A stretch of DNA of 64,000 nt. It comes from Takakia lepidozioides (Eukaryota > Plantae > Bryophyta). The stretch covers positions 69,254,001 through 69,318,000 of the forward strand of contig CM060732.1 of the NCBI GenBank assembly GCA_030704615.1, written 5' to 3'. Positions 1 through 64,000 of this stretch are shown here, one piece after another (position 1 is the first letter of the stretch; each line of letters starts with the position of its first letter). The position numbers and the translations under genes were made by a program. The notes below the pieces were generated by a model. The model saw only the letters and a program-made list of their open reading frames with translations. It did no database searches and had not been told where the DNA came from.

Positions 1-3000
1 GCAGTGCGCTTGGCTCCACCGTGGCCCGCAAGCGGGCTATCATGGCATTCTCTCAAGAGACTATCCCTGATCCCTCCCTTTGGCACATAGAGACGTTTTT
101 GCTTATACCGGAGCAGTCCGTTTTGCAAGTGGAACTGCGATTTAACCCCCATTCTCAAGTTCTGCATCACGCACTTTGCCAGCTCATCCTTCCGGCAAGC
201 CTTCCGGATCTTCCTTTGGAGCGCCGTCTCGCCCTTGTACACCAACAAGAGCTGCTGCTTTCTACTTAAAGCATCGGCCACCACATTGTCCCGTCCCGGT
301 TTGTACTGGATATCCACGTCGAACACTGCCAAAGTATCTTGCCACCTAAGTTGTTTTGGGGACAACTTGGGCTGCGTGGCAAAATACTTCACCGTGACAT
401 TGTCCGTGAACACCTTCACTGGGTTGGAACCAACATAGTGGCGCCAGAGTTCAAGGCAATGTACCACCGCCTTCATCTCTTTTTCGTGCGTCGGCCACCG
501 TCGCTCCACTTCATTCAGTTTCTTACTTTCGTAAGCCACTGGACGTCCATCTTGCATAAGTACACCCCCAATTGCGAAGTCCGATGCATCTGTATGAATC
601 TCAAACGGACGATCGAACTCCGGGATTTTTAAGACTGGAGCTTCCGTCATCCGCTGCTTCAATTCAGCAAAAGCTTGGCCACAAAATGTGTTCCATACCC
701 AGACTTTGGATTTACACAGAAGGTCCGACAGCGGCCCCGCGATCTTGGCGAAATTTCTCACATACTTCCGGTAATAGGAGGCGAGTCCTAGGAAGGATCG
801 CACTCCCGGGACCGAAGTCGGAGGCTCCCAGTCCAAGATCGCCCTCACCTTTCTGTCATCCATTTTGATCCCATCCTGTGTAATCACGTGCCCCAAGAAC
901 TCCACTTTTGTGACCCCGAATTCGCACTTTGAAGCTTTGGCATACAGCTTCCCTTCTCGCAATTTTGGAACACCCTTTTGAGGTGCTCCAGGTGCTCCTC
1001 CTTTGTTTTCGAGTACACCAAGATGTCGTCGATGTACACGATCACAAAGTCATCCAACCACTCCTGGAAAAGGCTGTTCATCAGCGTGCTAAATGTCGCT
1101 GGTGCATTGGTGAGCCCAAAAGGCATCACCAAGAACTCATATGAACCATACCTTGTCCTGCACGCGGTCTTCTCCTCATCTCCTTCCGCCACCCGAATTT
1201 GTGATAGCCGGAGCGCAAGTCGATCCGGCTGAAATACTTCGCTCCTGCCAACCGATCGAAGAGGTCGTCGATCCTTGGCAAAGGGTACCGGTTTTTGATA
1301 GTCACCTTATTCAGAGCCCTGTAATCGACACACATCCGCAGCGTCCCATCCTTCTTGTCTGCAAATAGCACCGGGGCTCCGTAAGGTGACTTACTCGGCC
1401 GGATGTACCCCTTTGACATTAGATCTTGAGCTGAGTCTTCAGCTCGACCAACTCTTTGTGGCTCAACCGGTAGGGCGCCTTGGCAGGCGGTTCCGATCCC
1501 GGTATCACCTCAATTTTGTGGTCAACTCCTCTTCGCGGTGGCAAGCCGCTTGGTAAATCCTCCGGCATCACATCCTGGTATTTCTCCAAAATCCCCTTGA
1601 TCCAATCTGGGCTCGGCTCCCCATCGCCTTCTCCTTTCACTTCTCTAATGTAAAGCAAAAACTGGGACTCGTGTGTCTCCTCCACGGCCCACTCCTTTGC
1701 TGATAGAAGGTTTATTCGCCCTCCCACGGATTTGGGCGTTTCCGACACTCGTAAAACCTCGCCACCATTCCCACATGGCAGCGTGACTACTCTCTTGCGG
1801 CCATCTATGACCGCTCCGGATTTGCTCAAAAAGGTCATTCCCAAAATGAGATCCACTCCATCGATCTCGCAGATAGTGAAGTTCTCACGTCCCTCCCAAC
1901 TCCCCAGTTGAGGAACATCAAACGCCAACCTTGTCGCCAACTGAGGTTCTCCTTTGGCAGAGCGCACCTCAATAGAGGCCCCCACGTCACTTGTCGGGGA
2001 GTCCCAACTTTCGCGCCGCCCCGGCGTCATGAAGGAGTGCGACGCTCCTGTGTCCACCAACAACGACACATTAGTTCCGGATATTATCCCATCCACGAAC
2101 AATAACTGACTCCCTTTTCGTAAGGCGCCAGTTTCCTGATACAACTCACAAGAAAATTTGCCCTTACCTGCTGGCGACCACCGCTTCCACCAAGCGACTG
2201 ATGGTATCTTCCGACAGCTCCGTGGTCGCCCGAGTCATGTTCAATTGCCGGGGCTTCGTGCACTTCTTGGCCATGTGCCCGGGCTCCCCGCAATTGAAAC
2301 ACACTCCATCAAAGGTCGCCTTCTGTCCGCCATAAGTCGCTCCACCCGCTTTCCTTTCGAAGCACCGGGTGCCGCCTTGACGTGAAGGACCTCCCTTCGA
2401 TTTCCACGTGCCATTTTCGCCGCGTGGCCTATCCCACTTCTTTTCCGGTCGGAGGAGTCACCTTCCCGCCGGGTCTTCTTGTGGTTCAGCTCCGTACGGC
2501 CTTGTCTCTCACCCCTAGGGACATCCGAGAAACATTCAGCTCTCTCAATTGCCTCGTTCAAAGTCTTGGGTGGCTTCTCCTCCAACTTCCGCCTAGCCCA
2601 TGGGGCCAGTCCCGCCACAAAGTTGAAGACCATTTCTGGTTCTGCCATGTCCGCGACTTCGAGCAACAGCACATTGAAAGCCTGGACATACCCCCGAATG
2701 TCATCTGTTTGCTTCAAATTCCTCATCTTGTCCCGGGCAAGCCAGGATGCGTTGAGGGGCACAAACTGTCTCTTCATCAATTCCTTGAACCACTCCAGTT
2801 CAAGGTTTCCGGGCTTGGGCCTCGGTCGTGAAGGCGTTTCTGCCACCATTGTTGAGCATAGCCCCTCAAATAGGTGGGAGCCACTTCCACCGATCCTCGT
2901 CACTCAACTTGGCCGCCCGGAAGTACTGCTCTAGCTCCAGGAGCCAGGTGTTGAGTGCCTTCCGGTTTCGAACGCCCTCGAAGGTGCCGGGTTCCTTAGG

Positions 3001-3313
3001 CTTCACCTTAAACTTTGCCTTGGTGGAAGTGGCATTAGCCGCCTTCAACACGTCTTTCAACGTCCCGCCAAACTGCGCCAACAACCCTTCCCAAAAGGCT
3101 GCCGGCATGGGAGGCATCTCTTGGTTTGTCGGAGCTCTCAAAGATTCCTCGGGCTCCGACTCCTCGGATTCCTCCCGCTCCTGAGCGGCCTCGTTTTCGG
3201 AAACATTAATCGCTTCCTCAAACGGCCGCCTCGGTGACACGTCGCCCCCATCGGGCTCACGGATCATCATCTTTTGGGCCGTTCCGCTTTCGCTTCGGCT
3301 TGCCCGACCCCAT
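1..3313 (-). pseudogene. gag-pol polyprotein, frameshifted
   Basis: ORF pieces 2866-3378, 2241-2903, 1419-2144, 1126-1419 and 884-1192 give Gag, a CCHC knuckle, aspartic protease and RT motifs in shifting frames. Confidence 0.93.
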
Positions 3314-3354
3314 GATGAGGCCAATCCCAAGGACGATCGCGTACTGAACTCTAA

Positions 3355-3366
3355 GCTCTGATACCA
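3355..3366 (-). promoter_or_regulatory. primer-binding site for initiator tRNA-Met
   Basis: Minus strand reads TGGTATCAGAGC, 2 nt inside the 5' LTR. Confidence 0.9.
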
Positions 3367-3368
3367 AG

Positions 3369-4091
3369 TGTCGCACACCTCATTCGGTAAACTCCCCTTT
3401 CAAGTCATAGTTACTCGCTTTGATGCGCGCGCCTGACTCCCAACCTGGCCGCCGGGCCAACTTGGAGTTTCGGCTGCTCACCGGGACATAACGGTCCCCT
3501 TCCGCTTCCTCTAAACCCTCCACCTATTTGGGACTAGGAGAATTCCCTTTGGTAGATGGCAGTCCGGAACAGCTCCCCACTCTTTGGTCGCTTTCCGGCT
3601 CGCTCGCTTACTCACTAGTTTTTGGTCACCAACGGGCTTGCACCGTTCTCGGGGTTACTACTCCCTATATATACTTCTGTAGCTGTCCGCGGGGGTTTCA
3701 TAACCAGCCATGCCATTTTATGGCGAACCACCACGAAAACCCTCGACTCCCGGTGGTGAGTCGCGGTGAGTCTTGGCCCACTCACCGCGGCCCCAATGGA
3801 CCGTGATGAGTCCCAAGACTCCCCACGACTCCCACCTCGAGGTCTCCACCCCATGGTGAGTCCTATGCCACCCCCACTAAGTCCCACTAAGCTACCACCA
3901 CCCCTTGTGGAGCCACCTCCACCGCAACCCGGTGTGCGGGGCTCCACCTAGTGAGCGCCTCCGCCTCCTTGAGTGCCTTGGGCACTCAAGGGTGCTTCAG
4001 CCCCCCATACCTATCGCTGCCGCTGCCCCCACCACAGGGGCAGCCCCTCATGTGTCCCGACCCCCTGCCCTCAAGGCAAAGGGCCGCGACA
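3369..4091 (-). repeat. 5' LTR of gypsy copy 1 (723 bp)
   Basis: TGTCGC...GCGACA termini; highly similar to 7844-8525 and 14365-15087. Confidence 0.95.
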
Positions 4092-5436
4092 ACTATGGTA
4101 CAAACAATCATGAGAAGAAAACGCCATTGTCTTGGTGATATGGTAAGAGGTTTTTACACAAACCCACATGTCGTGGAGTAATGTATCATACCACCAAGGT
4201 AATGACCTTTTTTTTTTTAACAATTATTGTACTACAAAATGTGTTAGTCGGGCTTCTCGTTGCTATGCACTCCTAATGACGACTTCAGAGAACAATATCC
4301 AAGAAAATGTGATGGATTCAAAGTTCAACATGGTAGTCCATTGGGTAAAGTGGCCTCATAAGTTACGCTTGCTTTGCAAGATCAGTCTTCCTATTCTTAA
4401 AAAACATCTATCTGTTATAGAGTTCGTCGATGTATATTTTTACTCTATTAATAGATCTCTATTTTAGATTTTACAAAGAATAGTGAAGAAGCAAAAAGTT
4501 TGGAAATGAGTATTCATCATCACATGTCAGCGTTAAATTATACCCATGTACAACCTCGTAATATATAAATTAAAATGCACTCACCACAAAAATCAAAATC
4601 AATTTTTGAAATATTCTTATAAGGATTGGATATGCCTAAGCATTTAAAATAATTCTTTATGCCAAATCATAGGGGGTTTATTTTGTTTTTCCTTTACTAA
4701 ACACTTGAACATGCTCTACTATCTTATTTGATCAGTGTATGGATAAATAAAATAGTAATAGTAGAGTCTGTGAGATACTGACCCTTTTACAAAGTTAGTT
4801 TTGGGTGCCAGCCTACCCTGATAAATGAGGGCGCTACCACATGAGCGGCAGTGGAAAAAAACGTAACCTGCTGATTGGTTGACGGATCGTAAACTGACAC
4901 CCTCACCTACCACACGGGAGGAACGGCAATGAGAAGGCAATGTGATGTGGTGCTTATGTGGAGTCTCTCCGCAGAAGTAGGATTTCCAGGGATTATTGCC
5001 TTATAGAAATCCGAAATGTTAGGGAACTTCTTTGTCGTGATCTGCTCTTTCCCGGAACCCTTTACGAGTACAGCAAAGGGGGACTTTGCCACATGTGCTG
5101 TCCTAGTGGGCTTTTCAAGTGGGAATAACAAAACTATGCTACAATCCTAGCCACGGACCTCCGTGTCACTGGAGCTCACTGCCCCTCATGTGGTAAGGCC
5201 CTGAGACTCGGTCCAATTTTTTAGGTTTGGGCCGGCTTCAAACGGTCACAGGAGGTACAATCTGATTATTGGATGGAACTGGGTGTTTATTAATGGGCGG
5301 ACATCTACATCTATTCCAGCCTCATTTGTGACTTTCATGTGTATACAATATGATTTATTTTTTTTTAAATCTTGGTGGTATGGTGAAGATGTCATTGTCC
5401 CAATGATATGGTACAAGGTTTGAATTCCGTGCAAAC

Positions 5437-5798
5437 CAATGTTGTACTGGTATAGAGGGTTTCACCTGGGTATCAATACTGGGTATAAATCTGGTATTGC
5501 AGAACCTACCCGACTGTTATTGATTTTTCAATACCAGTATTGATACCAGTACTACCGTACCCAGCCATCTTCCTCATTTATATTGGTATCAATATTATAT
5601 ATATATATATATATAATAGATAATATAATATGTTTATTTATTTTGTTTATTTACTTGGAATGATATCCTATTGATACTATATACCACATGATATTTGTGG
5701 TCATAATACTCATATTCATACCAGTATATTACAAAAACATTTTCACCATTATAGATACCCAACTGGTATGTCCTAAACCTGATACCAGTACAACACTA
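5437..5798. mobile_element. hAT-type MITE (362 bp)
   Basis: TIR CAATGTTGTACTGGTAT / ATACCAGTACAACACTA. The 8-bp flanks GTGCAAAC and TTGCAAAC match at 7 of 8 positions. Internal GGTAT/ATACC repeats. Confidence 0.75.
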
Positions 5799-5928
5799 TT
5801 GCAAACCCACAGGCCATGGAGTAGTCACATATCAAAGGTCACCAAGGCAATGACATTTTTATTATTACAATTATTGTACTACAAAAATATACCATGGCTT
5901 TGTGTGGCTCCGCACTCTTGGTCATGAC

Positions 5929-6669
5929 CAGTGATGGTCGGGTATGACAATTTGGGCATATTGAAGGGTCCAGGTAAGGCATCTTTGTTTAAATCGGTAT
6001 GGAGGCGATTATATATAATGTAGGGTTTGGAAATTGTGGCGGATAGAGGTTATCAATAGAAGTGTCCCCCAAAAAAAGTTTTGAGGTTATCGATATGCCA
6101 TTATCCAAGTGGAACACCACCGGGTCCCAATACAACGGTTATCAATATAACCTGATTTTCGGTTATGATACATTAAGATTTTAAGAGGACCAGAAAGAAA
6201 AACAAACAAACAAAAGGAAACAAAATGAATTGTGAAGATTCACAATTAAGAGGACCAGAATTGGTTCCGAAAAGAGAAAAAAAGAGAAAAGAAAAGAGAT
6301 AGGAGTCCTACAACCCCATATGTGGGTTTTTTTTTCCAAAAGCCTTTGACTAACAGTCCTCTTAAATGCGGACCCCATGTGGCTACATAATTACTACCCA
6401 TGAATGCAGCCAGGTTCTAATAAAATCTCAAGGTATTGTTCAAAAGTTACTACCCGACTGATTTTCAAGGTTCAAGTCCGGTTCCATGTAATAAACCAAG
6501 TTGGCCCCTGCCGGTTCTAGCTTGGGCCGGGTAAGTGGCGAGATGGCCCTCGCCGGTTCTAACTCAAGCCGGGTCCACCAAAAATTTGGATGGCGGGTCT
6601 CAATAGTATGATACCCTGATTATTACCTGGCCGGGTATGTAGGTCAACATATATACCCACCCAACACTG
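5929..6669. mobile_element. non-autonomous hAT element (741 bp)
   Basis: TIR CAGTGATGGTCGGGTAT / ATACCCACCCAACACTG. Perfect 8-bp TSD GTCATGAC at 5921-5928 and 6670-6677. Confidence 0.85.
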
Positions 6670-7843
6670 GTCATGACGACTACAAGAGAAACATGGTTTT
6701 ACAACTAGGTTTCAGGACTATTTTTTAGTCAAAAGTCCATCATGACTAATAATCCTGAACACCTCGTTGTGGGGCCATGGAGTCATATGTACCTGACAGT
6801 CACATATCCCATGACTAGCTTGAAGTGACGTGTCGAAGCGGGTTGACCAAAGGTTGACGTGTAGTCATGGTGACGACTACAGACATCCGCGTGGAGGACA
6901 CGCGGTGAGGTGGCTGCTTGTTACGTGTCCATATTGAGGATAACGAGGGACAACCACACTGTGGATAGAGGAAGATGATCCCACGTGGCCTAATGAGGGT
7001 GAGGATGGCTGGGGTTTCCGCACTTCCCAATTCTTTGAGGATGTGAAAATCAAGCCACAGAAGAAATCCAGTGATGAGGATGACAGTGATGATGAGGATG
7101 ATGATCTAGCATTGAATTGGGAAACAGAAGCTGATGAATGGATCATAATGAAGATTATATCTGTAGAGTGGGAGGCTACAGTGTTTGCAGATCCCAGTCC
7201 TCTCAGTCTATGTGTTTGCCAGATACGGTCGCAGGTTCATGTATCAGCCTACCATACTCTCTCGTTTCCAGTGGTGGCGGTTTTGGTTCTAGAGTTTGAC
7301 CAATGGATGGAGAAATTTGGTGATGTAGTTGTTCCACTTAAAAGTCCTTGGGTAGGGTCCTGGAGGGCTCCTAGAATATTCCAGGTCAGTCAATGGTTTC
7401 CAAGGCGTATTACGGTTTCTTACGAGTATAAATCGTCCAAACATGAGATAGCAATGTGCTTGCAGAAGATAGTTGTCAGACTCTACTTAGTATCTCAATT
7501 TATTTACATGGTATCAAGTGGGTTGGTTGTTGGTATCAAGTGGGCTGCTGTGGGAGCTGAAACGTGCTCCTGAGAGCATTGTAGAACTAATCAGGGCACT
7601 CATTTGTTGGGATCCTTTGGCATAGTACTCATAAGACTTTGTTTATTGTAGCCTTGTGGCCATAGACCCCACGCCCAGTTTGCACAGAAACATAGGGAAC
7701 AGAAGCCTATGTAAGGGGCTCACTCCAGAAGTTTGATTTACCTTGGTAAAGACAATTAATTCAGGCTTTCCAGATATCGTCTTAACATCAATGTATTGTA
7801 TGTGAGTAGCCCAAAAAGTTAGAGCCCAACAGGCCAGGGCTTA

Positions 7844-8525
7844 TGTCGCGCACCTCACTTCGGTAAGCTCCCCTTCGAGTTATAGTTACTCACTTTGATG
7901 CGCGCGCCTAACTCCCAACCTGGCCGCCGGGCCAACTCGGAGCTTCGGCTGCTCACCGAGACATAACGGTCCCCCTTTACTCTTCCAAGAAACCCTCCAC
8001 CAATTTGGACCTAGTGGAAATTCCCTTTGGTAGATGGCAGTCCGGAATAGCTCCCTACTCCTTGGTCGCTTTCCGCCTCGCTCGCTTACTCACTAGTTTT
8101 TGGTCACCAACGACCTTGCACCGTTCTCGGGGTTACTACTCTCTATATATACTTCTGTCACTGTCCGCGGGGGTTTCACAAACAACCATACCATTTTATG
8201 GCGAACCACCACGAAGACCCTCGATTCCCGGTGATGAGTCGCAATGAATCTTGGCCCACCCACCACGGCCCCATTGGACTATGGTGAGTCCCAAGACTCC
8301 CCATGACTCCCACCACAAGGTCTCCGCCCCATGGTGAGTCCTATGCCACCCCCACTAAGTCCCACTAAGCTACCATCATCCCTTGTGGAGCCACCCCCAC
8401 CGCAACCCAGTGTGCGAGGCTCCACCTAGTGAGTGCCTCCGCCTCCTTGAGTGCCTTGGGCACTCAAGGGTGCTTCAGCCCCTCTGTGTCCCGACCCCCT
8501 GCCCTCAAGGCAAAGGGCCGCGACA
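7844..8525 (-). repeat. 3' LTR of gypsy copy 2 (682 bp)
   Basis: Matches 14365-15087 except for substitutions and a deletion between AGCCCC microhomologies near the right end. Confidence 0.95.
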
Positions 8526-9362
8526 CACACCCTACCAACAGGGAGTCGATTTGTCCATTTTGTAGAAACGAACATCCTAGTTGTGGCGTCCCACATCAAG
8601 GAGTTTGTTTCCGCACCATGGCGTCCCATGGCAAAGAACCAAACCCCACACTTGACTCTACTCTCCACTAGCTAGTTCGACCGACTTTCTCCAAGTCCCG
8701 GCCAAGGGTGGAGCCTCTCAAGCTCCTCCGAGTGCACTCTTCTTGGCCCACTTCACGGCCAAGGAACGATCCTCCCCGAGGATCGAATCGCCTTACTGCA
8801 ACAACATTGCTTGCGACCACTCATGATGCCATTTTTGGCATCACCTTGAGCAAAGGTTCACCTTGAACCCTTTTTTACTAGGAAGATAACCTTGAACCAA
8901 CCGTGCGCCCCAATCACTACAATTGGGTCCGCCTTGGAATGATGGCCTAAGGTACGGGAACATGCTGAAACCGCACTACGACTTCGTCCCGAGACTACAC
9001 GATTATAATACGTGAACGGAAGCACATAGCTTCCGCGTTAGCCCGCACTACAAGGCAAACCCCTCGGTAGCGCAGTTATAATACGCGCACGCGCCAGGTG
9101 CGCACTAGCACGTGAACTCCCAAAGAAGGCGCAAGTTTCCTTGCCCCTTGGATGGGAGTCACCCGATTTCAGCACTGCGCAAACACACGATTAATCCAAT
9201 TTACCTCTCCCACTTTTGTAAGCTAGCATGCATTCTACACACTAGCCAACCATACCATGCATCACCATTCCAAACAAAATAAGAGGCGCAACATTTGGAA
9301 ACCATTGCATTTATAACAAAATTTGTACAACACAAGTTTTTGCAATCGGATTCCTGAGCTAG

Positions 9363-12300
9363 CTAAGTCAGGCTAAGCATGCATTTCCTCCCCCACGATC
9401 CAAGGTTGATGTCCCCATCAACGCTTCTTCCGCTTTTGAGGTCGCCTTCGAAAGCTGCAACCGCCTCGGATGCGTTTCCCATTTCTGAGGCACGCACCCA
9501 AGATGCCTCCACATGATAATAGCCCGTCCATTTCACGAGATACTCCGTTTCTCGATTCTTGAACCTCCTCGACTTAAGCACTGCCTCCACCTCGTACTCA
9601 GGTTCATTTTCATGATCCAACGGCACAGGTGGCGGACGCAACACTTGATGCCGATTCGGACGCGCTTCATCTTTGAAGTAAGGCTTCAAAAGGGAGACGT
9701 GGATTACCGGATGCACCTTGCTGTTTGCCGGCAGCTCCAATTCATACACATCCTCATTCATAACCTTGGATGCGAAAGGTCCCGCATACGGAGGTACAAA
9801 CTTCGGACTCACTTCCGGAGGTAGTCGAAAATTCTTGATGTTCAACCAGACCTCCGTGCCTGCCTCAAACTTGACTTCCCTCCGCTTACGATTTGCCTGC
9901 CGTTCATACCGTTTCCTAGCTTTGGCGATGTTGTACTTTGCGAGTTTCAACAAGCACTCGCGTTCCTCCAACACCGCTGCTGCTGTCGGTTCCTCAACGT
10001 CTTGGGCAGCCCAACTTGTCGGCACTATAGGTGCTTTTCCATAGACCAATACGAAAGGGGAAAAAACCCGTTGTGAGTATTTGTGTTATTATAACAGAAC
10101 TCTGCCGCGTCCAAGTGCTCCACCCAGTCCGATTGGTCCGCCGACACGTAATTCCGCAAGATCTGCTTCACCACGGAATTCACCCTTTCTGTTTGGCCGT
10201 CCGTCGTAGGTCGGAAGGTGGTGCTCATCTTGAGCCTCGTCCCCATCTTCTTCCAAAGTGCCCTCCAAAATTTACTCGTAAACTTTGGATCGCGGTCCGA
10301 CAATATCCTTCGGGAGTCCATGATGCTTGAAGACGTGGGCGAAGTAAAGTCGCCCCGTCTCCTGTGCCGTTGCCGTCTCCTTGGTGGGGATGAAATGACC
10401 CATTTTAGTGAACCTATCCACCACCACCATGATTGCATCGAATCATTTTGACAGCGGCATAACAGTCATGAAATCCATCGAGACACTTTCCCAAGACCCC
10501 TCTGGAAATGGGGAATGCACTTCGGGATGAACCGTACAATCTTGAGCTCGATAGAAGTGCCCCCACCAGGCTTTGGGCGTGTGTATCAGATGGCCACGGC
10601 ACGCTCAGCTGTTCGCAATGAGGTGTACACCATCACCATTTCAGAATTACCCACCTGCAATTGCACCGACTTCCAGATCATGGCGAACAAGGGGGCATCA
10701 TACTGCCCTTGCAAGCATCTGTACTACGTGTACTAAAGAGACTCCGGTGTAATTCCATAACTCATCACTTCATACATGCACCAGGGTTGAGCCCCCAAGA
10801 GGTGCACACTCTCTGAATATGGATCCAGGGGACTAGTGACCTTGGCTTGAGGTCCCAACACTATGGTACGCCCATCCTTTTCGGATAGTATAACTGTACT
10901 AACCCCGCTTGCTTTTTGTACTCGCTCCGGTTTTGTTGGCATGTGGTGCATGTCTTGACATACTCCTCGGCCTCCTCCCTTAGTTTGAGCCAGAAATACT
11001 TTTTCTTCAAGAGTGTCGCGGTGCGCTTGGCTCCGCCGTGGCCCGCAAGCGGGCCATCATGGCATTATCTCAAGAGACTATCTCTGATCCCTCCCTTCGG
11101 CACGTAGAGACGTTTTGCTTATACCAGGAAGTCCATTTTTCAAGTGGAACTGCGATTAACCCCATCCTCAATCCGCATCGGACTTCGGCATCTCATCCTT
11201 CCGGTAAGCCTTCCAGATTTTTCTTTGGAGCGCCGTCTCGCCCCTGTACACCAACATAAGCTGCTGCTTTCTACTTAAAGCATCGGCCACCACATTGTCT
11301 CGTCCCGGTTTGTACTGGATATCCACGTCGAAGACCGCCAAAGTATCTGCACCTAAGTTGTTTTGGGGACAACTTAGGCTGCGTGGCAAAATACTCACCG
11401 TGACATTGTCCGTGAACACCTTCACCGGGTGGAACCAACATAGTGGCGCCAAAACTCAAGGCAATGCACCACGCGCCTTCATTTCCTTCTCATGCGTAGG
11501 CCACTGTCGCTCTTCATTCAGTTTCATACTTTCATAAGCCACTGGACGTCCATCCTGCATGAGTACACCCCCTATAGCGAAGTCCGACGCATCCGTATGA
11601 ATCTCAAATGGACGGTCGAACTCCGGGATTTTGAGGACCGGAGCTTCCGCCATCCGCAGCTTCAACTCGACAAAAGCTTGACCACAAAAGGTGTTCCATA
11701 CCCAGACTTTGGATTTACACAAAAGGTCTGACAGTGGCCCCGCGATCTTGGCAAAATCTCTCACATACTTCCGGTAATAGGAGGCGAGTCCTAGGAAGGA
11801 TCGCACCCCGGGACCGAAGTCGGAGGCTCCCAGTCCAAGATCACCATCACCTTCTGTCATCTTTTGATCCCATCCTGGTAATCACATGCCCCAGGAACTC
11901 CACTTTGTGACCCCGAATTCGCACTTTGAAGCTTTGGCATACAGCTTCCCTTCCCGCAATTTCTGGAACACCCTTTTGAGGTGCTCCAAGTGCTCTTCTT
12001 TTGTTTTCGAGTACACCAAGATGTCGTCGATGTACACGATGACAAAGTCATCCAGCCACTCCTGGAAAAGGTTGTTCATTAACGTGCTAAAGGTCGCAGT
12101 GCGTTGGTGAGTCCAAAAGGCATCACAAGAACTCATACGAACCATATCTTGTCCATGCACACGGTTTTTTCTCTCATCTCCTTCCGCCACTCGGATTTGA
12201 TGGTAGCCGGAGCGCAAATCGATCCGGCTGAAATACTTCGCTCCTGCCAAACCGATCGAAGAGGTCGTCGATTCTTGGCAAAGGGTAATGGTTCTTGATA

Positions 12301-14309
12301 ATCACCTTATTCAGAGCCTGTAGTCGACACACATCCGCACAGCGTCCCATCCTTCTTGTCGCGAATAGCACCGGGGCTCCGTAAGGTGACTTACTCGGCC
12401 GGATGTACCCTTGACATTAGATCCTTGAGCTGAGTCTTCAGCTTGACCAACTCTCTGTGGCTCAACCGGTAGGGCGCCTTGGCAGGCGGCTCCGATCCCG
12501 GTATCACCTCAATCTTGTGGTCAACTCCCCTTCGCAGGGCAAGCCGTTTTGATAAATCTCCGGCATCACATCTGGTATTTCTCCAAAATCCCCTTGATCA
12601 ATCTGGTCGGCTCCCCATCGCCTTCTCCCTTCTTCACTTGTCTTACATAAAGCAAAAACTAGGGCTCGTGTGACTCCTCCACGCCCACTATCTTGCTGAC
12701 AGAAGGTTTATTCGCCCTCCCACGGGGTTGGGCGTTTCCGACACCTTGTAAAACTTCGCCACCATTCCCACACGGTAGCGTGACTACTCTCTTGCGGCCA
12801 TCTATAACCGCTCCGGATCTGCTCAAAAAAATCATCCCCAAAATGAGATCCACTCCATCGATTTTGCAAATGGTGAAGTTCTCACGTCCCTCCACTCCCG
12901 AACTGAAGAGGAACATCGAACATCAACCTCGTCGCCAATTGTGGTTCTCCTTTAGCAGAACGCACCTCAATAGAGGCCCCCACATCACTGTCGGAGTCCA
13001 GCTTCCGTGCCGTTGCCAGTGTCATGAGGAGTACGACGCTCCTGTGTCCACCAACAACGACACGTTAGTTCCGGAGATTATCCCACTCACAAACATTAAC
13101 TGATTCCCTTTACGCAAGGCGTTAGTTTCCTGATACAACTCACAAGAGTAGTTGCCTACTTGCAAGTCTTGGCGACCACCACCTCCACCAAGCGGCTGAT
13201 GGAAGCTTTGGACAACTCCGTGGTTGCCCGAGTCATGTTCAATTGTCGGGGATTCGTACACTTCTTGGCCATGTGCCCGGGCTCCCCACAATTGAAGCAC
13301 ACTCCATCGAAGGTCGCCTTTTGTCCGCCATAAGGCATCGCACCTGATTTTCCTTTCGGAGCACCGGGTGTCGTCTTGGCATGTGAAGGCCCTCCCTTCG
13401 ATTTCCACGTGCCATTGGCCTATCCCACTTCTTTTCCAGTCGAAAGGAGTCACCCTCCCGCCGGGTCTTCTTGTGGTTCAGCTTCGTACGGCCTTGTCTT
13501 TCGCCCCCAGGGACATCCGAGAAACATTCAGCCCTCTCAATTGTCTCGTTCAAAGTCTTAGGTGGCTTCTCCTCCAACTTCCGTCTGGTCCATAGGGCCA
13601 GTCCCGCCACAAAGTTGAAGACTATTTCTAGTTCTGTCATGTCCGCGACTTCGAGCAACAGCACATTGAAAGCCTGCACATATCCCCGAATGTCATCCGT
13701 TTGCTTCAGATTCCTCATCTTGTCTCGGGCGAACCAGGACGCGTTGAGGGGCACAAACTGTCTCTTCATCAGTTCCTTGAACCCACTCCAGTTCAAGGTT
13801 TCCGGGTTTGGACCTCAGTCGTGAAGGCGTTTCTACCACCATTGTTGAGCATAGCCCCTCAAATAGGTAGGAGCCACTTCCACCCGATCCTCGTCACTCA
13901 ACTTGGCCGCCCGGAAGTACTGCTCTAGCTCCAAGAGCCAGGTATTGAGTGCCTTCCGATTTCGGACACCCAAGAAGGAGCCGGGTTCCTTAGGCTTCAC
14001 CTTAAACTTTGCCTTAGTGGAAGTGGCATTAGCCGCCTTCAATACGTCTTTCAACGTCCCACCAAACTGCGCCAACAACCCTTCCCAAAAGGCTGCTGGC
14101 ATGGGAGGCATCTGTTGGTCTGTCAGAGCTCTCAGGGATTCCTCGGGCTCCGACTCCTCAGATTCCTCCCGTTCTTGAGAGGCCTCGTTTTCAAAAGCAT
14201 GCATCGCTTCCTCAAATGGCCGCTTCGGTGACACGTCGCCCCCATCGGGCTCACCATGATCATCATCTTTCGGGCCGTTCCGCTTTTGCTTTGGCTTGCC
14301 CGACCCCAT
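9363..14309 (-). pseudogene. gag-pol with C-terminal chromodomain, frameshifted
   Basis: RT (YIDDILVY), RNase H (TDASDFAIG), integrase core (SDRDPKFTS...DGQTER), GPY/F region and chromodomain EYEVEAVLKSR...EYLVKWTGY. Confidence 0.95.
10517..10893 (+). other. foreign insertion in integrase: 3' end of a SWIM-domain transposase gene
   Basis: Interrupts integrase between KKQAGLVQ and the PIPE-like motif. Encodes EVPPPGFGRVY...PTCNCTDF...CPCKHLYYVY, and after a frameshift LRCNSITHHFIHAPGLSPQEVHTL*. Homologous to the C-terminus of the 44560-45993 ORF. Confidence 0.85.
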
Positions 14310-14364
14310 GATGAGGCCAATCCCAAGGACGATCGCGTATTGAACTCTAAGCTCTGATATCAAG

Positions 14365-15087
14365 TGTCGCACACCTCACTTCGGTAAGCTCCCCTTCAAG
14401 TCATAGTTACTCGCTTTGATGCGCGCGCCTAACTCCCAACCTGGCCGCCGGGCCAACTCGGAGCTTCGGCTGCTCACCGGGACATAACGGTCCCCCTTTA
14501 CTCTTCCAAGGAACCCTCCACCAATTTGGGCCTAGTGGAAATTCCCTTTGGTAGATGGCAGTCCGGAATAGCTCCCTACTCCTTGGTCGCTTTCCGCCTC
14601 GCTCGCTTACTCATTAGTTTTTTGTCACCAACGACCTTGTACCGTTCTCGGGGTTACTACTCCCTATATATACTTCTGTGACTGTCCGCGGGGGTTTCAC
14701 AAACAAACATACCATTTTATGGCGAACCACCACGAAGATCCTCGGTGATGAGTCGCGGTGAGTCTTGGCCCACCCACCACGGCCCTATTGGACTGTGGTG
14801 AGTCCCAAGACTCCCCACGACTCCCACCACAAGGTCTCCGCCCCATGGTGAGTCCTATGCCACCCCCACTAAGTCCCACTAAGCTACCACCACCCCTTGT
14901 GGAGCCACCCCCACCGCAACCCGGTGTGCAGGGCTCCACCTAGTGAGTGCCTCGCTCCACCTCTTTGAGTGCCTTGGGCACTCAAGGGTGCTTCAGCCCC
15001 CCTGTACCTATTGCTGCCACCGCCCCCACCACAGGGGTAGCCCCTCTGCGTCCCGACCCCCTGCCCTCAAGGCAAAGGGCCGCGACA
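14365..15087 (-). repeat. 5' LTR of gypsy copy 2 (723 bp)
   Basis: TGTCGC...GCGACA termini adjacent to the PBS. Confidence 0.95.
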
Positions 15088-17206
15088 GCTTAAGCCTCAG
15101 CCTCGAGATTTTCTGATGTTCTTGAGGAGGGTCACTCTCTAGTGAAAGTACCCCGGACAATGTATCAGAAAATTATTTGAACCAGACCAGGAGGTGTGGT
15201 CTTGGTATGAGTGGAGTCAAGGAGGGTTAGAACATACAGACAGAGAGGAAGAGTGACTAGGCGGATAGCACACATCTAAACACTATTTTAACTAATTCTG
15301 GACTTTTGTTTGGTCCAGAAATAATATGAGAAATATGAATAAACAAAATTTATTATGCGATATATATGATTATTTAGCTATTTTATGCACAATATAACCA
15401 TGAACAATAATCCTCCAAACATTTTTTGGATACATTATAAGTATGTATTGTGGTTCTAGAAGAACATCCACTGCCAAGTTGACGTTCACAAAAAAAATGG
15501 GATGATGCAATAAATTACACCATGATGTGAGGTCAGATATGTAAAACTTTTTGCACAAATGGTTGTCATATCAGATGATATACAAAACCAAACATTGAAC
15601 AATCATGGCATGTGATGAAGAGGATGACATGAAAGAATGAGTCCGCATACATTGATGATAAACATTCATATTTTATTAGAGATTGCAACTTTGGCGTTGC
15701 AGTCAGACATAATGTAACGTCAACTGTACATCTTTTCACATGACCGTACCACTTGGGGTGCGTATGAATTATGAATAGTGGCAGGGGACCTAATGGATGG
15801 AATATGCTGAAGGACCTAGAAAAGGCAATCCAGACCATCTGGGATGCCCAAAAAGACGATTTCTTCTTCATTGATTCTCTTCAAGTTATTTCAAGAATTT
15901 GAAGTAGAAACATGTTTGTATAGCATTGTCTCAATGAAAGCTTGGTTATTGTTGAGAAGTGTGGTATGTAGGTGCAGAGGATTGTATGGCTGATCTGGGA
16001 GATGGTTCGGTTGATCCTATGCAGGCATCAGAACTTCGGAGGAGCTGCTGCAACTTATAGCTCATTTTTTCTACAACGGCATGCGACCAGCTTGCTTAGA
16101 GAAGAACTCAGCTGCAGAGCAGCTTAGAAACATCGCCTAAGCATAGGTCAAAAAGTACAGGAATTTGTATGAGAACATCTAGATTTTTTATTTATTTTGG
16201 GCATGGGGAGAGAGAAGGAAACAACTTTGCAAAAGGTGAGTTTTGACAGGTCTCATACCATTCAAAGTGCGATTTGCCCTTCAAAATAAGGGTGATTGGC
16301 AAAGTACCCTGCAAAATGTTATTGGGACGCCCTTCACACTGAAGGGTTTGGAAAAAACTACACCTCGCGCGGTCTTTGTGTAGAGGATGGAGGTAGGCTG
16401 CTCGGTTGAAAGCTAGGCTACTTGCTGATTCACTGGTAGTGATCGACATCGACCCAACTGGTATGCTTGAAATCTAGACTAATAAGAATTGGACTTGCCC
16501 GTCCAATTTCCATAATGGCACTCTCATTCCCCAATTGTCTAGATTGACTAACAATTTTGAAGCTGTCCAGTTTTATATTGAACCTTTTGTCCTCATCTGT
16601 ACTACTTTATATTTCAACCACTCAAATGTACATCAAGGACATTTGTTGCCTCTTCTGAGCCATATTCATCTTGGGATTAGCCGGATTACAAGTGGAGATC
16701 TGGTGTAAGGTTGTTGTGTTCTCATACTGTATTTTGTGGATAGTCCTGGAATGGTAAATTTTGAAAATGTGAGTCAGGGAGCAGGTGGCTGCTGGTGTTT
16801 CAGCAGAGCTTCTTGGTGGATTTCTTCTACCTGTATGGCCTTCCTCAATGTATTGAAGATGTTTGTAGGGACTAGGGACAATTTTGTCGTCAGGATGATG
16901 TCCACATCAAAAGTCACCTCATTACATCACAACACTCGAGTGTCAACTCTTGCTCTTGAAAGCTCTAGGTCACTGGTGGTGTAAGGTCACTGGTGGTGTA
17001 GGGCCATTTCCTTGGTTTCTCCCCCAAGTAGAGAGTGATGGGAGATCACAGCTAGCTAGCTACAAACATAAATGAAGAAACTCATATATAGAGTACACAA
17101 GTAAATAGAGAAGTTTGTAAGACTTTTGCATCTAGCCACCAAAACACCGTTACACAACAGTGAATCACTATGTATTGCTTCACTGTCTAGAGGAAAACAT
17201 TCCATA

Positions 17207-17511
17207 CTAGCGATCGTAGTTCGCCACCTGCACGCTACGTGGAAATATCAAATGGCGTGTTGGAGCCCAAAAAATGGTGGTTGTTATTACAGTCACAAAC
17301 CCAATTGCCATGCCCAAGACAAAGCCAGGAATTGATAGAACCTCTTCTACCCGATCTATGGTATTTCCTTGTGAGGGACATTGGTTGGAGAGAGGAAAGC
17401 CGCATAGATTGGGATTGTCGAAAAAAAACAAGTTTGGGAATTTTGAGCTGGAGACGCCATTTGGAATCTGCCCAGAGAGGTTGTTGTGGGAGAGATTAAG
17501 GAACCCCAAGG
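17207..17511 (-). pseudogene. LRR receptor-like protein, 3' part (last LRR, cap, TM, short tail)
   Basis: FLNLSHNNLSGQIP...DNPNLCGFPLSNQC, then a hydrophobic TM segment GFVLGMAIGFVTVI. No kinase domain follows. Confidence 0.9.
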
Positions 17512-17749
17512 CCTAGTTGCAAATTTGGACGTGACGTGGCGTTGACGCGTCAGCGTCACGTCCGACGTCAGCGACAGACGTGCGTCACGTCACGTCCTAA
17601 ACCGACGTTACTATACATAAATATGTTTAGTTTTTTACTTTACTATTAACTATTTACTATGAGAACCGACGTGGCAACCGATGTGGCCTCATTACGTGGA
17701 CTTCATTAATTATCCGTAAAATTCATATATTATGATTTATATTGTCAAT

Positions 17750-18160
17750 CATGCGACCGTCAGCAAAGGTTGGTCGGACAAATTTTTATTTTTTTTAAAA
17801 TAGGTGCGACCACCAGAAGGGGGCACATTTTCTTATTTTTTAAATGGGTGCGACCACAGCAGGTGGTGGTCATTTTCATTTTTTCTTATAGGTGCGACCA
17901 CAAGAGAGGGTGGTCGCACATTTTTTTTTAAAAAAAAATTGGGTGCGACCACCAGCAGGTGGTGGTCGCAATTTTTTCATTTTTTTTAAATAGGTACGAC
18001 CACCAGCAGGTGGTGGTCGCAACTTTTTCATTTTTTTAAAATAGGTGCGACCACCAGCAGGGGATGGTTGCACATTTTTAATTATTTTTTAAATGGGTGC
18101 GACCACGAACCGGTGGTGGTCGCAGACTTTTTCTATTTTGTTATTAGATGCGACCGCTCC
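17750..18160. repeat. array of palindromic GCGACCACC-(n)-GGTGGTCGC units with A/T spacers
   Basis: Repeated TGCGACCACCAGCAGG..GGTGGTCGCA units at roughly 55-60 bp spacing. Confidence 0.9.
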
Positions 18161-18519
18161 CTGGACACGTGGCGAGGCGTGAATGGGCAGCAGAGGCGGT
18201 CGCACGTCAGGCCTCTCGACGCAGTATATAAGGGTCTACCCCTCATTCCCAAACCACTTTTTTCCCTCTCTGTGAGTGCGGTTCTGGGGCTTCTTGGAGT
18301 TTGAACTTTGGTGGCCAGGACTGAGCGTGGGGATGGGGGAGAAAGTGGATTTGTGTGGGGGAGGAGTTTTTGCCTTTTTTCCTGGACTGCGGGAGAGTTG
18401 CTTTGGGTACTATACCAATAGAGGGTGAGGAAATTGGTCTGCTAGTATATAAGGTTATCAATAGTCTGGGTTTAGTTTTCCGTTACGAAGCCGCGTCTAT
18501 TCCGCAGAGTACTTTCATC

Positions 18520-20008
18520 ATGTCCGGAAACGTTGCTTCGAACGCAGTGTCAGGGGGTTCCTCGGGAAGTGGGCGTAAAGGTAGGAAGCGTAATCATGCA
18601 CATGAACGGGATAGTCAGGTCAACAAAAAAGACTATCCAAGCGGAGAGGCCGCAAAGGTGGTGAAGCAAGTAGTGCTAGATTATTTGAAGGACAATGACA
18701 TAATGCGTTTGAATCTTTTGTATGTCCGACATGGGAATGAGGGGTTCCTTAGATTCCAGCACAATATGAGATGAGATGAGAGAGGCTTTGGTCGGGGATG
18801 AATAGGAGGAGACAGGACGAGTTCAAGTTCACGAAATGGATGAGGACCGGGCCCATGATGCCACATGGAATCTGAGGCAAACCATGGACAAGTTTGTTAC
18901 GAGAACACCTGTAGCTGAAGGTCGCATGCCAACTTCGGAGGAGGAGTTTGTTTGTGCTTGTGGATTGGTGATCTGACATGGCAAAGGCCCACGCCAACGA
19001 CGTACAAACCACTCCCCTGGAAGGCAGGGTCCTTGTCCGCGGATGCGGCATTGAACGTGAGATACATATCCACAAACGCACAGGTACAACAACTCGACGC
19101 GCCCAAACATGGAGGGTATGGTACAATTCGGAGGGTTAGAATTGTTGGGGATCAATTCATTCCTCCATCTTGGGAGCTAGCAGGGAAAACGCCCAGGGAA
19201 CAAAATGTTGAGCTTGCCAAGTCCAACATAACAATGAGGCGTTGCTGTAAAGTTCCATCATTTCGGCATCATAAAATATTTTTGCGTTGCATCCACGTCG
19301 AATGAAGTTACACACATTGGTGGAATGGGGGGACCATAGCGATCATGGTTGAGTATTGACAGGAAATGGGGAATGATCGGGATAACAGGGAGTTAATGGA
19401 ACGACGGGGGACGGAGCAGGAAATGCAGGAGGTCAACCGACTGGTTCGATTCCGACAGAATCGCACCAATTGGCATGGGCGCTTTTGCACATCATGCTCA
19501 ACGTCCATAATCACCACCTCTTGCACAACGACATGTCCCCCGACAACATCTTGTTGCATTTTCCACAAGGGTCTGAAGATGTGTACATCGGGGTATGCGA
19601 TTGGGGGATGGCCTCCAACGGATGACCCAAAAACCACGTTGTACATTTTCGAGAGCAGAGACAAGATGATAAAGACTCTCGCACATAGATGGTGGATTGC
19701 ACCTGAAATTGCAATTGTTCATAATGTAGCCAACAACCAGTCAGATGGCACACACCTCGTAGGCCCCCTCTAACCGTGCCATCAGAGACTTTTGCAATTG
19801 GGAAGATAGCCCAGGCAATAAATGGGGTAACACGTTCGATGCAAGTTGTTCAACGATATGTCTACTGGAACTGTTTTGCTTCGCTCTGGAAAACTTGTGT
19901 GTAGACACAGTAGAATTGCGGTACAAACTAGAAAATGTTGTGAAGCGTTTCATGACGGGGCTATTCAATTGGCCTGAGCCCAAAAATTGTTGGAGGATGG
20001 CCTTGTAG
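18520..20008 (+). pseudogene. transposon-borne non-RD protein kinase, frameshifted
   Basis: Gly-loop HGGYGTIRRV, ELAGK lysine, catalytic loop LLHNDMSPDNILLHF (about 19520-19560), VCDWGMAS (DFG equivalent) and WWIAPE. TATATAAGGG lies upstream at about 18225. Confidence 0.85.
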
Positions 20009-20169
20009 ACCTCTGACTGTACATCATGTTTGAATAAATGTTGTTTTCAATTGTGTTTGTCTCGTACCATAATGTTTTAATGGTTTGTTACTTGGCCATG
20101 GCACCTGGGTCCATCATATGGGGATAATCAAGCACCACACCCACGAATCTTGAAAAGTGACAGTGTACA

Positions 20170-21390
20170 CCGGGTCAATGGGTGAACCAATCGTTCCCCT
20201 GCCAAATGATTTTAGATTGATTTGAAACTTTGGGAGTGTGTTGTACATGCCCTCTTTAAGTTACCGGACAAGTATGAGGTCAATCTAAAATGGTTCTAAG
20301 GGTGAACCAATAGTTCCCCTATTAAATGATTCATGATTGAAAATTGGTTGAAAGGTTTAACGAGTCGTTCGGGGGCAAATGATTATTTCTTCGCTTGCAA
20401 CTTTGTGTACGTGATTTGTACGTACTTAAGCACATATGGACCAAAGTTGAACTTCAACAAAGTTGTTTGAATCGGTTATTCAAATTCATAAGGAGAAACA
20501 ACCTTTCGCCTGCACATGAATTGTTTTTAATTCCATTCTGAAGCCATATGCTTGATAACAACATGAAGAGTTGCATGCAAAATATCACCATGAACAGACA
20601 TCGTCTGCATCCAAAACAAAGTTATCTTCAACTTCATGCACTCTTCATAGAGAGTTCTGCAATAGTGAGCATAGAGCAAAGGATGAACGTTTTTTTCCAA
20701 ACATTTTTCTTTGGTACATTTTTTGGCAAGATGTGGTGGTGTGAGGGTTCAACTCACAGAACAAAATCAAGCCAAAAACAAAATCATTGCGCCACATACT
20801 CATTGCGCCCCACAATCCTATGCCCTCTAAATTTAGTAAAAATCCAGTTCAATTCAAAATTGGATGAAAGGGTGAACGGAAACTTCCCCGATGAAATGAT
20901 ATTTTATTGCTCCGAAACTTTGCAAGTGTCTTCTACATGCCCTCTTACACGTCTTTGAGAAGTATGACATCAATCTAAAATGGTTTAAAGGGTGAACCAA
21001 TCGTCCCCCTACCAAATGATTTTAAATTGATTTGAAACTTTGCAAGTGTCTTGTACATGCCCTCTTACAGGTCTTTCACAAGTTTCAAATCAATCTAAAA
21101 TGGTTGAAAGGGTGAATCAATCATGAACATATCAAATGATTTTGGAGTGCTTTAAAGCTTTGCAAGTGTCTTTCACATGCCATTTTAAAGGTACCGGACA
21201 AGTATGAGGTTAGTAAAATATGGTTGAAAGGGTGAACCAATTGTTCCCCTATCAAATGATTTTACATTGCTTTGAAGCTTTGCAAGTGTCAGCCACATGC
21301 CCTCCTACAAGTACCGGACAAGTATGACGTGAATAAAAAATGGTTGAAAGGGTGAACCAATCATTCCGCTATCAAATGATTTTATATTGG
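20170..21390. repeat. about 120-bp tandem repeat (GGGTGAACCAAT...CAAATGATTT...GCAAGTGTC)
   Basis: Clear 120-bp periodicity at 20870-21390, with more diverged copies from 20170. Confidence 0.85.
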
Positions 21391-21459
21391 ATTGTGTCAT
21401 TGCTTTGGTAATTCTAGCCCCCCAATGGCCCATTGTAACCCTTGAATTACAATTCAAAA

Positions 21460-21755
21460 TGCAATTCAAGCCCTTAAATTGGTAATGTCAGTCCCTAAAA
21501 TGACCAACCCGGCCCCCCTCAAATTGTAATTTGAGCCCTCCAATTCCAACCCCTCAAATTGCAATTGAAGCCCCTGAAATTTAATTCCAACCCTCAAACT
21601 TGCCCCTGAATGCCCTCAAATTGCAACTGTAGCCTGTGAAATTGGCAATTGAAGCCCCTGGAATGGCAGTTTCAGCCCCTCAAATTGCAAGTCCAGCCCC
21701 TGAAATTGGCAATTCAAGCCCCATAAATGGCAATTTCAGCCCCTGAAATTGGCTA
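21460..21755. repeat. about 22-bp minisatellite (GCCCCTGAAATTGGCAATT-like)
   Basis: Repeated CCCT(C/G)AAATTG motif. Confidence 0.75.
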
Positions 21756-21879
21756 TGGGTGAACCAATCATTCCCCTGCCAAATGATTTGGATTCATTTG
21801 AAACTTTGCGAGTGTCTTGTACATGCATCTTAAAGTTACTGGACAAGTATATGTCAATGTTAAATGGTTCAAAGGGTGA

Positions 21880-23520
21880 ACCAACGTTCCGTCATCTCAA
21901 AGCGAACAAAAATCATTTGGATGGGCAACCATCCATCGGCCCATTGAACAATTTCGGTTGATCTCATATTACTCTGGGGCCTCTTCCATGGTACACCCAT
22001 GGGCCTCCCAACACGAAAGCGAACCAAAATCATCTCGATGGCCAACCATTTGTTGAGCCATCGAATGAATTTCGATTGATCTGATATTAGTCTGGGACCT
22101 GTGAGAGGGTGTCTCAAACGTACTGGCAAAGTTTGGAAGCAAACAAGTTTTTCATTCCGTTTTTGAATGGGGCGTGTAATGTAGCCATATGCAATGTGCG
22201 TGCCAAATTTGGGAGCGAACATAATTCATTTGGACCCAAAACCACAGTTTCTTTCCCTGTTTTGCACTCCAAACTTGATTTGTGTTCAACTTTATACACA
22301 CTTCATAGAGAGTTCTGCATAGTGAGCGAAGAGAACACTTTTTTTTGGGGGGCATTTTTGATTGGTCCAAATTTTGGCGGGGGAGTAGTGGTGGAATGCT
22401 GGAAGCCGCAGAACAAAATTGAGCTCAAAACAAAATCGATACGTGCCAAAAAACCCCCAATGAAAGGCAGTGCAAACCTATTTATTGGCTTAAAATTAAT
22501 TTAAATTCAATTACATTATGGAATGGCTTGGTGTCGATGGGGAGGAAAATGATTTATTCGTCTGTTGTGTCTCCGCACATGTATTGCACACATGTTCAAC
22601 ATGCGGGCAAAAGGGGGGGCTTCAACCACATCCGTTCAATGGGTGCAATAGCCGTGCACGCATTGCAGGATTTTTTTTCGCAATGAACAAAAACCAGATG
22701 ACAACTGAACGCCTCATTGGCCCATCGAACAATTTCGATTGATCTCATATTACACTGGGACCTATCAGAGGTACATTGAACACACTGGCCAAGTCTCAAA
22801 GCGAACGAAAATCATTTGGATGGGCAACCATTCGTTGGCCCATTGAACGAATTTCGATTGATCTCATATTACTCTGGGGCCTCTTCCATGGCACATTGAA
22901 CATTTGGCCAACTCTCAAAGCAAACCAAAATCATCTCGATGGCCAACCATCTTTCAACCGCATCCGTTTAATGAGGGCAATAACCGTGCACGCATTGCAT
23001 GATTTCTTTTTCGCAATGAACAAAAACTAGATCACAATTGAACGCCTCATTGGCCCATCAAATGAATTTCGATTGATCTCATATTACACTGGGACCTATC
23101 AGAGAGTACATTGAACACACTGGCCAAGTCTTAAAGCGAACAAAAATCATTTGGATGGGCAATCATCCGTTGCCCCATTGAACAAATTTCGATTGATCTC
23201 ATATTACTCTGGGGCCTCTTCCATGGCACATTGGACATACTGGCCAACTCTCAAAGCGAACCAAAATCATCTCGATGGCCAACCAACCGTTGAGCCATCA
23301 AATGAATTTCGATTGATCTGATATTAGTCCGGGACCTGTGAGAGGGTGTCTCGAACGTACTGGCAAAGTTTGGAAGCAAACAAAAATGATTTGGATGGGC
23401 AACCATCTGAATGAATTTCGATTGATCTGATATTAGTCTGGGACCTGTGAGAGGGTGTCTCAAACGTACTAGCAAAATTTGGAAGCAAACAAAAATGATT
23501 TGGATGGGAAACCATCCGTT
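21880..23520. repeat. second about 120-bp tandem repeat family (AATTTCGATTGATCTCATATTA...)
   Basis: Multiple copies, interleaved with an about 460-bp duplication (22150-22610 resembles 23600-24050). Confidence 0.85.
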
Positions 23521-23961
23521 CACCCGTTGAATTTATTCCGCTGGATCAGCTATTGCTTTGGGACCTGTTGGACTGTGTTTCGCGTGCTCACGATTTTTTG
23601 TTTTCATTCCGTTTTTGAATGGGGCATGTAATGTAGCCATATGCAACGTGCGTGCCAAATTTGGGTGTGAACATAATTCATTTGGACCCAAAACCACAGT
23701 TTCTTCCCTATTTTGCACTCCAAACTTGATCTGTGTTCAACTTCATGCACTCTTCATAGAGAGTTCTGCAACAGTGAGCAAAGAGAACATTTTTTTTGGG
23801 GGGCATTTTTGATTGGTCCAAATTTTGGCGGGGGAGTAGTGGTGGGATGCTGGAAGCCGCAGAACAAAATTGAGCCAAAAACAAAATCGATACGTGCCAG
23901 AAACCCCCCAATGAAAGGCAGTGCAAACTTATTTATTGGCTTAAAATTAATTTAAATTCAA

Positions 23962-25294
23962 TTACATTATGGAATGGCTTGGTGTCGATGGGGATGCAAA
24001 TGATTTATTCGTCTGTTGTGTCTCCGCACATGTGTCGCACACATGCGGGCAAAATAGGGAGATGTTATCTACGTTTCGATTCGACAAACGTGTTGCACGT
24101 TGGAGGGAGGACAACGCTTCTTCTATCCGTGTTTCCTGCGATGCTAGATGGCCCGCCCATGTCACCCAATTCCGCCAATTCCCCTTCAACCATGGCCACG
24201 ATTGGATTTGCATGGCATTTGAGTACCGATATGCAACAGCCCTAGCTTGCTCGCGTCCCCCCACAAGCTGCTCTAATTCTTGTTCTTGGGCCGATGTAAT
24301 TTGCACGGCTGAACATTCCCCAGTTTTCACTATGGGGTCCTTCCCTTTTCTTGCCCTCTCCGCCGCAAGTCTTTCTTCCTCAACCCTCGCCGGGTCCAGT
24401 TCAGACGTTTGCACTTCATTCCCATGCCCGATTGAGTGAACCCCGTCGATGACGCGGTCAATGTCCATTGGTGGCATATTCAAATGCGCCAATATGTCTT
24501 GCTCGTTGGTGATTGGCCTCGGGTCCTGAAGCACACCGCGTACGCTGTCGAGAGTCTCCAACCCCATTCTTTCTAGCAACTTCGCTATTTGCCACCGTTG
24601 CAAATGAACAATGTCCTGCAGGTCTTTGATGTGCTGTTCATATGCGGCCAACTGTTCCTCCAACGGAGAGCGTACCTTGCCCTCCTCCACCTCAGACGTT
24701 GAAGGCCCGACTGCGGAGACCTGTTGCGAATCTGGAGGTTGGTCTGCAATTCCTCCTTCTTCCACCTCGTCGTTTCCATCGCACCGTATAATGTCCTGCC
24801 CTTGACGTATATACAAATCTGGGATATCAGAGAACATGTATAGTCTAGTACGCTGTCTCGCAGTGGCAGTTTGCTAATCCACCGGTCGCAATAAAATCAA
24901 CTTTGTGTACAACATGGCCGCAAATAAATACGGGCCCTTGTTGTTGTTGCGAGCGATTGACCCCACAATGTTGTATGTACTTCCTCTGCCCTGTGGCGGA
25001 AATGCGGGTTGGCGCAGGTTTGCAAGCTAGCTTGATTTTGTTTGGTTTGTGGATCATGCCTATCTCTGGGCCACAAACGATTTATGTGACACCAGTCCAC
25101 AAATTTCCTAGTCACCAACCACCCACCGCTGCCCCAACTTCCAAACTTTCCCAACCTGGTTCCGCAAGAATGTTGGGGTCATTGTATATGTCCCAACGAA
25201 GTTCGCGTCTGGCCCCTTTTGGTTTTTTTTTGGGAGGTCCAGGTTCATTATCGTCATCCCTGGGATGACCTCCTCTGTCTTCCTCCTCCGCCAT
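23962..25294 (-). pseudogene. hAT cargo ORF2, unknown protein (basic NLS-like N-terminus, Cys/His-rich segment, coiled coil, C-terminal CxHxCxxC)
   Basis: Contiguous ORF pieces 25112-25294, 24845-25057 and 23962-24837. TATAAGG upstream on the minus strand at about 25655. Confidence 0.6.
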
Positions 25295-25719
25295 TTATGG
25301 CTCTGGCTTACCCCTACTCGACAGATGTTTGCTAAGAAAAATGCTCTCCCAACACTCCTAAATCGTACCTAATCCTACCCCTAATGAATCCTCCCCAAGT
25401 ACTAGAGGCACGTGTCACTTCCTCGGCAGTTCTAAGTGGTATGACGCAATGTGCAATGAAAAAAACATGGGTACTAGAGGAGGCTTCCCCGGGAGGTACT
25501 CAGCATCGATTTCGTAGAATCCAACGGCCCAAAATACCCCCCACCCAACCAATAGCACCCCTCTCCACTTGGACTCAATGACAAGGAATGCAACATCCCA
25601 TTGCCCACCAAGTCTTGGTGTGAAGAAAAGTGAGGGAGAGAATGGCCTCCAAGGCCTTATAAGCCCCCCCTCCACACTCGGGGCGTGCGCTGTCATTATG
25701 ACTGCGCACGCTAGTAATA

Positions 25720-26420
25720 GCTGCGACCGCCAGCAGGGGTGGCCGCATCTTTTTTTCTTTTCTTTATTATGTACGACCACCAGCAGGGGGGTGGTCGCAG
25801 ATTTATTTTATTTTTAATAGGTGCGACCACCAGTAGGGAGGTGGTCGCATAATTTTATTTATTTTTTAATAGGCGCGACCACCAGCAGAGGGGTGGTCGC
25901 AGAAATTTTGTTTAAAACAAATAGGTGCGACCACCACCTGCTGGTGGTCGCACTATTTTCCTTTTCTTTAATAGATGCGACCACCAGCATAGGGGTGGGC
26001 GTAGGGGGGTGGTCGCATAATTTTTCGATTTTTTAATATCTACCAACAAGTGCACTGAGTGCGACCCGGACGATTCTGGGGTCAAATCTTGCTACTTGAT
26101 GGGTGTGGTATGGTTCGTGTGTGGTGCCCCATTCCTACGCCTCTTGGCGCATAAATGAAAGAGTTATTTTCTCTTCTCACTACTAAGGGGCCTGATTTGT
26201 GAGCTGTCGTTCCCAGGTGTTTCCAAAAAATAAAAATAAAAAATAAAAAAAATAAAAAATATTGCGACCACCAGCAGGGGTAATCAGTAAATCAGTAAAT
26301 ATGTGCGACTACCAGCAGGGGGGTGGTCGCAACATTTTTCTTTTTTTTTAACAGTTGCGACGACCGCTACTGGTGGTCACACAATTGTTTTTTTAAAAAT
26401 AGGTGCGACCACCAGGAGGT
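25720..26420. repeat. internal GCGACCACC palindromic arrays
   Basis: Same unit as 17750-18160, in clusters at 25720-26030 and 26260-26420. Confidence 0.9.
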
Positions 26421-26893
26421 TGGTCCCCTTGCACCTATATGTATATTTGGAGAGGTAGATGAAAAGCACATGTATCGACTCCCCATGGATTTATGAAGGG
26501 TAAGATGAATGTTGGGAGCTACACCTGGCCTTTGTGGCTTTCGAAACCATAATAGGAAATTAACAATGTAAAGGTAATGACGAAACACAAACACACGCAC
26601 ACCACCAAACCCTTTCTTGGGTACACATATTCCACCATTTTTATTCCGTACACGTATGCATGTACCCAAACTGAAACATGGATATCCATGGAAACATACT
26701 ACACATCATGTGACAGAAGTTATAGCTGTACCTAATTCCGTCTGGCACGACGACGATGGTATGATCTCACGCCTACTACAAAATCTTCGTCCCCACTCAC
26801 TTCACCCCCGTTCCCATGATCAATGCTAGAATCATGATCTCCATCTGTTTTTTCGTTTCGAGAGGCAACTGGCCGTTGGACCTGTAGTCGTCC

Positions 26894-29682
26894 TCAGAGT
26901 ACGTTCAGTTGTCTCTCTGGTCGATTTCCACTCCTATCATGAATACCATCTAGGGTATCAAGCCTGTTCACAGGTCGGTCACCAACAAAAGGTTGCACAA
27001 TTCTCTGTCGTTTCTGGGCTTGTCCCGGATTTCGTGGTGACCTTGGAGCATGTCTCGTATGATGAAGGCTACTCGCACGTACATCAGAGAGGCCGACATG
27101 AGAGGAAGGGGCATGAGATGGACCAGTGAGGGTCGAGGGAGCATGGTTCACATACGGACGTCGTCGGGCCAGATGAAACGACAATGGTCGGTCGTCGTCA
27201 TCCGATGGTTCGACTTGCAGAAGTCCCGCAGCAGAAGAAGCATCTCCCAGGATCGGAGTAGTGATGGAAGGAATTACATGAGGGGGAGAGAGACTAGATG
27301 GACCAGCATGGGATGGACCGGCTTGAGAAAGAGAAACATGAGATAGAGCGGGGTGAGATGAAGCACGGTTCACAGGGGCACGATGTCGGTGAAGGAATGA
27401 CAACGGCCGGTTGTCATCATCCGACGATTCGACCTGCACATCTCCCACAGTCCGTGGAACTCGTGGTGGGATAGAGTTGACCTCAACTTCATTGTTGAGA
27501 GTGTGCTCAACTGGGGGAAGGGGGTCCGCAATTGGGATGACACCATGTCGCAGTTCATCAACAACAAGGTCATCGAAGGATGGATGCATTGCAGCATCAT
27601 CGTCATTAAATTCATATGGGTCATGTGGAGGATTGCCCACATCATCGGACCTATCTCAACCGTCGGAGTCGGAGTCCCTCGCGGCGTCAGTGTCATCATT
27701 GCTGTTAGATTGGACCTCTGAGGCAGATTCTTCAGACAACAGATTCTTCTCGCACCATGCAGATACGTCACTTGCTATCCTCTCTCGCAGTAGCCTACAA
27801 TTCGTGTAGACATAAACCAATTTGTCAGCCCTGGCAGGATTCAACCTGTTGTGAATCTTGTTGTGAACAAACGAGTAACTGCTCCAGTTCCGCTCACAAG
27901 ACGAGGCAGAGCACACTTGAGCAAGAATACGCTTTGCAATGGGAGCTAACATTCTTGCTCCAGCTCCAATCAGATCCCACCTTTCATGTGGCAACATGTT
28001 CATTGCTTTTGGATCCGACATGTCATGGAAAGGATTCTGGCGATCCGAGAAGCACTGGTACTCGGACAACGCTCACTCTATCATGTTCAAGGGCGCGAGT
28101 TGCATGATGACCCGTACAAGCCCGGCTTTGGCATCCACATCGTCTCTCAAATCCATATTGTCCAACAAGAATGGATTCAGCAAGGCCCCCGCATAATGCA
28201 AGTCTGTGCAAACCATCCGTTTGCGGTCGTGAAATGCATCCTCGGTCCTTGCCGCCAAATCATCGTCCATAGAAAATGGATGACGCCTCAAGGATTGCAC
28301 GTGCTTCTCAAGGTTTTCCAATATCAACCATGCTTTACCCATTATTGGTTGTTTTCCATCAAACTCCCGCAAAGCAATCAACACCGGCTCCACCATGTAC
28401 ACAAAATTTGCACATTTCGCCCAGAAATCGTCGGAGCGAATGATTGCGCGGACCCTCCAACTTTTGCTCAAAGACTTGGACTTACGAGAGTCGCGTAAAG
28501 TGCCCACATACGCATCCCATTGAGGGTCAATGATCACCTGCTCCAGACCCGCCCTCACAGTCACCAGTCGATTCACCATCAAAAAGTTTGTGGCAAAGCG
28601 GTTTTCACCCGGGTTCCTAAGGCTGTATTTGGGTTCATGCTTTCTAAACAATGCCAGAGGGATGTGATGTGTATGAACGTCACAACCGACTTTGCCTTTT
28701 ACTAGTTGTTTCATCCATTATTTTCCAATCCTCCAAAAGGAGATCAAAGATATGAGCAGCACACCCTTGGTAATATAGATGGGGATATCGTACCATCAAA
28801 ATATTGGTCATATTAACCATGTTAGATGCATTGTCCGTGCACACTTGGACAATTTTATCAGCTCCAATTTTATCGATGAAACTCGTCAACAACCCTGCTT
28901 GATAACGTGCATCTTTTATCTCCCCGCTTGTGTCAACGGATCCCAAAAATTGTTCCCCCGCAGGACAGACCAGCATGACATTGAACAGTGGTTGATTAGT
29001 AACAGAACTCCAACCGTCCGCATATATAGTGCTTCCATATTTTCAGAGAGAATCACATGTCTTTTCATTCATCTTTTGGGTGAGGTCAGACATAGCATCT
29101 TCTAGCAATCATGTGCGGAGATCGCGATAACTCGGAGGTGTGTATGTGGACTTGGAATCGGACGTGGCTTTGACAGCAGCCACAAACGCAGGAAGCCTCG
29201 AGACATTGAACGGAATATTGGCCTCGTAGAAAAATTGGGTCCACTTCTTATCCAGAGTCCTCCTGTGCGACAAATTTAAGCCGTCTTGCATTGATTGTTG
29301 CCTCAATGGTCTGGTCCGTACAAGTGCTGGCGTACAATCGGGTGTTGCTCCTGACCCACCGGCTTCTCCAGGAACAGCAGACGCCTCGCAAGAATCCCCC
29401 TGGGTACAACTCTGAGGGACAGTTTGATTCGAACCTTGGAGTGTTTGGCTCAGAAGCCGCGGCCACATCAAGAGATGGTGAGATATTGCCTCCACATTGG
29501 GCAAAGTGGGCTTTCACTCGTATGGAGGCTTTTGGGCACAAACTAACCCCTGCATTCTTCCCATCTCTGTAGCCGAGGTGATATAATATGCGACCCGCCA
29601 GCTTCAATGCACAAAGATTGCATTGAACACCGTCCTTTTTGTGCGGGTCTATGGTGAATCAAGGGATCCACTCCTCCCTCAT
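26894..29682 (-). pseudogene. hAT transposase (BED finger, DUF659-type RNase H core, dimerization domain, disordered tail)
   Basis: QCNLC...HLG...C BED finger, FFYEANIPFN, VQVCTDNASN, CAAHIFDLLLED, ENRFAT and SASSCERNWSSY...NRL. Confidence 0.93.
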
Positions 29683-30049
29683 CCTCACACCCAAAACCCT
29701 AACCACAGACTTAAGGTTGAACGAAGAACACTAGTGTACTTGGTAGATTTGTCAAGAGCAATAGAAGTTAGAACAGAATGCAATGGCCCAACACTACGGC
29801 ATCAATCCAAGTGGATCAATGCACCATGTAGTATTGTGCTTTTCGACAATTTGCTGAAGTGGCTCTAGTGGAAACCACAACAGCAAACGGTCCGCACCCT
29901 CCTCTTGGGCTTACACTCTTGCTCAAGGAATAAAGAACATTCACTCGACACAAAAGTGTTTGCCACAAAAGTAGTGAGAGGCATTATGACCACCTTATAT
30001 ACCCTCCAGCCTCCAAGCCTCACACGCTTGACGAATCAGAAGAAGTCGC

Positions 30050-30630
30050 ATGTTATTTTTTTTTTAAAAACTGCTGCGACCACCCTCATGCTGGTGGTCG
30101 CACCTATTAAAAAAACAGAAAATTTCTGCGACCACCCCCCTGCTGGTGGTCGCACCTATTAAACAAATAGAAAATTTCTGCGACCACCCCCGTACTGGTG
30201 GTCGCACCTATTAGAAGAAAGAAAAATGCTGCGACCACCCCCATGCTCGTGTCACAGAGAATATATATATATATATTTAAAAATAAAAAAAATCTGCGAC
30301 CACCCCTCGGTTGGTGGTCGCACCTATTAAAAAAACAGAAAAATGCTGCGATCACCCCCATGCTGGTGGTCGCAGATATTACAAAATAGAAAAATGTTGC
30401 AACCACACCCCTGATGGTGGTCGCACCTATTACAAATAAAATAAAAATTGTGCGACCACCAGTAGCGGTGGTCGCAACTGTTTAAGGAAAGAAAAAAATG
30501 CGACCACCCTGTTGGTGGTCGCATCTATTTTTAAAAAACGAAAAATGCTGCGACAACCCATGTGCTGGTGGTTGCAACTATTAAAAAATAAGATAAATTT
30601 GCGACCACACCACCATTTGGAGGTCGCAAC
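30050..30630. repeat. subterminal GCGACCACC palindromic array
   Basis: About ten units upstream of the transposase TATA box (minus-strand TATATAAGG at about 29995). Confidence 0.9.
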
Positions 30631-30860
30631 AATTTCACAACAATGATTTAAAAATGACCTCAACTATTGGCAGATGGAGTAATTTATAAAACAATTCAGT
30701 CACTTGCCAAGGTGTCGCTTAGAATACAACGTGTCCATCTACGTGACATATTTTTCACCTAACTCATGTTTTACTGATTTTTCGGCAAAAACTGACGTGA
30801 CGTTGGTCGCGTCAGCGTTAGGTCCGACGTGACGTGACGTCACTGACGTGTGCAACCCTG

Positions 30861-31800
30861 CCCCAAGGCACTCAAGTCTTCCAAGTTGTCTGGAATTGTA
30901 CTACTCAGTAGATTATATGAGAGATCCAAAGACTCTAATTCGCTGATGTTGCGCATGCTCCTTGGGATGGGGCATGTGAAGACATGTAGAGGAGCTCACT
31001 TGGCTGTCCAATGTCTGCTGGAATCTCACCAGTCAACTTATTTGCTCAGACGTCGAAAGAAGTTGTGGTCAATAAGACATATTCGATTGTCCTTGTCATG
31101 CCCTTGAGAGTGATTTCGAGGTCTTGAGCATAGAGAGTGAAAGTACCATTCGATCCTAGGTTTATTCCCGTGGATGCATTTGCCTTCACATTGAAGCCCT
31201 TCAACTGATCAAACGTTTTCGGGAGCCCACCTGTGAAGAAGTAGTGTGAGAGATCCAACACCTGCAATCGAGTCAGATTCCAGACCCAATCTAGAATTGG
31301 ACCACTAAGTGTGTTGTGTCCAAAACTGAGCACCCGTAATTCCTGAAAATCGCCACTCTTGAAAACTGAGATAGTCCCATTGAACTTGTTTCTACTCAAG
31401 TCAATCAACACAAGATGGGTACATTTAGCCAAGGAAATTGGAACTTGTCATGTCAATTGGTTGTTGTTCACCGATAGTGTCTCAAGAGAGTCACCAATTT
31501 TTGCCAAATCTAATGTGAATTCTCCTGTGATCAAGTTTTTACCAAGTAATATCCTCCGCAAACCCGAACAGTTCTCAAGCTCAATGGGTATGCTCCCACT
31601 TAGGTGATTGTTGCCCAACTGTAGCTCCAACAAGGATGCACGATTTCCCAAACTACTGGGAATGGTGCCTGTAAACTTGTTCTTCCATAGGTAAAGTTTC
31701 GTTAGGTTTTGCAGTCAACTGAATGTTTTCCAAGGCTAACTCCACCAGAGAGGAACAATTTCCCAAACTAGAAGGAATGGTGCCTATGAGTTTGTTGGCT
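30861..31800 (-). pseudogene. LRR receptor-like protein, middle part (LRRs and island domain), 5' end missing
   Basis: LxxLxLxxNxLxGxIP repeats (NKLIGTIPSSLG, NHLSGSIPIEL, LQVLDLSH) and island ITLKGMTRTIEYVLLTTTSFDV. Joins 17207-17511 across the TSD. Confidence 0.9.
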
Positions 31801-32866
31801 TTGTCCCTTCAGGGCAGAGACTTTGCATCATGTTGAAGTCAATGGAGAAAATACGGTCAACTGACCTTACACGTGTCAACTGTTATTGGTTTACACTCTA
31901 TGTAACATGTGATGAACTATGTTTACACCATGTCAAGATTTTCATTGGTCTAAATGATCAACTAACTTTCCACTGTGTAATGACTGGGATTGGCCTAAGA
32001 AAATCTTAAATTTAAATTATTTTGTAAACATGCCGAAATCCCTATTAATTTGAAAGTTTGTACAAGTATGAGCTAATTTTATGTTATGTTTATTGTGCTT
32101 TTGTTATTAACTCATGCAAAATCTTCAAAGTATTCAGTTATATTATCAATTACAATTGTTGATAAACTAATAAAAATTATACATACTACTTTATCTAATA
32201 TATAAAACACACACACACATATAGATATATATAAGTAAATTAAAAACAAAAAACTGGTTCGGAAAATGCAGATGCATGTACAGCCCCGTCCTCAAAGGTT
32301 TGAGCCCACGCCCACGACCAAGCTTGTAACCACTTAGACTCGATAAGTCTTATGGTCGCATCCCTAGATGCGTCGACAACATACCTGGCAGGAAGCCACA
32401 GAGGGCTTTCTTGAAAACCGCAGTGGAAATCAACTATGGTCACATACAAGTACACGATCCCATATATTTTCATCGTTCCCTTCATGTTCGGAAACTGCTA
32501 GAGAATCTCGGAAAACAAAGTCAACTAAGCAATGGACTGAAAGATGACATAGAAAATAGCACCAATGAAGGAAGGAGCCATGCACTTTTAGGCCCATTAG
32601 TACATAATGCTTTGGGTGTGATAATTTCAGGAACTTCACACCGAACTCTATAACAAAAGATCATGGCCCCTAGTATACTGTTCACATTTCCACAGTACAA
32701 AACATGGAATATATATTGAATTATGCTTGCACGGCTTAGGGTGTCACATTGCCAAAAATGAAGAGGATTATATGTTCAAAAAATAATGTAACAGTGTAGT
32801 AACACATAATATATCTTTAAAAAATATGTAACTGTCAAATAATATACAACTCTATATACACAAATA

Positions 32867-34878
32867 CTATCTTACTTTCTCTTCATCTAACTCATCTCCA
32901 TATGTATACCACCAAGGCTCATTTGGAGATACATCTTTTAATGCAACCTTAGTATTAACCATATTCAAAGTCTTAGATATAGTATGTTTTTTGTTTACTA
33001 ACGCAATACCTAATTTAAAATTTGCTTCATCTACATCTTTACTTGCGAGTGTGCCGTAGCTGCATTTGTAGTCTTGAACTTATAGAACAGTTGGTTTACA
33101 AAAAAATCGTCTTCCGTGGGTGACCCTTGTTTTGCCCAATAGATAATAGTACTGTCTTTGTCTGATTTGTCCACGTGGGTCGGCACCACAATCGACCTTG
33201 TCATATGGAATTGATGCACTGGAACTTTCGACTCTTTCAATCCTATTTTAATGTAGCTGAAAGGTCGTATTTGGTCCTCAAATAAGTCCACCACAAATCT
33301 AGGGAATTTATTTACAACTCCTTTCCAAATATGTGAAGCAATACTATCACCAGTATCCCTAAACGCTACTTCGTCTTCTACAAATGTTGATTTGCTGCAA
33401 TATTTGTCTGTATTTCCCTTGCTGGCAATGGTTGCTGCATCATATCCATGGCTTTTGGATGGCCCTGGTCCTCTCATAGTATCATGTCCACTCCTTCCCT
33501 TGTATGGTGCAGTTTGAAAACACAAATAAGCTAGACTCCTAATAGTCTGGGCTTGCATTGTATCCACCACATTTCACATGTAGATAAGATAAATGTCATC
33601 TACATTGAGATTGTCAAAATCCGCAATCAGGTGGTCTTCCTCCAATACGCCCTTCCCGTTGAAGACCACAATTGGGGTTGTCGTCTTTGCGTTGTATTTT
33701 GTGTACCAGCCCAAATATCCACCATATCTTCATGTAACCAATATGGCTTGATCCTCACTTTAGAATTGTTCGGAACATCACTATAAACTAAATGAATTTC
33801 AATATCATCAGGTAAGCCTAATTTTCGCAACAGACTTTTCCCAGTGAAAGATCCATTGCCAATTCTACATTTGGCTACAACATAGTTTGCATCTTTTGAT
33901 TGTCTTTGTGCTATTTTGACAAAGTTTACTACGTCAATAAACTGCTCAATAGAATAGATAACTACGTTATCAACTATTGTACATTACAACCAAGTTCTTA
34001 TATAGGGCTTTAAATCTATAGGCCATGGTGGATGTGTACATATCGGACAGCTTTGTTGCCCAACAGATTCAAAACATTCTACACATAACTTATGGCACTT
34101 CACTTGCCACAGCTCCTTCCGATCTAAAGGAACATTTGCATGTTCGGAATTTGACTCAAACATTGTAGCAATAGTAGTGTTCATCAAGGACTTCTCACAA
34201 GGAATAACATGTAAGATATAGTGTTCTTCGATATCCGTGTACAGGATTAGAACACGGATCTTCATACTGAAGGATAATGGTTCGAAGCTCACTGGAGTAC
34301 CTTCCACTCAACAATTGCACGGTTGATCGTTTTCGTTTTCCCAAAACTTCGTGCTTATCCACATTTGCTTCAACAAGATCCATTGTCTCATTCATCTCCT
34401 CTCAAAATGGCCACCGCACGCCAACGGTGGTTCCTTGCTTCACGGCAAACACTACACTCAGAACTGTGTGTGACAGATGTAAGACCTGAACTCATTCTAT
34501 TAACATCATAATGTTCAAGTGTCCACTCAGTTCCAAAATGATCTGAAAAACATATGGACAACATTTCTTAATACAGAGTCTTCATGTAGTCAACTTTAAA
34601 TCCTACCATCTTTATATAGCTATTATTTTTAGTTACATATCCCATTTACGTTCAACACTATCCTGAACCACGTGCATCACATACATACAACCTATTTTAA
34701 ATGATATCTTTATGATGTTGAACATGCATTCGTTATATTTAATGCTATATTTTATTTTAATTTTTGATAAATACTTTAAATGGTTTACTACTTGTTTATG
34801 TGATTTTTCAAAAGTCGGTTTGGATACCAAAAATAATTTTGCTTTATCATGAAAAGAAATATTAGGATTTTCAGTCAT
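32867..34878 (-). pseudogene. RING-finger + TET/JBP-like 2OG-Fe(II) oxygenase
   Basis: RING: TCYS/CEK...KCHKLCVECF...SCPIC. Oxygenase: VPTHVDKSDKDSTIIYW...FFVNQLFYKF, then after a frameshift (H>Y)GT...KLGIALV, matching the HxD...HGT...R/K pattern. Confidence 0.62.
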
Positions 34879-34959
34879 AATGTTAATTAAAATACTATCT
34901 TCATTTTTTCAACTAAATCTTTTTGGTTTCGTAGCGGTGTTGTAAGTGTTCTGCACAAA

Positions 34960-35985
34960 ATTATCGAAAAATGCCTGTATACCTTGGGATAGAGTTGTGG
35001 ACTTCGTCCATGGAGAGGAGAGTGTGGAGGACTGCCCCACTCAATATTGGGTACATGTGCACAGTAAAGTGGACGCCGGAGTGCGGAAAGCTCCCAGAGG
35101 GAACACCTTCTTGAGCAGTATCATGTGTGCACCATCCTCATTGTGGTTTAGGGATCTCACTGCATTGTTGTTGTGATTTGTATTTGTCTCCGACTGTGGC
35201 TTCCATAAGTCCATAGGTTGATATTTTGGCTTTGAATTCCATTTGATAGGTATCAATGTTGCTGCGGACCCGACGACAAGCGCACGGTCAATGCAACTGT
35301 CGAAGATCCAAAACAAAAGCGTGGAGGTCCGGATGTGGGTGCTGGCACTAAACACCCGCATAAAGGCCCAAGAAGGAAGAAGTCAGACTACGGAGAGTCG
35401 TACAAGCGCGGGTGCCTTTGTTGTTTCAAAGTGCAGCAATCTTATCTTGCCCCGGACATTTGTGTCCTCACATACTACAACAACATGGAGAACGTCGATG
35501 CCCTAGGGAAACCCTCCCATGGCAAGACCGCAGAGTTCAAGAACACATGGGCAGCCTATGCACCCCGCATTAGCCAGGAATTGAAAGCATGGGTCGTTGA
35601 GTGTTTGTGTCGAGGCCTCACGGTCGCACGAATCATGATGGAACACAAGGAGCATGTCATGAACAACACATGTTTGGGAGATGCATAGACACGTGATGAT
35701 TTCCTCCTCGAGCAAGATGTCCGCAACCTGGCTGAGAAACGGGCGTGGCAGACGTTCAAAAAGCATGCCAACGATGCCGACAGCGTCCACATGTGGAAAG
35801 ACCTGAACCCCGCATCAGTCTTCTTCTATCGAGAAGAAACATTGGCGCAAACCTTCAAGCATTACGATGGAGATTTGACATTCACTATTGGCATTCAAAC
35901 TGAGTGGCAGAAGCAGATAATGCTTCAATTGGGACATCCGCGTATCGTTGCATGCGATGCAACCTTCGGGACAAATCACCACAAG
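34960..35985 (+). pseudogene. Mutator (MULE) transposase N-terminal half, At1g60560-like SWIM-finger family
   Basis: IPWDRVVDFVHGEE..DCPTQY, SYKRGCLCCF, AAYAPRISQEL, RDDFLLEQDVRN and FTIGIQTEWQ...ACDATFGTNHHK, ending at a GT donor. The remainder is absent. Confidence 0.8.
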
Positions 35986-36049
35986 GTACGATTCATCCCT
36001 CTTACCATTTCTGCAAATCAATCGTTCGTAGGATGTTGCACATAGAGCG

Positions 36050-36171
36050 ACGCGTCGCGGCGACCGTGACCAACGTAGGAGCCGCCAGGGGGGTGAGGCG
36101 GGGGGGGGAGGGCCACGTAGGCAGCCCCGCTGATGGCGCATTAAACTCCAGGGCCTCTTCTATTACTTGCC
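36050..36171 (-). repeat. Mutator-like TIR (GGCAAGTAATAGAAGAGGCCC... on minus), displaced/inverted end
   Basis: 36105-36171 is identical to 61179-61245. The outer flank GAAGACAAT is the reverse complement of ATTGTCTTC, which flanks the other end. Confidence 0.85.
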
Positions 36172-39100
36172 GAAGACAATAGTGACAAATGCGACCATGT
36201 AGTCGATAATTAAACTGTCTAAATGTTTTGTTAACAACCATTTTGTAGCAATACACCGCAAATATCAACAAGAGATCCCAAATTCCTAAATTTGAACATT
36301 CATGCAAGCTCTCTAGGCTTCAAGTCTTGAAGATTGCCATATGATGTGGACTGAACCTGACAAAACCATGGCAGTCTGTAACTTATGGTTGGAAAAGAAA
36401 AATCATGGCTAAACATCAGCAAAAATTAACTAAAGGATTCATGGGTACCGCAAAATCACGAAGGTCGTCTAGTGGCATGAAGTGACAATGTCATCCACGC
36501 CCTGCTGCTGAGCGGCCTCTGTGAGGATACGCAGCCGCCCTTCATTTACATCCACTGCTATAACCCTGCCTGTTTTCACCACATGCCACACCATTCTCCT
36601 TATTCCTTAGTGAGAATCTGATTGACTTCCAATCTTCCGACTCACACACTCTCCCACCGTCACTGGAAATAATGAGGGTTCTAGATTTAAATTGAAATAT
36701 TTACTTCTTAGGAGTTCCATATGAGGGAGGAGTAGGCAACTCTTGTTGGGTAGCAAAATTTGCTTGTTGGGTTGGCAATGCAACGGCCGTCAAAAATGAT
36801 AAATGTCAACAAGGGTGATGGCTTGGTTGTCTGAATGGCTGTTTAACTATCAACTGTCTTTCAAATCCTCGAATTCACAAGGAATGTAGCAAGCAATGCG
36901 GAGATGCCGCATTTGACAGTTTGATCAAAGTCTCACACACACTGCTTTCTACTTAAGTTATCCAAAATTACCTGAGAAATCTATAGCATACCTATATGCT
37001 CTACCTACCTACCTTGATACCTGGCAGGTATCTAGCTATGTATAGGTATATATGTATACATGTGTATGTGTACGTACGTTTACCTACCTACCGTCCGTTT
37101 CGGAAATGTTTATTTTCCGGTGAGAGTTGAGGGCTCAATCGGAGAGAGAGGGAGAGAGAGTGTGAGTTGGGTTGGCAATGCAACGGCCGTCAACGATGAG
37201 GCAGAATTCTTGGCTCTGTCTGGTCTGCAGCAGTTATGTGAGGAGAAGGTCCAACTTGAGTTGGAAGCGAAGGAAGTTGAAATGTTGAATTCGAAGGCAA
37301 GATGTGATGAGTTACAAGCGATGTTGAAAATGCTAAAAACTAGAGAGGCTGGGGAATCAAGCACTAGTCCTTGCTTGGAATGAGCGTGTGTTGCACACAA
37401 ATGTTGATTTTTAGACTGTGTGATTTCTTACCTCTTTTGGAATCAACACGGGACCCAATCGGAAGTTCTAGGGTGCTCACTCAGTACATTAGATTAATCA
37501 TCAGCGGAAGGGTTGCTTGGGAAACAATGATACAAGTAAAGGTCGGATTTGAACTGCTGAATGTCAATGACTACATGCCAAAAGTAGGAGACGCAACGAG
37601 TGTCTGTCCCTGTTAGCAAATTCGAAAGCCTAGCACATAGTGCCAACTAGCCAACAAATAGCAATTGGAACCCACGCACATATGGAGTCTGTAGTAAAGC
37701 AGAGAACCAACCAGATGCATGTCTTCTAGAGCACAATTACTAGTACCAGCAAAGCCTGTGTCCATCCACTCCTACCAGCCATTGGCAGCAGAGTTGCACC
37801 CCCTAACACTCAACCTGGTTCGGGTTTAGTGTCCCGAGGTTCCCATACGAGCCTAAAGAGACAGCCCTCAGCCTGGCTTACCTCTCTCACTATGTCTGTT
37901 TCTGCTGTGTGGACATCTGGCATGAACTTTCCGATTTTTGTCTGCCAGTCTTTTTTTCATGTCAGTTGGTGCAAGTTCCGTGCTGTTATGCCTGGGGAAA
38001 AGGGCAACTTCACTTCGTTGATTCTGCGGTATAAGAGTGTAAGTTGGCTACACATGTTGTGCTAGACAACCCAATCTCTTGCAGGCAGTTCGCAATCACC
38101 TCGTACTTATCTGGGAAGTGGAAGGGTGTTTCCAGGATTTGTCATGCTCATCATTATCATGGGCGTGTGATTTTTGAGTGTTAAGTTTTTTTCTGTTTGC
38201 CCTAAATTATTGGACTATTGTTCGTTGAGTTAACAAGCTTTATGTACATGACATTGTGTGTGCTGTAGACACATCCACATGATTATGCCAGCTCTGGTGT
38301 TGAGCTATGGGTTGGTGCAGACTACACAGTTTTGTAGGTTGAGACTGTGGCCCAACTTGGGGTTCTGTCTGTTCCTTTGCATGCATTAGGCCTCCAGTTT
38401 GCTACCAGTTCACATGTGAGAAACGTGAATTATATCATATACGTATGTCAATTTTGAACTATATATGGACATGGTAAGCTGGAGTATGTGCGGTTGCACC
38501 AAAGTAGTACCTGCATTCATGGCCCTGTGAAACATAAGATCTATCAGACAACTTTTGGCCAACTTGAAGAAGAAAACGTCTTTCAAACAAGCAGCTCACA
38601 GTAAGTTAATCCTCACCACTATAACCCCAAAAGTGTAACCCCACTACATGTAGCCTCAGCTCCTCTCACCCTATCTAACCCTACATCATGCCACCCCGCC
38701 CCATGTCTGCCTTCACACCTTCTTGATGCATTTGTTCAAACTGTTGAAAAGCCTCTGCACAAATCAATTTTCATCATTAGAAGTCTACTGTGAGACTTCC
38801 TTTGCAGGGAAAAGAGAAAGAGAGTAACAAACCAACATTGTAACAAGGAGTGGCATGCAAAGTCCTAGAAAGTAGAAATACACAGTAAATGAGGTTGCAG
38901 TAGTGAAGCTAATTTCCACAGCGCTGCTCGAGGTTGTAGCGTTTCCAGATTCCAAAACACTTGCATGTTCATTAGCCGTCTGTCATGCCCGACTCATCAG
39001 ACAACACCCCTTAAACGTACTCACAAGACCTCATTCAGCCACTTACTTCCCATTAGAAAAGTTGTATCAATGCTGGTCACTCACCCTCATAAGTCAATTT

Positions 39101-41245
39101 TGTGTAAAACTGTGTTAATCAAAGAACGGAAGGAAGTGTGTTCGTCTGTTCCCTCAATGTCTTTGCTTTTCCGTTTGTCGTCTCAGCACTCCAACGACCT
39201 CAAGATGGTAACTTAATCTAAATTGTTTTCTAGCTTTCAGCCCAGGATCAGACTCCACCTATAGAAAATTGATAGAAACAGACATAAGTTCTTTTACCCT
39301 TAGAATTTGTGGCTCGGAAATCTGGTCGGCTTTTGACATTAGTTTCAGCCTCTCATTTTACAATAATAGGGTCATGAATGCAAGCGTGCGAGAAGGACGG
39401 TGGGCCCGTTGTCCGGACGAGGGGCGCCCCCCCACCCGCCGCTACCCGCGGTCACCCACTGCTGCCGCGGCTGCCCCTCCCGGGGTCCGTCCACCGGCCG
39501 CTCCGCTGTGGCCTATCCGCTGGGGCGGGTCCACTGGGGCTAGTCCGCTGCGGCAGGCCCGCTCCCGGTAGTCCGCCCGCCCGCAAGATCTAGGCCGTCC
39601 AGGATTAATCCCATCGCAGCCCTCCAATTTAGGGCCTTATCTCGCCATTGCCATCAGGATGTCGCTCTTTGTTGTACGAAACTGCGGTGCGTGCGGGCGG
39701 TAGTCGTTGCCTGGCACAGTGTTCGTGTCTTTGAGTTTTCGTGACATTTTGTGATGATGTGGAAGGGCAGGAGATGAGTCGGAGCCCTACAGCCACCATC
39801 GTGCATATGCTTCCACTATTTTCGTCATTTTTTTGTTGCTGCTGGGGCCGTTTTTGTGATTTCATTATACATGTAATGCGTTTTACCCACTTGGTTTGGC
39901 CTCTGTCCGGTCATCGCAAAATGGCCAATGTGTTGTTAGGGTTTATTCCACTGGGTGGACCGATTACAAGCCTGCCTAAAGACGACCTTAGTTTACATTT
40001 GGGATATGGTGTCGTTCAATTTTATAATTATTCATGTTGAGGTAGCCGCATCCGTCCGTCAGATCACCTCCTCAGTCTGGAACGGTAACCCATGGGCAAG
40101 ATGATAGCGAAAATTGCCAAAGCATATGCACATGAGGGCGTGTAAAAACATTGCAGATCCCATATCCAGCCATGAATTGTTATGTGTGTCTTGGGCAGAG
40201 TTATCGTCAGTCTGTCAATTGTGTCTGTTGGGCTGTGTTAGCCTCAGACTCCTGAACTATCTCACATCTACAGTATGGGTCTCCCTGTAAAAAAGTCGGG
40301 TTCGACAGCAAATACTTGTTGGCCTGGATATCCATATGTATGTTGCTTCATGTGTCTTGCTTCGTTGGTCTGGTAATCGGAACCTCTTCGGGAGGCTGTG
40401 TCCTCACATCGGTCTGGAATATGTTCGCGAGTCTGTTGCGATGTTAGTCTGTCTTGACAATGGTCTTGCGGCGTTTGTGTACGCTGGTCTGTTGTGAGAA
40501 ACTGTGAAACCATGGTGCCGCGTCGAAAATTTGGCTGTATACCCTGCCGTCTGCCAGTCTGTTGTCCTGCCAGTCTTTTCAGCTAGTCTGTTGTCTCTGT
40601 TGCACCGTCAGTCTAGTCTGCCTGCAGCTTGTTACAAAGGGCGACGGAACAATGACCATGTTGACCTGCCAGTCTATTGACCTGCCAGTTTGTCTGTTTT
40701 GTATAATCTGTTTCGTCGTCAGCCTGTTGTAGTCGGGTGGACCAGCTTACTGGATTACGTGTTGGTCTGCTCAAATCGCTCTGCTGATTCTAGTCTGCTG
40801 GACTTTGTCTGCTATTCACTCGATCTGCTGTGCACTGGGTAGACCTAGTAAATGCAGCGGCGTCAATCATGGCGTGCCACGTCGTGCCGTTGGTGTACTG
40901 CATTTTCGCTCTCGGGTCAGCTTGAACTTCAACTTCGTCTTCCCGCCGGTGCTGTGGTCTGTTTTTATGTCAACATCTCTCTTTCTTGCGCAGACTTCTT
41001 TCTGCGCGCAGATTTGGAGAGTCATCTTAGACCCCAACAGTTGCCAAGACCGTTGCTCCCATAGCCCGTTGCGTTCCTCGTCTTCTGCTGTGTACTTGTC
41101 GTTTTGGTTTTGGCTTCTCTGTCTATCCTCGTATATAGTGTTCGTTCTCGCCGGTTCTCGCACTTTCTGTTTTCCTCCATTCTTTGCACTTCTCCCTTTT
41201 TGTTGGGCCCTCTACCTTTCTCTGTTGTGTTGTGTTGTATAGGCG

Positions 41246-43952
41246 ATGGAGGAAGCCTGCGTGGAGGGCGGACCCGACTAGATTGACTTTGTGCACGTCA
41301 CGCGTTTGAAGAAGCTGCGAAGATATTGGTACTCACCAAAGGAGTACGATCGCAAAATAGTGGAAGCATGTATTGATCTCCATGTAGCCAAGGAGGAGAA
41401 CCCAGAATGGAAGAAGGATAGGCTCAGGTGTCCTTTATGTGAGGAAGCCATAAAGGATAAAATCCAGTTGAACCACCATTGTGTGGACATAGGTTGCAAG
41501 GGTACCATTCCACCGAATTTCAAGCCGTGGCCCATACCGGTATCGCACAAAGCTAAAGATGAGGTTGTTTTCAATAGCCGCGGCGCAAACCCAATTCCAC
41601 GAAGTACAGAGGAATTGCGCCAACGGTACTGGCGGGCTGCTGGAAGGATGCAACTGTGCAGCCTGGAGGAAGTGTCTGTGCCTCCCCGCAAGTGAAAACT
41701 CAGTGATGGGGCAAAAAAAAAAGCGGGAGCGAAAGCGGCAAGGTCTGCTCGCGATGCAAACCTGTCAGTCCTGCAGGGGGGTCCGTCCGAAGCGCGTAAG
41801 GCAAGCTCTGCTTGGGATGCAAGCATTGCGGGCCTACATGGGAATCCGCTCGATGCGCGCCAGACCAGAAAGTCCCGGCAGACTATACCCACCAGTTCCT
41901 CCAGTGAGTCTGAGTCTGCCGATGTTCTGCCCCGCCGGTCTGCCGAGCGTACCGACAACATCATCCGAAATAATGACTTCGAAGGGCAAGGTCCACTGTC
42001 CAGTGCAATGGATATTGCCTTATCTGAGAGGACAAACTTGGACATGCTCATAGACAGCCTCGACGACAACACCTCTCTTGCCCACACCGCCCAGGAGACC
42101 CAGCAGCCTGGTCTGCGGTTTGGGCAGACCGAAGATATGGGACCTGAAAAGACCACCCACAAGTCTGCTGGTCCAGCCTGCCCGGGAACATTGCACCTAC
42201 TTTGGTTTGGCGTCCTCCCACCGGTCTGCCCACCCCAAGATGATCCGCAGTTCTTCCCCTTTTTCTTCAGATATGTGCAGACAGGACGGATAACATCAAG
42301 TATTCGGGAAGCCAAAGAAAAGTGGTTGAATGCCATGCGTGATGGCGATGCGGGCAACATACTTGATGAGGTAATGCTATCAAACCATTCCTACAATTTT
42401 CTGCATTTTTTTTAGACTACTGTCAATCAGTCTGCTAAACTTCAGCAGACTATGCACGTCCATAGTTCGGTCTCTTAGTTATTCTGCCCCAGTCTCTGGA
42501 GTCTGCTAAAGGAAGTCGTCTGCTCATTGCCATGGTCTGCTGAGTGTTGTGGTCTGCTGAGAGATCTTAGAGCTCCGAATGCCCAATGGATCATGTGTGT
42601 TTTGCTGCACAGCAGCCAGCTCCCGTATGAACCGACTTGTGGTTAAGCCGACATACCTATTTCTTGTGTTGTCGCGTAGTCTGCCCATCTGTGGAAGACT
42701 TCAGCAGACTGCATACGTCCATAATTAGGTCTTCTGAATGTTTTTATCTGCTGAAGTCCAGATTGTCTGCTAAGGTATGAGTGTCTGCTAAATATCATGG
42801 TCTGTTGGTATTGTGGGCTGCTGATGGTCTATTGATTGTCTACTGAGTGTTATTAAATTCAGTCAGTCGAATGGATCTGGTCTGTCCGATGAAGTTCATT
42901 TGCCTTTTGCTGCACAACACACTGCTCAGTCTATTCGCAAAGCCATATCAACTTGGCGGACGCCACGTCAGAAACCTCCTTTGCAAGTGCGTGAGGTGCG
43001 GCTTGAAGTGCAGTGGGTTCGCGAGTACATGATGAAATAGCCCGGATCAGCAGCCGCCATAAACAAACTTGACACGGAGTTGGCAGGTCCCCTCCAGCAG
43101 ACCGCTGACTTCATCACTCCTCAGGAGACCACAGCAGACCACAACATACCTCAAGAGACCCTAGCAGACCTCATCACACCAAACCACAGTGAAGCACACG
43201 CCAGCAATCATGAACAGAACTCCTCGCACCTGGGCAGATCGAAGCACGCCTCAGCAGACCTCATACCTGAGACTGGGCCAATTGGACACGGTGAAGACTA
43301 TGCCCATTTCCCCTCCACTGTGGGCATTTTTGGGGTGTGGAGATCGCCGTTACCGGTGGCGCCGAAGAACGCAGAGGATCCTACACTTCCCCGCTTCAGG
43401 ATTGGTGACACAAGTGCCCATCTAGACTGGTACAGTGACGTGCACAACATTGTAACGGGCCGGAGGTGGCCCTTTGTCCCTTATCTCTATTCCATGGAGT
43501 ATACTACGGAAGAAGCCAACCATGTTCTGGAGCAAGCAGGGAAAGTTGTTGTTTCTTCTTTGAGTGAAGGAAATGAACCGCCGCTCTTTTTTCAGCTCCT
43601 CCTTATAGATGACCCTCGCCCGGAGGAGGTGCGGCATATGGCTATGGCACACCCAACGTTCGGTGTCTGCAAGAAGCACTGTCCGCAGTGAGTGCGGTCC
43701 ACTTCGACCGGATGGCATCATCGTTCCTGCAGCATCGGTGGATGCAATTTGGAAATTTCACATCATACAAGAAGTTGCTGAAGGACTTGCCCACTCTTCG
43801 GCAAGACTTCCTACATGGATCACAGGAAGGAGAGTCTGTTACAGATGGATCACAAGCACGAGAGTCTATTGTAGATGAGGCTATGTTGTGGTTCTCGTAT
43901 GTAATGGAGCGTGTTGTGTTTGACATTGTCTTGCTCAAACCAACAACGCAAT
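41246..43952 (+). pseudogene. element-borne zinc-finger gene A, 5' part (interrupted by nested element)
   Basis: RCPLCEEAIKDKIQLNHHCVDIGC finger and PACPGTLHLLWFGVLPP..DDPQF motif. Further exons lie at 43080-43952, and the frame rejoins at 55531. Confidence 0.6.
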
Positions 43953-44559
43953 GGCGTGAGCGTTGCGCATGAGCGCGCGAGCGTACGCTCACGCCATCTG
44001 ACGTGGCGTGAGCCTGCGCACACGCTCACGTGGCGTGAGCGTCATGTCAGCATGCTGATGTGGCGGTAAATGATGACGTGGCACTGTCCGTCATCTGCCA
44101 CGTCATCGTTAACATGCGCCGCCTATAACCGTGGATGGTCCTATGACCGTGGAATTGATGCAGGGAATCTTGCCTAAATAGAATCAAGACGAGCGTTGAG
44201 GCCTACAATTACAGCATCCAACATTGTGCAATTACAAATGCTTGTTTCACTTTTACAATTAGGAGGACGACAAAATATCCTCACAAAGTGTGCGCCATAA
44301 AGGCTGCCACGGGAAGACCTTCCTCCCTCCTCAAATAACAATGAGAGTTAGGATCATCTTCAAAAGATGATTGTAGTGCATAGCGACAGCAAGACATGTA
44401 GACTTCGAACGGTGCAATGACAAATGTGCACTACCTAAAAGTTGTCACTCAGAGCTCACTCCGTATAGTTGGAGGCCATATCATTGCACAGCCAACGAAT
44501 TGATGTGAATTACACATTTCAAATCATGGTCATCCACATACCACATTACATAGTTCATG

Positions 44560-47500
44560 CTACCCATGTGTTGTATCCCGCTGCAAAAGAGTATCGACCT
44601 CGTTGAAACTCATAGTGGCCTGGTGAATGAAGTTGTCACGTTTGGGATCGCAAACCATCCTCCTCAAAAATATCAAATACAAATGTTTGCAGGGTATGAA
44701 TTTACCTCTCTTGCCCAAACTGGTTGATAGCATATTCACAAAATCAGGACATGTGCAATTGGGGAAATTGGAAACCGTGATGTCGTAGGTCCTGTCATGA
44801 ACAGCAGATGTGGAAGTGATGATTGTGAATACCCGACCATATCCTGGATCGGGTACTTCCGTGGTGCTTCCAACACGAGCTTGGAGCATTCTTGCGGACT
44901 CCACTTTGCCAAAGTGTTCAGCGGTTGGAGGGAAACGCCGAACGAGCTTTCCATCTCGTTTGGTTGGCCACAAGTCAGGATTTGCCAGGGGGACCCGGGA
45001 GGACGCAGAAGTAGTAGCACATGCATGGAGTTGGGGTTGTCTCGCAAGGGAAAAACCTGCCTCCTCCAGCATTTCAATCTCCTGAAAGCTGAGATGTGTT
45101 CCCACCTTCACGGGCCAAACGGTTGGAGGAGATGGCTTCATCACTACGGAAGGACGCACAGTTCCATGCACACATCTGGCACAATCATCTGCGCAGAACC
45201 AGAACTTGTGGTTCTTGGGTTCTGGTTGACCATATGGACGCATCAAGCCCGTGAAAGTCGGAGAAGGAATTCGGGCACCACCTCTGGATATAGATGAAGT
45301 GCACTTCTCGAAATTAGTTGCCCTGATCGTTGTACATTTCACACGAGACCCTACACTTGTGCGTTCTATGTGCCAAACGTGGTCGGGGCATGCGGACTCA
45401 AGCACATCAAGGGGGTTGTTTCTCTCCTGCACCATTTCATTGGCACTGTTTGATGCTGGAGCTTGCCGTCGTGTTGGAGGTTCCTCCACAATGGAGGTTC
45501 CGGACATGGAGCTGTCATGCATGGGAACACGAGGCTTCGAGAAGTTATCACGGTCTGCCCTGTGGGAATCTGAATCCGAACCAGGTGGAGTGTTCAATTT
45601 CCTCTTACAGGAGCCGAATCTCTCCTCCCCTTCAAGATGTGGAACTCTAGAAACAAGTGGCGTTCCCTGGGCATACATGCTCACCGCCCGTGCTATCTTG
45701 ATTGGATCCCCAGATCTGTTTGCAGCACGCAACATCAACTCCCATTTGTCCGGACCCTTGCCACCAACCCCACCTCGTAAGAAATCACGATATCGGGTTT
45801 GTTGTTGCAAGGCACGTATCAAATCATCTGTTGTTGCCACATACAAATCCCGACCTCGTTTCCCAGACTGTTGCAACCATGCGTTGTGCACAGTTTCTGC
45901 CAAATTGCAAGATGGCATGTCCGCCATTTCCTCAATGGACATGTTCTGCAAAGAGGATAACCACACTTCAGAAGAGTGCACAGGAAACAACATAAAGAAA
46001 GCAATGAGTCAAAAATATGGAAAGCAAATGTATGAATAAAGCATGAAATAGAAGCCTCGTACCATTGTCATGGCTGCTCCCCACTGTCTATACCGGAAGT
46101 GCCAAAACGCCAGCCAATCTTCCAATGCTCTCATACTCTCAAGTGATGCAGCTCCAGAAGAGAACCACCAGGCACGAATTGTCTGGAACAAAGTGTCCGC
46201 CTCTTCATTGTTCTAGCATCTTTGTACTCTTTGCACAATTTACGGTGCTGAGTCTGCATCTCTGGTTTGATGTCCGACTTTGTATGTTTTTCCAGAGATT
46301 GTGTCCAATGGAATAGACATGTACGCTCTCTTCCTGACATAGGCACTTTTGGGTCGCCCGATCCGAAGACAATACGAACAGCATTGAAATTTGCTTGAGC
46401 ACTATCCGCCATAAAACCTGCGAAATTTGGAGATGGCAGCCCATGGCAGCCCATGACACGTATCAGGGAATTCCACATGAGCTTCTGGGATTCCGTATCC
46501 TCGGATTGCATGTCACAAACTGCAATTGTCATAACTCGTTGGTACACTGGATCGTAGACATGACAAGCCATTGTCGTCCAATCCTTCACTCGTTTCACAT
46601 GATCAAACATAAGAAAACAGTTCTGCAAGTCCCCAGTCTTCTGCATCCGCTTCACGAGGCTAACCCCACTGCCCTCCCCAACAGTCGACATTTTGAAAAG
46701 AAAAACTTTGATGGCACCTTGACCTGGGAATACATTGTCCTGGATGTAATCGTACTTGCTCACTCGTTTCAATTCCAAAATATTGTCTATGTAGCCTCTG
46801 ATCCCAGAGCCCATTCTCAATGCATTGATCTGATGCCGAATGTTAGGTGAACTTAAAGTGGAGAAATGATCCATGACCAGGTCCAATGCTGCACCGTCAA
46901 GTTTAGTCCCCACAGAATCCCCTTCACTCAAAATATGGCTTTCCAAGAAGGACTTGCTTGCGCCAAGAGCAATTGCAGATGTTGTTGCGGATGGGTTTCT
47001 CCCGAACTCCTGTTTAATCAACCTCGATACTGTCTCACTCTCCCTGTAATCCCCTTTCGAGACAGGATGGTTATGGAATCCGAAATGCACACAAGCTCTT
47101 GTCATTGTTTTCAAACGGTGGACAACATAGTACATTCTTGCTCCGCAGAGCGCCAAGCAGGATGGCACAAGTTTGCAGAATTTGCAGACGAAAGTGTTTG
47201 CCGGTGGAGGGGCAGTCCCAGCTGAAATGGATTTTCCGCCAGACCCTCCCATTCGCTTTGATTATGAACCCCAGACTGAAGAAAGTGTCTGCAATTCAAA
47301 TTATCACACCTAAGGTGTCCATTGCAAACTGTCCTCCTGAAAACAAGCTTGTCATCATTCTGAATATTGGATGTTTTTGTTCTGCACCACGGGTGCCCGT
47401 CGTGTTTCTTGTCCATTCCATGCATCATGATTGTTACACCTCCAACTCGCGGAGGAAGGCAGCTCGAATAGGATATCGCCATCAAAAGTCTCCGGCAAGA

Positions 47501-48068
47501 ACTTCACAGGCACCTGCTTCAAAGATTCCCAATCAATTCCCCGCAACTCACTTTTGAATCCAGCCATTCCTCCCATCGCCCGCAATTTTGGAATGACACT
47601 ACAAATCTCTTCTTCATCAGCTTCTCCAACCACAGTAGGAAGGACTGGATTTGGAATTTCACTTATGTCATCATCGGAAGAATCCGAAAGCTCAACGATT
47701 GGAGTGGAGGACGTCTGTTCTTTTTTCACCACCACCTCCCTCTTGTCTTCAACGACCGAAGCAGCAGTCCCGGGCGTCACATATGACCCAAGGGACTTTC
47801 GCCGAGGCTCTCCAAGTACTCTGTATCGACCAGGACGCACTCTCCACTGGCTGATATGAGCCGTCTCATCACGGTTTTGGAAAGAGTATTTCAACAACTT
47901 CCCTTTAAGATCGTACACCTCTTTCTCCAAAAAGATGGAGCCATTCTGCAGCTGAAAACGGGTAGCCAAGACATGTTCCAGAACAATTGCAAATCCATTG
48001 TCAAGGACTTCCTGGGAGAACGGCACTGGTTTGTCGTCAGAGAAGAACTCCGCTTCAGAGGAAGCCAT
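44560..48068 (-). CDS. MULE-related DDE transposase with GCM/WRKY-like Zn domain and C-terminal SWIM (frameshifted, intron 45946-46062)
   Basis: DGHPW...CNGHLRCDNLNC, CKFC...C...HFGFHNHP, FLMFDHVKR (D1), FMADSAQA (D2), CLFHW (CxxH), NLAETVH (E) and CTCPDF...CKH (SWIM). Confidence 0.85.
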
Positions 48069-48923
48069 CTTCCTTCCTCGCGTACGTTTGTACCTTGCTA
48101 TCGCAGATCTAGTGTAAATCGGTTTACTGATGTCTCCAGAACACAGTTGAAGAATGAGCAGAGAATATGGCGGAGGAAGCTCAGACAACGACTGTGCATA
48201 TTATGTTATTCTTTCCAGATATGCAGCCGTCCATTTTAATTACTTTTCTTGTGGGCCCAGTGGTCAGAGTATCCCTAGGAGCAGTGTCGGCAGCTGTTAA
48301 ACCGTTAACCAGAACCTCATCAATAAACCCAATAACAAAGCCGACTTCCTGGAAGCATGCCACAGGATCTGAGGATGGGATTGCAGATTAAGTAAATGTA
48401 TCTTTATACTACTACCAATGATCATGCGCACCTGGAAAGTTCCAAATGTGAAACGAATGTGGGGTTTGGCTAACAAGGATGACCGTGTATGATATTCCAA
48501 GATTTGTCATCAAACTCTCGTTCATTTACATTTATTTGTGTAAGACTGTGCGCCAAGATTTCTGGGATTCGCTGTTATTTTTAAATATTGAAACCGTTCT
48601 AATAAAAACACGCCGTTTTTTTTGGGCGACACACGTCAGACATCCATAACTGAATACGAACAGCTGTACACCAATTGCTGGCATGTGCACTAATAAGGGA
48701 ACGACTATGTGTAACGGTCACGCGAGAGGGAATCCGATGCTTCTAGAGACACGCAAGAACGCAGGCAATCCCGCAAGAAATCGGGAGTCACTGCGTTTTT
48801 CTACTTTTCGCGCTTAGAGAGAGAGTGGTAGTCAAGCTGGAGAGGGTTCCTTCTACAATACGAAAGAGAAGAAAGTCTCTTTATTTTACTTCCCTTAGAG
48901 AGAGACGCAGAGCAAGAGAGCAA

Positions 48924-51900
48924 ATGACGAGGCGTCGTTTGTTGGAGAACACAGGGCCAAGGCAGCAGGTGAACGCGGAGACTGATTCAGAAGAGCAGAC
49001 GGAGACTGAGGCAGCGGCTGTGACACAGTCGGCGATAAGAGTGCGCCAGCCTGTGGAGGCAGAGATGATTCGCAGGGACACTGAAGGAGGTGGAAGCACG
49101 CGGAACGCCGAACCGGGAGAAGGTCCAGAAACCCTAGAGCAGACAGAAATTCCAGCAGATGTGAGAGGGAAGAGGAAAGCTGCAGAAGGGGATCCAATTT
49201 CAAAACCTAAGAAGGCGCCAGTAAGTTTTATCTAACTTACATTTCATTGTTGAAGATATGCGTAGAGATTGAGTGGAATGTCCCAGACAGGGATTGTCGC
49301 TACCGACCAACACAAAGGTGATTTGCTTTCTACTCCTCTGCTAAGGGTTTACCACACAATGAGTGGGTGACTATCGGTACAGTCATTCACTGTTGTTCAG
49401 ATCATACAGTTTGTCTGATTGCCTTTCAAGGAGTCCTTCCTCTTCCCTTCTTTAGCAGGAACTACTGAATTGCGAGCGTCGTTAACGCCATTCGATTCTC
49501 CTCATGAGATTTATGTACCTATGTGTTTGAAGAGAGAGTGAGGGTCGGCATACCGTCAATCATCGTTGTTCAGACCATACAGTCTGTCTGATTGCCTTTC
49601 AAGCAGTCCTTCCTCTTCCCATGCTGGCGACGGTAATCACAGTGGAGTCAATCTGAATAATCTGCACTTACTGTCCGCCCTAAACTATACTGAATGTCGT
49701 TGCCGCCAATCAGTTGCACATAGATGTCATTACACAACACCGATCCGGCAGGTCCTTATCTTTTGTGATTGTCGTTAACGCCGTTCGCTATCGCTCTCGC
49801 TTTTGTTTTGAATACGGCAGTATCAGCTTTGCTTGTGTAGATTGTGCTGAATTGTTTCACACCATTCATAGTGAGTTTCTTTGAGACAGAGTGATGGTCG
49901 TTACCGCCATTCACTATTTGCAAATTACTCAGTCAGAACTGAATGGCATCGTGCAGAAAACTGTGAGGTCGAAGCCTACAGGATCAGAGGGGAAAGGATC
50001 TGGAGATGGGGACGAGTCCGCAAAAAGCTCAGAGAATACAGATGAAGCAGATGAATCTGAAGTGCACTACCTTGACAAGGTGAAAGAACTCATGTCATTC
50101 CAGAAGGTAAACTCTCAGGAGGTTATAAGGGACATGCTCGTATCTGGAGGGCGTCTGGACATCCCTCTGTGCCGGATGATATCAATGCCTGTTGTGCGTC
50201 CACCTCTTTCCCATGACATAACAAAATTGGAGAGTGATTTTGTGCATGGATATAGACTTGGTGCACAAGTTTTTTATGTGTCACTGACGGATATAAATGG
50301 GAAAAGCACATTAGTGTCTCCAGAGATCAGTGATAACTGGGATGAGTGCTGGAAAGATGCCAATGAGGAGTTCGAGCTGGGCCTCATGATGGGAAAGAAC
50401 ACCCAGCAATTCTGCAACCACATGTTCTACGTCTGGGACGGCAACCACCGATTGCTGGCATGGATGGGATACATTCAGAAACACCATGCGAAAGACAAAG
50501 ACAAGCATGTTGCTGTGGAGGCAATGGTTTTGGATCCTGGAAACGACATCGCTAGGCTTCTTACAGCTATGCACGACGTGAACAAGTAAGTCATCCAAGG
50601 AGATTTCATTCCCTCTGTAGTGTCTTATTAATCCTCAAAAAACAGTGTTAAGGAATGCAATGTTTCCAATGTTTTTGCAGATCGACAGAGAAATCGCATG
50701 TGACAACAAGCTTGGTTCACACACTATTCCGAATTCAGAGGATTGGTCTGATGAAGCTGGATGATTTTCGGACAGTACTACCACCCAATATCATCAAGAA
50801 GTGCGAAACAGGAAGAGCTGCAGGCACTTGGTATTCTTTGACACGAGAGGCGTTTCTGGAGTACATGTATGCGGTAAGCCCGAGTCTGTACTCTGTTTAC
50901 TTTTCGAATACATGTTTGTAGTCCCTTCGGAGCTAATCACTACTTGAATCAATGCAGCAAGAACTGGCAGAGGCAGCTGAGAAGGGAAAATCCGAATATT
51001 ACCGCACTACACCAGAGGAACTAAGGACATCAAAGGGTGTGGAAGCTGCAATAAAGAAGGAGTTTGAAATGCGAAGAACCAAATTGATGTCCGCCTTCGG
51101 AAAGCAGCTTAGAATAGTAGATCCTGGACTTGGTCCTGAGTTCCTTCAGCAGATCAAAACACACTATGACAAGCATGTGCATCCGGAGATGCAGCAGGAG
51201 AAATTGCACCGGCTGGCCATATCGATGGTCGACCCACAAACAAAAATAAGGTGGCTGGAGATATGGAACTCAGATCAAACAGTAAAGGACTTGAATCAGT
51301 TCCCAAAGAGCACCATACAGCCTGGCACAAAGGTGGAAGGAATCAGTGATTTGGTGTTTGATAACTGGCTCCACAAGGCTACATTTTGGAGTCAGGTGTG
51401 TATTCAAACATGCTGTTTTCTTCTCTTCAAGTATGTGATGAGTATCTTATTTGCAATTCTGACAAATATACTATTTGCAGCTCGAAAAGCGCGCCGTCAT
51501 TGTGCTGGATCAGACTTTGAAGGACCTGAACATTTCGATTGTTTCCCCTCCCCAAATGTCATTGGAGGCATACATAAGGAAGTGGAGAGGTCTCACCTGG
51601 AGATACTGTTTTTTCCGGGAGTTCTCCAAAGATGGTAACATTTTACGGTCCAACGACTTTGACAGTCAGGTTGGAGGAGAGTGGGCCATGATGCGAGTTG
51701 TGTACAGGTGCAATGTCATACTTGAAACTCTACTGCTTTTTTTGGGAAAAATGTGGCTTCATAAGGATTGCAATCATAGATCCAGATTGAATGTCGTTGA
51801 CGACATTCACTTCTTTGTCTGAGTCATTCTTAAGCGAGTATATGAATTCACCTGGTTAGGATCTAAGGGTGTAATTATAGTGTCCCTGATTAGAATTGAT

Positions 51901-54519
51901 AATGTCCTTGAATGGCGTTGACGACATTCACATCCGGAGTTGTTGAGAGGTCCTCAGAGTTATGTAAATTTTTGTAATGTCCATAGAGGTTACAGTGAGG
52001 GTTCCTCACTTCATTTTGCTGAATGTCAATGCAGACATTCAGTTGTTCTGCATTGTTTTTGCCTCTTGCGAGGAATCTGGAGGCTTGATAAGCTCTGTTA
52101 TGAGAAATCCAAAGTGAATGTCGTTGACGACATTCACTTCTGTGTCTGTATTATTCAACAGCGACAATTTGAATTTACATGGATTGGGAGCTAAGTAATT
52201 GGTTTCTTTTTGGTATTTTTTGAATGGCGTTGACGCCATTCACATACAGTGTTGTTGTGAGGTCCTCAGTGATATGTTCGTTATGAATGTGCATTGAGTT
52301 TTCCTGGAGGGTTCCTTACTCGAGTTTATGATTTCCATCATGTGATTTTGCTTCATTTGAGGAATAATTAGGCTTGATTAGTGAATGTCGTTGACGACAT
52401 TCACTTCTATGTCTGTGTCATTCCAAAACGATAGTTTGCATTCACCTGGATTAGGGTGTATTTACAGTATCATTGAATGGAATGTTTTGAATGGCGTTGA
52501 CGACATTCACATCTGGAGCAGTCGTGTGGTCCTGAAAGGTCCTTGGAGCAGTTCTCAGAGCCATTTCAATCTATGTTTTTTTCATTCTGTTCTACTTGCA
52601 TCTTACTCACTGAGCGCTTTTGTGGGTTGGGATTTATCTCCTTTTTTCAGGTACACGAAATATGTGCTTATGGAAGAAAATCACCTGAGCGGAATTCCAG
52701 ACTATCTTGACATGTGGTCGGACCCTGCAAACGATCCAACCATGTATACTGCAGGGATATTGAAGGACTGGAGTCCTTCTCACTTCAGAGACTGTGGGTG
52801 GTACCTTGACTGCCCACCAGAGCACACGACCTTTCAAGAACATCATATGAAATACTTGAACAATAACGCTGAGATGCTGGCGCCTTTGACTGACGAAGAG
52901 TACCAACGAAACATAGCAACATTGGCTGCCAAGGAGCCTGATGCTCAGGGAACGCCGCAGAAGGGAAAGAAGGCGGGCCGCAAACCAAAAGACAAGGCTG
53001 TTGATGTCATAGCCATCTCACCAGCAAAGCCAAAGGACAAAGACAAGTCCAAAGAGAAGGAAAAGGACAAGGGGAAGGAGAAAGAAAAGGAGATGGAGAG
53101 TGGGCAGGACTTTACTGCTGGAAGATATACCCGCACTGTTCAGTGTGTGTTCGATGCCAAGCCACACCCTTCCCGTTCTGATTCGACAGGAGAGATGAAA
53201 ATTGTTAATGAGGGTTGGCTGTCGATGATGCAGAGTCGAAAGAGAGGATACACTGGGGTGCCATCCCTACCTGGGACAATATAATCTCATTCCTCAATCT
53301 GGTGAGAATTCCAGTTTCTTTCCTTTTTCTCTGAAAGTTTCGTTGGCAGTATTTCAGTCTCGTTCTTTGAAAACATTCTTGCCATCGTTCTTATAAAAAA
53401 CATGTCTGTTGCAGGTGAGCACAGGTCCCACCTTCGTGTGCGGTGTGCAGAAAACTTATGCGGCCGACATTGTCATTCTCGACATCCCGGATGGCCAGGC
53501 TGTGCCAGAAGTTCTTCCAAAGGGCAAGACGCCAGGCTGGAACAAATTCGAGGACAACTACTGGAGTTGGGTGTTCGGGTTCTGTAACAACTTCCTCTCT
53601 GATGCAGGGACACTTCTGCTTTTTCAGTCATGTGACAATGATAGTCGTCGGGCATTGGCATCATACCTCAAGTCTTCAGGGTTTGAAGTTTTGCGCACAT
53701 GGAATTGTGTGAACAGCCTCTACCTTGTGAAAGGGGGTTTCCCTGGTCAGCTGGTATGCCGTCTCCCTTCTGCTTGTGCTTTCATGATGAGTTTCAATGT
53801 TCTCTGCAGCTCCACTCTAGTAGAATGTGTTATGATCGACACCGATCATCACCGATTCATGATTTTTTTGTGTCTGAGTTCTGAATAGCCGATGTACACA
53901 CTTCCACTATAGATTGTGTTTACCACACTAACCTGCTATCTTTGGCAGACGAGGATGTTTGAGATCTGCCTGCGGAGGATTCGCACCTCAAAGACACCAT
54001 CCTCCATCCGCAGCTTTGAGATTTCTGACCAGGGTTGTTTCGTCAACCCCCCCTATGAGCCCCATGTCGATGACATTTTGTACAACTTCATGCAGTCCAG
54101 TCAAACTCTGAAGAGACCAGATGGCACTCCTGGAGAGGTGCAAAGGAAAAGTCCCCAGCGTTCATGCAAATACTGCTGGAGTCATGCAGCCACCGCTCTG
54201 CACGGGTGGTCGATCTTTCTGTGTCCACAGGTTCGTTTTTTCCCTTCCGAATTGGTTTTCTTTCAACAGTTTCATCTGCTTAAATCCCCCCCACCAAACT
54301 GTTCATGTTCTCCTGTCTGGTGCAGGAGCAACTTACCATGCATGCAAGGCAGGCGGAAGAAGCCTTTTTGGCATGGAGGGTGATTCTGACCTCTACAACA
54401 CAGTGCTCCTCCCCCTTTTGTCTGGCTCCACTTCAGGCACACAGACTGATCGGATTCAAATTCGAAATGATGACGATCCCGAAGATAAGCAGGTCGACAA
54501 CGACTTTTCATGTGAGTAA
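48924..54519 (+). CDS. ParB/Srx-like domain fused to an N6A/N4C-type (beta-class-like) DNA methyltransferase domain, 9 exons
   Basis: GT-AG exons at 48924-49220, 49933-50585, 50681-50873, 50958-51395, 51481-51707, 52651-~53300, 53415-53753, 53949-54230 and 54326-54519, phase-compatible where checked. ParB motif FYVWDGNHRLLAW. MTase motif IV-like ADIVILDIPD, then FLSDAGTLLLF, EKSPAFMQILLE and motif I-like VVDLSVSTG-ATYHAC..GRSLFGMEGD. Frameshifts near 53265 and 54128. Confidence 0.75.
51770..52560. repeat. intronic tandem repeat (about 300-bp units) with palindrome GAATGTCGTTGACGACATTC
   Basis: The palindrome and its GAATGGCG variant occur six times, at about 51790, 51910, 52115, 52220, 52383 and 52490. 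Confidence 0.85.
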
Positions 54520-55530
54520 GTGCTAAACCCTCTTTGGGAGCCATACTCAATTTCTCAATAACATCAAAGTTACAGTAATAACTTTTTCAGGCTGTCTTTC
54601 AGGAAAGGCAGCGGTGGATCTTCAGGAGATACAGTCATTTCTGGCGAGTCTGTTTTCGACAGCCCCCTTTCCAATTTTCTGCTTCCTGTTTATGCCGAAG
54701 CAATGGCACTTCACGTGGCCGAGTCCCTATCCCCTGACTTTTTAGTGGCCAGCCGTAGGTGTATCCAGCGTGGATCCGGTGTTCTAAAATACTTAGACTT
54801 AGATGCAGAGGAAGCGGGGATACATTGTACTGACTCTGAGTCAGACTGAACTGTATTCTTTTAATATTCATTTTCATACTATCTGGAAAACGTTGAATCC
54901 CCTTCCTCCACCGTAGTTGTTCCTTTAGAACAAATAATAATCACAGAATCAACTTTCATTTAAATTGCAATATGTATGAATCCATCTCACAAACCTCCCT
55001 GACTCTTCTCATATCCATTGTGCATTCATCTACAGTGTATTCATGCGTGCTCCATTCATGAATTTTTTCCTTTATTCAACATCCATTGTACATTCATCCT
55101 CTGTACTCTTTAATCCACCCCACAAACCTTCCACACTCATTTCATATACGTTGTGCATTCGTCAAAAGTTTTGGTCATGCATCTTCCTGTCATGAATTTT
55201 TGTCATTGCTCAACATCCATTATACATTCATCCATTTTACTCTTATCCATCCCTCATTCATCCATCTACATTCATTTTTCACACTCACCCATATGTTTAT
55301 CATCCAACATTCATCCATCCTTTATTCAATGCCTTTTATTATGTCGTCCAGCTTGTTTCCGCGGTAAAGGGTGCCAATCCGCGGGAATACACTCCACTTC
55401 TTTCTGGGCGCGTGGTGACGCGGCCTTCACGTGTGATGACGTGGAGTGAGCCTCGTGACGTGGCATTTGCGCAAGGTGACGTGGCGTGAGCGCAGTTGCG
55501 CTCACGCGCTCACGTGACCAGGCTCACGCC

Positions 55531-58088
55531 GAGGCATCCCTGTGCTCAAACCAGACGTGTTCAGAGTATTGTGGTCTGGAACGCTGCATCACGACCGCAG
55601 TTCCGCGCGTGCCCACCTTGATTCCGCACTGCTGGACCGCCAAATTAAGGACATTGGACTCGTTGGAAATCTGCTGGAAGGTACTCGCGCGCTGCTCTGT
55701 CTCATTCACTGCCCCCCCCCCCGCCAATCCTCCACCGCATGTGTTTATATCATTTTTTGTGTTCCATGCAGGGCGGACATCAGGACCTGGAAATCGCTTG
55801 CTGAGTGCTTTCGACTCCCTTGCCAGGGCTGCAAGAGAGGTTTTCCTGGCTGTGCAGGGTCATGAAAACCAGGGGACTGTCCGTAAGGCTGGCCAGGTCC
55901 AGCAGGCTGGGGGGAGGTCTCAAGAGACTGCCGGGGATTTTCAGCGGACTGGTATGCAGTCTCAGCAGACTAGTTTGGAGTCTCAGCAGACTAACATGGA
56001 AATTGAGCAGACAAGACATGTCATGGAGCAGACTACCTTGGGAAATCAGCAGACTACCATGGAGTCTCGAGACGCGTGTGACCAGGAGGCTCGCAAACAG
56101 ACTGAACAGAAGACTCAGGATGACACTGAAAAGGACACTCCCATTGCAAACCAGCATGGCCAGAAGACCCAGAAGACCTCACAGCAGACCTCAGTGGAGT
56201 CTGCTGAACAATACCCTCCACAGACGTCCTCCATAGACTGTCATCCATGACTTGCCCACAACATTTGTTACTGAGTCTGTTATAACGGGACAGTGGCACA
56301 TTCAACGGCCTGACCAACAGTGGATGTCTGATTTGACCCAATTTAAACGGACATCATCTGCCAAACCCAACTTTTTAATGTCTGCCAACCCTTTGTCAAC
56401 GGTGCCAGAATCGACTTTCCCCCGCCGGATAAGTTCTCCCACACACTTTGACCTACACGATGTAACTATGACCTCGGTAAATCCTCAGTATCCATCATCC
56501 CGTATGACTTTTGAGCTTAGCCTTGTCTTTGTTCGTTCATTGGCGAGAGTCATTGATGAATTTGAAGTGAGCGAACCGACCTGTAGACCAGTAAACCGCA
56601 TCATAGACCTTACAGCAGAATCCGATGAGGGAAGTCCAGCAAACCCGACTTTACATGTCTCTGATTGCACCCTTCCCACCGCTTTCAACCCCGAGTCTGT
56701 TCTGTCAGCAGGCCCTCAAAACTTACTTGATGGTAAAATTGATAGTCTGCTGGTGCGCCTACAAGACCAGAACCACCGTATGGCAGAGTAGGACATGCAA
56801 CAGACTGACAAAACTGCCAATGGGAGTGCACAGACGACGAGAGAGGAGACTACCCTAGATACTATAGAGTACACTGCCTAGGAGACTTGCCACGAGGGGA
56901 CTAACCGGGATAAAGGGCAGGAGACTGTCCAACAGACTGCACGGGGAGTTGCCCAGCAGACTAGGCAGGAGACTGCCGTGGGTGCAGATGGCATTGTTCC
57001 GGAGTCTTCCAATGACATTGCCCCGGAGACTGCAGATGACTCCCACGCCCAACAGAGTACCCGCAAGACTGCCCATGAGTCTGCTTCTGCGTCTGAGAAT
57101 CCCTTCCACCAGACTCCACAATACTCTGCCCAAGAGACTACACACAAGTCTTCTCAGACGAGTTCACAAGACTCTGGTCAGCAGACAACACAAGACTCCG
57201 CCGAGGTGACTGCCCAGCTGAGAAAGTCTGCCCAAAAGACTGCAACAGACTCTACCCACCAGTCTGCCTAAGGGACTGCAACAGCGGACCCTGCCCACCA
57301 GACTGCGCATGAGTCTGCCAAGGTGATAGCAGCAGCAGACCTGTCCCACCAGACTGCGCATGAGTCTGCCCAGGTGACTGCAGAAGTAGGCCCTGCCCAC
57401 CGGACTGCACATGAGTCTGTCCGGGTAACTTCAGAAGACACACCCCCAACAGACTGCAGCAGACCCTCCCCAGCAGACTGAACAGATGACTGCACTTGAG
57501 TTTTCCAAGGAGACTTCTTCAAAGTATATCCAGCAGACTATTGGGGAGATTGCAGTTGACCCATCCAATGCAGCTGCTCAACAGTCCTTCTAGCAGACTG
57601 CTGTACAGCCCGCCCAGGAGAGTTTCCATGAGGCGACAATTGAGGACGTCCGCAACTAGACTTTGCCTTCGCCATCTCCGTCTGCTCATGCTCCTGCTAA
57701 TGTTGGGTCAACGACAAAGACAGGCGGTTTGCTCACACCGCCTGATTCTCGTGTTAGTTCAACGCATGTCATTCATGAGGCTGCAAGGATTGGACCGGCA
57801 AGTGTCAACAAACCGACTGACATTCTTCTGCTGCGCAGCAGAGCTACAATATTGCGGCAGTCTGGGCTAGTTGTCCCAGGCATTGCGGTAGAGAGCACCT
57901 CCGTTTGAGCAGAAAGAGGAAAAGCCCAAAAACGTCCAGTCATTGAGGCGGTCAAGGAGACTGGAGAGGGTCATGTTCAAAAGAGACCAGCCAGGAAAGG
58001 CAAGTCTGATGTGTTTATGAACAAGGACCGCCGATTGTGTTTGGACATGGACAAGGAGGTGGCAGAGGTACTTGCGTCGAAGAAGTAA
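55531..58088 (+). pseudogene. zinc-finger gene A, 3' part (low-complexity Q/T/S repeats, basic C-terminus)
   Basis: Continues the frame of the 43688 ORF. Repetitive QQT and QTAHESA peptides, including 51-bp tandem units at 57190-57430. Confidence 0.5.
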
Positions 58089-58340
58089 GTCATATGTGTC
58101 TTCTGCTTGGTCGTGTTCTTTTAAAGTTGCCTTTGCAAGTATGTATCTTCTGGCAGTCTACTGGCTTCTTGTCTGCAGTCTTGTGAGGCCTCTACTCGGT
58201 CTGCTGTGACTGTGCCCCACAGTTGTGCTTGTCGACTTTGTTGAATGTCAGGTCTATTGTTTGGTCTGCTGTGACAATGCAGTCCACTGTCCGAATGTCC
58301 ACTATCCACTATCCAATTGTCGGGTCTGTTGGTCGGTCTG

Positions 58341-60174
58341 CTAAGAGTCTGTCTTGACTTCGGTTTTTGAACTTTCTGGTAATTCAGGTCCCCTCATCGG
58401 TCTGCTAAGACTGTGCAGCAGACTGATGTTTTTGGACTTTATGAAATGAGTGGTGTCTTGGTGGGGTCTGACTGTATGTGCAGGATTGAAAGTCGATTCT
58501 GGCGATTGATGTCCATACATATAGCCGCTGGGAATAGCATGGTGTATTTTTTCGAAGGAGACTCGCGGTTCCGATGTGGCATTGCGCCGGAAGACATGAA
58601 AGCATTGAACGTGGTTGAGTCGGAGTGCTCGAACAGACTTTTGGATGTCTGGTGTCATTTTTTCGAGAACACCCTAGACTCGAGGACGTATGGCACTGTC
58701 GCTCTTTTGCCAACGTCGACGTGGTCTGTTTTTCAGACTTTCGACATAGCCCCACGCGACCTCCTTCATGTCACAGTCCATGATGGCAGCCTTGTACTTG
58801 TGGTATTTGACAGCATCATTGCACTCAACGTATTGAGCTGCATGGTCAGGAGTAAAACCAGGACGTATTGAAAAGCACGCCAATGTCTTGCGAAGAAGTG
58901 CCTCCTCTTGCGGTGGTGCATCATGCTGCTACCACACCATGAAACAAATTTGTACTGACATTAGAACAGACCCCTCCCATAATGAAGGTCATGGACAGAA
59001 AAACGATCCAAACAAGCACATTACAATGCATGAAAACAAAACCAATGCAAAACAATCAGTTCGAATTCAAATGCATATAAGACAATGGTGCTGCAGATCC
59101 TGAGTTGTAAATGACAATATGCACACCTGCCAATGCATGGTGAAGAGAACGCCACGGGCTTCAGCTACATGCGTATACATGTGCCTCCAAGAGGAACAAC
59201 CTTACAATATAGATGTTGGAATACAAATGCAAGAGAACATGACCATTCCACAGACTTAATTAATGCGTGCTCACAGATGAAAAAACATGTATGACAAAAA
59301 AAAGAGGGCGGTCAGTGCAAGAGAGGATTAGAAGAGGTATTACCATGCGTCGGACGAACCATTGACCATACGCTTTACCCATCATACTATTAGCAAATTC
59401 CGCGCTCCCCACAAGTGCAGCAAGACTTTCTAAAAAGCAGGGATTGTCAGGTGAAGGGAACCCATCAGGCAACAAATTGTAGTCCATGAGGTAGCTGAGA
59501 CCTGGGCGTGCAATAGGTGCAGGTTTGGGGGGCACAACAATGTCAGATTTCAGTATCAGAGAAGCTGCCACAAAGGCTTGTTTGGCCTCTTCTCTAGTCA
59601 TGGATTGAAGCAAAGCAGACTTGATCAACTGATCCAGAGTTGGTGCCTCTATATGTGTCCTCGTTGGTGGGTCTGGCAGCATGATAGTTTCCTCGTCCAT
59701 TGCCAAGTCCCCCGCCTGAAGAGGTACATGGGAGTCCTTAGTTGGTAGCCGCAAATGCCTCCTCCGCTTCATTTCTGGCTGAAATTCGTTTTCACCCCCA
59801 TTGTCCTCCCGGCCCACCTTCGCCCGCGAGTTTTTGCGCGGCAGATGCCCATGGTCCTTCAGAACAGTCTCCATCAACGCCCTCTGACCGGCTTCAAACA
59901 CAGGGTATATTTTGAGTTTAGCCCCACCCTTCCCAACAGCAGCACACCCATTTATCCTATGAACGTTTAAATTTTGTTTGTCTTTATACACATGTTTACA
60001 GTAGATACATATGAACGGTTTCCTGTTATTATCCCCGGGTTCATCAAGCCTTGCCCTCGTGTAAGCCTCGCAAATCAGTGCTTCCCACTCATCAATATCA
60101 TATTCCTCATGATATACCCGACGCGCTTCAAGGATGGTGGATTTTTTCACCATTTTGGAAGTATAGGTGGACAA
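58341..60174 (-). pseudogene. element-borne zinc-finger gene B, paralogous to gene A
   Basis: FICIYCKHVYKDKQNLNVHRINGC finger and ARPGLSYLMDYNLLP..PDNPCF motif. Probable downstream exons at 58341-58883. Confidence 0.6.
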
Positions 60175-61124
60175 CGTAGACCACTCCTGCCCTGAAGAAG
60201 CCGACGTTCATGTTAAGGCACAAACTGAGAGTGCGAATGGGTACTAACATGGGCCCTCACCACGAAGTATAAGCCATTTCCATTATGGTCGCCACCATCT
60301 CGCATAACCGAAAGAAGCCATGCATTTGGCACACGAAGAATGCATTGGAGGGAAGAGCAAGACATTGGCAACACAATGCCAATAGGAACACAATGCGACG
60401 ACGTAAAAAAAGTCCACAAAACTCACATTAATCTCTGAACCCTAAAGACAGACTTATGGAGGCCTTCTAGCTTCACCTGCAACATGAGAATGATATAGGC
60501 AGATCAACAGAAGCTCCCGAGCATGAGAAAAGCAATCGCGCAGCAAAGCAAATGAAAAAGAAGGCGTTTCGGTATACGTACACTTCCTTCCGAATCGTGT
60601 TGCACAAGATCCAAGCGCTACTTACATGAAAAAAGTGGGCGAAGGGTGTGTAACCAAAGCAAATGAGAAACATGAAATAGGAAAGACTGACCCTGCTGAG
60701 AACCTCCTCCGAAAGCGCTTTCCTGCGGGGCATATCTTTCACTGAACTTGCCACAACGTCTGCACATGATGTTTCCACAACACGCACTACAACATCGATA
60801 GAGACGGTGGCACGGTTCAAGCGACATGGTTGAGGAGAGACGTTTCCTCGCATACGAAGCGTCGCCTTCAGCGTCTGTGTAAGCAGCTGACAATCACTTC
60901 CGCAAAGCACGATCACGTCCTAATCTGTATGCAATTATAAACAATGCATGTATGAGCAAACATGCATACATGTGGGACGACGCATGCATGTATGACAACC
61001 TTCACATATGGATGCATGCATCGTGGTAATACAGTTGACGTAAAACCGTTTCACGTATTATGTGGGTGACAGCCTCACAGGGGACGGGGGCCGGGCGGGG
61101 GAGACGAGACAGGGATGCCAATCG

Positions 61125-61245
61125 CGGCGACTGCGGGCCGTGGCGTTGCCGCCAGAGGTGGGGGGGGGGGGGGGGGGAGGGGAGGGCCACGTAGGCAGCC
61201 CCGCTGATGGCGCATTAAACTCCAGGGCCTCTTCTATTACTTGCC
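61125..61245 (-). repeat. Mutator-like TIR, right end of outer element, followed by 9-bp TSD ATTGTCTTC
   Basis: 67-bp identity with 36105-36171, plus partial similarity further inward. Confidence 0.85.
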
Positions 61246-61399
61246 ATTGTCTTCCATTGTATTGATTTGCAAAGTTGTGATAAGTGTTATGGAGTGAAAT
61301 ATATAGCTATAGCGAGAAACTCATAGATTGTGGACAGTTGTACGTTTCACCCATGCATGTGTGGTCAAACGGCTTTACTGTTTAGCTCCCATTAATCAG

Positions 61400-62036
61400 T
61401 TAATATTAGTGAATTTTTTTCTTAATCATAGTGATATGTTCTTTCCTTACACGTGCAACCTTCCAATTTCACTCTGTAGTACTACACAAAACTAGAACTC
61501 TAGACTCCCAATTCACTATATAGTACTACACAAAACTGCAACTCTATACCTTATAGTGAAAGTACACACTATTTGTAGTATCCATATATTCTCGCTCACC
61601 AAATAAGATTGTGACACATGGCTTCTTAGTGAACTACCTCACTATACGTTCACCTATAGCAGTGGAATATATTCTTCATTCCTAGTGATATGATACCATA
61701 CTTCACTATATAGTGATCCATGAACTTTCAGTGCTGACTGAATAAAAACTACTCATAGTATTGATAATCACCATCATAATATGTGATTATCTGACATGTG
61801 GCTCTTGTAGTGAAGTTGTTCACTATATGGGTAGTGAAATATTTTACAATCCATAACCCATATATCTAGAGTTGGTGGGCTCCGCCACAGTAAAATATTT
61901 GCACTGATATATTCGACTGTCCTTCCTACTTCATTGCGCCCTTTGTCATTATCTGGTTTTTTTTTGGTAAAATTGGTACTTTCGACTATTTTGGCAGTGA
62001 AACAAACAATAAAAAATCCCGCATTTTGTTGTAGTG
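61400..62036. mobile_element. CACTA element right-end remnant
   Basis: Ends ...CATTTTGTTGTAGTG (minus strand CACTACAACAAAATG), with many CACTATA/TAGTGA subterminal repeats. The left end was not found. Confidence 0.65.
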
Positions 62037-62160
62037 AAATCTTCTCAAACAAACACGGTGATAATGACATGAATGTAGCAAAAGTCCTTAGATAAGTTGA
62101 TATCCGTGGTAACGTACCAAAGATGCCAACTGCATGTCTTCTTAAAGCAGGATATGAATC
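62037..62160 (+). repeat. diverged copy of the KP4-gene 3' flank (63535-63660)
   Basis: AACACGGTGA..AATGA..TGAAT.TAGCAAAAG...GTTGATATCCGTGGT..GTACCAAAGATGCCA is shared between the two. Confidence 0.8.
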
Positions 62161-63086
62161 AACATTCCAACTAGGTGGGATGGAGTCATTCTATTTAATT
62201 CCTAACTTGATCTGGAGAAGAAGATTTTGCTTTTTCCCCACGAGCTGTCGAAAGCATAGAGAAGTTGCCTTCGCCAGATCCCATTGCATTTGGAAAGAGC
62301 TGCACATAGCACGACCCTGCATGTTTTTCTGGCTTCAGAGATTAGGTCTGAGTGAATCCAAAAAAGGACCCAAGTAGAAGCAGGGGAATTATTGAGAACA
62401 AAGGAGCAACGAGATTTCGGAGTATTCCAAAAAGTGAGCGCTCGCATGGCTGCCAGACGGGGCAGGACTTCCATGGAGAGCCGACATTAGAGATATTCTC
62501 GAGGAAAATGGAGGGGGAGGGGATGCAATTGGGGACCCAGAGAGAGTAGAAGGAACTACTAATAGCTACTACTACTAGTGTGGCATGTGCCATTGAGCAT
62601 TTCTAATGGTTTTCAGTGATGAAAATTACTTGAAATCCAAATTTTTCTCTCTCATTTGGTCCAAAATTGATAAAACCAATGCGGTGCATCCATCCTCATC
62701 AAGGGCTTTCCAACAGTACCAAGAATGCAAGGGGAGGCCTCGTGGTTTGGGAAATCTCTACGTAGCAAAAACAAAACATAAAAAACAAACAACCCACACT
62801 ATATTCTTGATAAATACAGCTACATGTATAGTATTCTTTGTTTTGTTGTGGTTTCAAATATTTTTGGTATTTTTAGATTAACAAAAATAAGATTTTTAGG
62901 AGGTTGTTGATCTATACGGACATCAAAGTCCTCCACTGACAACTTTACTACCAACTACTAGAACATAATCTCAAGTATATATATGTCTCCGCTCGAAGGT
63001 TGCAACAGAATCCATCAGATTCGCAACCAAACAACCACAAAGCGACCTCCTCATAATGCTTCTTCGTCTTACCATTGCATTTCGTC

Positions 63087-63528
63087 ATGGCACTACATTC
63101 ATCAGTGGTGCTCACCGTTCTCATTCTCATAGACTTGAACATTCAAGGCGATGAACTGTGGCACTCGGCATCAATTGCCGCGGCAGCTCCGATTACAATA
63201 ATGTGGGGACCATGAAGCACTGCAATAGTTGGTGACCGTCATCAACGATATCAACCCCAATCGCTTTTACAACAATAAAAAATAAATTACATGCGGCGCT
63301 TTCAAGGGACAATTCATTTGTGTCTTCTGCAAAAGGTCCGGCGACACTCCCGACTACTCGATCAAGACCTTGATTCAACAACTTGCAGATCACGGTTGTA
63401 AGATTTGTGGGAGTATTCCACTTTTCTATCCACAAGACAACAATGTTGCTGATGTGATGCTGACAGTGAATGCGGTCGCTTTTGGGTGCAATTATAATGG
63501 CAATGCCAATAACGTTGACCTATGCTAA
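63087..63528 (+). pseudogene. KP4 killer-toxin-like secreted protein
   Basis: Signal-like MALHSSVVLTVLILI, then ALGINCRGSS...LIQQLADHGCKICGSIPLFYPQDNNVADVMLTVN...C*. Contains frameshifts and stops. Confidence 0.88.
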
Positions 63529-63729
63529 GCGGAAAGCAAATCTCCTGAAGCGAACACGGTGACAATGATATGAATATAGCAAAAGACTTTAGAAAAGTTG
63601 ATATCCGTGGTAGTGTACCAAAGATGCCAGCTACATGTCTTCTTGAAGCAGAATACGAATCCACGTTTTTTGTTTTTTGTTTTTTTTTTTTGGAAAACAG
63701 CAGAAATGGTAGTGTTTGCTTTCTGCTCA

Positions 63730-64000
63730 CTAACATAGGCCAGCGTCCTCACCATCATAAATGCAGACCATTTGGACCGCGTTGACGGTCAGCATACCGA
63801 TGGCAATATTGTTGTCATCTGGATAGAAATGTGGAATACTCCCATAGGTCTCGCAACCGTGGATCACAAGCAAAGCTTAAGGCCTTTGCCGAAGGCTCAA
63901 GCTCACAATGTACCTGCAAGTTGTTGAATCAAGGTCTTGATCGAGTAGCCGGGAGCGCCACCGGAATTTTGGTAGAAGACACGAAAGTTTTATCCTTTAA
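63730..64000 (-). pseudogene. second KP4-like gene, 3' part (tail-to-tail with first; runs off window)
   Basis: YQNSGGAPGYSIKTLIQQLA[49-bp insert]xHGCETYGSIPHFYPDDNNIAIGMLTVNAVQMVC...LC*. Confidence 0.85.

What the first reader, a model, noticed from the sequence alone, without database searches (positions are those of the whole stretch)
32867..36171. TET/JBP-like oxygenase fused to a RING finger, head-to-head with a Mutator transposase
Seen: a minus-strand gene with RING cysteines and a C-terminal PTHVDKSD..TIIYW..F..QLFYKF..(H>Y)GT..KLGIAL pattern, divergent from an At1g60560-type MULE transposase fragment. Known: HxD...H...R is the 2OG-Fe(II) signature. TET/JBP enzymes oxidise 5mC or T, ride on KDZ-type transposons in basidiomycetes, and are not part of the standard land-plant toolkit. 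Inference: a moss MULE carrying a putative 5mC-modifying enzyme could erase or mask its own silencing marks. This copy is decayed.
Basis: partly seen in the sequence, partly recalled or inferred. Interest (0 to 1): 0.85.

Follow-up and report, generated by a model that had tools for sequence, protein, structure and literature searches.

The report
Decayed CMD1-like TET gene in plant
This is a broken copy of a gene for an enzyme family that chemically alters methylated DNA, a family not yet described in land plants, and its intact relatives resemble the vitamin-C-using algal enzyme CMD1 and lie among several kinds of jumping genes.

Summary
The oxygenase is real and belongs to the TET/JBP family. 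The minus-strand gene (34395 to 32867) is colinear with an intact 556-aa homolog (E 1e-35). The family profile hits only Chlamydomonas CMD1 in the PDB (E 7e-6), and language-model features point to Tet_JBP (0.95).

Homologs keep H-x-D...H (distal His 22/22) and CMD1's Trp358 (26/28), which blocks 2-oxoglutarate. The 2OG-binding Arg column varies.

This copy is dead: 3 frameshifts, 2 stops, a 31-nt deletion and Tyr at the distal His. The N-terminal Cys module is a family trait but only half a canonical RING.

A Mutator-type transposase fragment does lie head-to-head. No TIR pair or TSD encloses both genes, and none of 23 homolog loci has a similar MULE. Homologs instead lie beside CACTA, Harbinger and rva_4 transposases or between inverted repeat arrays. 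Transposon cargo is likely; cargo of this MULE is unproven. The host was not identified. The scan noted at least seven other copies in this genome, one reportedly intact.

The parts
32867..34395 (-). Pseudogene of a Zn-finger + TET/JBP (CMD1-related) dioxygenase, about 520 codons, intronless as judged by colinearity with P0026
34038..34251 (-). N-terminal Cys/His module (C-x3-H, P-C, C-H-K-x-C-x2-C, C-x2-C). RING-like in its second half only. Found upstream of the catalytic domain in at least five homolog loci. Frameshift near 34225
33984..33986 (-). In-frame premature stop (TAA)
33705..33730 (-). Second frameshift (approximate position)
33574..33576 (-). In-frame premature stop (TGA)
33064..33570 (-). 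Catalytic domain, first part: R-G...S-H-G-Y segment; His 33177 and Asp 33171 (Fe ligands, = CMD1 H345/D347); Asp 33162 (= D350); Trp 33138 (= W358); Phe (= F371). The family G-G-x-F motif reads E-D-D-F here
33059..33063 (-). Deletion break: 5 nt where all ten homologs checked have 12 codons (31 nt missing; frameshift)
32870..33058 (-). Catalytic domain, last part: distal His position reads Tyr (TAC), then G-T, then K-L-G-I-A-L-V-N-K
34396..34945 (.). AT-rich (30% GC) divergent spacer with a TATA-like box on the minus strand at 34610-34619, about 220 nt upstream of the TET start (inferred promoter)
34946..35986 (+). 5' fragment of a Mutator-type (ZSWIM/At1g60560-like) transposase. Frame breaks or introns, stop at 35686-35688. 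Ends just after the first catalytic Asp motif (D-A-T-F-G) at a canonical splice donor; the rest of the DDE domain was not found
   Evidence: (PF21056, E 0.015); At1g60560 likeness recalled from memory, not tested
36040..36171 (.). GC-rich terminal piece shared with 61122-61245 (82% over 124 nt; 95% over the last 84 nt), both ending at the same base. Probable end of a transposon; no inverted partner or TSD found in the window

Best explanation
This is a dead copy of a multi-copy gene family of non-seed land plants: an N-terminal Cys/His zinc-binding module fused to a TET/JBP Fe(II) oxygenase whose closest solved relative is Chlamydomonas CMD1. The family probably spreads as passenger cargo of DNA transposons of several superfamilies. 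Most likely mechanism of intact members: the DSBH core binds Fe(II) through H-x-D...H (motif shown), flips a cytosine into the pocket and reads it with the Asp equivalent to CMD1 D350 (residue shown, role inferred), and attacks the 5-methyl group of 5mC. The pocket keeps CMD1's Trp358/Thr399/Thr337/Ile356/Phe371 set and lacks a conserved 2OG-binding Arg, so the co-substrate is more likely ascorbate (giving a 5gmC-type adduct) than 2-oxoglutarate (inferred, about 45%). The modified base would hide or remove the silencing mark on the element (inferred from fungal TET+ transposons, CMD1 and the punuivirus TET). The Zn module may serve targeting or protein binding (speculative). Component odds: TET/JBP homology about 0.93; transposon-borne family about 0.75; DNA 5mC substrate about 0.65; this copy inside the adjacent MULE about 0.4.
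For: 24 homologs, best E 2.9e-21; full-length colinearity with P0026. Family profile vs PDB sequences: CMD1 is the only significant hit, E 8e-5 and 6.7e-6. Atlas features 0.95 to Tet_JBP clusters. A low-confidence model retrieves only DSBH oxygenases in its Foldseek top 50, with CcTet first and TET2 and NgTET1 near the top. Residue table: H345 28/31, D347 28/31, D350 30/31, W358 26/28, H397 22/22, T/S399 20/21; the R410 column is T8/K5/R2/other. Roles of these residues from PMC7854593. Homolog contexts: CACTA transposase divergent (L006), Harbinger 1-1.6 kb downstream (L009, L022, L023), rva_4 (L001, L004), inverted subterminal repeat arrays on both sides of the gene (L001, L023). dN/dS mostly 0.2-0.5 between lineages and about 1.2 between the near-identical copies L001 and L004. 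CMD1 itself lies in a DNA transposon (10.1101/2022.06.16.496473).
Against: No Pfam Tet_JBP hit for any of 41 members. Both AlphaFold models are poor (pLDDT 36 and 38), one gave only noise, VIA Z is only 5-6 with AlkB-type folds tied, and the Atlas shape search found nothing related. The CMD1 sequence match covers only about 70 residues and was E 0.024 with a narrower alignment. CMD1 S335 is His here; by my inferred register S414 is Ala and the 5mC-stacking F416 is Val/Thr; R244/F245/H249 could not be mapped. No TIR/TSD-bounded element was shown at any locus. These genomes are so TE-rich that a nearby transposase is weak evidence, and L009/L022/L023 may be one locus in several haplotypes. Synonymous sites between lineages are near saturation.
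Confidence: 0.6

Rival explanations
1. Same family and transposon habit, but a conventional 2OG-dependent TET making 5hmC/5fC/5caC; the Lys/Arg in K-L-G or another basic residue binds 2OG.
For: The window copy and 7 of 19 homologs have Lys or Arg at that column. Foldseek ranks CcTet, TET2 and NgTET1 above CMD1. Most characterised TET/JBPs use 2OG.
Against: The column is Thr in a whole clade. Trp at the CMD1-358 position is 26/28, and in CMD1 this Trp occupies the space of the TET2 R1896 side chain and is proposed to exclude 2OG (PMC7854593). Foldseek ranks from a pLDDT-38 model do not separate TET subtypes.
Confidence: 0.22
2. The oxygenase acts on another base or nucleic acid (thymine, 4mC, 6mA, RNA, or a modified C), because the base-stacking aromatic of CMD1 and TET2 appears absent.
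For: F416 column is Val/Thr and S335 column is His. Fungal CcTET also oxidises 6mA (PMC12730594). Other readers noted methyltransferase-carrying elements in this genome (unchecked).
Against: The Asp equivalent to CMD1 D350, which reads cytosine N4 and disfavours T, is 30/31 conserved, and Lys sits at the R418 position (PMC7854593). The register of the last strand is my inference.
Confidence: 0.15
3. On the linkage only (not exclusive of the others): the MULE fragment is an unrelated neighbour in nested TE debris, and the TET relic came with another element or is a degenerate host paralog.
For: No inverted partner for the 36171 terminus and no TSD. No similar MULE in 23 homolog loci. The window is almost wholly TE-derived. 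Another reader reports a copy beside a Helitron (unchecked).
Against: Divergent arrangement across a 550-nt AT-rich spacer, similar state of decay in both genes, and the same head-to-head layout with a CACTA transposase in L006. Fungal TET genes move between transposon superfamilies (PMC12730594). The window copy is its own lineage, so its carrier need not match those sampled.
Confidence: 0.5
4. Not a TET/JBP but another 2OG-Fe(II) oxygenase (AlkB- or P4H-like) with a chance likeness to CMD1.
For: No Pfam Tet_JBP hit; VIA top rows are ALKBH1 and FTO, tied with TET2.
Against: Three separate methods point to TET/JBP: profile to CMD1, Atlas features with all ten best family hits agreeing, Foldseek probabilities. 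The H-x-D-x-x-D...H-G-T spacing matches CMD1 almost without gaps.
Confidence: 0.04

Closest known systems
Chlamydomonas CMD1 (PDB 7CY4; vitamin-C-dependent 5mC glyceryl transferase) and its carrier DNA-1_cRei
   Same: Only PDB sequence hit. Fe triad, D350, T337, V342, I356, W358, F371 and T399 equivalents are kept. No conserved functional 2OG Arg. Green lineage, transposon setting.
   Different: Land-plant host; N-terminal Cys/His module; S335 is His; by inferred register S414 is Ala and F416 is Val/Thr; R244/F245/H249 not mapped; similarity detectable over about 70 residues only; activity untested.
Fungal TET+ DNA transposons (PU, AG, PE types; KDZ, hAT, Harbinger, IS3EU, EnSpm, Helitron; PMC12730594)
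   Same: Many copies, mostly decayed, beside transposases of several superfamilies (CACTA, Harbinger and rva_4 here).
   Different: Plant host; MuDR/MULE is not among the 11 fungal carrier lineages listed; H-x-D rather than the PE-type H-x-E; complete TIR/TSD-bounded elements not yet shown here.
Canonical TETs (human TET2, NgTET1, CcTET)
   Same: DSBH fold class and H-x-D...H triad; acidic residue five after the first His.
   Different: No conserved 2OG-binding Arg in the last strand; Trp at the CMD1-358 position; no Pfam Tet_JBP match.
VANDAL/VANC anti-silencing MULEs of Arabidopsis
   Same: A Mutator-type element next to a candidate anti-methylation gene.
   Different: VANC is a sequence-specific DNA-binding anti-silencing factor, not an oxygenase (own knowledge; VANDAL mentioned in PMC12730594). 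MULE linkage here is unproven.

Membership tests
TET/JBP dioxygenases | H-x-D...H iron triad in a DSBH core | tested here: met
   Family: H 28/31, D 28/31, distal H 22/22; DSBH-only hits. In the window copy the distal His reads Tyr (pseudogene).
TET/JBP dioxygenases | Significant profile similarity to a characterised member | tested here: met
   CMD1 E 6.7e-6; Atlas 0.95 to Tet_JBP clusters
TET/JBP dioxygenases | Match to Pfam Tet_JBP (PF12851) | tested here: not met
   0 of 41 members. Taken as divergence, since three other methods agree.
TET/JBP dioxygenases | Confident fold match to TET structures | tested here: inconclusive
   pLDDT 36-38; Foldseek best E 6e-3; VIA Z 5-6
Canonical 2OG-dependent TET | Invariant Arg binding the 2OG C5 carboxylate (TET2 R1896) | tested here: not met
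   Column is T8/K5/R2/P/Q/I/W; register inferred from the distal His and the last strand
CMD1-type (ascorbate) enzymes | Trp358, Thr337, Thr399, Val342, Ile356, Phe371 of the vitamin C pocket | tested here: met
   W 26/28, S/T 27/31, T/S 20/21, I/L/V 28/31, I 28/30, F 22/28 (numbering from PMC7854593)
CMD1-type (ascorbate) enzymes | Ser335, Ser414, Phe416 | tested here: not met
   His, Ala and Val/Thr respectively. S335A and F416A reduce but do not abolish CMD1 activity; the 414/416 register is inferred.
CMD1-type (ascorbate) enzymes | Arg244, Phe245, His249 | tested here: inconclusive
   The family has a conserved R-G-x-Y...S-H-G in the matching region, but no residue-level alignment to CMD1 was obtainable there
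CMD1-type (ascorbate) enzymes | Makes 5gmC from 5mC-DNA and ascorbate | not testable with these tools
   needs an enzyme assay
RING finger | Eight ligands C-x2-C...C-x-H-x2-C-x2-C...C-x2-C | tested here: not met
   First C-x2-C pair absent; Pfam RING scores 14-15 bits against cut-offs of 27-35. It is a related or different Zn module.
Mutator (MULE) element carrying the gene | Mutator-type transposase | tested here: inconclusive
   5' fragment only; PF21056 E 0.015; motif likeness to At1g60560 from memory
Mutator (MULE) element carrying the gene | TIR pair enclosing both genes, with 8-10 bp TSD | tested here: not met
   one candidate terminus only. Decay could have erased the other.
Mutator (MULE) element carrying the gene | Same TET-MULE layout in independent copies | tested here: inconclusive
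   Absent in 23 loci from other genomes; the rest of this genome could not be searched

The most novel reading that the evidence does not exclude
Non-seed land plants carry a widespread, transposon-borne family of Zn-finger-fused CMD1-type enzymes that use ascorbate to put a 5gmC-like (or new) modification on methylated cytosine. This would give plant DNA transposons of several superfamilies, here a Mutator, an enzymatic anti-silencing tool, and give these plants an unreported DNA base.
Probability: 0.3. Interest if true: 0.9.

Novelty: new variant of a known kind. Interest (0 to 1): 0.62.

Why it matters
A 2024 paper states that TET homologues are unidentified in plants (PMC11233409). [quoted passage not shown] My eight literature searches that ran found no report of such genes in land plants, though the library is incomplete and the key Iyer/Aravind surveys were not held. 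The family offers a directly testable candidate source of oxidised or glyceryl-modified 5mC in plants and extends the fungal and algal 'transposon carries its own demethylase' pattern to land plants. It also explains why it was missed: no Pfam hit and mostly broken copies. This particular copy is non-functional; intact homologs such as P0026 are the useful material.

Tried and rejected
Word-index protein searches with the window ORF and with P0026 found nothing; only the exhaustive HMMER search and a profile worked. Pfam never gave Tet_JBP. Atlas features on the broken ORF were blank. Viral contigs held no relatives; the metagenome scan gave two short contigs. The divergent homolog P0036 did not reach CMD1 alone. 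TIR, TSD and repeat-array searches around the window locus were negative. In the dN/dS table the L003 rows were out of frame and are ignored. Three Iyer/Aravind papers and one further id were not held.

So expression, host identity and a stronger test of the MULE fragment are missing. I built and searched no spliced model of the transposase. The broken TET gene was joined only with X at the breaks, in local alignments. I took no contig for human.

Rejected: chance ORF (colinear homologs exclude it); canonical RING E3 fusion (ligand pattern incomplete); an intron at 33059-33063 (only 5 nt remain where 36 are expected).

Full report
OBSERVATION. Six-frame translation and codon-level reading confirm a minus-strand gene from Met 34395 to a stop at 32869-32867. 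An exhaustive HMMER search with the 179-aa ORF found 24 homologs, best E 2.9e-21. One cluster holds a full-length, uninterrupted 556-aa protein, P0026, which aligns to the window in three colinear segments (E 1e-35). Against it the window copy shows frameshifts near 34225, 33710 and 33060, and stops at 33986-33984 and 33576-33574. Only 5 nt remain where ten homologs have 12 codons before the distal His, a 31-nt loss. The distal His position reads TAC (Tyr); this may be a C-to-T change or the deletion junction. The family's G-G-x-F motif reads E-D-D-F, consistent with two G-to-A changes. The copy is a pseudogene.

WHAT THE PROTEIN IS. Pfam recognises none of 41 family members, which explains why the family is unannotated. 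Three other methods point to TET/JBP. (1) Profiles of the family hit one PDB sequence only, Chlamydomonas CMD1 (E 8.3e-5; 6.7e-6; 0.024 with a narrower alignment). (2) Language-model features of P0026 residues 300-545 score 0.95 to Tet_JBP clusters, with all ten best family hits agreeing. (3) A low-confidence model of homolog P0056 (pLDDT 38) retrieves only double-stranded beta-helix oxygenases in the Foldseek top 50, led by CcTet, with TET2 and NgTET1 among the highest probabilities. VIA Z-scores are only 5-6 and do not separate TET from AlkB, so the structural evidence supports the fold class and no more.

ACTIVE SITE. The HMMER alignment fixes the CMD1 numbering from I334 to T399 (offset 374 in the MBP fusion; H345, D347, F371 and H397 all fall in place). 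Across homologs: H345 28/31, D347 28/31, D350 30/31, I356 28/30, W358 26/28, F371 22/28, H397 22/22, T/S399 20/21, T/S337 27/31. The CMD1 structure paper (PMC7854593) shows that T337, W358 and T399 are essential for the vitamin C reaction, that W358 occupies the space of the 2OG-binding Arg of TET2 and NgTET1, and that D350 reads the cytosine amino group. The column that would hold that Arg is Thr in 8, Lys in 5 and Arg in 2 homologs. Against a simple CMD1 identity: S335 is His, and by my inferred register of the last strand S414 is Ala and the 5mC-stacking F416 is Val or Thr, while R418 is Lys. R244/F245/H249 could not be aligned. Ascorbate chemistry is therefore a hypothesis at about 45%.

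N-TERMINUS. A motif C-H-K/R-x-C-x2-C followed by Cys pairs, preceded by C-x3-H and P-C, lies upstream of the catalytic domain in the window and in L001, L002, L003, L009 and L010. It is a family trait. It lacks the first C-x2-C of a canonical RING and scores below Pfam cut-offs, so 'RING-like Zn module' is the defensible name.

THE NEIGHBOUR. A plus-strand transposase fragment starts about 550 nt from the TET start, across a 30%-GC spacer with a TATA-like box facing the TET gene. It carries a stop at 35686-35688 and ends after the D-A-T-F-G motif at a splice donor (35986). Pfam gives a weak ZSWIM1-3 RNaseH-like hit (E 0.015); the At1g60560 likeness agrees with my memory of that protein but was not tested. 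Just beyond, 36040-36171 matches 61122-61245 and both end at the same base, as a transposon end would. I found no inverted partner, TSD or flanking repeat arrays for it. That one element holds both genes is therefore not shown.

CONTEXT ELSEWHERE. In 23 loci around homologs, none resembles this MULE. Several are short or are the same place from different samples. Two long contigs carry plant-type genes (an ABP1-like exon; a GH5 mannanase closest to the two best-scoring solved mannanases). Their neighbours are a divergent CACTA transposase (L006), a convergent Harbinger transposase (L009, L022, L023), rva_4 integrase-like genes (L001, L004), DUF7869 and a distant piggyBac-type gene. In L001 and L023 the TET gene is bracketed by inverted arrays of short repeats (L001 6807-7890 and 14734-14866; L023 about 8070-8325 and 11445-11780), the subterminal layout of many DNA transposons. 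L009, L022 and L023 share more than 10 kb at 92-96% and may be one locus in several haplotypes, so they count once. dN/dS is mostly 0.2-0.5 between lineages (synonymous sites near saturation) and about 1.2 between two near-identical copies, the pattern expected of transposon genes. A tree shows several deep clades with different neighbouring transposases, and the window copy as its own lineage.

COMPARISON WITH WHAT IS KNOWN. TET/JBP cargo is established for 11 lineages of fungal DNA transposons, none of them MuDR (PMC12730594). CMD1 lies in the transposon DNA-1_cRei and other Chlamydomonas TETs lie in Helitrons (10.1101/2022.06.16.496473). A viral TET is implicated in keeping an endogenous giant virus unmethylated (10.64898/2026.10.09.758095). 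[quoted passage not shown] So the strategy is known; the host group, the Zn-module fusion and the CMD1-like pocket with an altered base-stacking site are new as far as I could search.

EARLIER NOTES AND LIMITS. The scan holds at least seven other notes of this family in the same genome, including a reportedly intact spliced copy also judged CMD1-like. I reached CMD1 before seeing that note and did not check it. Expression and host species are therefore unknown, and 'moss' is unverified.

VERDICT. A real, decayed member of an undescribed land-plant TET/JBP family closest to CMD1, probably transposon-borne; cargo of this particular MULE about 40%. New variant of a known kind; interest 0.62.

Noticed in passing
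window 61122-61245 and about 55500-61245: Second copy of the 36040-36171 terminus. It ends a region holding a C2H2-finger ORF (59260-60174, minus; weak Pfam) and an ORF at 58413-58871 (plus) that reads like a Ulp1/C48 protease piece by eye (no Pfam hit).
   Followed up: partly
window 17751-18155, 25714-26425, 30059-30637: Arrays of a palindromic unit of about 52 nt; the 30 kb array is inverted relative to the other two. They flank hAT-like transposase pieces (27656-29504).
   Followed up: no
window 44560-47252: A second, unrelated Mutator-like transposase with a SWIM finger on the minus strand (weak Pfam SWIM); a SWIM-like piece also at 10518-10739.
   Followed up: partly
window 31046-31900: Broken LRR receptor-like gene fragment on the minus strand, just downstream of the TET relic.
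   Followed up: partly
window 32240-32700: Short coding-looking stretch on the minus strand (81-aa ORF 32240-32485) with no Pfam hit; might be an exon of a further decayed gene.
   Followed up: partly
window 20161-24045: Tandem and inverted arrays with 120-nt and 21-nt periods.
   Followed up: no
window 509-14953: Two to three copies of a Gypsy-like LTR retroelement segment at 90-94% identity, spaced about 4.5, 6.5 and 11 kb.
   Followed up: no
window 63304-63998: Long inverted repeat arms (85 and 110 nt) at the window end.
   Followed up: no
L023:8070-11780; L001:6807-14866: TET genes bracketed by inverted subterminal repeat arrays, hairpin-forming in L023, with no recognisable transposase between the arrays; reminiscent of DNA-1_cRei. 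Exact termini and TSDs not found.
   Followed up: partly
L004 vs L001: L004 lacks L001 5627-9623, which removes the left array and the Zn-module half of the TET gene.
   Followed up: partly
L001:10828-13220 and L002:2097-4504: An unidentified 2.4-kb repeat (77% identical) lies near the TET gene in both loci, in different position and orientation.
   Followed up: partly
P0023/P0036 and P0008: Two very divergent homologs on long branches, possibly from other lineages; they keep the Fe triad and the Trp358 equivalent.
   Followed up: no
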